64,000 nt of DNA, taken from the NCBI GenBank assembly GCA_965369655.1, contig CBDUQR010000009.1, forward strand, positions 11,480-75,479, written 5' to 3'. Of this stretch, positions 1-64,000 are shown in pieces. Below the pieces are notes generated by a model, which was given only the letters and a program-made list of their open reading frames with translations, did no database searches and had not been told where the DNA came from. This DNA comes from an uncultured bacterium (GTDB lineage: Bacteria > Zixibacteria > MSB-5A5 > JAABVY01 > JAHJOQ01). Every line of letters begins with the position of its first letter. Position 1 is the stretch's first letter. The translations under genes were made by a program, and so were the position numbers.

Positions 1-136
1 TATGCCGGGTGTGGCTGAAATCGCACTGGAGATCGCGAGTGACAGGGCGCTGTGCAAACCGGACCTCACGCCTGTAGACCGAATCGAAGATCTCGTCCTC
101 GACGGCGCGACCGTCGAGGTCAGGGGTGGAGGATGA
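1..136 (+). CDS. 3' end of an upstream gene (partial), possibly a cohesin-like beta-sandwich C-terminus
   Basis: Frame 2 is open from the window edge: MPGVAEIALEIASDRALCKPDLTPVDRIEDLVLDGATVEVRGGG*. Its TGA (134-136) overlaps ATG 133 of the next gene (ATGA coupling). Confidence 0.55.
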   Translation, partial: MPGVAEIALEIASDRALCKPDLTPVDRIEDLVLDGATVEVRGGG

Positions 137-3100
137 TGAGTCGTCTGAGTCAGGATATTCGTGGTGTTATGCGCTGGTATCCCCTGCTTCCCCTTGTCGG
201 GATGCTGCTTCTGCTCGGTTTCAACACGAGTCGGGGAGCCGAGCCAACTGAAGTCAGTCAGTGGTATGTCTCTGAAAGCGGGTCTGACGATTCGGGTGAC
301 GGCTCACAGGGTAATCCGTTCAAAACTATAATGTACGCAATATCTATGGCTGCGCCGTTCGATACGGTGATCGTGCTGCCCGGCAGATACCTCAGCGACA
401 TATACATTGATCACTACAAGTACGTCCATCTCAGGAGCGAGAATGGCGCAGAAGTGACGACCATTGACGGAGGCATCTGGTACTATGGAATGTCACCGGA
501 CGACAGAGTACTTCTCAGAGGTTTCAGGATAGTCAACGGTGATCCCGGCATACATGCTACGGATGTCAGTCCTGACATTCTGGAATGCGTAATCGATGGC
601 TGTACCTCTGATGAGTCGAATCGGGGAGGCGGCGTAGCGCTCTGGAATTCTTTCGCCACAATCAAAGATTGCTCGATTACCAATTGTACCGCGCTCGGGT
701 TCGGAAGAGGCGGCGGAATATACTTCAATAATTCTGCGCCACGTATCGTCAACTGTCGGATAGTTGGAAACACCGTAATCGCCGGTGATGGTGGAGGGAT
801 ATACGCGGATTCCACATTCATTTCAATTCACAGACCGCTGATAGCCAATTGTGTAATAACCGGGAACGAGTCCACATTGGGCGGAGGAATCTATTCTGTC
901 GGGAATGAACTGATATACAACAACCTTGTCGCGGATAACATGGCGTCGGAATCTGGCGCGGGCATATTCATAAAGTATGGTGCGTTTTCTGAGGCTCATA
1001 ACAATATCATCGCATTCAATCTCGGCGAAGGCATCGTGTGCGAATCCTCGGTCGATAGCGTGACCGGCTACAACTGTTTCTTTGGAAACGGGGGCGAGGA
1101 TCTCGGAGGATTATGCCACGATCTCGGCGGCAATGTTTTCGCAGACCCGCTCTTTGTCGATTACAGCGCGGGAGACTATCATCTCAAAGCGAACTCTCCC
1201 TGCATAAATAGCGGGCTCAATCTCGATTCCCTTCCGCCAGTCGACTTCGATGATCAGATCAGGATCATGTGGAATACTGTTGACATTGGACCGGATGAGT
1301 ACGTCGACTGCACTCTGTCCGCAGATTTCAGCGCGACTCCGACATCGGGGTGTTCGATGCCGATGACGCAGGTCAAGTTCAATGCTCTGATCGAAGGCTA
1401 CTACGACAGTCTGTACTGGGATTTTGGAGATGGTTCCGATACGGCGGATGTAACTCAGATTTTCCATACATACGATAGCGTCGGCGTCTTCACGGTCAGT
1501 TTGCATATTTTCACACCCTGCACGACCGCAGTCGTCGTGAAGGAGAACCTGATCGACATCGATGAAGCGCCGACCGCATATTTCTATGTTGACGTCGATT
1601 CGGGTTGCGCACCACTCGTCGTACAGTTCACCGATCTCTCGGACGGCGATCCTAATTCCTGGCACTGGGATTTCGGAGACGAGTATACGTCGGTACTGCC
1701 TTCACCGGTACACGAATACACGGAAGGCGGAGACTACACAGTGACTCTGACCGTGACAAACAATTGCAACGAAGACATCCTGATTGTCCGGGATCTCATA
1801 AAGGTGGGCGGCAACGCCGAAGTGAACTTCTCGGCGTTGCCGGTTTTCGGAGCCGCCCCACTGACGGTGCAGTTCAGTGACAGCACGGAAAACGATCCGC
1901 TCGAATGGATATGGGATTTCGGTGATGGGTTCACATCGAGCGATCAGAACCCGGTGCATACATATCTGAAACCGGATATCTACGACGTGATGCTCTCCGC
2001 TGTAAATACCTGTGGCGTGTACGATACGCTGACTCGCGTCGAGTATGTTACCGTTACGGGCTTCGAGGCAGTACTGCTCGACACGACCGACGACAGGTTT
2101 ATCAAGACTTTCAGTATCCTGTACGACACCCTCTACGGCTTTTTCAATCGTGATATTCATATCGAGATTGACACAATTGATCTGCCAGAGCGCGGAGGCG
2201 TTCACTTCTCGCTCAACAAACATCAGGTCAACGTGTTCGATACTGTTGTCGTAACAGCCTCGCTTTCGGAAGACATGTCTCAAGGTGTTTTTCAGCACTA
2301 CCTGGTTTCGATCGCTGATGGCGGCAGACCGGTTGATTCGATGCTGATCGAAATCGAATCGAATCCGATCACGCTCATCTCGGTGAGTGACGACACACTC
2401 AGATTCGACTCGACACAGGTGGGCAACGTATCTGTGGACACTGTCCTGATCCATAACGTGAGTGGTAGTTCGGAGCTGTTCATAAGTTCGATCACGATTC
2501 TCGGCTCGGCAGCATTCGATGTCACATGGTCTCCGGGCACGATATATCACACGTCGTCGATGCTGCTGCCGGTGACATTCACTCCGTCCGATACCGGCGA
2601 ACATTCGGCCACTATGGAAATCGTCTCGGATGATCCGGTAATGCAGGTGATGGAGGTTGCTCTGTCCGGATTGGCTATCCCTGAACGGGTGATGCCCACT
2701 GTGATTCACCACGATCCCCCGAACCTGGCCGTCGATGTACCATTTACCACTGTCGTAGATGTTGATTTCAGCGAGGAGATAGAGTTCGAATCATCGCCTG
2801 TTGATCCGCTCGTCATGGTTGAGAGCGAGATCACCGGTGGTCCTGTTCAGGGCCAACTGGAGTATATCACGAGCGTGCCGGACAGGTGGATACTCAGGTT
2901 TATCCCGGACACGCTGTTTAAGCCGCTTGACCGGATTCGTGTGACGGTGTCCGGGGATGTCATAGACATCGCTGGGAACTCTCTCGACGGCAATCAGAAT
3001 GGAACGGCAGAGGGATCGCCCGACGATGACACGACATTTAGTTTCAGAACCGGTCCGGGCGTATATCCGGGAGACGCCAACAACGACGGGGTTGTCAACG

Positions 3101-3735
3101 AGATCGATGTGCTGCCTATCGGTGTGTTCTGGATGATGGAGGGTGCGGAGCGTGAGGGGAACATCTCCGAATGGCGGATGTTCCCAGCCCTGTCGTGGGA
3201 TTCACTCGGAGCAACTTATGCCGACTGCGATGGAAATGGAGTCGTCAACGATCTGGATCTGTATCTGATCGGAGTTCACTGGGGACAGACCCATGACCTT
3301 GCAAGCCCTGTATTCTCAGAGGATGGTTACGATCTCAGGAGAAACAGGAGCGCCTTTGAAGCCATGTATCTTTCTATGAGCGGCGCTCCCGACAATGATG
3401 TCAACAGGAAAATACGGTCCATTCTCAGCAGGTATATCACCGAGGATGTGGAACCGAGCAATTTCATCCTGTCGCAGAATTATCCGAATCCATTCAACCC
3501 GACAACCTATATCCAGTACAATATGCCGGTCGAATGTCATGTTACGCTGACAATACACAACATACTTGGGCAGACGGTTGCTGTTCTGGTCGATGAATAT
3601 CAACCGGCAGGATACAAGCGCGTTTCCTGGAACGGCACGGCGGATTCCGGCGAGAATCTGCCGTCAGGTATCTACTTCTACAGATTGACGGCTGGTGGCT
3701 TCTCGCAGGTCGGGAAAATGATGATGCTGAGGTAG
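133..3735 (+). CDS. Large secreted multidomain protein: right-handed beta-helix, three PKD domains, Ig-like domains, dockerin-like repeat, C-terminal FlgD-Ig/T9SS-like domain
   Basis: Signal peptide; YVSESGSDDSGDGSQGNPFKTI and GGGIY repeats; three WDFGD PKD motifs; GDANNDGVVNEID/ADCDGNGVVNDLD; LSQNYPNPFN...SGIYFYRL. Start set at the ATGA overlap rather than the track's 52. Confidence 0.85.
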   Translation: MMSRLSQDIRGVMRWYPLLPLVGMLLLLGFNTSRGAEPTEVSQWYVSESGSDDSGDGSQGNPFKTIMYAISMAAPFDTVIVLPGRYLSDIYIDHYKYVHLRSENGAEVTTIDGGIWYYGMSPDDRVLLRGFRIVNGDPGIHATDVSPDILECVIDGCTSDESNRGGGVALWNSFATIKDCSITNCTALGFGRGGGIYFNNSAPRIVNCRIVGNTVIAGDGGGIYADSTFISIHRPLIANCVITGNESTLGGGIYSVGNELIYNNLVADNMASESGAGIFIKYGAFSEAHNNIIAFNLGEGIVCESSVDSVTGYNCFFGNGGEDLGGLCHDLGGNVFADPLFVDYSAGDYHLKANSPCINSGLNLDSLPPVDFDDQIRIMWNTVDIGPDEYVDCTLSADFSATPTSGCSMPMTQVKFNALIEGYYDSLYWDFGDGSDTADVTQIFHTYDSVGVFTVSLHIFTPCTTAVVVKENLIDIDEAPTAYFYVDVDSGCAPLVVQFTDLSDGDPNSWHWDFGDEYTSVLPSPVHEYTEGGDYTVTLTVTNNCNEDILIVRDLIKVGGNAEVNFSALPVFGAAPLTVQFSDSTENDPLEWIWDFGDGFTSSDQNPVHTYLKPDIYDVMLSAVNTCGVYDTLTRVEYVTVTGFEAVLLDTTDDRFIKTFSILYDTLYGFFNRDIHIEIDTIDLPERGGVHFSLNKHQVNVFDTVVVTASLSEDMSQGVFQHYLVSIADGGRPVDSMLIEIESNPITLISVSDDTLRFDSTQVGNVSVDTVLIHNVSGSSELFISSITILGSAAFDVTWSPGTIYHTSSMLLPVTFTPSDTGEHSATMEIVSDDPVMQVMEVALSGLAIPERVMPTVIHHDPPNLAVDVPFTTVVDVDFSEEIEFESSPVDPLVMVESEITGGPVQGQLEYITSVPDRWILRFIPDTLFKPLDRIRVTVSGDVIDIAGNSLDGNQNGTAEGSPDDDTTFSFRTGPGVYPGDANNDGVVNEIDVLPIGVFWMMEGAEREGNISEWRMFPALSWDSLGATYADCDGNGVVNDLDLYLIGVHWGQTHDLASPVFSEDGYDLRRNRSAFEAMYLSMSGAPDNDVNRKIRSILSRYITEDVEPSNFILSQNYPNPFNPTTYIQYNMPVECHVTLTIHNILGQTVAVLVDEYQPAGYKRVSWNGTADSGENLPSGIYFYRLTAGGFSQVGKMMMLR

Positions 3736-3847
3736 ATTCTGTAGAAACGCACACGATGGAGTATCGTAGATTTGAAGAAGCTTGACGTCACTAGGGAGGT
3801 GACCGAAAGAGGTAACGAGAGTTGAAGTGACTAAAGCGGGGGGATGT

Positions 3848-4102
3848 ATGGACCTCGAACCTCTGCAGGACAAAGTGCTCATTTGCGTCGACTGTAACGA
3901 GGAGTTTGTGTTTACGGTTGGCGCGCAGGAGTACTTCCTTGAGAAAGGGTTCACGGAAGAACCCAAGCGCTGCAAGTCCTGCTACACGCAGCTAAAGAAA
4001 GAGAAACGGCAGCAACAGAAGGTTGCTACACGAAGGACTCACAACGGAAGAAACAGAGTTCCCGTCGCCAATTCTCGCAACGGCAACGCCCGACCTCGGT
4101 AG
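3848..4102 (+). CDS. Small zinc-ribbon protein (zf-trcl-like) with a basic tail
   Basis: DKVLICVDCNEEFVFTVGAQEYFLEKGFTEEPKRCKSC; G-rich RBS upstream of ATG 3848. Confidence 0.85.
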   Translation: MDLEPLQDKVLICVDCNEEFVFTVGAQEYFLEKGFTEEPKRCKSCYTQLKKEKRQQQKVATRRTHNGRNRVPVANSRNGNARPR

Positions 4103-4111
4103 GAAGGGCAA

Positions 4112-4152
4112 AGCCCGGGCTTCAGGAAGCAATGCGGACTGAAACCCGGGCT
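4112..4152. terminator. Hairpin between convergent genes, probable terminator
   Basis: AGCCCGGGCTTCAG ... CTGAAACCCGGGCT inverted repeat. Confidence 0.6.
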
Positions 4153-4170
4153 CGTGGCTCGTTGTCTGAT

Positions 4171-5892
4171 TTACTTCAGAAACAACATTTTCTTTGTGCT
4201 TGTCTCACCGGTATTGAGCCGTATCCTGTAGAAGTATATTCCGGCAGGAAGCTCTTCGCCGTTCATGTCTTTGCCGTCCCAGTCGAAGCTATGGAGTCCC
4301 GGCGAGTTGATGTGTATTGTTTCTTCGATGACCTGCTGTCCGAGAATGTTAAGTATCTCGAAAGTTGCGTCGGTCTCCCCATCGACAGAGAAGCCAATAG
4401 TTGTCTCGGCGTTGAATGGGTTCGGGTAATTCTGCGCCAGATCGAACGAATTCTCTGATGGCAGCGACGGTTCATCGTTATCGACGCCTGACGCGAACGA
4501 GACAGTGAAGTCAGCGGTCATCGTCGGACCTGCCGCTGAGATGTTCGTCACTCCGACAAGTGTGCCCGATCCATTGTATGCGTTCGAGTTCGGATTTGTC
4601 AGTGGAGTGAATGTGGTATTGTTTGAAGTTCCGGGGAACGGATCACCGGCATCGCCCGAACTGGTGTTATTTTCGAGACCCCAGTTGTTGTCGGCTTGCA
4701 TCAGGGCGACAAGATAGTTGCCATATCCTGTATGGCCCGGATACCATTCGTTGTCATTAGTCGACTGTGTGTCGTCGATATGCCAGATGAGCAGTCCCTC
4801 ACCCGGAAGCGCTGTGTCGTAGCCGGTTTTTCTCCTGTTCTCGACAAGGAAATACTCGTTGCTTGCCCCACCAGACGTCCACAATCTGTAAATTGTTCCT
4901 GACGTCTCGACATCGGGAATCGAAGCGCCGTACATTGTGGATGTCACGTTGGTAGACGTGGCGAATCCGAGTTGTATTCTTGACCAGGCGTCGAAATGTG
5001 CCGGGCTGCTGCCGAGGGAGCCGTTCCACGATCCGCTCGCCATGATGCTCCACTTGCCGACGCCGTTTGACGTATAATCTGTATCGTAGAGGTCCGGCAG
5101 CCCGAACACATGACCGAGTTCGTGGCAGAATACTCCGAGCGTCATATCCGCTGCGACATACCAGTACTCCGGCATCATGCTGTATGTGTAGATATACTTG
5201 CCGTCCCTGAGCCTCGGATTGATCGACCATTTGTGGGACCAGATGTCATTGACCGAGTGAGTCAGTTCGGCTCCTCTGCCTGTGTGCACTACCATCAGGC
5301 CGTCGACATATCCGTCGCTGTCATTGTCGTAGTTGGAGAAATCGACTACCGCATCGACTGCATCGACAGCGTCCTCGACAAGTTTTTGACAGTTTCGCGG
5401 ATATGAATAGTAGTTCAGACCATGCTCGCCGTTTACGTAGTACGAGTAGGCCTGCGGTGCGAGCGTCCACCCGATTACCGACGGCAGATCGACTGTGACG
5501 ATATCAAGCTGATTGAACGACACTTCATTGTAGTAGTGCCTTACCGTCCCGACCTGATTGACATAGACGAGTGTGTCGAAATAGGATGCGCCCGTAATGT
5601 TCGCCTTGTCTGTGAAACGGACGAGAATACAAAGCATGTTCTTTGCCGTAGTTGACGTCGAATGCAGCCACTCCTCGAAGTCGATCTCCGCCGGCTGATT
5701 GATGCCGAACTCTCGCCATTGCTTCTGCAACTCGGCATACTGTTCATTGATCGCAAGGGCGTTCTCCGAGGATGCCTTGTCCGCAGATTCACCCTGGTAT
5801 GGAGGCATCGAGAGCGCCTCGCCCGGCAGCAGTGCCCATGTCAGCAGAGCTGCAGACAGGAGCAACAGTGTGACGTGAATGTGATGTTTCAT
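4171..5892 (-). CDS. M6-family (immune inhibitor A-like) secreted metalloprotease with C-terminal FlgD-Ig/T9SS-like domain
   Basis: IWSHKW, GVFCHELGHVFGLPDLYD, WSIMASGSWNG, EYFLVENR, GLLIWHID; LAQNYPNPFN tail; signal peptide. Confidence 0.9.
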   Translation of the reverse strand: MKHHIHVTLLLLSAALLTWALLPGEALSMPPYQGESADKASSENALAINEQYAELQKQWREFGINQPAEIDFEEWLHSTSTTAKNMLCILVRFTDKANITGASYFDTLVYVNQVGTVRHYYNEVSFNQLDIVTVDLPSVIGWTLAPQAYSYYVNGEHGLNYYSYPRNCQKLVEDAVDAVDAVVDFSNYDNDSDGYVDGLMVVHTGRGAELTHSVNDIWSHKWSINPRLRDGKYIYTYSMMPEYWYVAADMTLGVFCHELGHVFGLPDLYDTDYTSNGVGKWSIMASGSWNGSLGSSPAHFDAWSRIQLGFATSTNVTSTMYGASIPDVETSGTIYRLWTSGGASNEYFLVENRRKTGYDTALPGEGLLIWHIDDTQSTNDNEWYPGHTGYGNYLVALMQADNNWGLENNTSSGDAGDPFPGTSNNTTFTPLTNPNSNAYNGSGTLVGVTNISAAGPTMTADFTVSFASGVDNDEPSLPSENSFDLAQNYPNPFNAETTIGFSVDGETDATFEILNILGQQVIEETIHINSPGLHSFDWDGKDMNGEELPAGIYFYRIRLNTGETSTKKMLFLK

Positions 5893-5910
5893 CTCAATTA
5901 TCCTTCCTGC

Positions 5911-7161
5911 TTAGAATTCTATTCCCGATGAGATTGCGAATGAGGCGCCCCTTCCGAGCGAGGGAAGCACCGTTCCCGACGATGCCCACGCGACATCTAT
6001 GAAGAACGAGGAGAGTCTCAGGCCGCCGCCGAGAGCCAGCGAAGCGCCGTTGAGTCCTCCGAAGGCCAGCCCCGCTCGCAGCGGCATGAATCCAACGCCT
6101 GTATACTCTGTCCCGAACGAGAGTTCCGGGACCTTGTTGACGCCCGCCTTTTTTGCCAGGCCGATCTTAAGATCAGTTGCGAAGAGGAAATCGCCGCGTG
6201 TGTGGGCGGCGCCGAAATTTATCTCCGGAGCGAGCGATGTCGAGAACGATCCAATATCACGCTCGATCTCATCAGAGAGCGCTGTGGAGTCGTCGTCCGC
6301 GTTTTCGGCGGTCAACGAGACAAGTTTGTACGTGTATTCATTTTCTTTGGCGTCGCTATTCCAGTTGATTCTTGAGACCAGGTTTCGGATTCCGGCTGAG
6401 AATCTCCAGTCGTTCCGGTACGCCGCTGCGGCTCCGACGTCGAGACCGAACCCTGATCCGCCCAGCGCGGACTTGACGATAACTGTGCCGTCACCGTCTA
6501 TGCCGTCAGCCGCTGTCGTTACGTCGCCGGAGGCTTCGGAGACTTCGAAGTAAGCCAGACCTTTGATGTACTTGAAATTGATGCCTGCGGTCATCTCACC
6601 CCAGTCAAATTTCTTCAGCTTGCGACCGTAGGCGAAGTTGATGTCAGCGTGGACGATTCCCTCTGCGTCGGCATCGGTTATCGAGACTGTCTCGCCGATC
6701 CGGTTTCCGAAAAATGCCAGTTCGACAATGTCTTTCGATATGTTTCCCGATCCGGATGCTTCAAGAGTCGTTGACAATGCGAGCGGACCGGCGGAAAACG
6801 AGAGCGCCGACACGGCGGAGTGGCCCCTGAATTCGAGTCCACTCTCCGGTATCTTATCGAGGATATCCGACTTGTCTGATTCCGAAAGGTATGCTCCGTT
6901 GTACTTCTTGTAATCGTTTGCAGAGAATGCGTTGTTGTTGAGCATGGAGCCGAACCCGAAGAGTTGCAGCCTCGGTCCGGGTCTGTTCGACAGAGCAAGG
7001 TTCGCGGGATTGATGCCGATCGCATCATAGCCCTGCGCAACAGCAGAGTAACTGCCGGCCATCCCGATGCCCCTCGCGTCGTCCCAGCCGGTGGCAGAGA
7101 TGCTGCCAACTGCGACCAGCATCATCATGCCTATTGCTCCAACACAGTTCAATATCTTCAT
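5911..7161 (-). CDS. Outer-membrane beta-barrel, FadL/PorV/DUF5723-like
   Basis: Signal peptide; DARGIGMAG...AIGINPANL N-terminal signature; amphipathic strands; C-terminal Phe; AGGAGG RBS (alternative GTG start at 7164). Confidence 0.7.
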   Translation of the reverse strand: MKILNCVGAIGMMMLVAVGSISATGWDDARGIGMAGSYSAVAQGYDAIGINPANLALSNRPGPRLQLFGFGSMLNNNAFSANDYKKYNGAYLSESDKSDILDKIPESGLEFRGHSAVSALSFSAGPLALSTTLEASGSGNISKDIVELAFFGNRIGETVSITDADAEGIVHADINFAYGRKLKKFDWGEMTAGINFKYIKGLAYFEVSEASGDVTTAADGIDGDGTVIVKSALGGSGFGLDVGAAAAYRNDWRFSAGIRNLVSRINWNSDAKENEYTYKLVSLTAENADDDSTALSDEIERDIGSFSTSLAPEINFGAAHTRGDFLFATDLKIGLAKKAGVNKVPELSFGTEYTGVGFMPLRAGLAFGGLNGASLALGGGLRLSSFFIDVAWASSGTVLPSLGRGASFAISSGIEF

Positions 7162-7185
7162 CACAATCCTCCTGACCTCGCAGTA

Positions 7186-9186
7186 CTAAAAGTCTCCGAG
7201 CCGCACATTGACGGAAATGTATGCCTGAATATCGATGTAATCCGATGAGACGATTCTGACCGTTTGACCATCGGTGCCGGAGAAGGCGATCACCTGGCCG
7301 ACATAGAGCGTATTGTTGTTGAGTACCTGAAGCTCTTCGCGGGTCAGCGAGAGCGTGGCGTCCGATCCGATGGAATCGATCACCAGACCCGATTCTCCGA
7401 CAGTGCCCGAACGAACCTCGACCGGACCGAGTATAACTTCGGGATCGTCGAACAGGGTCAGCGAATCTCCCCCGAGATAGACCGTAAGCGTGGCCGCCAG
7501 CGGCAGGTGGTTCGTCAGATGGATGTACGCTATGCCGCTGTTGAGCCGGTCGGTGTCTTCGTCGTCGATGTCGTCGAGATCAGCTTTGTTTATGTCGCTT
7601 TCAAATTCGGTCTCTCCGATTGTCATCTCCAGAGGCGAGGTAATCTCGACTGTCGCCCAGACGAAATCATTCTCGGTCACACTCCCGTGCGTGACGCCGT
7701 CACCGACCGTAGCCTGACCCGACACGGTTATCTCGGACGGTATCGGATTCAGGAAGTCGGAGAGATCATCGACGACGATTGACGTTATCCCCGGATTCTC
7801 GACGGTTCCCAGAGTCAGGGTGCGGGAAATATCGAGTGTCTGACCGGCATCACCTTCGAGGTGGATTTCTATCTCGCTCGGAAAGTTGACGGCGCTGTGC
7901 AGCGTCATTGTCAGGACTGCACTGGTAAGACTGAAGCTCTCGAAGCCGTCCGGGATTTCAACGGACTCGGTGATCGGATCGATCTCGACTTCCGTCGGCT
8001 GAATAACGCCCGATACCGATCTGAACGTGACGTTGTCGACCGTGATGTTGACTGCGAAATTATCGCTGGCAGAGACCTGGACCGCATCCTGACCGCTGCC
8101 CGGCAGGGAGACATTCATCTCGACGTTCACTGTCGGATGATCTTCTCCCTCTACCGGAGCGAATGTATATCCGGAGAGATCACGCGTAACGAACTCACTC
8201 TGCTGCGGCAGCAGGCTGACAGTGAAACTGAGCGGAACGCCGCCGAGCGTAAACTGATCGATCAACACATCGAGCTCGGCAGAGAGGTTGGTAACGTTAT
8301 CTACCTGAATCTCAATCTGCCCGTCGCCGATTTCCGCAAGAGTGATCACGTTGTTATCCGTGAATGAAACGGACTGGTCATACGATTTTACTTGTGACGG
8401 AATGCGGGCAGTCGCCGATGAGACCGTGATCATATTTGAGAATTCCACCGTGATATTCACGCTGTTTTCTGATAGTATGAACAGTGTGCCGCCCGGAGTG
8501 TGGAGATACGCATCGAATGAAAACGAGTCGGAGATCGTCTTGCCCGACAGGTCGATTACCTCCGACTTCGTTTTACCGTCAGCAATTCCTCCGGCAAACG
8601 ATGTCACACCGATCTGGCTCGAAGTCTCATCATCGATAATAGCGATCGTGACTGAGTCGAGCGGGAGACCGAAGTTGTTCTCGACAGTAATGATAAGCAC
8701 ACCGCTCTCGATCGTTGCAGTCTCGATTTCTGAAATCTGCGGAAGCTGTTTGATTGAGCTTATGCCGGTCGCGGGGACATCGCCGAGAATCAGCGGGATA
8801 TGATCTTCGAGTAGAATCTGCTCGGAGACCGGATCCGGCGCCTGCAACTCGATCATGCCGAGTGTCTCGGAGAAACCGGTCGACAGGTCAGCCACAGACA
8901 GTCCTGCGTCTACGGCAACGGTATCGATTTCCTGATTGATCGTGAGTGAGATTTGCCCGGTTGAATCATAGGTGAGCGCATCCTCGGCGATGCGATCAAC
9001 CAGTTCGAGCATATCGTAATGATGATTAACCAACGGGACGACAATCTCGGTGTCCCAGCTCGGCGATTCGGGGCTCTGTAGACTGCACCCGTACAGGACT
9101 GTCAGCAGCAGTCCCACAACAATCGCCCCGAGAAGGTGCGCACTCATTCGACCCCGACGGGCGTAATATCTTTGCAGCCCAATCAT
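7186..9186 (-). CDS. Large beta-rich acidic lipoprotein of unknown function
   Basis: 666-aa ORF; lipobox LYGC followed by ..PESPSWDTEIVVPL; GGGAGG RBS. Confidence 0.75.
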   Translation of the reverse strand: MIGLQRYYARRGRMSAHLLGAIVVGLLLTVLYGCSLQSPESPSWDTEIVVPLVNHHYDMLELVDRIAEDALTYDSTGQISLTINQEIDTVAVDAGLSVADLSTGFSETLGMIELQAPDPVSEQILLEDHIPLILGDVPATGISSIKQLPQISEIETATIESGVLIITVENNFGLPLDSVTIAIIDDETSSQIGVTSFAGGIADGKTKSEVIDLSGKTISDSFSFDAYLHTPGGTLFILSENSVNITVEFSNMITVSSATARIPSQVKSYDQSVSFTDNNVITLAEIGDGQIEIQVDNVTNLSAELDVLIDQFTLGGVPLSFTVSLLPQQSEFVTRDLSGYTFAPVEGEDHPTVNVEMNVSLPGSGQDAVQVSASDNFAVNITVDNVTFRSVSGVIQPTEVEIDPITESVEIPDGFESFSLTSAVLTMTLHSAVNFPSEIEIHLEGDAGQTLDISRTLTLGTVENPGITSIVVDDLSDFLNPIPSEITVSGQATVGDGVTHGSVTENDFVWATVEITSPLEMTIGETEFESDINKADLDDIDDEDTDRLNSGIAYIHLTNHLPLAATLTVYLGGDSLTLFDDPEVILGPVEVRSGTVGESGLVIDSIGSDATLSLTREELQVLNNNTLYVGQVIAFSGTDGQTVRIVSSDYIDIQAYISVNVRLGDF

Positions 9187-9236
9187 ATCATCCTCCCAGT
9201 CTGCCTGTTATTGCACTTTGACCGAAAGCGTTTGAT

Positions 9237-9252
9237 TGCAACTGATATGCCA
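9237..9252 (-). promoter_or_regulatory. Sigma54 (-24/-12) promoter for the lipoprotein-barrel-M6 protease operon
   Basis: Minus strand reads TGGCATATCAGTTGCA, close to TGGCACG-N4-TTGCW, about 50 bp upstream of the start codon. Confidence 0.7.
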
Positions 9253-9376
9253 TCGTGTGGCGAGCATCCAAGCTGTGGAGCCGCTGGAGCTTAGCCCCAC
9301 ATTTCAGCATGAAACACGTCGGTTTTGGTGGGAGGACAGGTAGTTATTGTTGGATTGCTCCTACAGGCGGACTTGA

Positions 9377-9403
9377 GCAGGTCGAAACCCTTGTGGTTTC
9401 GAC
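9377..9403 (+). repeat. REP-like hairpin, family C (GTAG-type)
   Basis: GCAGGTCGAAACCCTTGTGGTTTCGAC; 25/27 identical to the reverse complement of 10828-10854. Confidence 0.75.
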
Positions 9404-9457
9404 ACCATCTTTGTATGTTCTCACGGTGATGAATATTCGACGCTATTTTGTGTTCTG

Positions 9458-9484
9458 GTAGGTTGTACGCCTGAGGCGTGTGAC
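9458..9484 (+). repeat. Degenerate GTAG-type REP-like hairpin (family C)
   Basis: GTAG-GTTGTACGCC-TGA-GGCGTGTGAC; the stem needs G-T pairs. Confidence 0.5.
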
Positions 9485-9647
9485 GTGCCGGAGCGCTATG
9501 GAAAAAAGAAGATATTGGAACAGGTAGGGGAATCAAGGGAGAGGTCAACGAAACGTAGTTGTCAGAAGTCGGTCAAAAGCGCCGTGCGGTGGGCAAAGTC
9601 AGTTTCACCAGCACTTTTTCTGAAGCCATATCGAATGGAGTGTTAGC

Positions 9648-10556
9648 ATGTGTCAACTGTGGCAGGCTCTTAAGAACCGTGTGTTGAGGAGATTATTCAA
9701 TTTCTTTGAGTCATTTGGCATCCATGTTCTTCCGGTTCACTATTACAGTCCGATTCCAGATACAAGAGCACTCAAGCGGAACAAGGATATCTTCGAACGG
9801 AGATCAGATCTGCTAGGAGTTGAATTGAATGATGAAGCACAGGTTAGGCTGTTGAAGGAACTCTGCTCCAAGTACTACGAGGAATACAAACTTCTTCCGC
9901 TCGAGTTCACGGGTGATCCGACAGATTACTATTTGAGCAATGGTAGCTTCGGGTTTGTAAGCGGCCAGATGCATTACTGTCTCATAAGACATTTCAAGCC
10001 AAAGAATGTGATTGAAGTCGGGTCGGGTGCTTCCACGTTGCTCACCCTGAAAGCGATTCGCCGAAATGATTCTGAGGCTGTATCTGTCACGAGATTTACG
10101 GCTGTCGAGCCGTATCCTGAAAAGTATCTGAATCGTCTGACCGACGACAATTTCACACTGGTCAAGAGTGAAATACAGGAAGTAACTGTCGACATGTTTG
10201 CTGACTTGAAAGACCGAGACCTTCTCTTCATTGATTCTAGTCACGTCTCAAAGTTCAACAGCGATGTCAATTTCCTGATGTTTGAAGCCTTACCCAGAAT
10301 CGGAAAAGGCGCAATTGTCCACATTCATGATATCCAGTTTCCTCTCGATTACTTCGAGTCCTACATCATAAAGGAGCATCACTTCTGGAACGAGCAGTAC
10401 TTAGTACAGGCGTTTCTTATGTACAACAAAGAGTTTGAGGTGCTCTGGTGCGGCAGTTACATGACGTGGAAATATCCCGAGTTGTTGTCCGAACATTTCC
10501 CTCATTTTGACTTGTCACGCATCTCCACGAGTCTCTATATCCGCAAGGTTGTCTAA
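9648..10556 (+). CDS. Class I SAM-dependent methyltransferase (Methyltransf_24-like)
   Basis: HYYSPIPD, VIEVGSGAST, AVEPYP, LFIDSSHV, VHIHDI, WNEQY motifs; visibly more AT-rich than its neighbours. Confidence 0.85.
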   Translation: MCQLWQALKNRVLRRLFNFFESFGIHVLPVHYYSPIPDTRALKRNKDIFERRSDLLGVELNDEAQVRLLKELCSKYYEEYKLLPLEFTGDPTDYYLSNGSFGFVSGQMHYCLIRHFKPKNVIEVGSGASTLLTLKAIRRNDSEAVSVTRFTAVEPYPEKYLNRLTDDNFTLVKSEIQEVTVDMFADLKDRDLLFIDSSHVSKFNSDVNFLMFEALPRIGKGAIVHIHDIQFPLDYFESYIIKEHHFWNEQYLVQAFLMYNKEFEVLWCGSYMTWKYPELLSEHFPHFDLSRISTSLYIRKVV

Positions 10557-10731
10557 TATATGCTCCAGAATTATTGTGAATAGTTGAAGACTTAGACTTC
10601 TTCTCCCCTGCTGCAGGCGACAGCCCGCTTGAGCACAGCAGCTATCGGGATTATCTGAGGGGTTGGAACAATGGCAATTCTCAGGTTATTCAAGGGCAGT
10701 GACCCGAAGCGAAGCGGTCCTGCCATTGAAT

Positions 10732-10788
10732 GTGCTCACAGAGGCTGTGCCTCTGCGTCAATCGTCGGGGCATAGCCCCGACGAGCAC
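10732..10788. repeat. REP doublet, family A (GTGCT-led inverted pair of hairpins)
   Basis: GTGCT-CACAGAGGC-TGT-GCCTCTGCG ... CGTCGGGGC-ATA-GCCCCGACG-AGCAC; same units as those flanking the RAYT gene. Confidence 0.85.
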
Positions 10789-10827
10789 TGAAATAGTCTT
10801 TCTTTCTTTTCGCGCCTTGCGCGAATT

Positions 10828-10854
10828 GTCGAAACCACAAGGGCTTCGACCTAC
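10828..10854 (-). repeat. REP-like hairpin, family C (GTAG-type)
   Basis: Minus strand GTAGGTCGAAGCCCTTGTGGTTTCGAC. Confidence 0.75.
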
Positions 10855-10936
10855 CCGACTGACCGTCAAGATCATTGACTTCGATCACGATCTGCGTATA
10901 TTGCCAATATCACATATCACATACAGGTGGCTAACC

Positions 10937-11884
10937 ATGAAGAAGTCGGGCAGGCTAATCTATATCATCAATCTGATTCGTAATAACCGGACATTGAATG
11001 CTGAAAAGCTGGCCGAGAGATGCAACGTCACGCGTCGGACAATCTATCGCGATATCGTCGATCTCTCAGAAGCCAATATCCCGGTCTACTATGATCGCGG
11101 CTACAAAATGGCCACGAATACTTTCATGCCGCCGCTCAATTTCGACATCGATGAATTTATCGCAGTTAAACTTGCCCTCGATAGCCATGTGCTCAACGAG
11201 AATTCGCCGTATGAGACCAGCTTGAAAAGAGCGAAGGTAAAGATCGTCACCGCTCTGAATGGAAGCATACCGACCGAACTGAAGACCAGGCCGCTCCGTT
11301 CTCGTATCCGTGGGACATCGACCGATCGTTTCACGGAAGCACGAATCCTGCTGTTTAATCTTGTCGAAAAAGCAATCATGCAGAGCACAAGAATCGGGAT
11401 CACCTACGAGGGACTCAAAGGCGGCAAATCGAACCGTGAAATCGATCCATATTACATCGTGTTCAGGAAACATGCGTTCTACTTGATTGCATTCTGCCAT
11501 CTGAGGGGAGAATATCGGACGTTCAGAATAGGCAGGATCAAAGCCGTTACACTGCTCAGTGAGCGATTTGTCCGGGATGGCAGGTTCACTCTTGAATCGT
11601 ATTTCAAAGATAGCTGGGAAGTGTTCACAGGGCCGCCGGTAGATGTCGAAATACGCTTCACTGGGCAGGCCGCGAGGATTGTGGCCACCGGCAGGCATCA
11701 TAAGGGCGAGAAGATACAACAACTGCGCAACGGCGATGTGATCTACAAGGTCACGACTGCGGGAACCGAGGAAATCAGCCTGTGGCTCAGGCAATTCGGC
11801 GCAGAGGCTAAGGTGGTGAAGCCCGAAGCTCTCAAATCCAGCCTCGCAGCCTTCTACACCGAAGCCACGAAATTGTACCGGTGA
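10937..11884 (+). CDS. HTH-WYL-WCX transcriptional regulator (YafY/PafB-like)
   Basis: LAERCNVTRRTIYRDI HTH; REIDPY..FYLIAFCHLRGEYRTFRIGRI WYL; WLRQFGAEAKVVKP WCX. Start set at MKKSGR because the track's extension runs through repeats. Confidence 0.92.
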   Translation: MKKSGRLIYIINLIRNNRTLNAEKLAERCNVTRRTIYRDIVDLSEANIPVYYDRGYKMATNTFMPPLNFDIDEFIAVKLALDSHVLNENSPYETSLKRAKVKIVTALNGSIPTELKTRPLRSRIRGTSTDRFTEARILLFNLVEKAIMQSTRIGITYEGLKGGKSNREIDPYYIVFRKHAFYLIAFCHLRGEYRTFRIGRIKAVTLLSERFVRDGRFTLESYFKDSWEVFTGPPVDVEIRFTGQAARIVATGRHHKGEKIQQLRNGDVIYKVTTAGTEEISLWLRQFGAEAKVVKPEALKSSLAAFYTEATKLYR

Positions 11885-11973
11885 GCATTCTGCTTTTTCC
11901 TTGAACTCGACGTATTCCAGTATATATTGCAATGTTCTGAGTAGTTTTGTTACTGAGTTTATTGGAGAATCTT

Positions 11974-12531
11974 ATGATTAGCACTTCTGACTTTCGCAAG
12001 GGCCTGAGAATCAAAATAGAGGGACAGCCATACTACGTTGTCGATTTCCAGCATACGAAGGTTGCGCGCGGCGGCGCGACCGTGAAAACAAAACTCAAAC
12101 ACATCAAGACCGGCAATGTGATCGACAGGACATTCAACGGCGGTGAGCAGTTCGAGAAGCCTGATTTCGACGACCGTAAGATGCAGTATATGTACAACGA
12201 CGGCAACGAATGGAATTTCATGGATGCCGCCACCTTCGATCAGATCGGGATTCCGAAAGACAAGCTTGGAGACAGTATCTGGTATCTGAAAGAAAACAAC
12301 GAATACCATATTCTCTTCTTCGAGGGTGAACCGATATCTCTCGATCTTCCGCCTGCTGTTATCTTTGAGGTCACCGAAGCCGAGCCAGCAATCAAGGGCG
12401 ACACAGTCAGCAACGTGATGAAAGGCGCGACTGTCGAGACCGGTCTCCAGGTCAAAGTGCCTATGTTCGTCAAGGTGGGCGACCGGATCAAGATTGACAC
12501 GCGCGAAGGCAAATATATAGAGCGGGCGTAG
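11974..12531 (+). CDS. efp: Elongation factor P
   Basis: MISTSDFRKGL..., KGDT...KGATVETGLQVKVPMFVKVGDRIKIDTREGKYIER; GGAG RBS. Confidence 0.97.
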   Translation: MISTSDFRKGLRIKIEGQPYYVVDFQHTKVARGGATVKTKLKHIKTGNVIDRTFNGGEQFEKPDFDDRKMQYMYNDGNEWNFMDAATFDQIGIPKDKLGDSIWYLKENNEYHILFFEGEPISLDLPPAVIFEVTEAEPAIKGDTVSNVMKGATVETGLQVKVPMFVKVGDRIKIDTREGKYIERA

Positions 12532-13200
12532 GTGAGCGAAACAAGCCAGATTTCCTCAAGCTACATCGGTACTGACGAGTCGGGCAAAGGGGACTATTTC
12601 GGGCCGTTGGTCGTTGCCGCCGTCCTTGTAACCGACGAAACGAAGGATGGACTGCTCGGGCTGGATGTCAAGGACTCGAAACGGACGACTGACAAGAAGG
12701 TTTGCAGGATTGCCGCTCGCATCGAGGCCGAGTATCCATACTCGGTTGTCGCCGTAGGGGCTGAGAAGTACAACGATCTCTATTCGAAAATCCGCAACCT
12801 CAACAGATTACTCGCGTGGGCTCATGCTAGAGCTATCGAGAACCTGCTCGATAAATGCGACGTCAAGCTCGCTGTGACCGACCAGTTCGGAGATCCGAGA
12901 TATGTCGAAAGCGCGCTTATGAAAAAGGGGCGCGAGATCAGGCTCGTGCAGGAAGTGCGAGCCGAGAAGTACATCGGAGTCGCGGCCGCCTCGATAGTCG
13001 CCAGAGCCAGGTTTCTCGGCTATCTCGACCGATACGGCTCGGAGTACGATCTCAAGTTCCCCAAGGGCGCAGGCACGAATGTCGATGAAGCCGCCGCCGA
13101 ATTCTGTCGGCGTTACAATCGCGGAGATCTCGGCAAGGTCGCCAAGCTTCACTTCAAGAACACCTCGAAAGTAGAACGTCTCTTGCAGGTCGGTCGGTAG
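12532..13200 (+). CDS. rnhC: Ribonuclease HIII (catalytic domain only)
   Basis: IGTDESGKGDYFGPLVVAAV, VKDSK, TDQFG, VAAASIVAR, FPKGAG, VAKLHFKN. Confidence 0.85.
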   Translation: MSETSQISSSYIGTDESGKGDYFGPLVVAAVLVTDETKDGLLGLDVKDSKRTTDKKVCRIAARIEAEYPYSVVAVGAEKYNDLYSKIRNLNRLLAWAHARAIENLLDKCDVKLAVTDQFGDPRYVESALMKKGREIRLVQEVRAEKYIGVAAASIVARARFLGYLDRYGSEYDLKFPKGAGTNVDEAAAEFCRRYNRGDLGKVAKLHFKNTSKVERLLQVGR

Positions 13201-13256
13201 CCCGGATTTTGTTACAACTGCCGGTTGACAATCGGCGTTCCAATATCGATTAGTGC

Positions 13257-13335
13257 GTGGCCGGCAGACCTCCCGGTCTGCCGCATTCCAGCGGTTGCCG
13301 ACCCAACGGGGCAGACGAGGACGTTTGCCGCCCAC
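13257..13335. repeat. REP doublet, family B
   Basis: GTGGCCGGCAGAC-CTCCCG-GTCTGCCG ... GGGGCAGACGAGGACGTTTGCCGCCCAC; near-identical pair at 27513-27587. Confidence 0.85.
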
Positions 13336-13425
13336 AGTAACAGTATACTTCAGGTCTGGCTATGCGGCAGTTTCATGCTGAAACGGTCAGCGTATGGAGC
13401 TGCGCGCCAGCCTCTCCTATCTGCT

Positions 13426-13452
13426 TAATTGTCAATCGCTAAGTGACGATAA
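13426..13452 (+). promoter_or_regulatory. Possible sigma28 (FliA)-type promoter
   Basis: TAAT-N15-GACGATAA compared with consensus TAAA-N15-GCCGATAA, about 35 bp before ATG 13487. Confidence 0.35.
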
Positions 13453-13486
13453 GATATGAGATGAGGTATATCTCTGAAGGGGAAGT

Positions 13487-15109
13487 ATGTCCGAACTAAC
13501 GGTTGCGCTTGCGTTTGTGATGCTGGTCGGCGTTTCTGCCGTCGTGTGGCGACGATATGATGCGTCACGTATTCAACTGCGGGGCTGCATGATGCAACTC
13601 AGCCTCGGGTTGACGCTCATCGCAGTCGGGATGGCTGTCGTACTCGTGGCGTCCACCGGTCAGGTTGATCGTGTTTTCAGCATTCCGCTGCGCACAATCG
13701 CAATATCAATTTCGATGATTGTCGGAGCGCTGATGGTGGTGAGCGCTGTGCTCCAGATACTGACTGTGTCAGCTCGATCATCTGAGCCATCGCTTGAAGC
13801 AGTCCGCGACGATGCGATCAGGCTTGCCATTCTGAAGGATGCGCATTCACAGCTTCTGACACTTGCGACATCAGGCTCCGAAATCTCAGAAACGCTTGCG
13901 ACGGGTGGCCCGATGCTCAGGGCGTTTGTGAAGCATGACATGGTTTCCTTAGCAGTAGTCGATGATAAGCTTGCGGATATGAAAAGATATTCTGTCACGG
14001 ACTCGGGCAATCGGATACTGGAGAGAGGTCTGTCGTTCCCGGTTTCCGATACCGCCGTCGAGCAGGTGGTCGAATCGCACAAAGCAAGTATCACCGGCGC
14101 GCTCAGTGGAGTCCGGTACCGAGATGATGCCTGGCTGACGAAGTGCGGGTTCAGGTCGCGCATATCCGTGCCTGTTGTTCAGAACGACCGAGTAATGGGC
14201 GTGCTGTCGTTCGTCTCAATGTCTGAGCATGCATACTCCGATGATGATATCTCGCGGGCATCGATGCTGACCGATGTCTTCGCAGTTGCGATAAAGCTGT
14301 CCAGCGCAGAGCGCAAACTCAAGTCTTTCAGATCGCATGTCACTGAGTCCTGGGAGTTGTTGTCGCGGATGGTCGCTTCCGGCGACATCGGCAGCTTCCA
14401 GCGCGAACTTGTAAAATACTTCACCGACACTCTGCCTGCAACATGCTGCCGGCTGTCAGTCTATGAGAAATTCTCCGGCACACTGACATGTTTAGCCGAA
14501 CATTACAGGCGCAGACATAGCGCCGGATCAAATAGGATGACGACCCCTGTTCGCATCGACAGAATGCCCTGTCACAGCTCGGCAGTCCGGTCAGAGGAAG
14601 TTGTCGTGTTCAATCAATCTGACAGAAAGAGAACCATGACCGACGAAGAAGTCGGACTTGGATTCCCGGACAGCATGCATTCAGGGATGATTCTTCCTCT
14701 GAAAATAGGCGGCAGAGTTCGTGGGATCATCTCCGTTGGAGAGATACGCGAGTGGAAACGTCGGTCGTTTTCGTCCGATGACATAGCCTGCGCCGAAATG
14801 ATGGCAGCCCAGGCGTCACTCGCAATCGCTATGTCGGAGTCAGATGCTCGAGGTGTCTCGATTCCGGAACCCGGTAACATTTCCATTGATGACGGGTTGC
14901 TGTCTCTTGTTAACAGACGCATGGTCAGTCCGCTCTCTTCCATACTTGGCGCGACAGAATTGCTCGAAAAAGAAGCAGAGCCTGACAAAGGGAAATCTCA
15001 GGAATATGTCGCGATCATCAGACGCAATGTCGAGAAGGCGGTGAAGGCGCTCGATGAATTCAGAGAACTGAGAAAGCTGTCAGATACTGGTAATAACGTC
15101 TATCGGTAA
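13487..15109 (+). CDS. Membrane-anchored tandem-GAF protein with a degenerate HisKA-like C-terminus
   Basis: Three hydrophobic N-terminal helices; RSRISVPVV..GVLSF and SGMILPLK..GIISV GAF motifs; NRRMVSPLSSILGATELL without His; no HATPase domain. Confidence 0.75.
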   Translation: MSELTVALAFVMLVGVSAVVWRRYDASRIQLRGCMMQLSLGLTLIAVGMAVVLVASTGQVDRVFSIPLRTIAISISMIVGALMVVSAVLQILTVSARSSEPSLEAVRDDAIRLAILKDAHSQLLTLATSGSEISETLATGGPMLRAFVKHDMVSLAVVDDKLADMKRYSVTDSGNRILERGLSFPVSDTAVEQVVESHKASITGALSGVRYRDDAWLTKCGFRSRISVPVVQNDRVMGVLSFVSMSEHAYSDDDISRASMLTDVFAVAIKLSSAERKLKSFRSHVTESWELLSRMVASGDIGSFQRELVKYFTDTLPATCCRLSVYEKFSGTLTCLAEHYRRRHSAGSNRMTTPVRIDRMPCHSSAVRSEEVVVFNQSDRKRTMTDEEVGLGFPDSMHSGMILPLKIGGRVRGIISVGEIREWKRRSFSSDDIACAEMMAAQASLAIAMSESDARGVSIPEPGNISIDDGLLSLVNRRMVSPLSSILGATELLEKEAEPDKGKSQEYVAIIRRNVEKAVKALDEFRELRKLSDTGNNVYR

Positions 15110-15121
15110 GGTTATCCGGCG

Positions 15122-15625
15122 ATGACTGGTCATTCGGATTTCAGAACTGTGCTGAGCGACAAGTATGGATTGGACTTTGACGACTGTCAGGCAGTTACCG
15201 AAGCGGCAGAGTTTATCTCTTTCGCAAAGGATCTGTACGATGCGGAGAGCAGCCGAAAGAACGTGCGCATTCTTGTGGCGACTGAAGTTGTCGGGCAGGA
15301 TATCGCGGCGGGAATTCCCGACGCCAACGTTCGCTACGTGAGAGACGCTGTCTCTGCCGCAGCGGCGTTGATCGAAGAGCCGGTGGATCTTCTTGTGTGC
15401 GACCTGACAGTGCTCCTCGATCCAGTGGTACGGGATATTTGTCGGAGAGGCGGTGCGCACTGCAGGATTGCGCTCTTGTCGACATGGGGCGGGCAGATAC
15501 TCAGTCACTCTGATCTGCTCTCTGAGTCGGACAGGATCATTCCAATGGATCGCGTGGGCGTTGAACTGTCCGAATTTGTTCACGAGATGTCGGCAGAAGG
15601 ATGGATTGAGCGTCAACATGAGTGA
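15122..15625 (+). CDS. Hypothetical protein, possibly a degenerate receiver domain
   Basis: 167-aa ORF overlapping the next gene; VRILVAT...EPVDLLVCD resembles REC beta1/beta3. Confidence 0.55.
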   Translation: MTGHSDFRTVLSDKYGLDFDDCQAVTEAAEFISFAKDLYDAESSRKNVRILVATEVVGQDIAAGIPDANVRYVRDAVSAAAALIEEPVDLLVCDLTVLLDPVVRDICRRGGAHCRIALLSTWGGQILSHSDLLSESDRIIPMDRVGVELSEFVHEMSAEGWIERQHE

Positions 15626-17780
15626 TTCGATTTCAGCAATCTCTGTGCGGAGCAGGGGGAGCGCTCAACAGACGGTATCCGCCCTCAGGCAGTTGCTCAA
15701 GCAAATATCTGTGTCGCACAACACCGACTACCTGACCATACTCGATGCTGATCAGCTTGGCGTCGATGTCTCGGATGTGACTGTTTTCTCGGGTGCAGTC
15801 GGCGATGTGCTCGAACCGTCGTTCATCGCAACCGTCATGCGCGAAACATGCGAGTGCGGCTATTCTCGACCAATTTACTTCTGTCCTGATTTGCGCAAGA
15901 GTGAAAATGATGCGATACAGGCATCCGGTATCTACTCGGTGGCTGTCATACCGCTTCGCGTCGAATCGATGACGGGATCTTGTCTGGTGATGGTATGGAT
16001 TCGAGAGAAGCGCTCTTTGTCGAGTGAAGATCTCGAGAATCTGATATTCTATGGTCGCCTCGTTGCAGTTCTGTGCTGGAATATTCTGAGTGTCCGGACA
16101 GTCAGCGAGCAGTCGGAGCGGCTCTCTGCCCTGATCGATCTCTCTACGACGATATACTCGTCGCTGAACTACCAGGCTGTATTGCAGAAGGTGATCGATT
16201 TCGCAAGATCGCTTGCGTCCGCCACGTATGCGACAATCTATATCCTTGACCATGAACAGAAACGACTTCAGCCGTTCTTGTCCAACTGTGCGGGTGACAA
16301 GGTCTGCGTCGCCGGGTCCTCGATTGATCTGGGGACCGGGGCGGAGGGCGAAGCGGCGTCGAGGGGAGAGGGTGTGATTGTTAACGGTGTTTCCTCCGAC
16401 CATTCGAAAGGCGGTTCACGCCTCGCTCTGCCGCTCATCTCCTCGGGTGAGACGACAGGCGTGCTGAGTGTACACAGGGAATCCGGTATGCTCTTTACGC
16501 TGGAGGATCTCCAGTTTCTGTCGATATTCGCTCGTCAGGCCGCCGATGTTATCGAAAACGCTCGAATGTTCCGGGACCTTCAGGACGCCTACGAAAAGCT
16601 CTTCGCCACACAGAAACAGATGGTAGAAACTGAGAGAATGCGCGTCATGGGTGAGATGGCTTGCGGCGTCGCGCATGATTTCAATAATATCCTCGGGTCG
16701 ATACTTGGTCGTGCCCAATTGCTTCAGCGCAAGACCAGCGATGAATGTACTATGGCAGGTCTCGCTGAGATCGAAAAGCTTGCCCTGCAGGGCGCTGATA
16801 CTGTGAGGCGAACGCAGGAATTCGCTCGGGTCCGAAGCAAGGTTGCCAGGCGGCAGGTGATGATAAACGACGTCATCAAACAGGCGGTCCAGACAACCAG
16901 GCCGTTGTGGAAGGAACAGGCTCAGTTCAACCTTGCGGAAATCGACGTTACGACGAATCTCGCAGCCGAGCAGCCCATTGCGGGATCATTCGACGAACTG
17001 GTCGACGCCATGACAAGTCTCATTCAGAATGCTGTCGAGGCGATGCCGAAAGGCGGCAGGATCGAAATCAGCAGCTATGATCGCGGTGATGAGGTCGTTG
17101 TCGAAGTCGTTGACGACGGCGAGGGCATGTTGGATGAAGTCCGTGAAAAAGCATTCTATCCATTTTTCTCAACCAAAGGCGGAGGCAAGGCCGGTCTGGG
17201 GTTGAGTGTCGCATACGGTGTGCTCAGGAGGCATAAGGCATCGGTAGAAATCGAATCGCAGGAAGGCGAGGGGACCCGTGTTCGTATCGTGTTCCAGGCT
17301 CGTCCGGAACTGAGAGAAGCCGAACCTGTTGCCGTTGTGTCCGCGGATCCGGAAGGTCTCAGCGTGCTTCTCGTTGATGACGATAAATCGTTGCTGGAGG
17401 TTACATCGGAACTTCTCGAAGTCCTCGGGCACAATGTCGTTACGGCTGAGGAGGGAATCGAGGCGCTTTCTCGGTTCGATGCCGGAGAGTTCGATATGGT
17501 CGTGACGGATCTCGGTCTGCCCGGAATGTCGGGATGGGACATTGCGAATGCGGTCAAACTCAGAAAACCGGGCATACCCGTCGTTCTGATTTCGGGATGG
17601 GGTGCGCAGATAAGCGAATCAGAAATCAGGAAACAGAACGTCGATCTCGTCGTCCCGAAACCCTTCACGATGAAACAGCTTGGTGACGCGATCCGGAAAG
17701 TGTACTCGTCCGGGCAGACGGACAAGAGCATAGCACAGCTCAGTATGTGTGATATCGAGGTGGAGGAGTCTGACAGGTGA
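15618..17780 (+). CDS. Hybrid sensor histidine kinase (GAF-GAF-HisKA-HATPase-REC)
   Basis: GVAHDFNNILG; NAVEAMPKGG; DDGEGM; PFFSTKG..GLGLS; VLLVDDD...VVTDLGLPGMSG..PKPF. Confidence 0.93.
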   Translation: MSDSISAISVRSRGSAQQTVSALRQLLKQISVSHNTDYLTILDADQLGVDVSDVTVFSGAVGDVLEPSFIATVMRETCECGYSRPIYFCPDLRKSENDAIQASGIYSVAVIPLRVESMTGSCLVMVWIREKRSLSSEDLENLIFYGRLVAVLCWNILSVRTVSEQSERLSALIDLSTTIYSSLNYQAVLQKVIDFARSLASATYATIYILDHEQKRLQPFLSNCAGDKVCVAGSSIDLGTGAEGEAASRGEGVIVNGVSSDHSKGGSRLALPLISSGETTGVLSVHRESGMLFTLEDLQFLSIFARQAADVIENARMFRDLQDAYEKLFATQKQMVETERMRVMGEMACGVAHDFNNILGSILGRAQLLQRKTSDECTMAGLAEIEKLALQGADTVRRTQEFARVRSKVARRQVMINDVIKQAVQTTRPLWKEQAQFNLAEIDVTTNLAAEQPIAGSFDELVDAMTSLIQNAVEAMPKGGRIEISSYDRGDEVVVEVVDDGEGMLDEVREKAFYPFFSTKGGGKAGLGLSVAYGVLRRHKASVEIESQEGEGTRVRIVFQARPELREAEPVAVVSADPEGLSVLLVDDDKSLLEVTSELLEVLGHNVVTAEEGIEALSRFDAGEFDMVVTDLGLPGMSGWDIANAVKLRKPGIPVVLISGWGAQISESEIRKQNVDLVVPKPFTMKQLGDAIRKVYSSGQTDKSIAQLSMCDIEVEESDR

Positions 17781-20050
17781 CGGATAAGACACCTGCAACA
17801 CGGGCTGGAGAACCGAAGGTCGGTCCTGCGGAGTTGATCACGGCGATCGAGGCTTCGGTCAAGCGGCTGCGCATGTATCCATCCGATCATCCAGCGTGCG
17901 CCAATGCAGCACAGAGGCCGCTCGACATCATTCAGAAAATGTTCGGTGACTCAGACGGCGTCGTAATAAGCCTTACCGATGGGAACGTCGCAGTGAACGG
18001 CATATCCTCGGGACATGCCTCGGAGAGCAGCATTGTAGGCGAAGCGCTCAATCAACTCGGCATCCGGAGTATCGTATTCGAGAGAGACCTGACAGTCGAA
18101 GAGACTGCCCGTTTCCTGCAGTTCTTTTCATCGAAGATATCAAAGGCAGATCAGTGGGGAGATCTCAGGGAATACCTTGTCGAGCGTGAGGTAAGTCACA
18201 TCTCGGTAGATACTCTCAGATACGAACTTGTCGGCGAAGATGAGAAGATCGTGCCATCAGATGCTGTGATCGGTACTGGCGCCCCTGGAGCTGAAGGTGC
18301 AGGGGACGGCCTCGTCATAGAATTCTCAAGGTTTGTGAAGGAACATCCTGAGTTGCTTCTCGAATTCCTTACGGATCATGACGCTGCACGCGCGAGCGTG
18401 TCGGAGTCATACGAGCACGCCATCGATTATGGCCGACTTGTGGAAGTCGCTGAAAAAGACGTCGCATCGTTGACCGAGGAGCAGGTAATGCAGGTCATAT
18501 CTCTCGGTCTCAAGCGAAAATCTGCGTCACCTCTTGAAACAGATTCGGTCGACATACAACAAGCCTTGTTTGATGTCCGATCGGTTGTCGAGAAGGTGAA
18601 AAACCCGGAGCTTCTGCCCAAAATCAAACGCCTGATATCCGAGCTGCAACTTATCGACGACAAGTATATCGACATGATCCTCGATGGCAAGTGTTCCAGA
18701 AAGCGGCTGGCGTTCGAGGAACTCGAAGAGACGATGAGTTCGATAGAATCAAATCAGTTCAGCGATCAGGATATCAGGAGCATTCCGAAGCATCTTGGGG
18801 CGCTGGATGATAGCGAGTATGCCGCCGACCTCGTCGACAGGCTCTTCGAATCGACTCTCGATGCTCAGTCGGGTGATTCATCCTCGGGCATGGTGACCGA
18901 TCTGGTCGAGGCTGCCGTAGGGGCGAATTCCGGCATTGCATGTCGCGCCTTAGTCGACAGAATCGAGCGGGAACTGAGCGACACCGGTATATCGCTTGCC
19001 AGATTCAGATTCCTTTGTGCTGAAGCTCTCAAGCTGTGCCGCTGGCTGCTTAGCAAGACCATGCTGACCGAGTTGCTCGATATGCTCAGGTCGTTTCACA
19101 GGTTTACATCCACGGAAATAGTCTACGCAGACGGTATCCAGATCGCTGCGGAGGATTTCATCTTCGAGTTCGGTTCCGGTGAAACGACAGGGCAGCTCAT
19201 CGCTGTTGCGAAGGCCGATTTCGAGGAAAACGGTCGAGTAGTCTACGAGATGCTGGCCATGCTTCCGACACAGCCATCCGCCCTTGCGTTGTGCGAAGAC
19301 ATAAGCTGTTCAAATCGCTCTGTAAGACTGATGATTCTGCGCCTGTTGTCAGACTATGGCGCCGCCGCGATCAGGGCGCTGGATGTTATGTCTGCCGGGA
19401 TGGAGCTACCGGCGCGGTCTCCGGCCCAGCCGCTCCTCGCAGATGAACTCTGGTATCGCGTCAGGAACATCCTCTTTGTCACAGGGAACATCGGTTCGCT
19501 CGAAGCCGTTGGACTGATTGAGAGATATGTGAACGATCCTGATCCGCGTATTGCGGGGGAGGTGATAACGGCTCTCGAGAAGACTGGCGGCGACAAATGT
19601 TGCAGGCTTCTTGCCGGCTACCTGCATTTCAATGATACTGAGGTAAGACGCAAGGCGGCGCTCGTTCTCGGCAATGTCGGAGACGAGAAGAGCCTGCCGT
19701 ATCTTTCCGAAATGTATGAATCTGAACCGGAGATGAGAACTCAACTTGCCCCTCTGATCGCGAACACAGGTGGGAACGCAGCTATTGACTTTCTCTTCAG
19801 GGCTTATCACAGAGACGACAGCTTCCTGAAGTCCATCCTGAGCAAGAGCCTTGAAGTTGAGAGAGTCGCAATCGCAACCGCTCTTTCCCGCATCGAGAGC
19901 GAAAAGAGCCTCGAAAAGCTCAAGGAGCTTCAGAAAGCATCCCGGTCGGGCGTGCGCGGCTTCTTCCGCTCAAACACGCTCGAAAACACCATCTACAATG
20001 CGATCGTCAGACTCGAACGCGAATTATACGCTGGACAGATTCAGGGGTAG
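17777..20050 (+). CDS. HEAT-repeat protein with N-terminal 'YPxxHP' region
   Basis: RMYPSDHP; C-terminal WYRVRNIL..DPDPRI..VRRKAALVLG HEAT repeats; GTGA overlap with the kinase gene. Confidence 0.8.
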   Translation: MTDKTPATRAGEPKVGPAELITAIEASVKRLRMYPSDHPACANAAQRPLDIIQKMFGDSDGVVISLTDGNVAVNGISSGHASESSIVGEALNQLGIRSIVFERDLTVEETARFLQFFSSKISKADQWGDLREYLVEREVSHISVDTLRYELVGEDEKIVPSDAVIGTGAPGAEGAGDGLVIEFSRFVKEHPELLLEFLTDHDAARASVSESYEHAIDYGRLVEVAEKDVASLTEEQVMQVISLGLKRKSASPLETDSVDIQQALFDVRSVVEKVKNPELLPKIKRLISELQLIDDKYIDMILDGKCSRKRLAFEELEETMSSIESNQFSDQDIRSIPKHLGALDDSEYAADLVDRLFESTLDAQSGDSSSGMVTDLVEAAVGANSGIACRALVDRIERELSDTGISLARFRFLCAEALKLCRWLLSKTMLTELLDMLRSFHRFTSTEIVYADGIQIAAEDFIFEFGSGETTGQLIAVAKADFEENGRVVYEMLAMLPTQPSALALCEDISCSNRSVRLMILRLLSDYGAAAIRALDVMSAGMELPARSPAQPLLADELWYRVRNILFVTGNIGSLEAVGLIERYVNDPDPRIAGEVITALEKTGGDKCCRLLAGYLHFNDTEVRRKAALVLGNVGDEKSLPYLSEMYESEPEMRTQLAPLIANTGGNAAIDFLFRAYHRDDSFLKSILSKSLEVERVAIATALSRIESEKSLEKLKELQKASRSGVRGFFRSNTLENTIYNAIVRLERELYAGQIQG

Positions 20051-20066
20051 TTGCGTTATTAATATT

Positions 20067-22859
20067 ATGAGGCGTTACTTCGTTCGCTTGAACATATTCG
20101 CTCTGCTTGCCTTCCTCGCACTGAGTTCGAGCGCTGCCGGGCAATTCTATTTTGGCAAGAACAAGGTCCAGTATTCTCATCTCGACTGGTATGTCCTGCG
20201 GACTGAGCACTTCAATATCTATTACTACAAAGACGAGAACAATCTGGCGGAGATGGCGGCTCACAGCATCGAGGAGAGCTACAGACTTCTCGAGACCAGG
20301 TTCGACATGCCGCTTACGCGACGAGTCCCGTTGATTATCTACAGCTCTCCGAACTACTTCGATCAGACCAACGTGATACCGCAGTTGCTGCCGGAAAATG
20401 TGGCAGGATTTACGGAGTTCTTCAAAGGCCGGATGGTAGTTCCTTTCGATGGATCGTACCACGAGTTCGACAGAGTGTTAAGACATGAGTTGGTGCATGT
20501 GTTCATGTACGCAAAGATGTCCCGGATCGCCAGGGATCACAAGAAGATCAAGCAGTATTCGCCACCGCTTTGGTTCACCGAGGGTATCGCAGAGTACTGG
20601 TCAGGCGAATGGAATTCCAGTGGAGATATGGTCGTCTCGGATGCCGTTCTTTCCGGCAGAATGTTCGACGAGATCAGCATCCACAGCATATCAGGCAGTT
20701 ACCTGATGTACAAGCTGGGGGAGTCGATGCTTCATTACATGTCCGAGGAGTATGGCGAGGACAAAATACTGATCCTCTTCGAAAACTGGTGGAAATTCGG
20801 CTCGTTCAGGGATGTTGTCCATTACACATTCGGCGTGCCCCTCAAGGAGATATTTGCGGGCTGGCAGTATAATCTCAGGAAGAAATACTTCCCGACGATT
20901 GTCGACACTGAGATGCCGGATCGTACCGCAGACGTTCTGACGCAAGAGGGATTCTCGGTTAAGCCGCATCTCGTAAGGCTGAATCTCGACGACGAGTCGG
21001 ACGAGGACTATCTGATCTATAAGGCGAACAAGCTCGGGTATTCCGGCATCTATCTGCAGGAAATGAATGGGAGCAATAAGACTCGCGCGCTGATAAAAGG
21101 TGAGCGGTCGCCCAAGTTTGAATCGCTGCATCTGCTGGAGTCGGATATTTCTGTGAATGGTCGTTCACAGCTTGCGTTTGCTTCTCGGCACTACGAGCGC
21201 GATGTACTCTATATCTACGATCTAAGAGAAAGAAGAATCGAGAGAAAACTCGATTTCGAGAAGATTGTGGTGCTGCAATCGCCGGCCTGGTCGCCTGACG
21301 GCAGTCGAATTGTTTTCACAGGCGCCAGGAAAGATGGACAGTACGACCTGTATGTATTCAATCTTGCCGAAGACTCGCTGACCCAACTTACTGACGACAT
21401 ATACTGGGATTCCGACGCTGAATTCGCTCCCGACGGTCGATCGCTGGTATTTGCATCCGACAGGACAACAGATGGAGACGAAGGCCCCCACAATCTTTTC
21501 ACGCTCGACCTGAACAGCGGCGAACTGAACCAGTTGACATGGGGACCGCATCGCGACGGTACGCCATCCTATTCCAGTGATGGGCGATGGATTCTGTTTC
21601 GCTCGACACGGCACGGCGTCCCGAATATGTACGTCCTCGACAGCCTGGGAAATCTCTACAGGGTCGGCAGCTTCTCCGCAGGCATTTTAGATCCGTCATT
21701 TGGTCCCGACGACGACAGACTGATCTTCTCTGCGTACGAGAAGGGCGGGATCAGGGCTTACTCTATCGCGTTCGACGATTCCCTGCTCGTACCGATGGAA
21801 AATGAGCCGACCGAACATGTCGCCTGGGTGCCGCGAATGATCTCTGGCAGAAAGACCGAAGCCAACTACAGCTACAGTAACGAATTCTCGTTTGACGTCG
21901 CGCAGTCAGCCGTCGCATACGATGCCTTCTATGGTTCCGTCGGTGGGTTCCAGGTGGCATACTCCGATATCCTCGGAAACCATCAGTATTATTTCCTGCT
22001 CTACAACAACTCTACCGTCAGGAGTGACTTTCTGTCGTCGTTCAATGTCGGCCTGACCTACATCAATCGCGAAGGCCGAATAAATGTCGGTGGTGGCGTG
22101 TTCCATCTTTTCGACGAGTACTACAACAGACAGGATGGGTATTTCGACGAACGACAGTTCGGTGGGTTGTTCCTTGTCAGCTACCCGTTTTCGAGATTCC
22201 GGCGAGTAGAACTGACGTCTGTGTTCAGGAAGTCGGAGCGTAACTTCTTCCTGTTCGATTCCACTCGTCACGCTATTCTCTCGACGAATTTCATATCCTA
22301 TGTCAAGGATAACAGCCTCTGGGACATAACAGGTCCGCTCGACGGCACCAGGTACAATGTGACGCTCGGCCTCACTTACGATATCAGGACGGGGCGGAGC
22401 TTCGCCCAAATAGCATCTGTCGATTTTCGCAAATACATACGTCTCGGCCGCTCGTCCGCATTCGCAAGCCGCATTTTCGGATTCGCCTCGACCGGCGAGG
22501 AACCGCAACGGCTTTATCTCGGAGGAAGCTGGTCGATGCGAGGCTACGACCGACGCGAGTTCTACGGTCGCAAGGTCGCCCTCTGGTCGAACGAACTTCG
22601 TTTCCCGCTGATAGACAATCTCTACATAGGTTTCCCGCTTGCGAAGATCGGATTCTCCGGCATCAGGGGAGCGATTTTCTGGGATACGGGGAATGCCTGG
22701 GACGATGAATTCGATCGCTTTTTCGGCTCGGTCGGTTTCGGAGCGAGAGTCGCGCTTGGCTACATGGCTGTGCTCCGTTTCGATCTCGCCAGGCCGACAG
22801 ACTACCGCAAGTTTGCTGAGAACTGGGACTTCGATTTCTTCTTCGGATGGAATTTCTGA
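20067..22859 (+). CDS. Omp85/BamA-superfamily protein with N-terminal zinc-peptidase-like domain and TolB/PD40 propeller
   Basis: Signal peptide; FGKNKVQY; HELVH...WFTEGIAEY; PAWSPDG/FAPDG/PSYSSDG repeats; YLGGSWSMRGYD; terminal FFGWNF. Confidence 0.85.
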   Translation: MRRYFVRLNIFALLAFLALSSSAAGQFYFGKNKVQYSHLDWYVLRTEHFNIYYYKDENNLAEMAAHSIEESYRLLETRFDMPLTRRVPLIIYSSPNYFDQTNVIPQLLPENVAGFTEFFKGRMVVPFDGSYHEFDRVLRHELVHVFMYAKMSRIARDHKKIKQYSPPLWFTEGIAEYWSGEWNSSGDMVVSDAVLSGRMFDEISIHSISGSYLMYKLGESMLHYMSEEYGEDKILILFENWWKFGSFRDVVHYTFGVPLKEIFAGWQYNLRKKYFPTIVDTEMPDRTADVLTQEGFSVKPHLVRLNLDDESDEDYLIYKANKLGYSGIYLQEMNGSNKTRALIKGERSPKFESLHLLESDISVNGRSQLAFASRHYERDVLYIYDLRERRIERKLDFEKIVVLQSPAWSPDGSRIVFTGARKDGQYDLYVFNLAEDSLTQLTDDIYWDSDAEFAPDGRSLVFASDRTTDGDEGPHNLFTLDLNSGELNQLTWGPHRDGTPSYSSDGRWILFRSTRHGVPNMYVLDSLGNLYRVGSFSAGILDPSFGPDDDRLIFSAYEKGGIRAYSIAFDDSLLVPMENEPTEHVAWVPRMISGRKTEANYSYSNEFSFDVAQSAVAYDAFYGSVGGFQVAYSDILGNHQYYFLLYNNSTVRSDFLSSFNVGLTYINREGRINVGGGVFHLFDEYYNRQDGYFDERQFGGLFLVSYPFSRFRRVELTSVFRKSERNFFLFDSTRHAILSTNFISYVKDNSLWDITGPLDGTRYNVTLGLTYDIRTGRSFAQIASVDFRKYIRLGRSSAFASRIFGFASTGEEPQRLYLGGSWSMRGYDRREFYGRKVALWSNELRFPLIDNLYIGFPLAKIGFSGIRGAIFWDTGNAWDDEFDRFFGSVGFGARVALGYMAVLRFDLARPTDYRKFAENWDFDFFFGWNF

Positions 22860-24046
22860 TGCGACCGACTCACAGATACATTTCGCTGGCGCTTGTTGTG
22901 ATTGGTCTCTTACCTGTCATAGCAGGTTGTTCCGGCAGACTTGTTCGCGTGAAAGACTTCAAGTACAGCCCTCACGGATGGGATATGTTCCGGAATTCGA
23001 CCGACGGCTGCGCTGTGAACGCATCTCTTCGTGATGTAAACACGCTCCTGTGGAGCAGGAAACTGAAAGCTCGCGTCTACGCGACGCCTGTCGTCAACAA
23101 TGGCCTCGGCGTGATTCCGGGCCTCGATAAGAAAATCTACCTGTTCAATCCCGATAATGGCAAAGGCATCGGAAGGATCAAGACAAAATCGTCGTCATCG
23201 TCATCGCCCGCGATCTGTGAGAATCTGCTGTACATCGCATCGGAGAAAGACGACGGAAGGCTCAGGTGCATCAATCTGACCAACGGCCTGCTGGTTTGGG
23301 AGCGAAAGCTCGGCGATCTCTCCGCGCCGCTGATTCTCCATGACATGTCGCTGCTGGTCGGAAACTACGAAGGCGAGTTCTACTCGATCAACAGGTTTAC
23401 CGGCGAAACGGAATGGAGTTACTCGACTGACGGTCCCATCAAAGGCGGAGCCGCTGCTCTCGATGGCAAAGTGTTGATCGGGTCAGCCGATGGAAAGCTC
23501 TACTGCTTTGACTCCGCGACCGGTGATCTCTACTGGAGCTTCGAGACCGAGGGCGCAATTTTCTCCTCGCCTGCAATGGATGCCACCGCATGCTACGTGA
23601 CATCGTTTGGCGGAGTCATGCATGCGGTTGACCTCGCATCGGGACAGGAGCTTTGGAGCTATGAGACATCGGCCAATGTCTTCGGCTCTCCCGTTATCGA
23701 TCAATCAGCAGTCTACTTCGGCGCCAACGATGGCGGATTCTACGCCCTCTCCAAGCTTGACGGCTCACTGATCTGGACTTATCAGACCGAGACCATAATC
23801 AGTTCCACGCCGCTTGTCGGGCGGGATGCGGTCCTGTTCGGAGCCGGTGATGGTATGGTCTATGTGCTGGATAAAGTCGACGGCAGCAAGCTGTTCGAGT
23901 ACCAGACCGGCTCGCGCATCAAGTCTTCGCCTGCCCTTTATGACGGCAAAGTGTATGTCGTCACCACTGAGAAAAAACTCTTTTGCTTTGGAAGTCAACC
24001 GAAGGTTGCCGATAACAGAGCCACTTCTGCCAATTCTGCTGAATAA
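22859..24046 (+). CDS. BamB-like PQQ-repeat beta-propeller lipoprotein
   Basis: Lipobox IAGC; repeated SSPA/..G.L.W.. blades; TGA/ATG overlap with the Omp85 gene. Confidence 0.85.
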   Translation: MRPTHRYISLALVVIGLLPVIAGCSGRLVRVKDFKYSPHGWDMFRNSTDGCAVNASLRDVNTLLWSRKLKARVYATPVVNNGLGVIPGLDKKIYLFNPDNGKGIGRIKTKSSSSSSPAICENLLYIASEKDDGRLRCINLTNGLLVWERKLGDLSAPLILHDMSLLVGNYEGEFYSINRFTGETEWSYSTDGPIKGGAAALDGKVLIGSADGKLYCFDSATGDLYWSFETEGAIFSSPAMDATACYVTSFGGVMHAVDLASGQELWSYETSANVFGSPVIDQSAVYFGANDGGFYALSKLDGSLIWTYQTETIISSTPLVGRDAVLFGAGDGMVYVLDKVDGSKLFEYQTGSRIKSSPALYDGKVYVVTTEKKLFCFGSQPKVADNRATSANSAE

Positions 24047-24182
24047 GCGCCATTCTGACACCTGTTAATGCTATTATAGCGGTATTGCAGCCATAATGGC
24101 GCATGTGTCAAGTGATCCATCGGGACATCAAAAAAGACTTATGTCAGTGTGTTGCAGTGCGTTATGTGTATTATGCGGCTTT

Positions 24183-24198
24183 TGGCACGACTTATGCA
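24183..24198 (+). promoter_or_regulatory. Sigma54 promoter upstream of hsp20
   Basis: TGGCACGACTTATGCA, preceded by an AT-rich tract and short palindromes (GCCATAATGGC; TGACAC..GTGTCA) that could be activator sites. Confidence 0.65.
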
Positions 24199-24263
24199 AT
24201 ATACCTCCGCGAAATGACGATAGAACTCGAAATAAAACGCTTTGATTACAGGAGGTAAGTAAG

Positions 24264-24713
24264 ATGACTTTAACAATCAGCAGACCCAGACGGAGCTTCA
24301 TCCCGGTACTCGACGAGATGGACAAGATGATCGATCGGATGTTCAGGGACAGCTACGACAGCAGGGACGAGAGTTCCAGCTGGATGCCGCCGGTTGACAT
24401 TGTCGAGAACAAGGACGAGATCATGGTCAGGGCCGATGTGCCCGGACTGGAAAAAGACAATTTCAAGGTCTCGGTCGAGGACAGTGTCCTGACGATTTCC
24501 GGCGAGAAGAAAGTCGAGTACGACGAGAAAGACAAGGAGAACAGTTTCCATCGCAGCGAGCGAGTTTATGGATCTTTCTCTCGGTCGTTCACTTTGCCGA
24601 ACAATGTAGACACCGGGAGCGTCAAGGCAAAGTATCGTAACGGCGTGCTCCAGGTGGCGATATCCAAGCTCGAAGAGAGCAAGCCGAAACAGATCGATAT
24701 CGATGTCAGCTAA
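24264..24713 (+). CDS. Small heat-shock protein (Hsp20/alpha-crystallin)
   Basis: WMPPVDIVE..ADVPG..LTISGEK..ERVYGSFSRSFTLP..AKYRNGVL; AGGAGG RBS. Confidence 0.95.
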   Translation: MTLTISRPRRSFIPVLDEMDKMIDRMFRDSYDSRDESSSWMPPVDIVENKDEIMVRADVPGLEKDNFKVSVEDSVLTISGEKKVEYDEKDKENSFHRSERVYGSFSRSFTLPNNVDTGSVKAKYRNGVLQVAISKLEESKPKQIDIDVS

Positions 24714-24835
24714 GACAGGCTGACTCAGGTATGCCCCGAGCGGAAGATCACGAAGCGGCCCGCCCACGAAATCGGGGCGGGCATGCTGTATGTTATTGAA
24801 AAAGCGAGCAGTGTTTGCTCGATAGGAAGGTGAAT

Positions 24836-25432
24836 ATGATTAATGATGATAATGATCCTACCAACAACAGCGTGCAATATCAAGGATTTCTTGTGACTAC
24901 TGTAGCTGGTGTTGACATTAGCACGAAGTACAAAGAGTACGATGGGCGATTTGTGTCCAATGCACAAGGTTTTGACCCAAGTCCACCACATGATGTACAA
25001 GAAAGTAGTTCTCATGTTGAACCCAGCGACGTATGGAATAGCAGCGTAATAGTGTATCACTACGATACAAGTTCATTTGAACTTCTTGGTGAAAGGGAGT
25101 TTGTTACTGCGTTTCAGCAAAATCCTTCAATGTTCAATCACGCTGTGGTATCAGGAGTGTATGTAGAAACAACACGTCCACTAATTGACGATGATTCTGA
25201 AAAGGGAAGTCAAGTAGGTTTCGGTTTACTGGATAAGCTTCGCCGTATAGGTGCTTGGATAGCACCAGTAGTTCTGATTCTCGTTGGAGTTGATTTGATT
25301 CCCGATCCAAAACACCCTATGACATTTCTCGATTATCCTGAGTTTCAAGCAGTACACGAAAGATATGAACTTGATCCACATGTAGAAATATCGTCGGCCA
25401 ATGGTACATCTGGTCTATCAAGGGAGACCTGA
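24836..25432 (+). CDS. Orphan AT-rich hypothetical protein with one hydrophobic segment
   Basis: About 198-codon open frame filling the hsp20-dnaK gap; GGAAGG upstream; A/T-ending codons unlike its neighbours. Confidence 0.5.
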   Translation: MINDDNDPTNNSVQYQGFLVTTVAGVDISTKYKEYDGRFVSNAQGFDPSPPHDVQESSSHVEPSDVWNSSVIVYHYDTSSFELLGEREFVTAFQQNPSMFNHAVVSGVYVETTRPLIDDDSEKGSQVGFGLLDKLRRIGAWIAPVVLILVGVDLIPDPKHPMTFLDYPEFQAVHERYELDPHVEISSANGTSGLSRET

Positions 25433-25468
25433 GAATATTAACCGAAGCTAAAGGATTGGAGGGCAGGC

Positions 25469-27391
25469 ATGTCTAACAAGAATAACATTGTAATCGGCAT
25501 AGACCTTGGGACGACTAACTCATGCGTTGCGGTAATGGAAGGTGGCGATCCGGTCGTGATCCAGAACAGCGAAGGCGCTCGCACCACGCCCTCGGTGGTC
25601 GGATTCAGCAAGACCGGCGAACGGCTTGTGGGGCAGATCGCCAAGCGGCAAGCTGTCACGAATCCCAGGAACACAGTATCCTCAGTCAAGCGATTCATGG
25701 GTCGCAAGTACAACGAGGTGACCGAAGAGATCAAGAACTACCCATTCAAGGTCATCGAGGGGAAAAACGGCGCTGTCAGCATCTCGATTGAAGGAAAAGA
25801 ATACGCGCCGCCCGAAATCTCCGCGATAGTGCTTCAGAAGATGAAGAAGACCGCTGAGGATTATCTCGGTCACAAGGTAACCGATGCGGTTATCACTGTG
25901 CCGGCTTATTTCAACGACTCGCAGCGTCAGGCGACGAAGGATGCCGGCAGGATTGCCGGTCTCGATGTCAAGCGGATCATCAACGAACCGACCGCTGCCT
26001 CGCTTGCATACGGTCTCAACAAGAAAAAAGAAGGCAGGATCGCGGTCTACGATCTCGGCGGTGGGACATTCGACATTTCGATCCTCGAAATCGGCGATGG
26101 CGTGATCGAGGTCCTCTCGACCAACGGCGACACGCATCTCGGCGGCGATGATTTTGACAAGAGGATTATCGACTGGCTCGTTGACGAGTTCAGGAAAGAG
26201 CAGGGGATCGATCTGTCGAAAGATCCGATGGCTCTCCAGCGTCTGAAAGAAGCGGCGGAAAAAGCTAAGATGGAACTCTCAACGACGGTCGAGACAAACA
26301 TCAACCTGCCGTTTGTCACAGCCGATCAGGGCGGACCGAAACATCTGAATCTGACGCTGACGCGTGCGAGATTCGAGCAGATGGTCGATGACCTTATCGA
26401 CCGTGCGATCAAACCATGCGAAAGCGCGCTGAAAGACGCCGGAATCGCTGCGAGCGAAATCGGCGAGGTCGTGCTGGTTGGTGGCATGACTCGTATGCCG
26501 AAAGTGGTCGAGTCGGTGAAGAAGTTCTTCGGCAAGGAGCCGCACAAGGGTGTGAATCCTGATGAAGTTGTCGCTCTCGGCGCGGCGATCCAGGGCGGAG
26601 TGATGTCAGGTGACGTCAAAGACATCCTGCTGCTCGATGTGACGCCGTTGTCGCTCGGAATCGAGACGCTCGGCAACGTCACTACCAGGTTGATCGAGCG
26701 CAACACGACTATCCCGACAAAGAAGTCGGAGATATTTTCGACCGCGGCTGACAATCAGACGACGGTAGAGGTTCATGTCCTTCAGGGTGAGCGCGAGATG
26801 GCTATCGATAACAAGACTATCGGACGTTTCCATCTTGATGGAATTCCACCTGCACCTCGCGGGATGCCGCAGATCGAGGTCACGTTTGATATCGATGCAA
26901 ACGGGATTCTGAATGTCTCTGCGAAGGATCTCGCGACAGGTAAGGAACAGAAGATACGGATCGAGGCGTCGTCCGGAATGTCCGAGCAGGATATCGAGAA
27001 GATGGTCAATGACGCGAAAGTGAACGAAGCTGCGGACAAGAAGCGTCGTCAGGAAGTCGATACTCGAAACCGCGCTGATCAGCTTGTCTTCGAGACCGAG
27101 AAAAATCTCGAAAGCTATAAGGATCAGATCAATCCCGACACGAAAGCGAAGATCGAAGCTGCTGTCGGTCGTGTGAAGCAGGCACTCGAAGGTACGAACA
27201 CATCAGAGATCGAATCTGCGGCAGAAGATCTGAAGCAGCAATGGCACGAGGCGTCATCACAGATGTATCAGCAGGCGAACGCCCAGTCGGTCGCCGATCC
27301 CGATCTTGAGGGACAGGCATCTCAGCCGGGCGGCGCAGCCGGTGGTGATGGCGAGACGGTCGATGCCGATTACGAAGTCGTCAACGATTGA
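25469..27391 (+). CDS. dnaK: Chaperone DnaK
   Basis: [45 protein letters not shown]. Confidence 0.99.
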
Positions 27392-27419
27392 GTAAGATCA
27401 GTGGTGTAGTATTGGGATG

Positions 27420-27666
27420 TGTTGAAAAAAGGTAGTTGACATGGCGTATCGAGCTACTGTTGGAACTCGCTGTCATTGCGAGCGACCGTAGGGAGCGTGG
27501 CAATCTCATACTGTGCGCGGCAGACCTCCCGGTCTGCCCGTTCCGTTGTTTTTTGCGTTGGGGCAGACGAGGACGTCTGCCGCCCACAAGGAGCAGATCA
27601 CCACGTCGCTATCGCTCCTCGTGATGACTACAACACAGGTCTGTGCCCGAAATGGATTTTTCAACA
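27420..27666. mobile_element. Nested MITE-like composite: terminal inverted repeats, GTCATTGCGAG-type hairpin element and family B REP doublet
   Basis: TGTTGAAAAA (27420) ... TTTTTCAACA (27666); GTCATTGCGAG (27472) ... CTCGTGATGAC (27628); inner doublet 27513-27587. Confidence 0.7.
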
Positions 27667-27747
27667 TGCCCTTTGGATTCCGGTGCGCCCCGTTTGAAAA
27701 TCAAGCAGCTTGACTCTGTGGCTTGAAGCGGTTACTTGGGAAATATC

Positions 27748-28050
27748 ATGGCTGAAGAGTTCATCGACTACTTCGAGATGCTCGGCGTCGGTCCGCAGGA
27801 TGATCCGGACAGAATCGCCGGTCAATTTCGCAGGAAAGCGAAGGACCTGATACCGCTGGAGTCGACGTGCCATAACTGCAAGGGTATCGGCGCGATTGCG
27901 TCGTATATATGTGACGAATGCGACGGCGCGGGAGTGCTGAAGAAGACGAGCAGCATAAGACTGGAAGTCCCGGCAAGCGCACCGGATGGGACGTTGCTGA
28001 CAAAGGAACTTGACGATCACAAGATCGTTATCAGGGTGACATACGAATAG
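27748..28050 (+). CDS. Miniature DnaJ-like protein (no HPD; one zinc-finger module)
   Basis: IDYFEMLGV...RRKAKDL lacks HPD; CHNCKGIG..CDECDGAG; IRLEVPASAPDG. Confidence 0.65.
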   Translation: MAEEFIDYFEMLGVGPQDDPDRIAGQFRRKAKDLIPLESTCHNCKGIGAIASYICDECDGAGVLKKTSSIRLEVPASAPDGTLLTKELDDHKIVIRVTYE

Positions 28051-28053
28051 ATC

Positions 28054-29181
28054 ATGCCGAACGATTACTACAAAATACTCGGAGTCGCCGAGAACGCTTC
28101 GGATGCAGAGTTGAAAAAGGTATACAGGACTCTCGCTAAGAAGTACCATCCCGACCGCAATCAGGGCGACAAGAGTGCCGAGGCGAAGTTCAAGGAGATA
28201 TCCGAAGCCTACGACGTTCTTTCCGACAAGCAGAAGCGCGCGCAGTACGATCAAATGCGCAAGTATGGCGCAGGCGGGTTCGGTGGATTCCGTCCCGGCG
28301 CGCAGACCGGCGGTTTCCAGGGATTCAACATGCCGGGCGGGATGAACTTCAGTTTCGAGGACCTCGGCGGATTCGGATCGATTGGCGACATTTTCTCATC
28401 GCTGTTTGGCGACAGGGTCAACTTTGGACAACGACAGACTCGCAGGAGACAGTCGGGGCCGCGCAAAGGTAACGATCTTTCGATAAAGCTCGATATCGAC
28501 TTCGCTGAGATGGCTGATGGAGTAACGAAGACAGTTCGTCTCAAGCGAGATACGAATTGTGAACGTTGCTCAGGATCAGGCGCGGAACCGGGTGTCGGCA
28601 AGACTGTCTGTCCGCAGTGCGGCGGTACGGGAATGATTTCGCAGGTGCAGGGCGCGTTCTCCGTGACACGGCCATGCCCAAGGTGTCTCGGAAGGGGCGA
28701 GATAGTCTCCCAGCCATGTACAGCATGCGGCGGGACAGGCAGACAGAAGGTATCGCAGAAGGTCAGGATCAAAATCCCGGCAGGAATCGAGGTCGGCTCA
28801 TCGCTGCGACTGCGCAATCTCGGGCAGCCCGGATCGCACGGCGGACCGAATGGTGATCTTATTGTGACAGTGCATGTCAAACCAGACCGTTTCTTTGAAC
28901 GCGCTGGGAATGACATCGTCTGCAACATACCGCTTACACTCAAGCAGGCTGTCGACGGCACGAAGATCAAGGTGAGGACTGTCAGCGGGCATGCTCAGCT
29001 TACAATTCCGCCGCTGACGAAAAACGGTATGAAATTCAAACTTCGGGGACTCGGGATCGGCAAAGATGGATCGAAAGGCAACCAGTATGTTGTCGTTGAA
29101 GTCAGGCTGCCTGACAATCCAACACCCGAAGAAAGAAAGTTGATCGACAGGCTGCAATCGACCGAGAACGTGCATTCGTAG
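28054..29181 (+). CDS. dnaJ: Chaperone DnaJ
   Basis: [16 protein letters not shown] region; four CxxCxGxG repeats. Confidence 0.98.
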
Positions 29182-29241
29182 GTCAAACCCACTTGGGGTT
29201 TGACGCTTCAACTTCTCACGCCCCAAGCGGGCGTGAGCTAC
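29178..29241. repeat. GTAG-type REP doublet (family C) overlapping the dnaJ stop codon
   Basis: GTAGGTCAAACCCACTTGGGGTTTGAC (+) and GTAGCTCACGCCCGCTTGGGGCGTGAG (-). Confidence 0.75.
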
Positions 29242-29369
29242 ACATCTATATAACTCCGTCGCCGCCAAGACCCGTCGAAACAACCTATAATCCGCTTTTT
29301 GGCTTGCGATGCCTATCGGGTTGAGCGATATTCTGAATAGAGCTATGATCCTGAAACGAAGGTGAGGCT

Positions 29370-30068
29370 ATGACAAATATCGAGACCCTGATCGACAGGC
29401 AAATAAGAAAATGGGAAGCCGAAAGAAAGGCAAGTGAAGAGCCTGACACACCTGCTCAGAAAGAAATCCTGCCAATCATCACTGTCTCCCGTCAGCGCGG
29501 TTCGAGCGGGAGTTATCTCGCGAGAAAACTGGCTGAGAAGCTTGGTTACGAGTACGTACATCGACAGGTGATCGATATTATCTGCCGTGACTCCGGGTTT
29601 AGGAGGCGCGTCATCGAGTCCCTCGACGGCAGGACGAAATCCCAGATCGAGCTGTGGATCGAGGGAATGCTGTACGAACAGTATGTTGATGCGTCGGACT
29701 ATTTCAAGTACCTGTACCATACGATAACGGCGCTGGCGCAGCATGGCGGCACTGTGCTTGTCGGGCGCGGAGGGAATTTTGTGCTGACGTTGCAGACCGG
29801 TTTCCATCTTCGCGTGATTGCGCATGAAAGGCGACGGGTCGAGCGGATTATAAAGTTTGCTAATGTGGACGAGAAGACCGCTATAGCTGCTGTCAAAGAT
29901 TCTGATAGCGAGCGTGAAGAGTTCATCAGGAGCAATTTCAACAAAGATATAAACGATCCGAACTACTACGATCTTGTCATCAACACCGGTTTTATCGATA
30001 TCGAAGATGCCCTGGTCGTAGCTGTCGAGGCGATCAATGCCAAGTTCAATTTGCTCAGGCAGGAATGA
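29370..30068 (+). CDS. Cytidylate kinase-like family protein
   Basis: IITVSRQRGSSG, VLVGRGG, YDLVINT motifs. Confidence 0.85.
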   Translation: MTNIETLIDRQIRKWEAERKASEEPDTPAQKEILPIITVSRQRGSSGSYLARKLAEKLGYEYVHRQVIDIICRDSGFRRRVIESLDGRTKSQIELWIEGMLYEQYVDASDYFKYLYHTITALAQHGGTVLVGRGGNFVLTLQTGFHLRVIAHERRRVERIIKFANVDEKTAIAAVKDSDSEREEFIRSNFNKDINDPNYYDLVINTGFIDIEDALVVAVEAINAKFNLLRQE

Positions 30069-31315
30069 CGCAGGGTCGGCTGTTCGACGAAGAGCTATCT
30101 TATATGAAACCGCTTGATTCCCCCGTATTCACCGTATCACAGCTTACGCGCCGGATAAAGAACCTGCTCGAACCTGAGTTCACCGACGTCTGGGTGTCGG
30201 GCGAAATCTCGAATTATACAAAACACTCATCCGGACATCACTATTTCACGCTGAAAGACGGTAAGGCAGAGCTCTCCTGCACGCTCTGGCGTAGTACCGC
30301 TTCGACAATCAGGCTGAAACTGCAGAGTGGCATGAAAGCTGTGCTCTATGGAGATGTGAACGTCTACGAGTTGCGAGGACGTTATCAGCTCAATGTCAAG
30401 TGGATTGTCGAGGAGGGAGTCGGGCAGCTCGAACTGAAGCTCAGGGAGCTCAGAGAAAGACTCGATAGTGAGGGGTTGTTCGATGAGAGTCATAAGAAGG
30501 CGCTTCCCAGATTCCCTGCGACTGTCGCACTTGTGACATCGCCAACAGGCGCGGCTGTCAGAGATATGATCAATATCATCAGGCGCAGATCGCCATCCTG
30601 CCGAATAATTCTCTGTCCGGTCGCCGTGCAGGGCCCCGGAGCGGAGCTTAAGATCGCAGAGGGGATTCGCATCGTCAACGAGCATGGACAAGCAGATGTG
30701 ATGATCGTCGGACGGGGAGGGGGATCGATCGAGGATCTCTGGTCGTTCAATGAAGAAGTTGTCGCGCGGGCGATATTTGATTCGGAGATACCTGTCATCT
30801 CCGCGGTGGGACATCAGATAGATTACACGATAGCCGATCTGGTCGCTGACCTTCGCGCGCCGACGCCATCGGCCGCTGCTGAGATCGCTCTGCCCGACCG
30901 CGGCGAGATGGAAGAGAAACTGACGGACCTGCGTACGAGGCTCGCCTCTGCCGCTGTGAGATTGATCGAGTCATCGAAGGCTCGGCTCAGCGCCGCAAGC
31001 GAAAGCTATATGCTGCGCAGGCCGGATGAGTTGCTCAGAACGCCCCGTCTGCGTCTTGATGAAATGCACTCGATAGTTGTCGAGTCGGTCAATCACATCG
31101 TGGAATCATGTCGATCAAGGTTGTCTATTCTGGATGAGAAATCGAAGGCTCTCTCTCCTCGTGCGGTGCTTGGCAGAGGATACGCCGTCTGCAGGCGACT
31201 GCCGGGAATGGATGTGGTTCGAGAATCAAGTGAGGTCAGCAAGGGTGAGAAGATCGAGGTCGAGCTGTCACGAGGAAGGATCACAGGTCAGGTCACCGCG
31301 ACCCACGACCCGTAG
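30065..31315 (+). CDS. xseA: Exodeoxyribonuclease VII large subunit
   Basis: VWVSGEISNY..SGHHYFTLKD; VTSPTGAAVRD; GRGGGSIEDLWSFN; RAPTPSAAAE. Confidence 0.97.
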   Translation: MTQGRLFDEELSYMKPLDSPVFTVSQLTRRIKNLLEPEFTDVWVSGEISNYTKHSSGHHYFTLKDGKAELSCTLWRSTASTIRLKLQSGMKAVLYGDVNVYELRGRYQLNVKWIVEEGVGQLELKLRELRERLDSEGLFDESHKKALPRFPATVALVTSPTGAAVRDMINIIRRRSPSCRIILCPVAVQGPGAELKIAEGIRIVNEHGQADVMIVGRGGGSIEDLWSFNEEVVARAIFDSEIPVISAVGHQIDYTIADLVADLRAPTPSAAAEIALPDRGEMEEKLTDLRTRLASAAVRLIESSKARLSAASESYMLRRPDELLRTPRLRLDEMHSIVVESVNHIVESCRSRLSILDEKSKALSPRAVLGRGYAVCRRLPGMDVVRESSEVSKGEKIEVELSRGRITGQVTATHDP

Positions 31316-31356
31316 ATTTCTGTTGATAATCAGCTTCGATCTCATTTCCTTCTGAC

Positions 31357-31617
31357 ATGAACATGACGAAAGGCAAAATGACAGATCAGGAGCCGTTTGA
31401 GGCTGTGCTTGCACGACTCGAACAGAATGTGCAAACACTCGAATCCGGGGAGGTCGCGCTCGAAAGAGCTCTCGAACTCTTCGAGGAGGGAATCCGTCTC
31501 TCTCGTGAATTAAACTCGCGCCTCGCCGCAGCGGAGGAAAAAATCAAGGAACTCACGAGAGACTCCTCCGGTGATTTGAAGCTTAATGATTTCGAGGAAG
31601 CTGAGAATGACGAGTGA
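31357..31617 (+). CDS. xseB: Exodeoxyribonuclease VII small subunit
   Basis: FEAVLARLE..LESGEVALERALELFEEG; xseA-xseB-ispA order. Confidence 0.93.
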   Translation: MNMTKGKMTDQEPFEAVLARLEQNVQTLESGEVALERALELFEEGIRLSRELNSRLAAAEEKIKELTRDSSGDLKLNDFEEAENDE

Positions 31618-32500
31618 GACGTCGCTCAAAACGATGGAGACCTGCAGGGTCGAACTCGAATCGCTGAAGAGCCTTGTCGACGATTACCTTCTGCGCGTGA
31701 TTCCGGACGACCCTGATATTCCTGAGTCCCTTCGCTCTGCCATGATGTACAGTCTCAACGCGGGCGGCAAACGTCTCCGTCCTGTTCTTGCACTGCTTGC
31801 CTACAAGTCGTTTGGGAAGAAACCAGCGGATATTATCGCACCGGTATGCGCGCTCGAATTGATTCACACGTATTCGTTGATACATGATGATCTTCCCTGC
31901 ATGGATGACGACGATTTCAGGCGTGGTAAGCCGACCCTGCATAAAAAGTACAGCGAGGCTATCGCAGTGCTGGCAGGTGATGCGCTCCACGCACTCGCAT
32001 TCGAGTTGCTTGCGACCGCGGACAATCATGTGGTCGTGCACGAGGTTGCGAAGGCGATCGGTATCACGGGCATGCTTGCCGGACAGGTGGCAGACGTCGA
32101 GGCTGAAGGCACCGATGTGAGCCGTGAGCGAATCGAGTATATCCATCGCAGGAAAACAGGCGCGCTCATTGCAGTCGCGGCGAGACTGGGCGCGATACTC
32201 GCTGGAGCCGATGACCGGCAACTGGAGATGTTCTCCGTCTATGGATCGAGAATCGGCCTCGCCTTCCAGATTATCGACGATGTTCTTGATATCACCGGCT
32301 CACAGGAGAAACTTGGTAAAGACATCGGTTCGGACGAGCGTAATGAGAAGGCGACATACCCACGCGCTGTGGGACTCGATGAATCGAGATCGATTGCTCG
32401 GTCCCTGATCGAAGAGGCAAAGTCAGGGATCGTCGGAATTGGCAGGAGCAGCGAGGTTCTTATCTACCTTGCTGACTATATTATAACCAGGGATCAGTGA
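31607..32500 (+). CDS. ispA: Farnesyl/geranylgeranyl diphosphate synthase
   Basis: GGKRLRP, SLIHDDLPCMDDDDFRRG, KTGAL, FQIIDDVLD. Confidence 0.93.
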   Translation: MTSETSLKTMETCRVELESLKSLVDDYLLRVIPDDPDIPESLRSAMMYSLNAGGKRLRPVLALLAYKSFGKKPADIIAPVCALELIHTYSLIHDDLPCMDDDDFRRGKPTLHKKYSEAIAVLAGDALHALAFELLATADNHVVVHEVAKAIGITGMLAGQVADVEAEGTDVSRERIEYIHRRKTGALIAVAARLGAILAGADDRQLEMFSVYGSRIGLAFQIIDDVLDITGSQEKLGKDIGSDERNEKATYPRAVGLDESRSIARSLIEEAKSGIVGIGRSSEVLIYLADYIITRDQ

Positions 32501-32531
32501 ATGCCTATGCTATCGGTATTTGTGGCTCCCC

Positions 32532-32586
32532 GTGCTCGTCGGGGCTATACTCCGACGTTTCGCAGGAGCATAGTTCCTGCGCGCAC
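32532..32586. repeat. REP doublet, family A (slightly degenerate)
   Basis: GTGCT-CGTCGGGGC-TAT-ACTCCGACG ... CGCAGGAGC-ATA-GTTCCTGCG-CGCAC. Confidence 0.8.
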
Positions 32587-32627
32587 AGAATTCTGATCCG
32601 ATTTGAGTTGGTGAAAGCTGTTGTGCC

Positions 32628-33515
32628 ATGAAGAATCTGGGAGTAGTAGCGAATCTTCAGAGGGCCGGAACCGAGGAGATCATCAGACGCATCATCGACT
32701 GGTGCGAGCAGAATGATGTCTCTCTCTTTCTGTGCAATGAGTTGACAGACCTGAACAGGCGTTCCGGATCGGTCGTGTCTGAAGCCGATCTGCCGTCCAA
32801 AAGCGATGTGATCATTTCAATCGGGGGAGACGGAACTCTTCTGGCTACGGCTCGTCTCATTGGAAAATCGTGTGTGCCGATTTTAGGAATCAACGCCGGT
32901 AGTCTGGGGTTTCTCACGGTCCAGAGGCCTGATGACCTCGAGGATGCTCTCGAGAGAATCCGTCGGTCTGAGTATGACATAGAGAATCGAATGATGCTTG
33001 AAGCTCGCGTGCTCGGCGATGACCAGCACGATAGTATATTTGCCTTAAACGATGTCGTGGTTGGTCGAAGCGACGTCAGGATGATCAAACTGGCGCTCTA
33101 TTCTGACGACATCTACACCTGCTCCTATGCCGCCGACGGACTGATAATCGCTACTCCGACAGGCTCGACGGCATATTCCCTCGCCGTTGGGGGGCCGATA
33201 TTGAATCCGAGGATGGACGCGATGATCGCGTCGCCGATTGCCCCGCATTCGCTGGCGTCGCGGCCTCTTATCTTCAGTTCAGACGAGAAACTAACTCTCG
33301 AAATCGCGTCCGACACCGATCTGGCGATGATGACGGTCGATGGCCAGGTCTCGATCAGCCTCAAGAGGGGCGACAGGATCGGCGTGAAAAAGGCCGATCG
33401 CCACGTCAGTCTCATTCGCTTTGAAGAGAATTCGTTCTACGGGATCCTTCAGTCCAAGCTTCACTGGGGCGTTCTTCCCGTCGGGGAATCTCCACAGGAC
33501 GAATCCCCTGATTGA
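32628..33515 (+). CDS. nadK: NAD kinase
   Basis: GGDGTLL, GINAGSLGFL, ALNDVV, DGLIIATPTGSTAYSL. Confidence 0.96.
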   Translation: MKNLGVVANLQRAGTEEIIRRIIDWCEQNDVSLFLCNELTDLNRRSGSVVSEADLPSKSDVIISIGGDGTLLATARLIGKSCVPILGINAGSLGFLTVQRPDDLEDALERIRRSEYDIENRMMLEARVLGDDQHDSIFALNDVVVGRSDVRMIKLALYSDDIYTCSYAADGLIIATPTGSTAYSLAVGGPILNPRMDAMIASPIAPHSLASRPLIFSSDEKLTLEIASDTDLAMMTVDGQVSISLKRGDRIGVKKADRHVSLIRFEENSFYGILQSKLHWGVLPVGESPQDESPD

Positions 33516-33656
33516 ACAAAGCCCCACTGAGTCCGTTTATGAAGTAGGGTTCGCAACAGTCGCTCGCTGCCGCACAATTTGTATTGACATATCCGAGCGC
33601 TGCGCTTACTTACTGGCAGTACCCCACCGCCTCCATAGTGTTGCACACGGGGGATT

Positions 33657-36600
33657 ATGATGAAAAAGAGCATTTCCACAGCAGTGGCCGCCATGATGTT
33701 GGTGGCTTTAGCTTTTCTCAATGCCACAGCCTTCGGGACGAGTCGTATCATAGTCAAGCTGGCGACCGGTGCGAACGCGGCAACGTCTGCCGGCTATGCG
33801 GCTACTGTCGACAGTCTTCAAAGTGCGGGGAAAGTCGGCCTTGAGAGTTCTCTCTTCGCAGAGAAAGCGCAGGCGGCAAGTCTGTCTTCGTCAGTTGGTG
33901 GGGAGTCATTTCCATTTGATAAGTACCGTATCCTCATGGTTGAAGACGATGTCCAACTGGATGATGTGCTCGCGGTTCTGAACGCAGATCGAGATATCGA
34001 GTATGCAGAGCCGGATTATCCGATCGAGCTTTTCGACATTCCTGACGACCCGCACCTCACGAACCAGTGGGGAGTGAGGAACATGGGACAGCCATATCTT
34101 GGAATCGACCGCATTGATGGTTTCTACAATGACGTTCTGATGCTGAAGCAGGGTGTAATTGGCGCCGACATTCACCTCTCGCCGACCTGGGGTGGCGAGT
34201 ATTTCCCCGGTTCACCGTTGCTTTGTATCATAGATACCGGCCTCGATACGGATCATCCCGACATTGCCGACAACCTCTGGGCGAATCCGGGGGAGATTCC
34301 TGACAACGGAATCGACGATGATCACAATGGCTACATCGATGACGTCCTCGGCTGGGATTTCTCTGGCGACACGAGTTATCTCGGCATAGACATGCCAGAA
34401 GACAACGATGTGGGTGATTCCGTTGGGCATGGTACGCATGTTGCAGGGATTATTGGCGCGACACCCGATAACGGAATCGGCATTGTCGGCGTTTGCGGCA
34501 ACGCGCGGGTGGTTGGGCTGAAGATATTTCCGAATGCCCTGATGAGTGTAGCTGCAAAGGCTATTTTCTACGCTACTGAAATTGGCGCTGATGTAATAAA
34601 CATGAGTTGGGGGAGTCCTTTTCGGTCGGAGCTGCTCCTCGAAGTGATAAGCTATGCTCGATCTCGCGGAGTGCTGCCAGTGGCTGCCTCCGGTAATTTC
34701 GGAGATGAAACTATGCTGTTTCCCGCATCCTATGATGGTGTGCTGACTGTCGGTGCGAGCAATTCTCTCGACGAAGTGACGTTTTTTTCGTCGTACGGCG
34801 ACTGGGTTGAACTCGTTGCGCCGGGGCGAGACATCCTGTCTCTGCGGGCATCCGGTACGGATATGTATGTCGACCTCGGAGAACCGTACATCAGGATAAT
34901 TGACAATTTCTACTACCTCGCCGACGGCACCAGCATGGCCGCGCCCCATGTCGCAGGCGCAGCCGGTGTTGTGCTCTCATACTCTCCCGGGCTCTCTCCC
35001 GATCAGTTGCAGGACATACTCATCGAGAGCGCGGATGATATCATTCATCCTTATGGCGACGCCGATTCGACATTCATCGGATGGGATCGTTATTCGGGAT
35101 ACGGCAGGCTGAATGTCGAAGCGGCAGTATTGTTGCTTGACGGCGCCAAAGCGAAAATACTCTCGCCTTATCAGAGTGAGATTATCACAGATGACATGGA
35201 TGTGTCCGGCACGGCATACTCTGAGTCTGCCGAGAGTTACTCACTCGAAATCAGCAAATCAGATGATCTCGTGGTCTGGGAGGAGATAGCATCGGGTCCA
35301 GCCAACATTTCATCGGGCTGGCTCGGCACTCTCCAGGTAAGCGGCAAGACCGGAGACTATACGCTGAGACTCACAGTCGGTGACGACATAACTGTGTTTG
35401 CGAGAGTGACTCTTGCGCCCGAACAGCGTTTTGAGATTAGTTCGCCACAGGACGGTGAGACTGTAGCATTGTTCCTGACAGTCCGCGGCTCTGTGATAGA
35501 TCCGGATTTTGACTCGTATGATGTCCTCATGAAGTCCGACGAATCGGGTACAGAGTGGGAAGAGGTATATTCATCCACGAGACTCGTGTCTGATTCGGTG
35601 CTGTGTGAACTGCAGCTTGGCCCGTTTCGTCCCGGGGATTACACTCTCAGAGTAGTTATGCACACAACCGGCGACGACTTCTACAACGATGTCAATCTCA
35701 CTATCCAAGACAGGCTGATCGGCAATTTCCCTCAGGCCGCACCTTTGGATGGCGCCGTGCATTTCGCTTCGACTGTCAGCGACATCGACGGTGACAACAA
35801 TCCTGAGATCATCGTTACATCGAGGAAGGGCGTCAGCGTGTTTAGATCGGATGGTACACCGTTCTGCTGCGGCTGGCCCAATCAGTTCGGCGTCAATTGT
35901 CTGGGTGCTCCAGCAGTGTACGACGTGAACCAGGACGGCATAGATGAAATCGCTTTTTGCAGTGAATTGGGATTCAATCTGTTTGATGCATACGGCGCGC
36001 GAGTCGATAGTTTTCCGAAGTTGAAACCTACCGGCTTGATGAACGGCTTCTATCCGACCACACTGCTCGCTGACATCGATCTCGATAGCAACTATGAGAT
36101 GGTGTGGATCGCTGAGGACGGCAATGTCTACGCTTATCGGTCCAACGGCGAGTCATACTTTGCAAGTCTTCACGGGTGGTTTGCTGATACTCACGCCGGG
36201 TATTATTTCGCTGCGTTGCTACCATTCCTGTTCTGTGTCGACTTTGGGAACGACGGTCAACTCGAGATCGTCGGCGGTTACAGTTCATTCAGACATGGTG
36301 GAATCTATGTGTGGCAGGCTGCCAATGGTCAACCCCTGCCTGGCAATAATAAATCCCTGATTACCAACGATCTCGGTAAGTTGCGAGGTGGATGTGTGGC
36401 CGATTTCAATCTTGACGGTGAGTATGAGATAGCCGTGGTAGGAAGAACCAGAGTCAACGATACTGTGTTCGCGGCTATTTTGGATGTGCACGGTGAGTTT
36501 CTTCCCGGCTGGCCGAGGATCATCAGCGATAGATTGAACTACGTCGTGAGTTATCCGGCTGCTGCGGACGTCGATGGCGACGGGTATCCTGATCTGCTGT

Positions 36601-37400
36601 TTACAATATCATCGCTGTGGGGAGACGGGGAGATATATGTCCTCAAATACGACGGTACGCCTTATCGCCCAAATCTGTCGGGGGAGGGCTCCTGGTTTGC
36701 ATATGCGGATGGTTCTCTCGGCAGTCCGGTCATCGGAGACGTCTCCGGCGACGGAGAAGTGGATATTGTCGTGAGAGCAGGATCGATACTGCCCGGAACG
36801 AAATACGAGAGGATGTTCGCATTCAACAGAGATGGTGAAGTCCTGAGCGGCTGGCCGATCTTCTCTTTCGCTTCGCCCGGCGAGGTGTCCGGCGGTGTGC
36901 AGCATACGCCCGTTTTGACCGACGTCGATCTCGACGGTCTTACGGATCTGGTCTGCACTTCGGACGATGGCCAGGTGTATGTCTGGAGGCTGGAGACGCC
37001 ATACAACCCGGACAATATCCCGTGGGGTCAATTTCTCCACGACAGCAGGAATTCGGGCATTCTGCCGAAGGATCGCATCGACACGCCTGCTGAATATCCG
37101 GGCGACGGCGGGATCATCCCTCGGTCGTTCAGTCTCGGACAGAATTACCCCAACCCGTTCAACTCAGGTACGAAGATCGAGTTTGAAATCGATAAAACAT
37201 CTAAGGTGACGATCGAGATATTCAACCTGCTGGGACAGAGGGTTCGGACTCTGTTGAATGACAGGATCGAGTACGGTAAACACGAAATCGGCTGGGATGG
37301 AAGAGACGAAGACAAGAACGACGTCGCGTCCGGGATATACTTCTATCGGATGAAATCGAGCGACTTCGTTCAAACTCGGAAGATGGTCAAGCTGAACTGA
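33657..37400 (+). CDS. Secreted S8 subtilase with Ig-like domains, FG-GAP repeats and C-terminal FlgD-Ig/T9SS-like domain
   Basis: IIDTG, GHGTHVAG, GTSMAAPHV catalytic triad; DxDGDG repeats; LGQNYPNPFN. Confidence 0.92.
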   Translation: MMKKSISTAVAAMMLVALAFLNATAFGTSRIIVKLATGANAATSAGYAATVDSLQSAGKVGLESSLFAEKAQAASLSSSVGGESFPFDKYRILMVEDDVQLDDVLAVLNADRDIEYAEPDYPIELFDIPDDPHLTNQWGVRNMGQPYLGIDRIDGFYNDVLMLKQGVIGADIHLSPTWGGEYFPGSPLLCIIDTGLDTDHPDIADNLWANPGEIPDNGIDDDHNGYIDDVLGWDFSGDTSYLGIDMPEDNDVGDSVGHGTHVAGIIGATPDNGIGIVGVCGNARVVGLKIFPNALMSVAAKAIFYATEIGADVINMSWGSPFRSELLLEVISYARSRGVLPVAASGNFGDETMLFPASYDGVLTVGASNSLDEVTFFSSYGDWVELVAPGRDILSLRASGTDMYVDLGEPYIRIIDNFYYLADGTSMAAPHVAGAAGVVLSYSPGLSPDQLQDILIESADDIIHPYGDADSTFIGWDRYSGYGRLNVEAAVLLLDGAKAKILSPYQSEIITDDMDVSGTAYSESAESYSLEISKSDDLVVWEEIASGPANISSGWLGTLQVSGKTGDYTLRLTVGDDITVFARVTLAPEQRFEISSPQDGETVALFLTVRGSVIDPDFDSYDVLMKSDESGTEWEEVYSSTRLVSDSVLCELQLGPFRPGDYTLRVVMHTTGDDFYNDVNLTIQDRLIGNFPQAAPLDGAVHFASTVSDIDGDNNPEIIVTSRKGVSVFRSDGTPFCCGWPNQFGVNCLGAPAVYDVNQDGIDEIAFCSELGFNLFDAYGARVDSFPKLKPTGLMNGFYPTTLLADIDLDSNYEMVWIAEDGNVYAYRSNGESYFASLHGWFADTHAGYYFAALLPFLFCVDFGNDGQLEIVGGYSSFRHGGIYVWQAANGQPLPGNNKSLITNDLGKLRGGCVADFNLDGEYEIAVVGRTRVNDTVFAAILDVHGEFLPGWPRIISDRLNYVVSYPAAADVDGDGYPDLLFTISSLWGDGEIYVLKYDGTPYRPNLSGEGSWFAYADGSLGSPVIGDVSGDGEVDIVVRAGSILPGTKYERMFAFNRDGEVLSGWPIFSFASPGEVSGGVQHTPVLTDVDLDGLTDLVCTSDDGQVYVWRLETPYNPDNIPWGQFLHDSRNSGILPKDRIDTPAEYPGDGGIIPRSFSLGQNYPNPFNSGTKIEFEIDKTSKVTIEIFNLLGQRVRTLLNDRIEYGKHEIGWDGRDEDKNDVASGIYFYRMKSSDFVQTRKMVKLN

Positions 37401-37401
37401 C

Positions 37402-39642
37402 ATGCGCACATCGCGGATTACATTGTTATTGCTGACTACGACTCTTGTCGTTGCGATATTTCCCAACCTGTTCGCATCGAATGCCCCGGTGAGCTTCAGC
37501 GACAAAATTAGCGTTCACTTCGAATCGGATCTCCTCTGGAGAACTGTCTATGATGCGAAGCATGATAAGGGGACGATTTTCCTTCTGATGGTTAACGGTC
37601 TTCAGGCCTACGATGGCGGCGTCGATTTCGTGAATCCGTCGTTCGTGTCGCAGTTGAGGCTTGACGAGGCGTACGACCATCTCGAACTGGCTGGCGATCA
37701 CGGTGCAGTCTATACGAGCGATGGTCGGATTGCGTTTGTCGACATTGCCGATCTGCATGATATTCGTCTGAGCGGAACCATTGACGTGAACGACACGCTT
37801 TTTGATTATGCGATGTACGATTCCGCCGGTTTCGTTGCTTGTGGATTTGAGGGAGTCAGGATCATCGACCAGTCGGACCTGCAGAATGCTGTGGTGACAG
37901 GCACGCTGGAGGATGCTGTGCATGCCGTCGCCGTCGAGGCTGCGAACGGATATTTATATGTGGTCGACGATTTCAACGGGCTGCTTGTCTACGATCTCGA
38001 CGACCCGCTTGAGCCGCAGTTGATCGATTATATTCTGTTCTCATCATCCGTGAGGGATATCTCGGTGACCGGCGACAGGTTGTATCTCGCGTGTGGCGAA
38101 TCAGGAGTTCACGCCTACAGTATCGAGCTCCCATGGCGGATCGTTCCGCGCAGAACGTATGCGACCGATTCGCGGGTTCTGAAAGTCGAATCATTCGATG
38201 AGGCGGTGCTGGCCGTCGACCTGTTCGGAGCAGCTCATGTTTTCGGCACAGGGAGTTCGGAGGCGAGGATGGTCCTCGACAGCCGGGATGCGTCCGACCG
38301 TTTCGATTTCGCCAGACGAAACGGGCGCGATTACCTGTTTGCACCTGACCGGTCGGGCGATTTCAGGGTGTTGTCGGTCGATAACGGGTCGGAGCCGGAT
38401 CGAGTCTGGTTATATCCCGGGTCGTATCGGATTTCGAGTGTCGCTCTGGTCGACAGTCTCCTCCTCGTATCGGGAGCGTCCGATGATCTCGGCATCTGGA
38501 AGATCGGCGCCGGTGCGCCGGAGATGGTATCATCGCTTGAATCATCCAATCAGTTCACGTATGTGACAGCGCTCGATTCGCTGGTGATGGTGGCTGAGAA
38601 CAGCCTTGCCACCGGTTTCATACATCTGCTGAGCACCGCGGATGCCTGCTGCATGCTAAACATGAAAAAAACCCTGACGTCAGTTCCGGACGTCGCCGAC
38701 ATCAAGGCGGAATACAACGACACGGGAAGCGTTGACTTGGTATCATTCGGCGCCGATGGCACGATGATTATAACCATAGGTTTCCCGGAGGAACCGCCGG
38801 AGGATTTCTATGTTGCGACTGGGTATGCGTTCATCCCATCCGGTTTCCGCGTTGCGGCGGTGGATAGAGCGGGGGGCTACGTTTACACCGTGACCTCCAA
38901 GGGGTCTATCGGCACGATCTACGATGCGAGGACAGTTGGCCACAGTGATCCCGTGACCGAAATCGGCAGCTTCTCGATACGGGGAAGTGTCAGGAGTATC
39001 GAGGTTCTCGACAGTGTTTGCTATGTTGCCGGGATGTTCGGTCTCAGAGTATTTGAGATGGACGGCCCGCTGATCGGTTCGCTGACCGATGATCGGTATG
39101 GCTCGTATGATTTTCTGGACCTGGTGCTCGATGAAGAATCCGACCTGATGTTTGCAGCGATGGGAGACGATGGCGTCGCGATTTTCGATATCTCCGACCG
39201 CACATCTCCAGAGTTGATGTCGATCATGGATACTCCCGGTTTTGCGCGGCAGCTCGATTTTGCCGATGGCGTTATCGCGGTAGCGGACGAGCATTCCGTT
39301 CAGATGTTCAGATACGAACTGTACCACAGCGAACGCGACCATATTCTTCCGAAGAATTTCTCCCTCTCACAGAATTATCCCAACCCATTCAACGGTCTCA
39401 CGAGGATCACTGTCTCCGTTCCAGCTTCCGGGTCGGAGGGAGAACGAGTGACGCTCGAGATAATAAACCTGCTCGGCCAGGTGGTCAGAACGATCGTCGA
39501 CCAGCCTCTTGACCCGGGGATTCACGTTTTCACCTGGGATGCGAGAGAATCATTGGGTGAAGGGGTCGCGAGCGGGATATACTTCTGCAGGCTTTCAGTT
39601 GCCGGTTTCTGTGAAATGCGGAAGATGCTGTATCTGAAATAG
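37402..39642 (+). CDS. Secreted LVIVD-repeat beta-propeller protein with C-terminal FlgD-Ig/T9SS-like domain
   Basis: GVRIIDQSD, GLLVYDLDDP, GVAIFDISD repeats; LSQNYPNPFN. Confidence 0.85.
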   Translation: MRTSRITLLLLTTTLVVAIFPNLFASNAPVSFSDKISVHFESDLLWRTVYDAKHDKGTIFLLMVNGLQAYDGGVDFVNPSFVSQLRLDEAYDHLELAGDHGAVYTSDGRIAFVDIADLHDIRLSGTIDVNDTLFDYAMYDSAGFVACGFEGVRIIDQSDLQNAVVTGTLEDAVHAVAVEAANGYLYVVDDFNGLLVYDLDDPLEPQLIDYILFSSSVRDISVTGDRLYLACGESGVHAYSIELPWRIVPRRTYATDSRVLKVESFDEAVLAVDLFGAAHVFGTGSSEARMVLDSRDASDRFDFARRNGRDYLFAPDRSGDFRVLSVDNGSEPDRVWLYPGSYRISSVALVDSLLLVSGASDDLGIWKIGAGAPEMVSSLESSNQFTYVTALDSLVMVAENSLATGFIHLLSTADACCMLNMKKTLTSVPDVADIKAEYNDTGSVDLVSFGADGTMIITIGFPEEPPEDFYVATGYAFIPSGFRVAAVDRAGGYVYTVTSKGSIGTIYDARTVGHSDPVTEIGSFSIRGSVRSIEVLDSVCYVAGMFGLRVFEMDGPLIGSLTDDRYGSYDFLDLVLDEESDLMFAAMGDDGVAIFDISDRTSPELMSIMDTPGFARQLDFADGVIAVADEHSVQMFRYELYHSERDHILPKNFSLSQNYPNPFNGLTRITVSVPASGSEGERVTLEIINLLGQVVRTIVDQPLDPGIHVFTWDARESLGEGVASGIYFCRLSVAGFCEMRKMLYLK

Positions 39643-39801
39643 CGATACTGCCAGCTAACTCCGTCATCAATAACTGGAAACACGCTGCCCGCATACGCGT
39701 AGAATTCTACGGACAATTGTGTCGTGTGACAGTAGAACATTGTCTTGACACGATTCACGCGATTTGATAGTTTCTCGTTAGATACAGAAGGGAAGGTGAT
39801 C

Positions 39802-40509
39802 ATGAAAAATCCTGTTCTGATAGCATTACAGTTCCTGCTGGCGATCTGCGTACTTGCGCCGACTATGGCTTTCGGTGGTAAGAAGGATGCTGGCGAGACT
39901 ATCGGTGATTCAATTTATGTGGACAACAAGTTCGGGTTCTCGCTGACTAAGATAGATACGTGGAAGTTCCAGATGGTATTCAAGGACAAAGACATAACTC
40001 GAATAGTGTTGATCAAGAAAAGCCCGATAATTCCTGCTCAGTTCACCGACCACAAGGACTATTTCACTCAGCCGCAAGTGACTGTGCTGGCGTATGAAAA
40101 GAAAGCCAAACCGAAAGAGTACGCTGCATTTCTCATTGATGACAAGGGTAAAGATGACCTGAAGAAGAAAGCGTATCAGAAGTTTATCCTCTTCCAGGCG
40201 GAATCGAAGTACAACTTCGAGCATCAGAAAACCAGATCAACGAAGATCGGTGGTGAGCATGCGGCGAGGATCAAGGGCAGGAAGCAGTACTACTGGGCTT
40301 TTGAAGGCAAAGGCGCCCAGGATGAGGAGCGGTCCGGATATGCGCGTGGAGAGATTCTTTCCGACTATGTCTCGGGCAGCATATACGTCATCTGTACCGA
40401 TAAGAATATTGTTCTGGTAGAGTGTGTTGGAGAGAGGGAAATGATTCGCAAGCTGAGTGAGGATTTCGACGCGATACTCGATGGGTTCGCATTTAGCGAT
40501 GATGACTGA
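39802..40509 (+). CDS. Exported hypothetical protein (possible PsbP/Mog1-like fold)
   Basis: Signal peptide; YVDNKFGFSL..W and terminal FDAILDGFAF pattern. Confidence 0.65.
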   Translation: MKNPVLIALQFLLAICVLAPTMAFGGKKDAGETIGDSIYVDNKFGFSLTKIDTWKFQMVFKDKDITRIVLIKKSPIIPAQFTDHKDYFTQPQVTVLAYEKKAKPKEYAAFLIDDKGKDDLKKKAYQKFILFQAESKYNFEHQKTRSTKIGGEHAARIKGRKQYYWAFEGKGAQDEERSGYARGEILSDYVSGSIYVICTDKNIVLVECVGEREMIRKLSEDFDAILDGFAFSDDD

Positions 40510-40604
40510 GAGCCTGTTCTCGCTCGTAGACGCTTCTCGTTGTTTTTGTTTGACAGTCTTGCTGCGTCCCGGTAATTTACTGATGCCTGGCTAAAGGAGG
40601 ATTC

Positions 40605-40931
40605 ATGTGGGCAATTAGATATTTTCTTCTCCTGATCCTGATCGTGGTGATTCTCGGGTTTGCGGTGCTGAACTCCTCCCAGAAAGTGCTGATAAACCTC
40701 CCGAACAGGATGATCACTGATGTTCCGCTGACCGTGGTGATTCTCTGTGCGTTCTGCGTGGGACTACTGGTAAGCTTTATTCTGACTATCGCTCATACGA
40801 TGAAGATGTCCGGCCAGGTTCGGAATGGCCGAAGGAAGGTCACGCAACTGGAAATGGAGCTTGCCGCGCTGAGGAACCGTTCGCTCGAGGACATCGACAA
40901 TCTCGATGAAAGCGAGGTCAAGACGGAATGA
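40605..40931 (+). CDS. lapA: LapA-family lipopolysaccharide assembly protein
   Basis: GFAVLNSSQKV..VPL..FCVG; two TM helices plus coiled coil; upstream of a TPR gene. Confidence 0.8.
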   Translation: MWAIRYFLLLILIVVILGFAVLNSSQKVLINLPNRMITDVPLTVVILCAFCVGLLVSFILTIAHTMKMSGQVRNGRRKVTQLEMELAALRNRSLEDIDNLDESEVKTE

Positions 40932-41992
40932 CCACATTTGGATGGATTGTAGCGGCGGTAGTGGTTGTGGCGGCTGCCGGCGGCGGAGTATACTATTACT
41001 ATTTTCGCGGGCAGTTGCGCGATAGGGTATCTCCGGATGACAGCTATGTGGAAGCGCTCAGGGCGCTTCTGGACGGCAACCATACGCTGGCGTTTCTCAA
41101 GCTCAAAGAGACCGTTACTCACGATTCGAACAACATCGACGCATATCTTCGCCTCGCGGCTCTGTTGCGCCAGCGCGGTATGCATGCGAAGGCGTTGCAA
41201 CTCGGAACGGACTTGAGCATCAGGCAGAATGTCAGCGCCGCCGATCGTGTCAGGATTCTCTACAATCTTGCCGAGGATCATGTGGTCGCAGGCAAGGCTG
41301 AATCCGCCGAGGGCATCTACCGGCAACTTCTCCAGATGAGCGGGCAGAAGCCGACCGTTACGCAGAAACTCGTTGAGTTGTATGAGCGCATGGGAAGGTG
41401 GAATGATGCGTTCAGGGCGGGTCAGAACTACCTCGATCTTACCGGAAATCGCGACAAATCTTCGCTCTCGAAGTATAAGATCAGGATAGCAACGAAGCTT
41501 GTATCCGATGGGGAGTTTCACAAGGCTCGCGTGGAGTTCAAGGAGGCTTTGAAGCTCGACAAGAAGTGTGCGGAAGCTGTGGTTGGGCTTGGCGACGCCT
41601 ATGAGAAAGAGAATCGAACCGAGGATGCAGTCAAAGCCTGGCGGAGGATCATTGATGTTGCACCCGAGAAGGCGGAGCTTGTCTTTGAGCGTCTCAGGAA
41701 AGCCCTGTTTGATCTTGGACAGTTTGGCGAGATCGAGGAATTGTACACCAAAGTGCTGGAGAGGGACAATGACAATGTCGCCGCCCTGACCGGTCTGGCG
41801 AATCTCTCAGAGAAGAAAGGCGACCCGGCGCATGCCGAGGATACATATCATCGCATACTCGAAATAAAGCCCGACTACGCTCCCGCAATCGTAGGACTCC
41901 TGAAACTGTACAGGGAAGAAAAGAGATTCGGCGAAGCCGCCAAGGTCATAGACAAAACGGTTGACTCGATTCTTACTGTCGACAAGTCATAA
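40928..41992 (+). CDS. lapB: LapB-like membrane-anchored TPR protein
   Basis: N-terminal TM; YVEALRALL..; TPR repeats; ATGA overlap with lapA; no C-terminal rubredoxin CxxC. Confidence 0.65.
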   Translation: MTTFGWIVAAVVVVAAAGGGVYYYYFRGQLRDRVSPDDSYVEALRALLDGNHTLAFLKLKETVTHDSNNIDAYLRLAALLRQRGMHAKALQLGTDLSIRQNVSAADRVRILYNLAEDHVVAGKAESAEGIYRQLLQMSGQKPTVTQKLVELYERMGRWNDAFRAGQNYLDLTGNRDKSSLSKYKIRIATKLVSDGEFHKARVEFKEALKLDKKCAEAVVGLGDAYEKENRTEDAVKAWRRIIDVAPEKAELVFERLRKALFDLGQFGEIEELYTKVLERDNDNVAALTGLANLSEKKGDPAHAEDTYHRILEIKPDYAPAIVGLLKLYREEKRFGEAAKVIDKTVDSILTVDKS

Positions 41993-41999
41993 GCCCAAA

Positions 42000-43016
42000 A
42001 TGATCTCACATGTTCGAACAAGCATAGCGCTGGCCGCGGCTGCGGCGGCCTTTTTGTTCTGGAGCAGTTCTGCGTCCGGGGGAAGATACTCGGAGATAGA
42101 AGACCTGCTGCGCTCCGGTAATTTCCAACTCGCGACAGAGCAACTCGACAGAGTTGTCGGTTCCGATTTCATCGATGCCGAGGGATTCTATCATTATTCG
42201 AGGCTCGAAATCAGGGGCGAGATCGCGCTGGAGCATCTTCGCAAAAGTCTGAATCTCTGCGACGATACCGACTGCTCCCCCACTCTCGCCGAACTCGCGG
42301 ACGCGCTATATACAAGCGGAGAATATGAGAGAGTGATTCAACTCTTCGACAAGTACTCGAAAAAAATCGCGATATCGCATGCAGGTTTTGAATTCTACTG
42401 GTTTGCAGCCATGTCGAGAATGCGCAACGGTGATTTCAAGGATGCCGAAAAAACATTCAAGAAAATCGAGAAGAAGTTCGACACTGCGCGTTATTCGTCA
42501 TGGGGCATTCTTGGCAGAGGACTCGCAAACGATGGCGCAGGCAAGACGAAAGACGCCTCGTCCCGGTTCCGCTCTCTGACCGCATCGGGCGGAGAGATAT
42601 CGGCTCTCGCGCTTTACAACGAATCGATCGTTGCCGCAGAGAGCGGCAGGAGAGAGGATGCTCTTCACGGCTACAATCTTCTGGACATTCGATTCGATGA
42701 TTTCATTGGAAGCGCCGAGCTTGCGTATCTGATACTTGACAAGGATCGGCCCCCAGCGTCCGGCGATGCCGAGCAGCTTGCAGATGTTACCTACACAATC
42801 GAGATGGGTCTCTTCAGGGAGAGAGAAGAAGCTGACAAATTGTACGGCAGGCTTAAGGCGGGCAAGTGGTCGGTCAGGCTCGACAGGCGGCGGATCGCCG
42901 ACAGAAGCTACTGGGCTGTTCAAGTCGGGATTTTCAGAAGCAGGGAGTCGGCGGATGAAACCAGAAAGAAGCTGGAGAGTCTGATACCGGGCAATTACCG
43001 CGTGGTTTTGAGATAG
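42000..43016 (+). CDS. TPR and SPOR domain protein
   Basis: Signal peptide; C-terminal YTIEMGLFREREEA..VQVGIFRSRESA SPOR domain. Confidence 0.8.
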   Translation: MISHVRTSIALAAAAAAFLFWSSSASGGRYSEIEDLLRSGNFQLATEQLDRVVGSDFIDAEGFYHYSRLEIRGEIALEHLRKSLNLCDDTDCSPTLAELADALYTSGEYERVIQLFDKYSKKIAISHAGFEFYWFAAMSRMRNGDFKDAEKTFKKIEKKFDTARYSSWGILGRGLANDGAGKTKDASSRFRSLTASGGEISALALYNESIVAAESGRREDALHGYNLLDIRFDDFIGSAELAYLILDKDRPPASGDAEQLADVTYTIEMGLFREREEADKLYGRLKAGKWSVRLDRRRIADRSYWAVQVGIFRSRESADETRKKLESLIPGNYRVVLR

Positions 43017-43024
43017 TCATTCCT

Positions 43025-45628
43025 ATGGCCGATAAACCTACACCGTTCATGGAACAGTACAACCGGATCAAGAGCCGGTACCCGGACAAGATACTGTTCT
43101 TTCGCATGGGCGACTTCTACGAGATGTTCGGCGATGACGCCGTGAAGGCGGCGCCTATCCTCGGTATCACTCTCACATCACGCGCGCACGGGAAAAATGG
43201 CAACATCCCGCTCGCCGGTGTGCCGTACCACGCCGCTGAGAAGTACCTGGCGAGGCTGGTCAATGCGGGCGAGAAGGTCGTCATCTGCGAACAGGTCGAG
43301 GACCCGAAACTCGCGCGCGGTCTTGTGAAGCGAGATGTTGTGGAAGTCATCACTCCGGGTACGGTTGCTATCGAGGGTGCGCTGGACCGTGACACGAACA
43401 ACTATCTCGCCGCACTGTATCGGGATCGGAACTGCATCGGCATATCATACACAGATATGACGACGGGGGAGTTTTTCGTCGACGAGACTGATGTCGCAAA
43501 ACTGCCGGATCGACTGCTCAATCTCAATGCGGCGGAAATTATTTTGCCTGATGATTCGGACGATCTGGCTGATATGATAAAGGGCGTGATCGTGCAGGCT
43601 GCGCTGACTCCGCTCGAAGGCTGGAAATTCGATCGACAGATGGCTCGCGAGACTCTCTGCGAGCAGTTCGGCGTCGTTTCGCTCGATGGTTTCGGGCTTG
43701 ATGGTATGACTGCCGGCGTGTCTGCTGCGGGCGCCGTAATCGCCTACCTCAACGAGACCAGGATGGGTGCGCTGAAACACATCACCAAAATCTCCCGCGT
43801 GAGCGACGATCATCTGATGTTTCTCGATTTCGCAACGCTGACGAATCTCGAAATCGTGACCGCCGCCGACGGCAGCAATTCGCTGTACAATCATATTAAC
43901 TTTACGAAAACACCGATGGGCGCGAGGATGCTTCGTCGGTGGCTTGTCAGTCCGCTGAAAAACAGGGATCGGATTCTGCTGCGGCAAAGCGCGGTCGAGG
44001 AGCTATCGGATAAGAGATCTGAGAGGAAAGACGTTATAGAGATATTGGGACGAATCGGCGATATCGAACGCCTGGCCGGGAAAGTCGGCTCGCTGCGAGC
44101 ATCGCCGAGAGATATCGTCGGACTCGGCAAAGCCATGTTGCAAACTGTCGCGCTTCATGCAGTCGTATCTCAACTCTCGTCCGAGCTTTTCAACTCGCTG
44201 ACTATCAGCCCCGATGAATTGAATGAAATCGCCGAATTAATCTCGAATGCGATTGTCGAAACTCCCCCAAGTCTGTTGCATGAAGGCGGCATAATGAAGC
44301 CGGGTTTCGACGAGTCGCTCGACCGGATGAACGAGGAGATCAAGTCCTCCAAAGAGTGGATCGCGTCGTTGCAGGAGCGTGAGCGTGAGAGGACCGGCAT
44401 CCCGGTTCTCAAGGTCGGTTACAACAGGGTTTTCGGATACTACATCGAAGTGACCAGGCCGCATCTTGGCAAAGTGCCGCCGGAATACATTCGCAAGCAG
44501 ACACTGGTATCGGCGGAGAGATTCGTCACTCCGGATCTGAAGGAGAAAGAAGAACTGGTTCTGAAAGCCGAGGAGAAGATCAACGCGCTCGAACAGAAGC
44601 TCTTCGAGGATCTTCGTCTCAAGCTCTCCGACCGCATCGCTCTGTATCAATCGGCAGCGCTCTATGTCGCGATCGTGGATGTAATCACTTCGATGGCGTC
44701 GGTCGCCGAAAAGAATCGATATGTCAAACCTGAGATAAACGATAGTCCGGACCTCGAAATCATCGGCGGACGGCATCCGGTTCTCGAAGGAGTTCTCCCG
44801 TCCGGCAGCTTCGTTCCCAATGACACCGAAATCATCGCTGCAAAGTCGCAGATACAGATCATCACAGGTCCCAATATGGCGGGCAAATCGACATACCTGA
44901 GACAGGTCGGGCTGATCGTACTGCTTGCGCAGATTGGATCGTTTGTGCCAGCCGAGAGCGCTTCGATCGGCCTTGTCGACAGGATATTCACGAGGGTGGG
45001 TGCTGCGGACAAACTGACGCTCGGGCAGTCGACATTCCTCGTGGAGATGAACGAGACGGCGAACATTTTGAACAATGCAACATCGAGAAGTCTGATACTC
45101 CTCGACGAAGTTGGCCGAGGCACATCGACATATGACGGCCTCTCTATCGCGTGGTCAGTGGCAGAATATCTGCACGAGACGCCGGATCGCCAGGCGCGGA
45201 CACTGTTCGCCACGCATTATCACGAACTGACTCAGCTCGCATCGCGATTCAAACGAGTGCGGAATTTTCAGGTGGCGGTTCGCGAGTGGCAGGATCAGAT
45301 TGTGTTTCTCAGGAAGATCGTACCGGGCGGATGTGACGATTCTTATGGGATCGAGGTTGCGCGGATGGCGGGACTGCCTAATGAAGTTACGAGTCGAGCC
45401 AGGATACTGCTCGAATTGATCGAGTCGGGTAATTTCTTTTCGACCGACGGCGACAAGCCGATAGCCGAAGCCGAGAAAGATCTCTTCTCGTTCAAACATG
45501 GCGACTCCAACAAACTGAAGAAAAAGATATATGATCGGATAAAAGAGTTGCACCCGGAACAGATGACGCCACTCGAAGCGTTGAATCTCATTGCGGAACT
45601 CAAACGACTGGTTGACGATGACGTGTAG
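43025..45628 (+). CDS. mutS: DNA mismatch repair protein MutS
   Basis: FFRMGDFYE, TGPNMAGKST, DEVGRGTST, ATHYHEL, SYGIEVA. Confidence 0.99.
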   Translation: MADKPTPFMEQYNRIKSRYPDKILFFRMGDFYEMFGDDAVKAAPILGITLTSRAHGKNGNIPLAGVPYHAAEKYLARLVNAGEKVVICEQVEDPKLARGLVKRDVVEVITPGTVAIEGALDRDTNNYLAALYRDRNCIGISYTDMTTGEFFVDETDVAKLPDRLLNLNAAEIILPDDSDDLADMIKGVIVQAALTPLEGWKFDRQMARETLCEQFGVVSLDGFGLDGMTAGVSAAGAVIAYLNETRMGALKHITKISRVSDDHLMFLDFATLTNLEIVTAADGSNSLYNHINFTKTPMGARMLRRWLVSPLKNRDRILLRQSAVEELSDKRSERKDVIEILGRIGDIERLAGKVGSLRASPRDIVGLGKAMLQTVALHAVVSQLSSELFNSLTISPDELNEIAELISNAIVETPPSLLHEGGIMKPGFDESLDRMNEEIKSSKEWIASLQERERERTGIPVLKVGYNRVFGYYIEVTRPHLGKVPPEYIRKQTLVSAERFVTPDLKEKEELVLKAEEKINALEQKLFEDLRLKLSDRIALYQSAALYVAIVDVITSMASVAEKNRYVKPEINDSPDLEIIGGRHPVLEGVLPSGSFVPNDTEIIAAKSQIQIITGPNMAGKSTYLRQVGLIVLLAQIGSFVPAESASIGLVDRIFTRVGAADKLTLGQSTFLVEMNETANILNNATSRSLILLDEVGRGTSTYDGLSIAWSVAEYLHETPDRQARTLFATHYHELTQLASRFKRVRNFQVAVREWQDQIVFLRKIVPGGCDDSYGIEVARMAGLPNEVTSRARILLELIESGNFFSTDGDKPIAEAEKDLFSFKHGDSNKLKKKIYDRIKELHPEQMTPLEALNLIAELKRLVDDDV

Positions 45629-47447
45629 AATAAAGACACTGCCGGACAATCTGATAAACAAGATCGCCGCGGGCGAAGTAGTCGAACGACCCGCTTCTGT
45701 CGTCAAGGAACTGACCGAGAACTCGATCGATGCCGAGGCGACTCATATCTCTGTCGAGATCGAGCGGGGTGGAACGAAACTCGTGAAAGTGACGGATGAC
45801 GGAATCGGCATGACCTCCGAGGAAGCCGAACTCGCCGTGACACGGCACGCGACAAGCAAAATCGCATCGGTCGAAGATCTCTTTGCGATCTCGACACTCG
45901 GTTTCAGGGGCGAGGCGCTGCCGTCGATCGCGTCAGTTTCGATCTTCTCCATCACGACCCGTCGACGAGACTCTACTGAGGGCGCGCGAATTGTGATCGA
46001 CGGTGGGCGTACGAAATCATCGGGACCATCCGGCTCGCCTCCCGGGACTGTCATTGAAGTCAGGGAACTGTTTTTTAATCTTCCCGCACGGCGCAAGTTT
46101 CTCAAATCGTTGACTACCGAAACCCGTCAGGTGATGCAGGTGGTAACATCGCTCTCGCTTGCGCATCCGTCAGTCGGGTTCAGGCTCGATGCGGATGGCC
46201 GCAGTATTTTCGACTATGCGCCCGCTTCCAGCCCGGCACAGCGAATATCGGACGTCTACGGCGAGAACCTCTCGTCGCGATTCCTGAGTTTCGAGAAAGA
46301 TACGGGTCAGATCAATGTGATCGGCTTTATCTCGAAACCGGAAGACGCCAGGAGGCATCGGATGGAAGCGCGGTTTTTCGTGAACCGTCGTCCGGTATCA
46401 TCGAGGCTGATCCATGCTGCGGTGATGTCGGCGTTCGGCGAACTGCTTCCGAAGGGATGTTATCCGCAGGGTGCGCTTTTCGTCGAGATTTCGCCCGATT
46501 TGGTCGATGTCAATGTCTCGCCCTCGAAGAATGAAGTTCGGTTCAAGGATGAACGGTCGGTATATCATGTAGTCTACCACACGGTTTCCGAGGCTGTCTC
46601 CAAGTCAGATGTGATTCCCGAAATTCCACAGGATGCCGGGGATGCCGGATCGGCGGAGTATATCGAGAGGGCGCGGACGGCTGTCGAGTCGTTTATTCGC
46701 TCGCATGAGAGCGGACTGGATGATCGCTCGCAAGCCTCGTTATCGCTCGACACGAAACCTGAAGTGACCGTGTCTGTTAAATCGCCGATGCCAAATACAC
46801 CCGCATCTGGTCGCGAGCATGCCGCTGCGAAACCGGGTCCGACTACTCCACCGCAAACTGCGAGGCCGTCTGTTTCGCCGATCAGACCGTATCGACTCGT
46901 TGGATTTTCGGACCTGTATATCGTCGCGCTTTCTGCCGAAGCGATCTTTATTATCGATCAGCATGCCGCTCATGAGCGTGTGCTGTATGAAAAAGCTCTG
47001 GCGTCATTCGGCAAGTCGCAGATCGTCGCGCAGAAACTCCTGTTCCCGGTCAATGTCGAACTCGATGCTGCGTCGTTCCAGGCGGCGGAGTCGACGCTTG
47101 ATCGTTTCGAGAGCCTCGGCTTCGAGATCAGACCATTCGGCAGCAGGAGTGTGGCGATCTATGCCTCTCCGGCTGTTGCTCGCAATGCCAACCCTGAGAT
47201 GGTTTTCCGAAACATCCTCGATGATATATCGGGTTTCGAGTCGGAAGGCGAAGACATCAACAAGAAGATGGCGCAGAGTTTCGCATGCAGGGCTGCGATC
47301 AAGTCGGGGAATCGGCTGACCGAGGAGGAGATGGCTGGTCTTGTCGAAGATCTGTTTCTGTGCGGTAATCCTTATGTCTGTCCCCATGGCCGTCCCACTC
47401 TGATCAAGTTGAACAAGAGCGAGTTGGAGAAACGATTTGGGCGTTAA
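45618..47447 (+). CDS. mutL: DNA mismatch repair endonuclease MutL
   Basis: IAAGEVVERPASVVKEL, GFRGEAL, DQHAAHER, ACR, CPHGRP. Confidence 0.98.
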   Translation: MTCRIKTLPDNLINKIAAGEVVERPASVVKELTENSIDAEATHISVEIERGGTKLVKVTDDGIGMTSEEAELAVTRHATSKIASVEDLFAISTLGFRGEALPSIASVSIFSITTRRRDSTEGARIVIDGGRTKSSGPSGSPPGTVIEVRELFFNLPARRKFLKSLTTETRQVMQVVTSLSLAHPSVGFRLDADGRSIFDYAPASSPAQRISDVYGENLSSRFLSFEKDTGQINVIGFISKPEDARRHRMEARFFVNRRPVSSRLIHAAVMSAFGELLPKGCYPQGALFVEISPDLVDVNVSPSKNEVRFKDERSVYHVVYHTVSEAVSKSDVIPEIPQDAGDAGSAEYIERARTAVESFIRSHESGLDDRSQASLSLDTKPEVTVSVKSPMPNTPASGREHAAAKPGPTTPPQTARPSVSPIRPYRLVGFSDLYIVALSAEAIFIIDQHAAHERVLYEKALASFGKSQIVAQKLLFPVNVELDAASFQAAESTLDRFESLGFEIRPFGSRSVAIYASPAVARNANPEMVFRNILDDISGFESEGEDINKKMAQSFACRAAIKSGNRLTEEEMAGLVEDLFLCGNPYVCPHGRPTLIKLNKSELEKRFGR

Positions 47448-48372
47448 GCGTCTCTCTGTTGTCACCGTCATCTACGGACCTACGGCTGTGGGCAAGACGA
47501 CCGTTGCAATCGAGATCGCCGAGAAACTGGGTGGCGAGATTGTTTCCTGCGATTCGAGGCAGATATTCAAACATCTTGACATTGGCACTGCAAAGCCGAC
47601 CGAAGATGAGAGGCGACGGGCACGGTTTCATCTGATCGATGTGATTTCCCCGGATCGATTCATAAGCGCATTCGAGTTCAGGCAGATGGCTGAACAGGCG
47701 ATTGACGAAATTCTGGCTCGCGGTAGCGTACCGATAATGACGGTCGGGACCGGGTTTTATCTCAAAGCCATGACTGATGGTATCTTCGAGGCGCCATCGG
47801 ATGAACAGATTCGAGCGAAGCTCAAAGACGAGGCCAAAACTGACGGCAGCGCTTCACTATACGAACGGCTGAAGGAAATCGACCCGCAGACAGCCTCGGG
47901 ACTCTCTGAGAACGACTCTTTAAGGATCATCCGGGCGCTTGAGTTGTATGAACTTACAGGCATGACGCGAAGCGACTTAGCTGAGAGGAATCAGCCTGGA
48001 CCATCGCCATATCGCTTTGTATTCGCAGGGCTTACGCTGGAAAGGTCGTTGCTGTACGAAAAAATCGACAGACGCTGCGAGGCGATGATCGAGACCGGTC
48101 TAATCGATGAGGCGAGGACATTGCGGGAGAACGGGATACTGCCCGATGAGATCGCTGCGAAGATTGTCGGGTACGCCGAGGTCATCAGATATCTGGACGG
48201 ACTCTGTGATAGCGATACTATGCTTTCCGATTTCCAGCAGGCAACGCGGAATTATGCGAAACGTCAGGTTACATGGTTCAGAAAACACCCTGGAGGCAGG
48301 CAGTTCGGGGTCGAGAGTAATTCAGTGGCAGACAATGTCTTACGGGTATTTGAAGCCGAATTGGAGCATTAG
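47437..48372 (+). CDS. miaA: tRNA dimethylallyltransferase
   Basis: GPTAVGKT, DSRQI..IGTAKP, TRNYAKRQVTWFR; exact start uncertain. Confidence 0.96.
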   Translation: MGVKRLSVVTVIYGPTAVGKTTVAIEIAEKLGGEIVSCDSRQIFKHLDIGTAKPTEDERRRARFHLIDVISPDRFISAFEFRQMAEQAIDEILARGSVPIMTVGTGFYLKAMTDGIFEAPSDEQIRAKLKDEAKTDGSASLYERLKEIDPQTASGLSENDSLRIIRALELYELTGMTRSDLAERNQPGPSPYRFVFAGLTLERSLLYEKIDRRCEAMIETGLIDEARTLRENGILPDEIAAKIVGYAEVIRYLDGLCDSDTMLSDFQQATRNYAKRQVTWFRKHPGGRQFGVESNSVADNVLRVFEAELEH

Positions 48373-48447
48373 CGGATATTTTTTCGCGATTATTCCTGTC
48401 AAGTTGCTGAACGATAACCGATAATGAGAGATAGAAAGAAAAATGCC

Positions 48448-48477
48448 TTGACAAAATCCAACACGTAAGAGTATTAT
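48448..48477 (+). promoter_or_regulatory. Possible sigma70-type promoter for mltD
   Basis: TTGACA-N18-TATTAT. Confidence 0.45.
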
Positions 48478-48581
48478 GGCGTTGGCAGTCAAGGAGTTGT
48501 AACTCAGATCCGCCAGTGGATGGCGGACACACTGGGATTCATCACATGTTCAGATGCAGATGCTCTGATTGAGGGGATGAT

Positions 48582-50816
48582 ATGCACAGATTTCATCGCT
48601 TGTCTCCAAAGCTGCTAATTACGCTGGTTGTCCTGACCACTGTTTCCTGCACCAGCAGCAGTATTCGGTTTAGCGAGGAGCCGCAGACAAGCTTTCAACT
48701 GGCCGAAGACACCATGTCAGTCGCACAGACCGCAGTGCCCGACGAAGTCGCAACTGACACCATCTACGCCGACTCATCCCTGCTGGAATACTCCTACGTT
48801 GATGAAGAGCTTCAGTATCAACTGGATCTCGCTGAAGAGAATTACATAATGGGGTATGCGGCCACACTCGACTCAAGCTGGCTGGAAGCGCAGTTCTATT
48901 TCGAGAGCGCGCTGGAGATTCTCGCTGGCCTCGATCTCGATCCGGAAGAGCCGACAGTTGCGGCAGAGTTGTACAACCGCCTTATCAACGAAGTAATTTC
49001 TGACTATAAGAGAACATTACTCCATATCGCTACTCTTCCGGGGGAGAGTTCGCCATCGGCGGTCATTGCCCGCTATGAAGAACTCGACTCGCTGGTGAAT
49101 GGTGAGCAATTTGTAGCGGAGCCGCCGGAGCCGGATACGGTTGTTTTCGATATCCCGATAACATGGAATCAGAGAGTTGAGAATTGTATCAACTATTTCC
49201 AGAATGCCAGTCGGAAGCCGATGGAAGCTGCTTTGAAACGATCAGGCAAGTACCTTCCGATGATGGAGAAGATAATTGCCGAGGAAGGACTCCCACATGA
49301 TCTCGTGTACCTGCCGCTGATCGAGAGCGGTTTCAAGACGACAGCTTACTCCTGGGCGCATGCCGTCGGGCAATGGCAGTTCATTTCGAGCACCGGCAGA
49401 ATATACGGTCTGCATCGGAGCTGGTGGTATGACGAGCGCAGGGATTTCGAGAAATCCACTCGTGCTGCTGCGCGACACCTAAAAGACCTGTATGCAAAAA
49501 CGGACGACTGGTATCTCTCCCTGCTCGGTTATGTTGCCGGCGTGGGGAATGTAAATAAGCTTATCAGGCGCAATAACACGCGTGATTACTTCGAAATGCA
49601 AATCAGAAACAGGGACATGCGAAACTATGTGCCCCTTTATTTGGCTGCGTTGATTATTGCCAAGCAACCTGAGCAATATGGATTCCATATCGAATACGAC
49701 GACCCGATTGTCTTTGACACGGTAACTGTCGGCAGGTGCCTCGCACTCGAGGATATCGCAAAGGCGGTCGGATGTTCGCAAAGTGAACTCAAGGAGTTGA
49801 ATCCCGAACTGCTCCGCAAGTATACGCCTCCCGACAAGAAAAGCTATACGCTGCGCATTCCTCTGAAGAAAAGAGGCAGCTTCTGGGCAGCGTATCCGAA
49901 GATGAAATCGCCGAAAGAGACAAGCTGGGTTCAGCACAAGGTGAGAAAGGGCGAGACAGTCTCGGGTATTGCGCGCAAGTATGGCGTCTCGCAATGGGCG
50001 GTCATTGACGCAAACGGCATGAGGAGACCCTACCGTATCAGCATAGGTCAGAAAGTCATTGTCCCGGTTCCACTCGATGGTTCGGGCACGCAGTATTCCT
50101 CCAAGCGCGAATCACGCGACTACAATCTGACAAGCGGCGCCTATGTAGTCAAACGCGGCGATACGCTGTGGGACCTCGCGAGGGCGTTCGGCACCACGAC
50201 CAAGGCGCTTCGACAACTCAATCGTATAGCTCGCAACGGCAGGATTTACGTTGGACAGAAACTGAAGATACCGGGTGGTGCGACAGGATCAACCATGGCA
50301 TCGACAGGTGGTTCTTCGACATACTCCGGCTCGACCTTCACTTACAGTGTTCGCAAGGGCGACAATCTCTGGGACCTGGCAGAGAAGCACGGAACGACTG
50401 TATCGACCCTCAGGAAACTGAACGGGCTGAATCGTTCCAGCAAGCTCGCGGTTGGGCAGAAGCTGAAGATTCCCGGCTCGGTGAAATCATCGTCGGGAAA
50501 TCAGTACACATACACGGTCAGAAAAGGCGACAATCTCTGGAAGCTGGCGAACCGTAACGGCACGACAATATCGAAACTTCGCAGGATGAACAGTCTTCCC
50601 AAAGGTGCGACGCTGAAGATCGGTCAGAAGTTGAAAATTCCCGGGTCGGGCAAAGTATCGAAGGGGTCTGATTACTATATCGTTCGACGGGGAGACACTC
50701 TTTCATCGATAGCCAAACGTCATGGCTTAAACATGAACACACTCATGGCCTGGAATAGCATTTCGCACCCGGACAGGCTTTCTGTCGGCAGGAAGCTGAG
50801 GGTGTCAACGGACTAA
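48582..50816 (+). CDS. mltD: MltD-like lytic murein transglycosylase with five clear LysM repeats
   Basis: YLPLIESGF, AVGQWQFI, DERRD; five V.KGD.L..LA...G LysM units; lipoprotein-like Cys. Confidence 0.88.
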   Translation: MHRFHRLSPKLLITLVVLTTVSCTSSSIRFSEEPQTSFQLAEDTMSVAQTAVPDEVATDTIYADSSLLEYSYVDEELQYQLDLAEENYIMGYAATLDSSWLEAQFYFESALEILAGLDLDPEEPTVAAELYNRLINEVISDYKRTLLHIATLPGESSPSAVIARYEELDSLVNGEQFVAEPPEPDTVVFDIPITWNQRVENCINYFQNASRKPMEAALKRSGKYLPMMEKIIAEEGLPHDLVYLPLIESGFKTTAYSWAHAVGQWQFISSTGRIYGLHRSWWYDERRDFEKSTRAAARHLKDLYAKTDDWYLSLLGYVAGVGNVNKLIRRNNTRDYFEMQIRNRDMRNYVPLYLAALIIAKQPEQYGFHIEYDDPIVFDTVTVGRCLALEDIAKAVGCSQSELKELNPELLRKYTPPDKKSYTLRIPLKKRGSFWAAYPKMKSPKETSWVQHKVRKGETVSGIARKYGVSQWAVIDANGMRRPYRISIGQKVIVPVPLDGSGTQYSSKRESRDYNLTSGAYVVKRGDTLWDLARAFGTTTKALRQLNRIARNGRIYVGQKLKIPGGATGSTMASTGGSSTYSGSTFTYSVRKGDNLWDLAEKHGTTVSTLRKLNGLNRSSKLAVGQKLKIPGSVKSSSGNQYTYTVRKGDNLWKLANRNGTTISKLRRMNSLPKGATLKIGQKLKIPGSGKVSKGSDYYIVRRGDTLSSIAKRHGLNMNTLMAWNSISHPDRLSVGRKLRVSTD

Positions 50817-50826
50817 GAGGTTACTC

Positions 50827-51720
50827 ATGGCGCGTAAGCGCGACGTTATTGTCGGTCTCATAATCGCTTTCTGTTTTGTGGTCTTTGTCGGGATCATGGC
50901 TGTCGGTCTCATGGAGATGTACGACGGCGGGCAGGACTTCCTGGCATTCGGCGATCGGATTGCTATCGTCGACATCTTCGGAACGATAGAGTCATCTAAA
51001 GATGCAGTCCGGCAGATCAAGAAGTATGGCGATGATGGGTCTGTTGCGGCTATTCTGATTCATCTCGATTCGCCCGGCGGGGGAGTTGCTGCGACTCAGG
51101 AAATATATGACGAGATCTATCGCGTGCGCGTGGAAGAGGAGAAACTCGTGGTTGCATCGATGACGTCGGTCGCAGCTTCGGGAGCGTATTACATCGCCTG
51201 CGCTACGGATATGATTATCGCCAACCCGGGCACGCTTGTTGGATCTATCGGGGTCATCATGCAGTACCCAGTAGTGGGCGAACTGATCAGCAAACTTGGA
51301 GTCAAGTTCGAGACCGTCAAATCGGGCGAGATCAAGGATGTCGGTTCACCTTGGAGAGAGCCTACTGAACGAGACAGGGAGATGCTACAGGCAGCCATTG
51401 ATGACGTATATGAGCAGTTCGTCGAAGCAGTGATGGATGGTCGTGATCTGACGCGTGAAGAGGTCATTGAAGTTGCGGACGGCTCGATATTTACAGGCAG
51501 GCAGGGCGTCGATCTCGGTTTGGTCGACAAGCTCGGGTCATTCGAAGAAGCTATCAGAATCACCGCTGAACTTGCAGGTATCGAGGGTGAGCCGAGGACA
51601 GTCAAGGAAAGGCCGAAAAGGCGAATGAGCATTTTCGATCTGCTGCAGGGCGGGATTGCCGATGTGCTCGAATCGAGCTTTCCAGACACTGGACCTGAGC
51701 TGATGTATCTGTACAAATAG
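50827..51720 (+). CDS. sppA: Signal peptide peptidase SppA (S49, short form)
   Basis: DSPGGG, AASGAYYIA, GSIGVI, KSGEIKD, GLVDKLG. Confidence 0.93.
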   Translation: MARKRDVIVGLIIAFCFVVFVGIMAVGLMEMYDGGQDFLAFGDRIAIVDIFGTIESSKDAVRQIKKYGDDGSVAAILIHLDSPGGGVAATQEIYDEIYRVRVEEEKLVVASMTSVAASGAYYIACATDMIIANPGTLVGSIGVIMQYPVVGELISKLGVKFETVKSGEIKDVGSPWREPTERDREMLQAAIDDVYEQFVEAVMDGRDLTREEVIEVADGSIFTGRQGVDLGLVDKLGSFEEAIRITAELAGIEGEPRTVKERPKRRMSIFDLLQGGIADVLESSFPDTGPELMYLYK

Positions 51721-51796
51721 AACGTGTATGCCGATTTGCGAGGAATGCAAATAGAGGATTCAAGATAACAGCCCATGCCATTGAAGGAGGAGGGAG

Positions 51797-52087
51797 ATGA
51801 CTAAGGCCGATCTGGTCGAACAAGTTGCCGAGAAGACAGGGCTGACTCGTACCGACGTTGCTGTGGTTGTCGATTCGTTTCTCGATACGATCAAGCGAGC
51901 GATGGAAGAAGGTCACAACATCGAGATTCGCGGTTTCGGTACGTTCAAGATCAAGCTCCGTAAGGCAAGGAAGGCGAGGAATCCACGCACCGGCGAAGTG
52001 GTCCCCGTTCCGGACAGGAAGGTGCCCGTGTTCAAGCCCTCGAATGAGTTCAAGAACATGATCACCAAGCTGCCGTTGGAGGAATAG
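51797..52087 (+). CDS. HU/IHF-family DNA-binding protein
   Basis: MTKADLV..IEIRGFGTF..ARNPRTGE..PVFKPS. Confidence 0.95.
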   Translation: MTKADLVEQVAEKTGLTRTDVAVVVDSFLDTIKRAMEEGHNIEIRGFGTFKIKLRKARKARNPRTGEVVPVPDRKVPVFKPSNEFKNMITKLPLEE

Positions 52088-52098
52088 TCAGAAATCGC

Positions 52099-52126
52099 TT
52101 GCGTTTTTCTTGGCGGAGAGTATAAT
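52099..52126 (+). promoter_or_regulatory. Possible sigma70-type promoter for the bS22-like gene
   Basis: TTGCGT-N16-TATAAT. Confidence 0.45.
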
Positions 52127-52179
52127 TACGGATCTGTGACTGGAAAAGGATAGTAGCTTTAAGCTCTTCAGGAGGATAG

Positions 52180-52275
52180 ATGCCTTCAGGCAAGAAACGT
52201 AAGAGACTGAAAATCAAGACTCACAAGAGAAAAAAGAGAAGAAAACGCGACAGGCACAAAAAGAAAATCAGATAG
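52180..52275 (+). CDS. 31-aa basic ribosomal protein, bS22/mS38 (AURKAIP1/COX24)-like; not in the ORF track
   Basis: AGGAGG RBS; MPSGKKRKRLKIKTHKRKKRRKRDRHKKKIR*; followed by a terminator. Confidence 0.88.
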   Translation: MPSGKKRKRLKIKTHKRKKRRKRDRHKKKIR

Positions 52276-52304
52276 CATTCATTATGTGAGTGCCGACTCG
52301 ATAT

Positions 52305-52334
52305 GGGCCGCCGTAAGGCGGCCTTTCTCTCTTT
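52305..52334 (+). terminator. Intrinsic terminator
   Basis: GGCCGCC-GTAA-GGCGGCC followed by TTTCTCTCTTT. Confidence 0.85.
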
Positions 52335-52346
52335 GTCTCAGAAGAT

Positions 52347-52580
52347 TCACGCAGAGTACTTGCTCACGATGTAGTCCTTCTTGCCATCATCCATCACCGG
52401 CAGGTGACGGAATCGGTTCTCGACCATCGTGGCAATCATCACGCCTGCATCATCATCAGGTAATGCGACGATAGGATCTGTCGTCATCAGGCTCCTCACC
52501 TGAGTCTCAGTCAGCGAGCACTCGAGGTCGGAGCAGAACCGCAGAACCTCCGCTTCATTTTCGGTTCATGTAATCACCCG
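52347..52580 (-). pseudogene. CBS-domain gene remnant
   Basis: Minus frame reads VIT*TENEAEVLRF...VRSLMTTDPIVALPDDDAGVMIATMVENRFRHLPVMDDGKKDYIVS; in-frame stop at 52566-52568; no first CBS repeat. Confidence 0.65.
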
Positions 52581-52862
52581 TCGATCTGTTGATCTCGAGT
52601 TTCTCTGACCACAAAGTGGACTTTTTCTATCAATATCAACAAATAGCAATCAATAAAGATTCCAGATTCTATTATTCGGGGGAAAAATTGTCCGACGCTG
52701 GGAAGGTATTTCGTGCATTCTGAAACAGTCCTGAACTCTCTCCATGCACCCAGTTCCATAAGCTGATGATATGTCTGTGGTTACGTATATGTTTCAGGAA
52801 GAAACAATCCGGCACGAGTTTTGTGAAACATCTAAGCAAAACAGTAGATGCCGGAGGAAGGA

Positions 52863-53126
52863 ATGAAATTAAGAATTACAATCGTAGTGAGCCTGATCGC
52901 CTTCATGATAATCATCGTGCCGGCGAACGGGGCCATATTCAAGTGGCTGGGAATTGAGACCTCCGCTCACGGGATGTGCATCGACGATGCTATTTCGACT
53001 CATAGTCCTGAGATATTCAGCAGCAGTCTGGTTGATGTTGGGCCGATGACGGGGATGGATGACATGGATTGTCCTGTCCATCCCCGCGTCAACATCACAC
53101 CGTCGCTCGATATGGAGTTACAGTGA
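52863..53126 (+). CDS. Small exported hypothetical protein
   Basis: GGAGGAAGG RBS; signal-peptide-like MKLRITIVVSLIAFMIIIVPANG. Confidence 0.5.
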   Translation: MKLRITIVVSLIAFMIIIVPANGAIFKWLGIETSAHGMCIDDAISTHSPEIFSSSLVDVGPMTGMDDMDCPVHPRVNITPSLDMELQ

Positions 53127-53338
53127 TGGATACCGTTTTGGGCGAATCAGACAGCATGCTGCTGCATGATATACTGATAGTGCGGGATCATGAGGTCGAG
53201 GGAATACTCGGTGAACTCGTCAGCGAGAACGCCTGCGTCAGCTTTGGCGCTCCGATGGTCGATCTCGCGTGTGATGAGATGGAGTGGCAAAGAGAATATA
53301 TCTGTATAGACAGTGCCTTCAGGATTATGCGATCCTGA
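53126..53338 (+). CDS. Small acidic hypothetical protein (or frameshifted continuation of the previous ORF)
   Basis: ATG overlaps the previous TGA; GGAG upstream. Confidence 0.35.
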   Translation: MDTVLGESDSMLLHDILIVRDHEVEGILGELVSENACVSFGAPMVDLACDEMEWQREYICIDSAFRIMRS

Positions 53339-53494
53339 TTGCGAGGACCGTAGCCTCACAGGCGGCAACCGCCGGTGAGTGACGTATCATACCGCCGAGT
53401 GATTCTCACCCAGGGCCGGAGATATTCTTCGGCCCTAATGTATTTTGCCCTATCGAACATTTGACAACTCGCCGCTGTTGCTTTAATTGTAGTA

Positions 53495-55912
53495 ATGAGA
53501 ATACTTCTCATAAATGTCATACTGCTTACCTTGCTCAGCGCGCAGTCGCTCGGTATCATACTGGAGGGTCGACAGGATTCTATTCCAGCCGTGATGTCTG
53601 CGTTTCTCGATGCGAACCAGATTGGCATGCATGTGTCGAATAACGGTTCGCTCGCTCGCGATGAATCTCGTCAGTATGGCTACTTCAATGGCCTTTACTA
53701 TCCGCTCGATTCGGCTATCACGCTTTTCTATTCCGCCGGTCTGTGGATGACAGCCCAGGTCGATGGCGCTCAGAGAGTCGCCATCGCCGAGTACGCTACC
53801 GAATTCGCACCCGGTCCATACACTCATTATCCTGTCGATGATAGCTCTCTCTTCAAGGTCTACAGGATCAGCAATCAGGATGGTGCGGATACGACCGAGG
53901 ACTGGCTGAACTGGCCTGTCTCATTGGGCGCTCCCGTCGATCCAGACGGCGATCCGTTCGTGAAAGGCGAGCAGAGCGCATGGACTGTATTCAACGACGG
54001 CGATACATCGAGACACACGAGACGCGGCGGCAGCACTCAACCCCTCGGCGCTGAAGTGCAACTCTATGCGTATTCTCTGGCGGATGCCGGCTGGCTCGAT
54101 CATGTCGTCTTTCTCGAATATGTCATCATAAACAGGTCTCCGTCCCGGTGGAGAGACTTTATTGTCGGTATCTGGGCCGATCCGGATGTGGGGATGTATG
54201 CCGATGATTTCGGTGGTTCCGATTCCATTCTGTCGCTGGCTTACTGTTACACTCTCGAGAATGACGCGGAGCTTCCGAGCGGTTTTGAACCTGCTGTCGG
54301 CGTGATGCTGCTCGAATCGCCATCGTCTGCGACTGGTGGTCACCCTTCCGGTGCCGCAAATGTGCTTGTGAACAACTACCGCAGTTCGAGTCCGGAAATG
54401 ACGCTCGATATCCTCGGAGGGCGAGATTTGTCCGGTGATGATTACGTAAATCCTGTCACCGGTGCGATTACCAGGTACAGGTTCACAGGCGATCCGAGGT
54501 CAGGTAATGGCTGGCTTGACTCGGAGGGAAAAGGTGACAGAAGAATATCGATCGCATCTTCGCCTGTCGATGTCGCTCCCGGAGATACTCTAAGGATGAC
54601 CGCGGCGTTCATTGCCGCATCGGGAGAGTCGCTGTTCGAAGCTGTGGATTCTCTGTTCCAGATTGCGCAGACTCTCTATGACTATCACAACTACGGGCTC
54701 TCAGGATCGGCATTCAGCGACAGGGGTATGGACGGCGTCATTCATTCCGTCTCATTCGATCCCCCCGAGCAGCTCTGGTTCGATGGATACGACTGGGGCG
54801 GATCGGCGTTCTCCGGCGGAGTCGGATGGGCTGGCGAACTGTGGGGAACATCGCTCGAACGTGGTGACAATATCGACATTGAAATCGTATTCTCACCCGA
54901 CTCAGGACAGATCGCCGCCAGCTTCGCAGAGTCGAACGGAGTGTACGGATTCAATGAGTTCCGTACCATTCCTTTGACATGCAGGCGATTGAGCGACGGC
55001 GCGCAACTTAACGCAATCTTCCTCGATTCTGATCGTGATGGTTGCTGGAGCGCCTGCGGCGATCCCAACGGCAAGGCTGATATGCTTCTGATCCTGCAAT
55101 CGAGATACGGTCATCGGCCTCTGTCGTCATACATCAGAAGGGTGTTTCCCCGCGATGCTCTCCAGACCGACTTTATGTATGCAGTCTCGCTCACTCTTCG
55201 AGAGCGATATAAGCATCGAAATATCCGCGATGGCCAGCGGCTTGTAATCGCTGTGGTGCCTGTTGAAAAAACTTATCCGCCGTTGTGTCAGGTCTTGATC
55301 CCGTGTGAACGGGATTGTGACCTGACACGCAAGTACACATCAGAAAAGGGCGGCAGGTCGCACAAATCCGCTGGCACGGATTCGCAAGACCTGCCACAAC
55401 AATGCGTCGCTGTCACAGGCGATTCGCTCGGCGGTCGTTCCGACACGTTGAGTGTGGGCGATGTAGTTGTCGGCCAGGAGATCGATCTCCCGTTGTTTCT
55501 TACGAGTCGGTATCGTTATCCCAAGAATGTGCGACTGAATGTCGATCCGCCGGGTCTGTTCAGGTTTTCAGAAAGAGAATTGACGCTCGCGGATACCGCG
55601 ATCCTGAGAGTCGAGTTTGAGCCTCTGGACACAGTTGAATACAGCGTCACAATCACCGCTCTGGCGACTGAAATGAACATGCCGATTGCCGAGGTTGTCC
55701 TGACCGGCAAAGGGACCGCGTGGCCTCTCGAAGGTGATCTCCACCCGGATGGCGCGCTCGACATCAAGGATCTGGTCATGTTTGTTGCCTATCTTTTCGG
55801 TGGAGTAGAGCTGCCGAGAGAGAAAGTTCCCCTCGATATCGATCTATCGGGCGAGGTCAATATCGACGATCTGATACTGCTTGCGAACCGCATTTTCCGC
55901 CCCGCAGGCTGA
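53495..55912 (+). CDS. Secreted protein with Ig-like and C-terminal dockerin-like domains, carrying an in-frame palindromic insertion
   Basis: Signal peptide; WLNWPVSLGAP, GIWADPDVG; GDLHPDGALDIKDLVMFVAYLFGG..DIDLSGEVNIDDL. Confidence 0.8.
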   Translation: MRILLINVILLTLLSAQSLGIILEGRQDSIPAVMSAFLDANQIGMHVSNNGSLARDESRQYGYFNGLYYPLDSAITLFYSAGLWMTAQVDGAQRVAIAEYATEFAPGPYTHYPVDDSSLFKVYRISNQDGADTTEDWLNWPVSLGAPVDPDGDPFVKGEQSAWTVFNDGDTSRHTRRGGSTQPLGAEVQLYAYSLADAGWLDHVVFLEYVIINRSPSRWRDFIVGIWADPDVGMYADDFGGSDSILSLAYCYTLENDAELPSGFEPAVGVMLLESPSSATGGHPSGAANVLVNNYRSSSPEMTLDILGGRDLSGDDYVNPVTGAITRYRFTGDPRSGNGWLDSEGKGDRRISIASSPVDVAPGDTLRMTAAFIAASGESLFEAVDSLFQIAQTLYDYHNYGLSGSAFSDRGMDGVIHSVSFDPPEQLWFDGYDWGGSAFSGGVGWAGELWGTSLERGDNIDIEIVFSPDSGQIAASFAESNGVYGFNEFRTIPLTCRRLSDGAQLNAIFLDSDRDGCWSACGDPNGKADMLLILQSRYGHRPLSSYIRRVFPRDALQTDFMYAVSLTLRERYKHRNIRDGQRLVIAVVPVEKTYPPLCQVLIPCERDCDLTRKYTSEKGGRSHKSAGTDSQDLPQQCVAVTGDSLGGRSDTLSVGDVVVGQEIDLPLFLTSRYRYPKNVRLNVDPPGLFRFSERELTLADTAILRVEFEPLDTVEYSVTITALATEMNMPIAEVVLTGKGTAWPLEGDLHPDGALDIKDLVMFVAYLFGGVELPREKVPLDIDLSGEVNIDDLILLANRIFRPAG
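55255..55413. mobile_element. 159-bp in-frame palindromic insertion (family D doublet) with 7-bp direct repeat
   Basis: TCGCTGT at 55248-55254 and 55407-55413; TGTTGAAAAA at 55261; two inverted hairpins at 55282-55328 and 55352-55400, both starting GTTGTGKCAGGTCTTG. Confidence 0.7.
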
Positions 55913-55989
55913 TTTTCTGCCGAAGTATCTCCGGCACCCCCTTGACTGGTATACCTCTTGCGTGTTATACTGGTACAGGTTTCTTGGCT

Positions 55990-56859
55990 ATGATTAGACA
56001 TGTATTGATCTTCATGCTGCTGTTGAGCTTGGCGGCGGGCGCCAGTTCGGCAAGAATTCTCAGTCCGGCTGAGTATGTTAATAATCTGCATACGACTGCA
56101 TATGTCTGGGTTGCTCCACAGGCAGAATCAAGTAATCAACTGAAAATCGAAACAGCGATTTCAAATCGATCGGATCGTAACAAGTATGCCGCGCTGATCG
56201 GCGTTCATGCCGCAGCCGCCTACCCGTTGTATAAAGAGCTTACCAGTATGTGGGGAGTACCGAGCGGGAAATTCCACATAAAGGCGGAGACAGCCGACTA
56301 TATGCTTTTCAACGACGAAGTCTCGCACCTGTTTATAAGCTACAAACTGAGCCAGGGATTCGAGTCGGTCTATCGCAGGGTCGGATTCTCAGACAACAGG
56401 GCGAGAGCGCTCGGAGTCATCGAGGCTGCCGTGATAATGACGGCTGTCGAATATCCGCTCGACGCGTACAATCCGAGCCAGGGATTCGGCGCTACGGATC
56501 TGATCGCCGATTATGCCGGGATTGCGCTTGCATACTGGAAATCGACAGATTCTCGATTATCGAACTTCGATCTCAAAGTCAGCATGAAAGCGATATCGGG
56601 CGGCGGTCGCGTGGGTCTCGCTTATGACAACGAGGATTATGACAACTACGTCTACTGGATGACCTACAGGTATCGGTTCGCAATTGCCGGATTTGGCTAC
56701 AGCACACGTCGGGATTCACCGATCGATCCTGAATCGCAGGGATTCATCGGGGTAGGAACCACCATTCCGGACCTTGTCGGAGTCGTCTCCGACAGGGCCG
56801 CATCGTTTCTACGACCGCTCGAACTCTATTTTATCAATTTCCACATCAGTGCTTTTTGA
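55990..56859 (+). CDS. YfiM/DUF2279-like exported protein
   Basis: DEVSHLFISY..EYPLDAY...GFGATDLIAD..G..DYDNYVYW pattern; signal peptide. Confidence 0.6.
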   Translation: MIRHVLIFMLLLSLAAGASSARILSPAEYVNNLHTTAYVWVAPQAESSNQLKIETAISNRSDRNKYAALIGVHAAAAYPLYKELTSMWGVPSGKFHIKAETADYMLFNDEVSHLFISYKLSQGFESVYRRVGFSDNRARALGVIEAAVIMTAVEYPLDAYNPSQGFGATDLIADYAGIALAYWKSTDSRLSNFDLKVSMKAISGGGRVGLAYDNEDYDNYVYWMTYRYRFAIAGFGYSTRRDSPIDPESQGFIGVGTTIPDLVGVVSDRAASFLRPLELYFINFHISAF

Positions 56860-56871
56860 TTAAAGAGATAT

Positions 56872-56921
56872 GTGCTCGTAGGGGCTATGCCCCGACGCTA
56901 CGCAGGAGCTGTGCTCCTGCG
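56872..56921. repeat. Family A REP pair downstream of RAYT
   Basis: GTGCT-CGTAGGGGC-TAT-GCCCCGACG and CGCAGGAGC-TGT-GCTCCTGCG. Confidence 0.85.
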
Positions 56922-56926
56922 AAGAT

Positions 56927-57409
56927 TTACTCTACGAATAGGTCAGTCTTAACTCGATAAGATGATTCACCATTCAGCCAGTTAGAGGCTGAGGAATATG
57001 GCCAATCGGTTGGGTTCTTCACATGGCCGGCTCGGACCGGATTATCGTGTATGTAGCGAAGTTTGACATTGAACACCTTTTCAGAATATATTGCGACATC
57101 ATCGAAACCGTTCTGCCAGATACTCCCACGTCCTTTGAACAGTCGTAATGCAACAGACATCTTGAAATCTCGCATGAAGTTGGACAGTGCCTTACCGCCA
57201 GTCGGTATATGAAGTAACAGGTGTAAATGGTTCTTCATTAGAACATAACCGAGAAGCTCGACTGAATGACGCTCCACGGAATAGAAAAGTATTTTCTGTA
57301 CCGCTCTCAGAGTTTCCTCATTGCAGAAGAGAGGTTGATGTTTGCGTGTACTTGTCGTGACGAAGAAGACTGAATAATTGTCGAGTTTGTATCTTCCTCT
57401 GAGTGCCAT
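56927..57409 (-). mobile_element. REP-associated tyrosine transposase (RAYT/TnpA-REP, IS200-like HUH Y1)
   Basis: FFVTTST, YVLMKNHLHLL (HUH), IWQNGFDD, YIHDNPVRAG, WPYSS; flanked on both sides by REP hairpins. Confidence 0.92.
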
Positions 57410-57432
57410 GTTCTATTCTTTTCACTTTGAAT

Positions 57433-57537
57433 CGCAGGGGCACAGCCCCTGCGAGCACAGTAAGCTACCCCACTAAAGTTGTGTTCGTCGGGGCTGTGCC
57501 CCGACGTAAAGCGCAGAGGCATAGCCTCTGCGTACAC
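57433..57537. repeat. Three family A REP hairpins upstream of RAYT
   Basis: CGCAGGGGC-ACA-GCCCCTGCG-AGCAC; GTGTT-CGTCGGGGC-TGT-GCCCCGACG; CGCAGAGGC-ATA-GCCTCTGCG-TACAC. Confidence 0.88.
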
Positions 57538-57547
57538 AAGAAACAGA

Positions 57548-57817
57548 TTATTGCTGGTTTACTGGTTCCTCGTCAGGTCGAGATCGCTTGTCAGGCGGGT
57601 TCGAGAACATCAGCCTGATCAAGCGCGGGAGCGCAAAGGCGACGATTACAAGAATGATCTTTGGGATGGGGATCTCGGATGGGTTCTCCATGATATCCGC
57701 AGCCTTGCCAAAATACTCGCCCAATTCGAGTTTGCCGTCGAACGGGTCGCCGACCAGGTCGTTGTAACTCACATAAAAGACCGTGAGTATGATGGCTGCG
57801 ATGAATACTGCTCTCAT
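57548..57817 (-). CDS. Small membrane hypothetical protein
   Basis: Two hydrophobic segments; host-like codon usage; alternative GTG start at 57826. Confidence 0.55.
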   Translation of the reverse strand: MRAVFIAAIILTVFYVSYNDLVGDPFDGKLELGEYFGKAADIMENPSEIPIPKIILVIVAFALPRLIRLMFSNPPDKRSRPDEEPVNQQ

Positions 57818-58082
57818 GGTTTCCACACTGTCAAACTGCTGAATCTATATACAATCAAATGCCATGCCGACTGAAAAAGCGGCGAGCGGCGAAGGCCTGC
57901 TCAGTGTTAGGCATGTAGTTACAAATTGAGGTAACACTATTATACTAATGTGTTCCGCTCTGGGACGCAAGAAGATTCATATTACTTCTTGCAGAATTCA
58001 CATATTATCAGATAAGACAAGCATCGTTTTGCACTTGACCCAGCAATATTGACAGCTAAATTGCCGCGAGAATGGAGGCAGT

Positions 58083-58496
58083 ATGAAATCACACACAGAA
58101 TATCTCTGGTTCAACACGAAGAATCGACGGGAGTATATCAACATTACCGACAAGGTTGAGGATGCTCTCGCCAAATCTGGCATCCGGGAAGGTCTGGCAT
58201 TTGTCGGAGCTATGCATATAACAGCTGCGGTGTATATCAACGACGCCGAATCGGGACTCATCGAGGATATCGATGAATGGCTCGATGGTCTCGCGCCTTA
58301 CGGCAAGGACTACCGACATCATCGGACCGGCGAGGACAACGGTGATGCGCATCTGAAAAACCTGTTGATCCACAATCAGGTATTGATTCCGGTCACTGAC
58401 GGCAAACTCGATTTCGGACCGTGGCAGCAAGTATACTATGCGGAATTCGACGGTCGCAGGCGCAAGAGAGCGATAATCAAGATTATTGGGGAGTAA
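58083..58496 (+). CDS. yjbQ: YjbQ/UPF0047 family protein
   Basis: [46 protein letters not shown]. Confidence 0.92.
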
Positions 58497-58501
58497 GTAC
58501 A

Positions 58502-60001
58502 TTGACGCACTTCCAGCGATTGATCGCATTCCTGTCATCTTTTGCGAGAGACTCGGTGCTGCTTCGAGTTTCAGAGGCGAGCCGTTATCTGTACAATGAG
58601 AATCAGACGATATTGGATGTGGACTCGAAACCAGTATCGAAGCATTGTCTCAGACTCATTGCGGAGCTTTTGCTATTGAAGTGTAAGACGGAAGCCTTTA
58701 AGTTGTTCACGTTGGATGACTTGGCACAAGCCGCCAACATACTGAGTAAAGTTGACGATGATATGGCTGTAGATATGCAGAGAGCATATGGAAAGGATGC
58801 AGATCGGCTGATTGTATACAATGTGGCCAGATTGCAATTCCCTTCTCAGCATCAGTTTAGGTATGTGTTGCCGCGAATGAAATTGATGTACAGCGAGCTT
58901 TCGGGCAGGATGACCGGGGGAGATGATCTTATCGATGAAGCGTTCCGCGGTGCATTCGGAGTGTCTCAACAGGAGTTTCTTGACTGCTTCTTTGTGTTGT
59001 CAACGATATTGGCTCAGAGAGTACCATTTCGATTCAGCAAGGGTATGTTACGACAAATAGTGCCAGCACCGATTACTGGGACAATAGAAACCTTGATCAA
59101 TAACATCGCTGTCCCTCTGAGTGATTGCGCTAACGAAGCTGCAAATGATGATTCACTGCATGATTGGGAGTTCATATACAAGAGCACATTGCTCGTGGAT
59201 CATCCAATCATCATTGATGATGAGGGTGCTTACATGTGTCCTGATATTAACGCGCTTGCAGTAGGGTTGGTGCACGGTCTGCATTCCCGTATCTTCAAGA
59301 GCTTCCCCGATGCTACCAAGAGGCAAGAATTCGGAAATCGCTTTGGGGACGTCTTTCAATGGTATGTGGGAATTCAGTTAGGGCAGTACCTCAACAATCA
59401 GGGCGACCTGCACGAGGAATTCGACATAGGAACTGGTTGGAAGTCAATCGACTGGATCATGAAGCAGGGCTCGACTTGTATTCTGATCGAGTGCAAAAGC
59501 GGGAGAGACAAACTTCCAGGAGTAGCACGCCCGAAGAGGGTAGAGGATTTCTTGTCGAAGAGAGGTGGAATCGCGGACGGTCTAGCTAAATGCAAGAAGA
59601 CTGAGGACTATATCAGACGACTAAGTCGGATCGGCAGTAAGGCGATCAATCCACCTAAAGAATTTCGTTATGTGATTGTTTCGAATGAGTGCCCATATCT
59701 ACGAGAGGATGTTTATCCATATGTGATTGATGGACTATCAGATAACCATAGACTCACTATGACGCATTTCTTGACCTTAGACGAGATTGAGATGATTTCT
59801 CCGCTTTTGGCAAATAGGACGTTCACAGAGGTTCTCAGGGCTGTAGAAGAGAACAGGAGTTTGGTTCTCAACGATATCAGGGTTGTACTTCGTAAGTGCT
59901 TCGGCGAGGAATTTATAAATTCGCGGAATGATATGCTGGAGAGAGAGTTTGATAAGACATTCAAAAGTTCTGATTTCAACATGCGTGTTTTCGGAGAGTA
60001 G
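58502..60001 (+). CDS. Orphan AT-rich protein with C-terminal PD-(D/E)XK-like nuclease motif
   Basis: About 500-codon ORF; FGDVFQWYV...IDWIMKQGSTCILIECKS; start uncertain (TTG 58502). Confidence 0.6.
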   Translation: MTHFQRLIAFLSSFARDSVLLRVSEASRYLYNENQTILDVDSKPVSKHCLRLIAELLLLKCKTEAFKLFTLDDLAQAANILSKVDDDMAVDMQRAYGKDADRLIVYNVARLQFPSQHQFRYVLPRMKLMYSELSGRMTGGDDLIDEAFRGAFGVSQQEFLDCFFVLSTILAQRVPFRFSKGMLRQIVPAPITGTIETLINNIAVPLSDCANEAANDDSLHDWEFIYKSTLLVDHPIIIDDEGAYMCPDINALAVGLVHGLHSRIFKSFPDATKRQEFGNRFGDVFQWYVGIQLGQYLNNQGDLHEEFDIGTGWKSIDWIMKQGSTCILIECKSGRDKLPGVARPKRVEDFLSKRGGIADGLAKCKKTEDYIRRLSRIGSKAINPPKEFRYVIVSNECPYLREDVYPYVIDGLSDNHRLTMTHFLTLDEIEMISPLLANRTFTEVLRAVEENRSLVLNDIRVVLRKCFGEEFINSRNDMLEREFDKTFKSSDFNMRVFGE

Positions 60002-60072
60002 CTGTTATCAGCGGAACATGGGCAAACTATAAAAGGTGCGAACACAGTGAAACATGCTAACCGCATAGTTGT

Positions 60073-60100
60073 TTTACAAAATCGAGAGAACTGGTATAAT
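60073..60100 (+). promoter_or_regulatory. Sigma70-type extended -10 promoter for nadA
   Basis: TTTACA-N16-TATAAT with a TGn extension. Confidence 0.55.
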
Positions 60101-60125
60101 TTGTTATGATGTCGAGCAGGACAGT

Positions 60126-61217
60126 ATGGCAGTAACATTTAACATGATCCCCGATGAATATCGACTCGCGACCGATGACGATATGACATCGCGGATTCTT
60201 GCACGAAAGGCCGAACTCGGCGACAGGCTGGTGCTGCTTGCGCATCACTATCAGCGCAGGGAGATAGTGGCGCTCGGCGATCATGCGGGCGATTCTTATG
60301 CCCTCTCGAAAATCGCATCACAGCAGGATGCTGAGTATATTGTCTTTTGCGGGGTTCTTTTTATGGCTGAATCGGCGGAGATATTGTCTCAGCCGTATCA
60401 GAAAGTGTATCTGCCGAATCCGCTCGCTGGGTGTCCGATGGCGGACATGGCGCAAATCGGAAATGTTCTTTATGCGTGGGATGCACTGAACAAAGCTGTG
60501 CCTGATTCTAAAATTATCCCGATTTCATACATGAATTCCACCGCTGATCTCAAGGCGTTCTGCGGCAGGAATAATGGCGCCGTATGTACTTCATCGAATG
60601 CGGACAAAGCGTTCAGGTGGGCGTTCGATCGCGGCGAGAAAATTTTCTTCTTTCCGGATGAGCATCTTGGCACAAACACCGCAAATGCACTTGGCATTCC
60701 AAAGGACGAGCTTGCGATCTGGGATTACAGAGACCGGAAGCTCGGTGGAAACAGCATCTCGGACTTGAAGCGCGCCAGAGTCATCCTGTGGAAAGGATAC
60801 TGCCATGTCCATACTATGTTCAGGCCGGAGCATATCGAGGAAATGCGCAGAGAGCATCCTGATGTGCAGATCATAGTCCATCCGGAATGTCCGGAGGATG
60901 TCGTGCAGGCAGCCGATGCGAGCGGTTCCACAACATTCATCGTCGAGTATGTGACCAACGCGCCGCCCGGATCGAGCATTGCGATCGGCACGGAGGTGAA
61001 CCTTGTCGACCGGCTCGCGCACACGTTTCCTGACAAGAAAATATATGAACTCTCCGGTAACACCTGTGCGATGTGCGTGAACATGTATCGAACGACGCTC
61101 AACGATCTCGCATGGTGCCTGGAGAACCTTGACGCGATTCCAACCATCACAGTTCCCGACGATGTGATCGACAACGCACGAGTGGCATTGTCCAGAATGC
61201 TCGAAATCCAGGGTTGA
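60126..61217 (+). CDS. nadA: Quinolinate synthase
   Basis: [49 protein letters not shown]. Confidence 0.97.
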
Positions 61218-61261
61218 TGCTCAGCACTCGATTTGTATTCGAGTAGGGCAGTTGCCCCCGA

Positions 61262-61539
61262 CACCTGCTGATTCTCTGTTCCCATTTTTTTGTTTCACGA
61301 CACAATGAAGCAACATCAGGTATCCGTCGGTTCAGGCATTGCTTCGTTAACACACTCAGTTCGATCTCAGCGATGCTCAACCAACTACCATGTTTCGGCG
61401 TATAATGGACTTCCAGACGCTTTGACAGTTGCAACGCAACCGAAGGAGAAAACGCCTTGTACAACGACGCTGTTTTATGCGTGTTCAAATTATCGCATAC
61501 CAGAACAACTTTCTCCGCATCGGGATAATCTTTTTCCAA
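61262..61539 (-). pseudogene. IS630-family transposase C-terminal fragment
   Basis: [17 protein letters not shown]...[30 protein letters not shown]-terminal part absent. Confidence 0.85.
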
Positions 61540-61653
61540 TCCCTCAGGATCCCTTTCCCTCAGGATCCCCTTCCCTCAGGATCGGGATCGGCGACCGACG
61601 CGGATCGGGGTCCAGAAGGACGGGATCGGCGACCGACGGTCGCTCGCAATGAC
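61540..61653. repeat. Short tandem and direct repeats plus one arm of the GTCATTGCGAG element
   Basis: TCCCTCAGGATC x3 (16-bp period); CGGGATCGGCGACCGACG x2; CGGTCGCTCGCAATGAC is the reverse complement of 27472-27488. Confidence 0.75.
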
Positions 61654-61742
61654 GGCAAAATCCAACGGCAACTTGGAATATCATGTCAACAGCTTTCTCA
61701 ACAAGCCCCTTACATGCAATAGCTTATCCATGATTTCAGGGC

Positions 61743-61769
61743 TTTAGCAGTTGCGCGATCTGCCGATAA
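61743..61769 (+). promoter_or_regulatory. Possible sigma28 (FliA)-type promoter for motAB
   Basis: TTTA-N15-GCCGATAA (perfect -10 element). Confidence 0.55.
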
Positions 61770-61823
61770 CCTATCTTGAAGGGCGCATGCTGCGTCATTC
61801 GTGCAACGGGGATGGTCTATCCA

Positions 61824-62585
61824 ATGGATATTGCCACACTTGGCGGTCTCGTGATCGGCGTATCAGCCGTGATAATCGCATTTGTCATGGAGGGCGGCAA
61901 CCTAGGCATGGTCGTGCAGGCGCCGGCTATGCTGCTGGTACTCGTCGGCACTCTTGGCGCCGCAACGATAACGACGTCTTTCAGCACGGTCGCCAGGATT
62001 CCGACATTTTTGCGGATTGCTCTGTCGGGATCGAAAAATGATTCGATGACAATGATCAATGAGATCGTCAGGATGGCGGAGCGAGCTCGCAGGGAGGGAA
62101 TCCTTGGCCTGGAACAGCATCTTGACTCGATCCGCGATCCGTTCTTCATGAACGCCATACGCCTTGTGGTGGATGGAACCGAAGTGACATCGCTGCGGGA
62201 TATCCTCGAAACGGAGATGACATATATCACCGAGCGGCACAAAGCGGGCATTATGCTCTTCAGGAAACTCGGCGGCTTCTCGCCTACGTTGGGAATCATC
62301 GGTACTGTCCTGGGTCTGATTCATGCGCTGGCGAGCTCCGGTGACGCCTCGAAGATGGCATCCGCAATAGCTATCGCTTTCATTGCAACACTCTGGGGCA
62401 TCGGTATGGCAAATCTGTTCTACCTTCCCATCAGCGACAAACTTCGCCATCGACACGAGGAGGAGATGTTCAAGCTCCAGATGATCACCGACGGAGTCGT
62501 GGCGATACAATCCGGCGACAATCCGAGGATGATTCGTACGAAGCTGCTCTCGTTCATGAATTCCAGTATTCGCGGAGATTACTAA
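61824..62585 (+). CDS. motA: Flagellar stator protein MotA
   Basis: EGGNL..., ARREGILGLE, LVVDG, SPTLGIIGTVLGLI, AFIATLWG, IQSGDNPR. Confidence 0.93.
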   Translation: MDIATLGGLVIGVSAVIIAFVMEGGNLGMVVQAPAMLLVLVGTLGAATITTSFSTVARIPTFLRIALSGSKNDSMTMINEIVRMAERARREGILGLEQHLDSIRDPFFMNAIRLVVDGTEVTSLRDILETEMTYITERHKAGIMLFRKLGGFSPTLGIIGTVLGLIHALASSGDASKMASAIAIAFIATLWGIGMANLFYLPISDKLRHRHEEEMFKLQMITDGVVAIQSGDNPRMIRTKLLSFMNSSIRGDY

Positions 62586-62587
62586 AC

Positions 62588-63445
62588 TTGGCTTTCAAGA
62601 AAGAGATCGACGACCAGGAGAACTCCGAACGCTGGCTCCTGACCTACGCTGATCTTATCACGCTGCTGCTCGCGTTTTTCATAGTCATGTATTCCATGTC
62701 GCAGATCGACGCCAAGAAATTCGGCCAGATGAAAACCCAGCTATCGAGCGTATTGCGAGGGGGGAATACTATTTTCCCGCAGGGTCAGGACGTCGACAAT
62801 GATGGCTCCGGGCTGCTCAAAATTGGCGATCTCCACATGATTCAGAAACGCATCCGCGCGAAGTTCTCGCTTCAGGGCGACTATCGATTTATTCAGACTG
62901 GCGAAGGCCCAGGTCTGAATAGGAATATCGCCGATGCGGTCACGAGCGAGATTGGAGAGAGAGGGCTGACGATTCGGATCAAGGACTACGCGCTCTTTGA
63001 ATCCGGCAAGGCGAACCTGAGAGCCGAAGCGCTTGATGTGCTCGAAGCAATCGCGGATGAGGTCACCGCTTCCGGCAATCATATTTGCATTGAAGGACAT
63101 ACCGACAATCTTCCGATAAACACGCAGAAGTTCCCGTCCAATTGGGAGCTGTCAACCGCGCGGTCGACAAGTGTGCTGCGCTATCTTGTCGAGAAAAAGG
63201 GATTCAGTCCTGACAAGATCTCCGCGAGGGGTTTCGGTGAGTTCCGGCCTATTGCCTCGAATGCTACCGATGTTGGAAGGTCTCGGAATCGCAGGGTCGA
63301 TATTGTCCTCTTGTCCGACATACTCTCATCCGTAGAACCGCGACCGCAGGATCGGGTAGCAGAGAGTATCCCCGAAAACCTCCGGATTGATCGTGTCGAT
63401 ACTCTGGAGATCGCGACCGTGCCCGCTGACAGACTTGACCAATAG
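62588..63445 (+). CDS. motB: Flagellar stator protein MotB
   Basis: ERWLLTYADLITLLLAFFIVMYSMS; EGHTDN, SNWELSTAR, NRRVDI OmpA-like domain. Confidence 0.93.
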   Translation: MAFKKEIDDQENSERWLLTYADLITLLLAFFIVMYSMSQIDAKKFGQMKTQLSSVLRGGNTIFPQGQDVDNDGSGLLKIGDLHMIQKRIRAKFSLQGDYRFIQTGEGPGLNRNIADAVTSEIGERGLTIRIKDYALFESGKANLRAEALDVLEAIADEVTASGNHICIEGHTDNLPINTQKFPSNWELSTARSTSVLRYLVEKKGFSPDKISARGFGEFRPIASNATDVGRSRNRRVDIVLLSDILSSVEPRPQDRVAESIPENLRIDRVDTLEIATVPADRLDQ

Positions 63446-63512
63446 GTTACGTTATCAGAACCCGTAAAATGTCAGGATATCGGTATTGCGGCAGAAGAGC
63501 CTCAATACAAAA

Positions 63513-63543
63513 CAGAGGGCGCGCGATTTCCGCGCGCCCTCTG
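63513..63543. terminator. Hairpin terminator between convergent genes
   Basis: CAGAGGGCGCGCG-ATTTC-CGCGCGCCCTCTG; preceding AAAA gives a U-tract on the minus strand. Confidence 0.8.
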
Positions 63544-63563
63544 AAAATACGTCTGGATGATAA

Positions 63564-64000
63564 CTATTTCACCAGTATCATCTTCTTCGTCTCCGAGCCG
63601 TCATCGCTCTCAAATTTGTAGAAGTAGACGCCTGTAGGCACCAGCTTTCCGTCGCTGTCGACGCCTTCCCAGTATGCGGTGTGAGGTCCCACACCCATCG
63701 CTTCATCTACCAGAGTCTTCACTTTTTGTCCGAGACTGTTGAAGACAGTGATTGTCACGTGCGACTTTTTGTGCATCGTGTACTCGATGACTGTCGATGG
63801 GTTGAATGGATTCGGATGGTTCTGACTGAGAGTAAAGGATTTTGGTCTTGTCGGCTCGCCGTCAACCGGATCGGCTGGTGTACCTGAATCGAATCCGTAG
63901 TGGACAGGCAGGAAATACTCGAGCAAGAGTGTTGTTTGACCGTCGTCCCACATCTGGAACTGCACCGAATCGACAATGACTTCGCCCGATGTCACTGTGA
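63564..64000 (-). CDS. C-terminus of a secreted protein with FlgD-Ig/T9SS-like domain (partial)
   Basis: FTLSQNHPNPFNPST...GVYFYK..KKMILVK; frame runs to the window edge. Confidence 0.85.
   Translation of the reverse strand, partial: TVTSGEVIVDSVQFQMWDDGQTTLLLEYFLPVHYGFDSGTPADPVDGEPTRPKSFTLSQNHPNPFNPSTVIEYTMHKKSHVTITVFNSLGQKVKTLVDEAMGVGPHTAYWEGVDSDGKLVPTGVYFYKFESDDGSETKKMILVK

Follow-up and report, generated by a model that had tools for sequence, protein, structure and literature searches.

The window (the whole stretch of 64,000 nucleotides analysed here) very probably contains a REPtron, in which a resident, single-copy and domesticated RAYT (a single-stranded DNA nuclease) goes together with a cognate REP family and occasionally spreads its doublets. 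The RAYT gene is flanked by five REP hairpins (Table 1), and the source genome (G000; 2.99 Mb in 100 contigs) carries members of this family at about 40 scattered sites, most of them intergenic and most occupied by head-to-head doublets. A sequence-only reading of the window had proposed a REP-RAYT system, and the family profile, the fold and the genome-wide REPs all agree with this proposal.

The gene encodes a RAYT/TnpA-REP protein. Its frame is unbroken, and the intact 160-aa HUH Y1 protein reported from the letters alone was recovered with its HUH motif (N60-H61-L62-H63), the catalytic Y119, N123 and a guide-contact region (WQNGFDDVAIY, residues 98-108). The protein scores 113.6 bits against the NCBIfam model NF047646 (REP_Tyr_transpos; cut-off 80) and 21.4 bits against the IS200 model NF033573 (below the cut-off of 55), and it also matches Pfam PF01797. 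The best phmmer match among solved structures is E. coli TnpA-REP (4ER8, E 1.5e-10), which is also the top Foldseek match (TM 0.73) of the predicted model (pLDDT 89.9). H61, H63, Y119 and N123 are invariant across 19 aligned relatives, and NHLH together with YIHDNP gives the Class 2 signature of RAYT/TnpA-REP proteins. The gene is single copy in G000, where four other PF01797 loci are found, none with a family REP unit nearby. No tnpB was found beside it by ORF, Pfam and NCBIfam checks, and the 92-aa ORF to its right has no Pfam or NCBIfam match.

Table 1. Features of the REPtron, its neighbouring genes and dispersed doublets in the window.
Feature	Position	Strand	Evidence or remark
REP unit 1: GTGC-T leader, CGTC-type stem with one mismatch, TAT loop	56872..56897	+	Outer REP past RAYT 3' end
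REP unit 2: CGCA-type perfect hairpin, leaderless	56901..56921	+	Comparison with G001
REP unit 3: GTGC-T-led perfect hairpin, pointing into RAYT gene	57433..57458	-	Ends 23 nt upstream of start codon
Units 4 and 5: compact head-to-head heterodimer, 57 bp, 5-nt spacer	57481..57537	.	Sequence, folding
RAYT/TnpA-REP gene, 160 aa	56927..57409	-	Profile, fold, motifs
DUF2279 protein gene, left neighbour, synteny landmark outside element	55942..56859	+	PF10043; syntenic in G001-G004
92-aa ORF, right neighbour, family not assigned, not tnpB, landmark	57548..57826	-	Homologues at same place in G003, G004
Dispersed compact heterodimer of GTGC/TRT family, 57 bp	10732..10788	.	Long-type doublet instead in matching gap of G001
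Dispersed compact heterodimer of GTGC/TRT family, 55 bp, decayed	32532..32586	.	Missing from orthologous gap of G001

Two other observations were made at this locus. A sigma-70-like site (11/12 consensus, a consensus match only) lies antisense within the RAYT gene at 57063-57092 (+), with a G001 counterpart of 10/12 by eye, and could provide antisense control. Further to the right, a 526-aa ORF (58421-60001, +) has a weak likeness to antiphage GapS1 (58.4 bits vs a cut-off of 320); it lies between yjbQ and a gene that we take to be nadA, is missing from the matching gap of G003, and is a possible defence gene insertion.

The five flanking hairpins (9-bp stem, 3-nt loop, 9-bp stem) start at 56877, 56901, 57433, 57486 and 57512, and each of them folds alone (-7.9 to -12 kcal/mol as DNA). 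All five are where the sequence-only reading had placed them, as are the two dispersed doublets that it listed, although hairpin 1 is mismatched and hairpin 2 has no leader. In the compact heterodimer, unit 4 is GTGT-T-led, CGTC-type and on the (+) strand, and unit 5 is GTGT-A-led, CGCA-type and on the (-) strand. At the place of unit 2, G001 has a REP, an inverted REP, a spacer and then a GTGT-A-led hairpin; because G001 retains this leader, unit 2 appears to have lost its own by deletion. It is probably a deletion hybrid of the inverted REP and the gene-proximal REP, joined via their identical arms, as we infer from this comparison.

With a pattern selecting on stem and loop only, the genome-wide search that the earlier reading had suggested identified 54 REP units in G000 and none in each of three order-4 Markov simulations. 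A broader pattern gave 67 units, of which 17 are unpaired (many beside a decayed partner) and the others form 25 head-to-head doublets; a reversed-pattern control had no match in any of 41 genomes. The units are intergenic in the main: 10 of the 67 fall within mechanically called ORFs of 150 aa or more, as compared to 85% of random 26-mers. The leader, to which the first selection is blind, is GTGC in 44 of the 54 units and GTGT in four; none carries GTAG or GTGG, which places the family outside the canonical GT[AG]G definition of REPs. Base 4 of the leader is C in 46/54 units and base 5 is T in 27/54. In 32 of the 67 units (19.2 +/- 3.5 in shuffles, none of 5000 reaching 32), base 5 is paired with the base that follows the right arm, and base 4 is paired in just seven. 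Since base 5 is often paired and base 4 rarely, the REP unit is best described as GTGC followed by a 9-10-bp stem with a TRT loop, and the GTGYT leader given by the earlier reading is ruled out. Also ruled out is membership in the CGTC-tagged REP class, as CGTC is paired within the stem and occurs in one subtype only.

Covariation of the stems was assessed with 68 matches chosen by leader, left arm and loop only, which avoids circularity. At least six of the nine pairs are formed in 62 of the 68 matches, with a mean of 8.45 pairs as compared to 6.68 +/- 0.15 with shuffled partners (maximum of 7.23 in 2000 shuffles). Two-sided changes are seen at stem positions 2, 3, 4, 6 and 7, and G-T pairs also occur, notably at position 6 of long doublets. 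The covariation is therefore real, but the claim that the family conserves structure rather than sequence was overstated, as positions 1, 5, 8 and 9 are nearly fixed. What the stems record is a few subtypes copied many times, rather than many independent events; palindrome template switching can also yield paired stem changes. The TRT loop was seen in this family alone, and the REPs of relatives have 4-nt loops, mostly NCCY.

Besides the GTGC/TRT family, G000 contains at least four more REP-like families. They include GTGG/GTGC-led GCGGCAGA hairpins (79 matches), a GTGA-led family (24) and two GTAG-led families (16 and 11). The GCGGCAGA hairpins match the flanks of sister-clade RAYTs (L013, L191, L192, L194); no such RAYT was found in G000, and its copies are possibly orphan REPs. 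Hairpins with a TGTCAGGTC core occur in a repeat of about 120 bp at 55270-55400 of the window, in frame inside an 805-aa ORF (53495-55912), with 22 other BLAST matches in G000 and raised depth in all three runs; such hairpins also flank the RAYT at G000:C37:15076-15477. RAYT fragments were found at G000:C5:13535-13726 (a near copy of the C-terminal half of the C37 RAYT) and C53:8153-8269, and a further PF01797 match lies at G000:C23:20496-20732, within a 1072-aa open frame.

Among the 25 doublets, 17 are compact (54-57 bp), all pairing a CGTC-type with a CGCA-type stem, and eight are long (75-94 bp) with a common spacer. Each consists of two REPs in inverted orientation with the leaders facing outward, and they are dispersed as units, which is the makeup of REPINs. 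The compact inverted doublets were thus correctly noticed in the window, while compactness is a common REP feature according to the available text of Di Nocera 2013 (PMC3733652). In G001, many long doublets sit within an inverted-repeat shell of GGGCTTGTTGAAAAA type, which has itself inserted into CGTC-type hairpins and seems to be accompanied by duplications of 4 bp. In G000, TIR-like ends adjoin about six of the eight long doublets by eye (three under a strict pattern), and none of the 17 compact doublets has one within 60 nt. The 93-bp long doublets probably also spread as cargo of TIR-bounded MITEs, independently of the RAYT, judging by this arrangement. We note that GGGCTTGTTGAAAAA-type ends are present at 46-56 sites of G000 with varied interiors, including six inward-facing pairs, and that inspection by eye of eight long ORFs near TIR-like ends gave no obvious candidate for an autonomous transposase. 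One G001 site (L210, contig C538) is a four-layer nest of an apparent GTGG/GTGC REP remnant, a CGTC-type hairpin, a TIR shell and a long GTGC doublet; the matching gap at G000:C2:29592 is empty.

The REP pattern was found in four of 41 genomes (G000, 51 matches; G001, 60; G003, 14; G005, 15), and a looser pattern in four of 285 genomes of the phylum, all from one family. A close RAYT orthologue was found in G001 only, which is the only same-genus genome compared and whose contig ends inside the gene; it occupies the same site by the DUF2279 gene, carries the same REPs and is 82% identical over residues 45-159. This answers the question raised by the sequence-only reading about the flanks of the closest homologue, and gives a single-copy RAYT at a conserved site as far as one same-genus genome can show. 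In G002, G003 and G004 (three other genera), nothing matching the RAYT lies between DUF2279 and yjbQ, and protein and profile queries found no close RAYT in G003 (100% complete) or G005 (79%). As G003 and G005 hold 14-16 related REP units each, the family can persist or spread without a close RAYT gene being detected. None of 15 other RAYT-like loci examined in G001-G005 has a GTGC/TRT family unit.

REP sites turn over between the two species of the genus. For this comparison we used 44 unit clusters of G001, in 40 regions chosen for having flanks (of 60 matches); 30 of the 44 had no two-sided match, two 'span' matches were repeats, and the remaining 12 fall in 10 gaps matched on both flanks, eight of which have no unit in G000. 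Conversely, out of five G000 sites, one is common to G001, one is missing there, one has a different doublet and two are uninformative. The intergenic DNA of the two species is too diverged and repeat-layered to give exact empty-site boundaries.

The RAYT gene is under purifying selection, with a dN/dS of 0.24 over 115 codons against the G001 orthologue. Its dS (0.36) is far under that of three neighbour genes (0.95-1.56; 74-80% identical between the two species), which does not fit purely vertical descent. Another protein (P0001) equals the window RAYT over residues 1-128, and its last 32 residues are closer to the G001 allele. This mosaic and the low dS hint at allele exchange at the locus, or at a chimeric assembly, so the RAYT may be resident and selected yet exchanged among strains. 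Contigs from three runs of one study, compared over window positions 44001-64000, contained no joint skipping the REPtron (such contigs show presence, not absence), and viral contigs had no exact match to the REP pattern.

A quick tree of 136 proteins (SH-aLRT support only; short rows and three weak ones excluded; no named subclass 2.6 member included) places the RAYT in a group of 32 rows with support of 97, nearly all from the same phylum. This clade is marked by the motif WxxRFDD[VLF] and mostly lacks H101 and R104 of the E. coli enzyme; in the alignment with 4ER8, W99, E100, H101 and R104 correspond to D103, D104, V105 and Y108. According to the available part of Messing 2012 (PMC3479197), W99 is placed between guide bases T2 and A3, and that of Quentin 2018 (PMC6006769) puts W94, Q95, E100, H101 and R104 in the guide-contact region. 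We scanned the flanks of 30 of the 32 clade loci (60 gene sides) without requiring a leader: 18 sides have no hairpin, and at 35 of the 42 hairpin-bearing sides GTG stands 13-14 nt ahead of the loop of the inward-pointing hairpin closest to the gene. When GT[AG] was required, the clade leaders were GTGC (25), GTGT (10), GTGG (8), GTGA (2) and GTAG (1), whereas ten hand-picked RAYTs with R104 retained have GTAG (14) and GTGG (1) at their flanks. At four loci (L009, L010, L011, L013), the two sides of the gene have different leader bases at position 4, and in relatives with 13-nt arms leader bases 3 and 4 pair with the right arm. These alignments and leaders suggest a clade that may tolerate any fourth guide base, with W99, H101 and mostly R104 replaced. 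As the contrast sets one clade against others, and two clade members keep an Arg at the R104 site and have GTG leaders, it is suggestive of co-evolution and no proof of it. Six clade members (L169, L171, L172, L173, L180, L187), among them the best-scoring ones of family f8, have no clear hairpin near the gene and may be RAYTs that lost their REPs.

By analogy with the enzymes of E. coli, Stenotrophomonas and Marinomonas, the RAYT would bind the folded single strand that bears the GTGC foot and the TRT loop, and not its complement, nick single-stranded DNA through a phosphotyrosine at Y119, and rejoin strands, with the occasional result that a REP doublet is copied into a new intergenic site. 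Less firmly, the cut dinucleotide would be set by pairing with the guide. For the Marinomonas enzyme, the available text of Corneloup 2021 (PMC8266576) gives cuts at CT and CA with a GTAG guide, at CC and CA with GTGG, and at GA and GT with GTAC. This rule predicts GC (through bases 3-4) or GA (through bases 2 and 4) for GTGC, and not CT; in the same source, attempts to re-programme the guide did not succeed with the enzymes of E. coli and Stenotrophomonas. That the cut site of the window RAYT follows the guide is conceivable by this analogy, with the balance leaning somewhat against it. In 30 of 58 units (7.9 expected), TC closely precedes the leader, at -4/-3 or -3/-2, and would read GA just 3' of an inverted REP. 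It also occurs in 6/11 units of a GTAG family, but in only 4/21 of another GTGC family, and other families have pyrimidine-rich flanks too; with similar flanks elsewhere, the TC flank is not a specific test of a GA cut.

The guide itself may be shorter or shifted. It is a tentative alternative that the true guide is H-GTG (starting one base upstream), or GT or GTG only, with base 4 free or part of the stem and a cut site that need not follow it (e.g. CA). The absence of G at -1 in all 67 units, the differing fourth bases on the two flanks of single genes and the pairing of bases 3 and 4 in the 13-nt-arm relatives are in line with this, while the prevalence of an unpaired C at base 4 (46/54 units) and the variation of base -1 (T, C or A) speak for GTGC. 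As for dispersal, the two RAYT-bearing genomes are the richest in units (51 and 60 vs 14 and 15), the RAYT is intact with a dN/dS of 0.24, and TIR-like ends are absent from the compact doublets (0/17 within 60 nt). For these reasons we consider it unlikely that the REPs are for the most part relics, or are spread by TIR-bounded MITEs or repeat recombination, with the RAYT adjacent by ancestry and no longer driving dispersal. Such a scenario would account for the GGGCTTGTTGAAAAA-type shells and apparent 4-bp duplications around the long doublets of G001, the TIR-like ends at long doublets of G000 (about 6/8 by eye, 3 strict) and the units of G003 and G005 that have no detected cognate RAYT.

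Much the same facts bear on whether the gene is a mobile IS200-like element, with the hairpins as its ends and the dispersed doublets as internally deleted MITEs. Inverted, inward-pointing hairpins enclose the gene here and clade-wide, the corresponding gap of G002, G003 and G004 lacks the gene, its dS is low against its neighbours, and the P0001 mosaic suggests allele exchange. We nevertheless hold an IS200-like element to be very unlikely, given a single copy at the same position in two species whose neighbour genes are 74-80% identical, a YxxNP rather than YxxxQ motif, an NF033573 score under the cut-off, no adjoining tnpB and no exact REP match in viral contigs. An IS200 end, which the sequence-only reading had named as one possible identity of the motif, is ruled out by the profile score and the single copy. 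Just as improbable in our view is that the hairpins are kept as RNA elements (for mRNA stability or attenuation), the covariation reflecting selection on RNA structure or quasi-palindrome template switching. Such roles are raised for REPs generally in the available text of Di Nocera 2013 (PMC3733652), and the mostly intergenic units and the G-T pairs would suit them; yet a strand-specific unpaired leader with a fixed loop is what recognition of single-stranded DNA would lead one to expect, the sites turn over between species, and we found no terminator-like match and no Rfam match at the gathering score (one was at chance level). An RNA role is compatible with the REPtron as a secondary function.

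With the REPtron as the preferred reading, the system can be compared to known ones. It shares with E. coli TnpA-REP (4ER8; Quentin subclass 2.2, Bertels group 2) the HUH/Y1 fold (TM 0.73), YxxNP, a single REP-flanked gene and dispersed heterodimeric doublets, as in REP/BIME. It differs in its 24% identity, in short, perfect, bulge-less stems, in GTGC instead of GTAG, and in D103, V105 and Y108 replacing W99, H101 and R104. Group 3 / subclass 2.5 REPtrons (Stenotrophomonas Sm and Marinomonas Mb), as far as described in the available text of Corneloup 2021 (PMC8266576), also have REPs that are short and perfectly palindromic, with a small, fixed loop and a leader that stands 0-2 nt away from the stem (leader and stem together span 10-13 nt in subclass 2.5, vs 13-14 nt here); unlike the window RAYT (NHLH, YIHDNP, leader GTGC), they have DH[LF]H and YI[VI]ANP. 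Compared to IS200/IS605 TnpA (IS608, ISDra2), the catalytic core and the subterminal hairpins with 5' guides are alike, while TM is about 0.5, the IS200 score is under the cut-off, and the window RAYT is single copy, without tnpB and YxxxQ.

Judged by motifs, the nearest relative would be subclass 2.6 (Bertels group 5), without its insertion. As described in the available part of Quentin 2018 (PMC6006769), this subclass shares NH[LIV]H, WQ and the SS tail, has YIH[QN]NP (one position off YIHDNP), and has REPs with 'atypical secondary structures' and feet other than GT[AG]G that nonetheless recur elsewhere in the genome; REP-like repeats are reported there for other RAYT subclasses too. The window RAYT lacks the insertion of about 21 aa between alphaC and beta4 (160 aa vs a median of 179), which is present in some of its relatives of 172-184 aa, and it differs from subclass 2.6 by its WxxRFDD motif and its phylum. 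The stem is in no row of Table S1 that was covered, including 60 of the 68 subclass 2.6 rows. That table, as covered, shows GTGC feet beside ADY59338.1, ADY58178.1 and ADW68597.1 and a GGC-TGT-GCC apex beside AEV32941.1, with at least seven GTGC, six GGTGC and two GGGTGC cells, all but one being feet, in subclasses 2.1, 2.2 and 2.6. The idea of a different guide motif therefore holds in that the leader departs from GT[AG]G, and has to be qualified in that such feet, beside subclass 2.2 and 2.6 RAYTs, partly match the motif. For group 5, the accessible text of Bertels 2017 (10.1101/119735) reports 16-mers as frequent as those of IS elements.

The GTAG- and CGTC-tagged superfamilies in the available text of Di Nocera 2013 (PMC3733652) likewise have 6-13-bp stems, subfamilies with alternative complementary bases, dimers (including heterodimers) 1-5 bp or 20-100 bp apart, and dimers inside GGG..GAAAaACC-type palindromes. 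By that description their tag varies at positions 2 and 3 (GYAG, GTRG and others), not 4, and CGTC is an unpaired tag there and part of the stem here. The type of system, the GTGC feet, the compact dimers and the heterodimers are thus already known, in the parts of these two sources covered (PMC6006769, PMC3733652). We found no published description of the GTGC/TRT family or of the WxxRFDD clade in the literature reachable without most subscription journals, nor any paper reporting such systems from this little-studied phylum, in agreement with the sequence-only reading. What seems new is the clade-wide GTG-N leader together with altered guide-contact residues.

How REPs spread is an unresolved question in the field. 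The enzymes assayed are GTAG-guided in the available text of Messing 2012 (PMC3479197) and Corneloup 2021 (PMC8266576), and in the latter guide-directed choice of the cut was shown by mutating one flexible enzyme only; a natural GTGC system, in a clade with a variable fourth guide base, is a ready test of the guide rule. The doublets bear on the claim, in the accessible text of Bertels and Rainey (10.1101/2021.07.10.451892), that REPINs are found only with group 2 and 3 RAYTs. Apart from the guide question, this is one among several REP families in a repeat-rich genome. We put forward, as a speculation more likely wrong than right, that an undescribed, phylum-wide WxxRFDD[VLF] clade lost its contacts with the last guide base, such that GTG-N leaders drift and naturally re-programme the single-stranded DNA cut site (to GC or GA here). 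If true, the clade would be a naturally occurring set of alleles with which guide-directed choice of the cut site in REP mobility could be tested. It would also supply a compact, DNA-programmable single-stranded DNA nuclease that drives true REPINs beyond Bertels groups 2 and 3.
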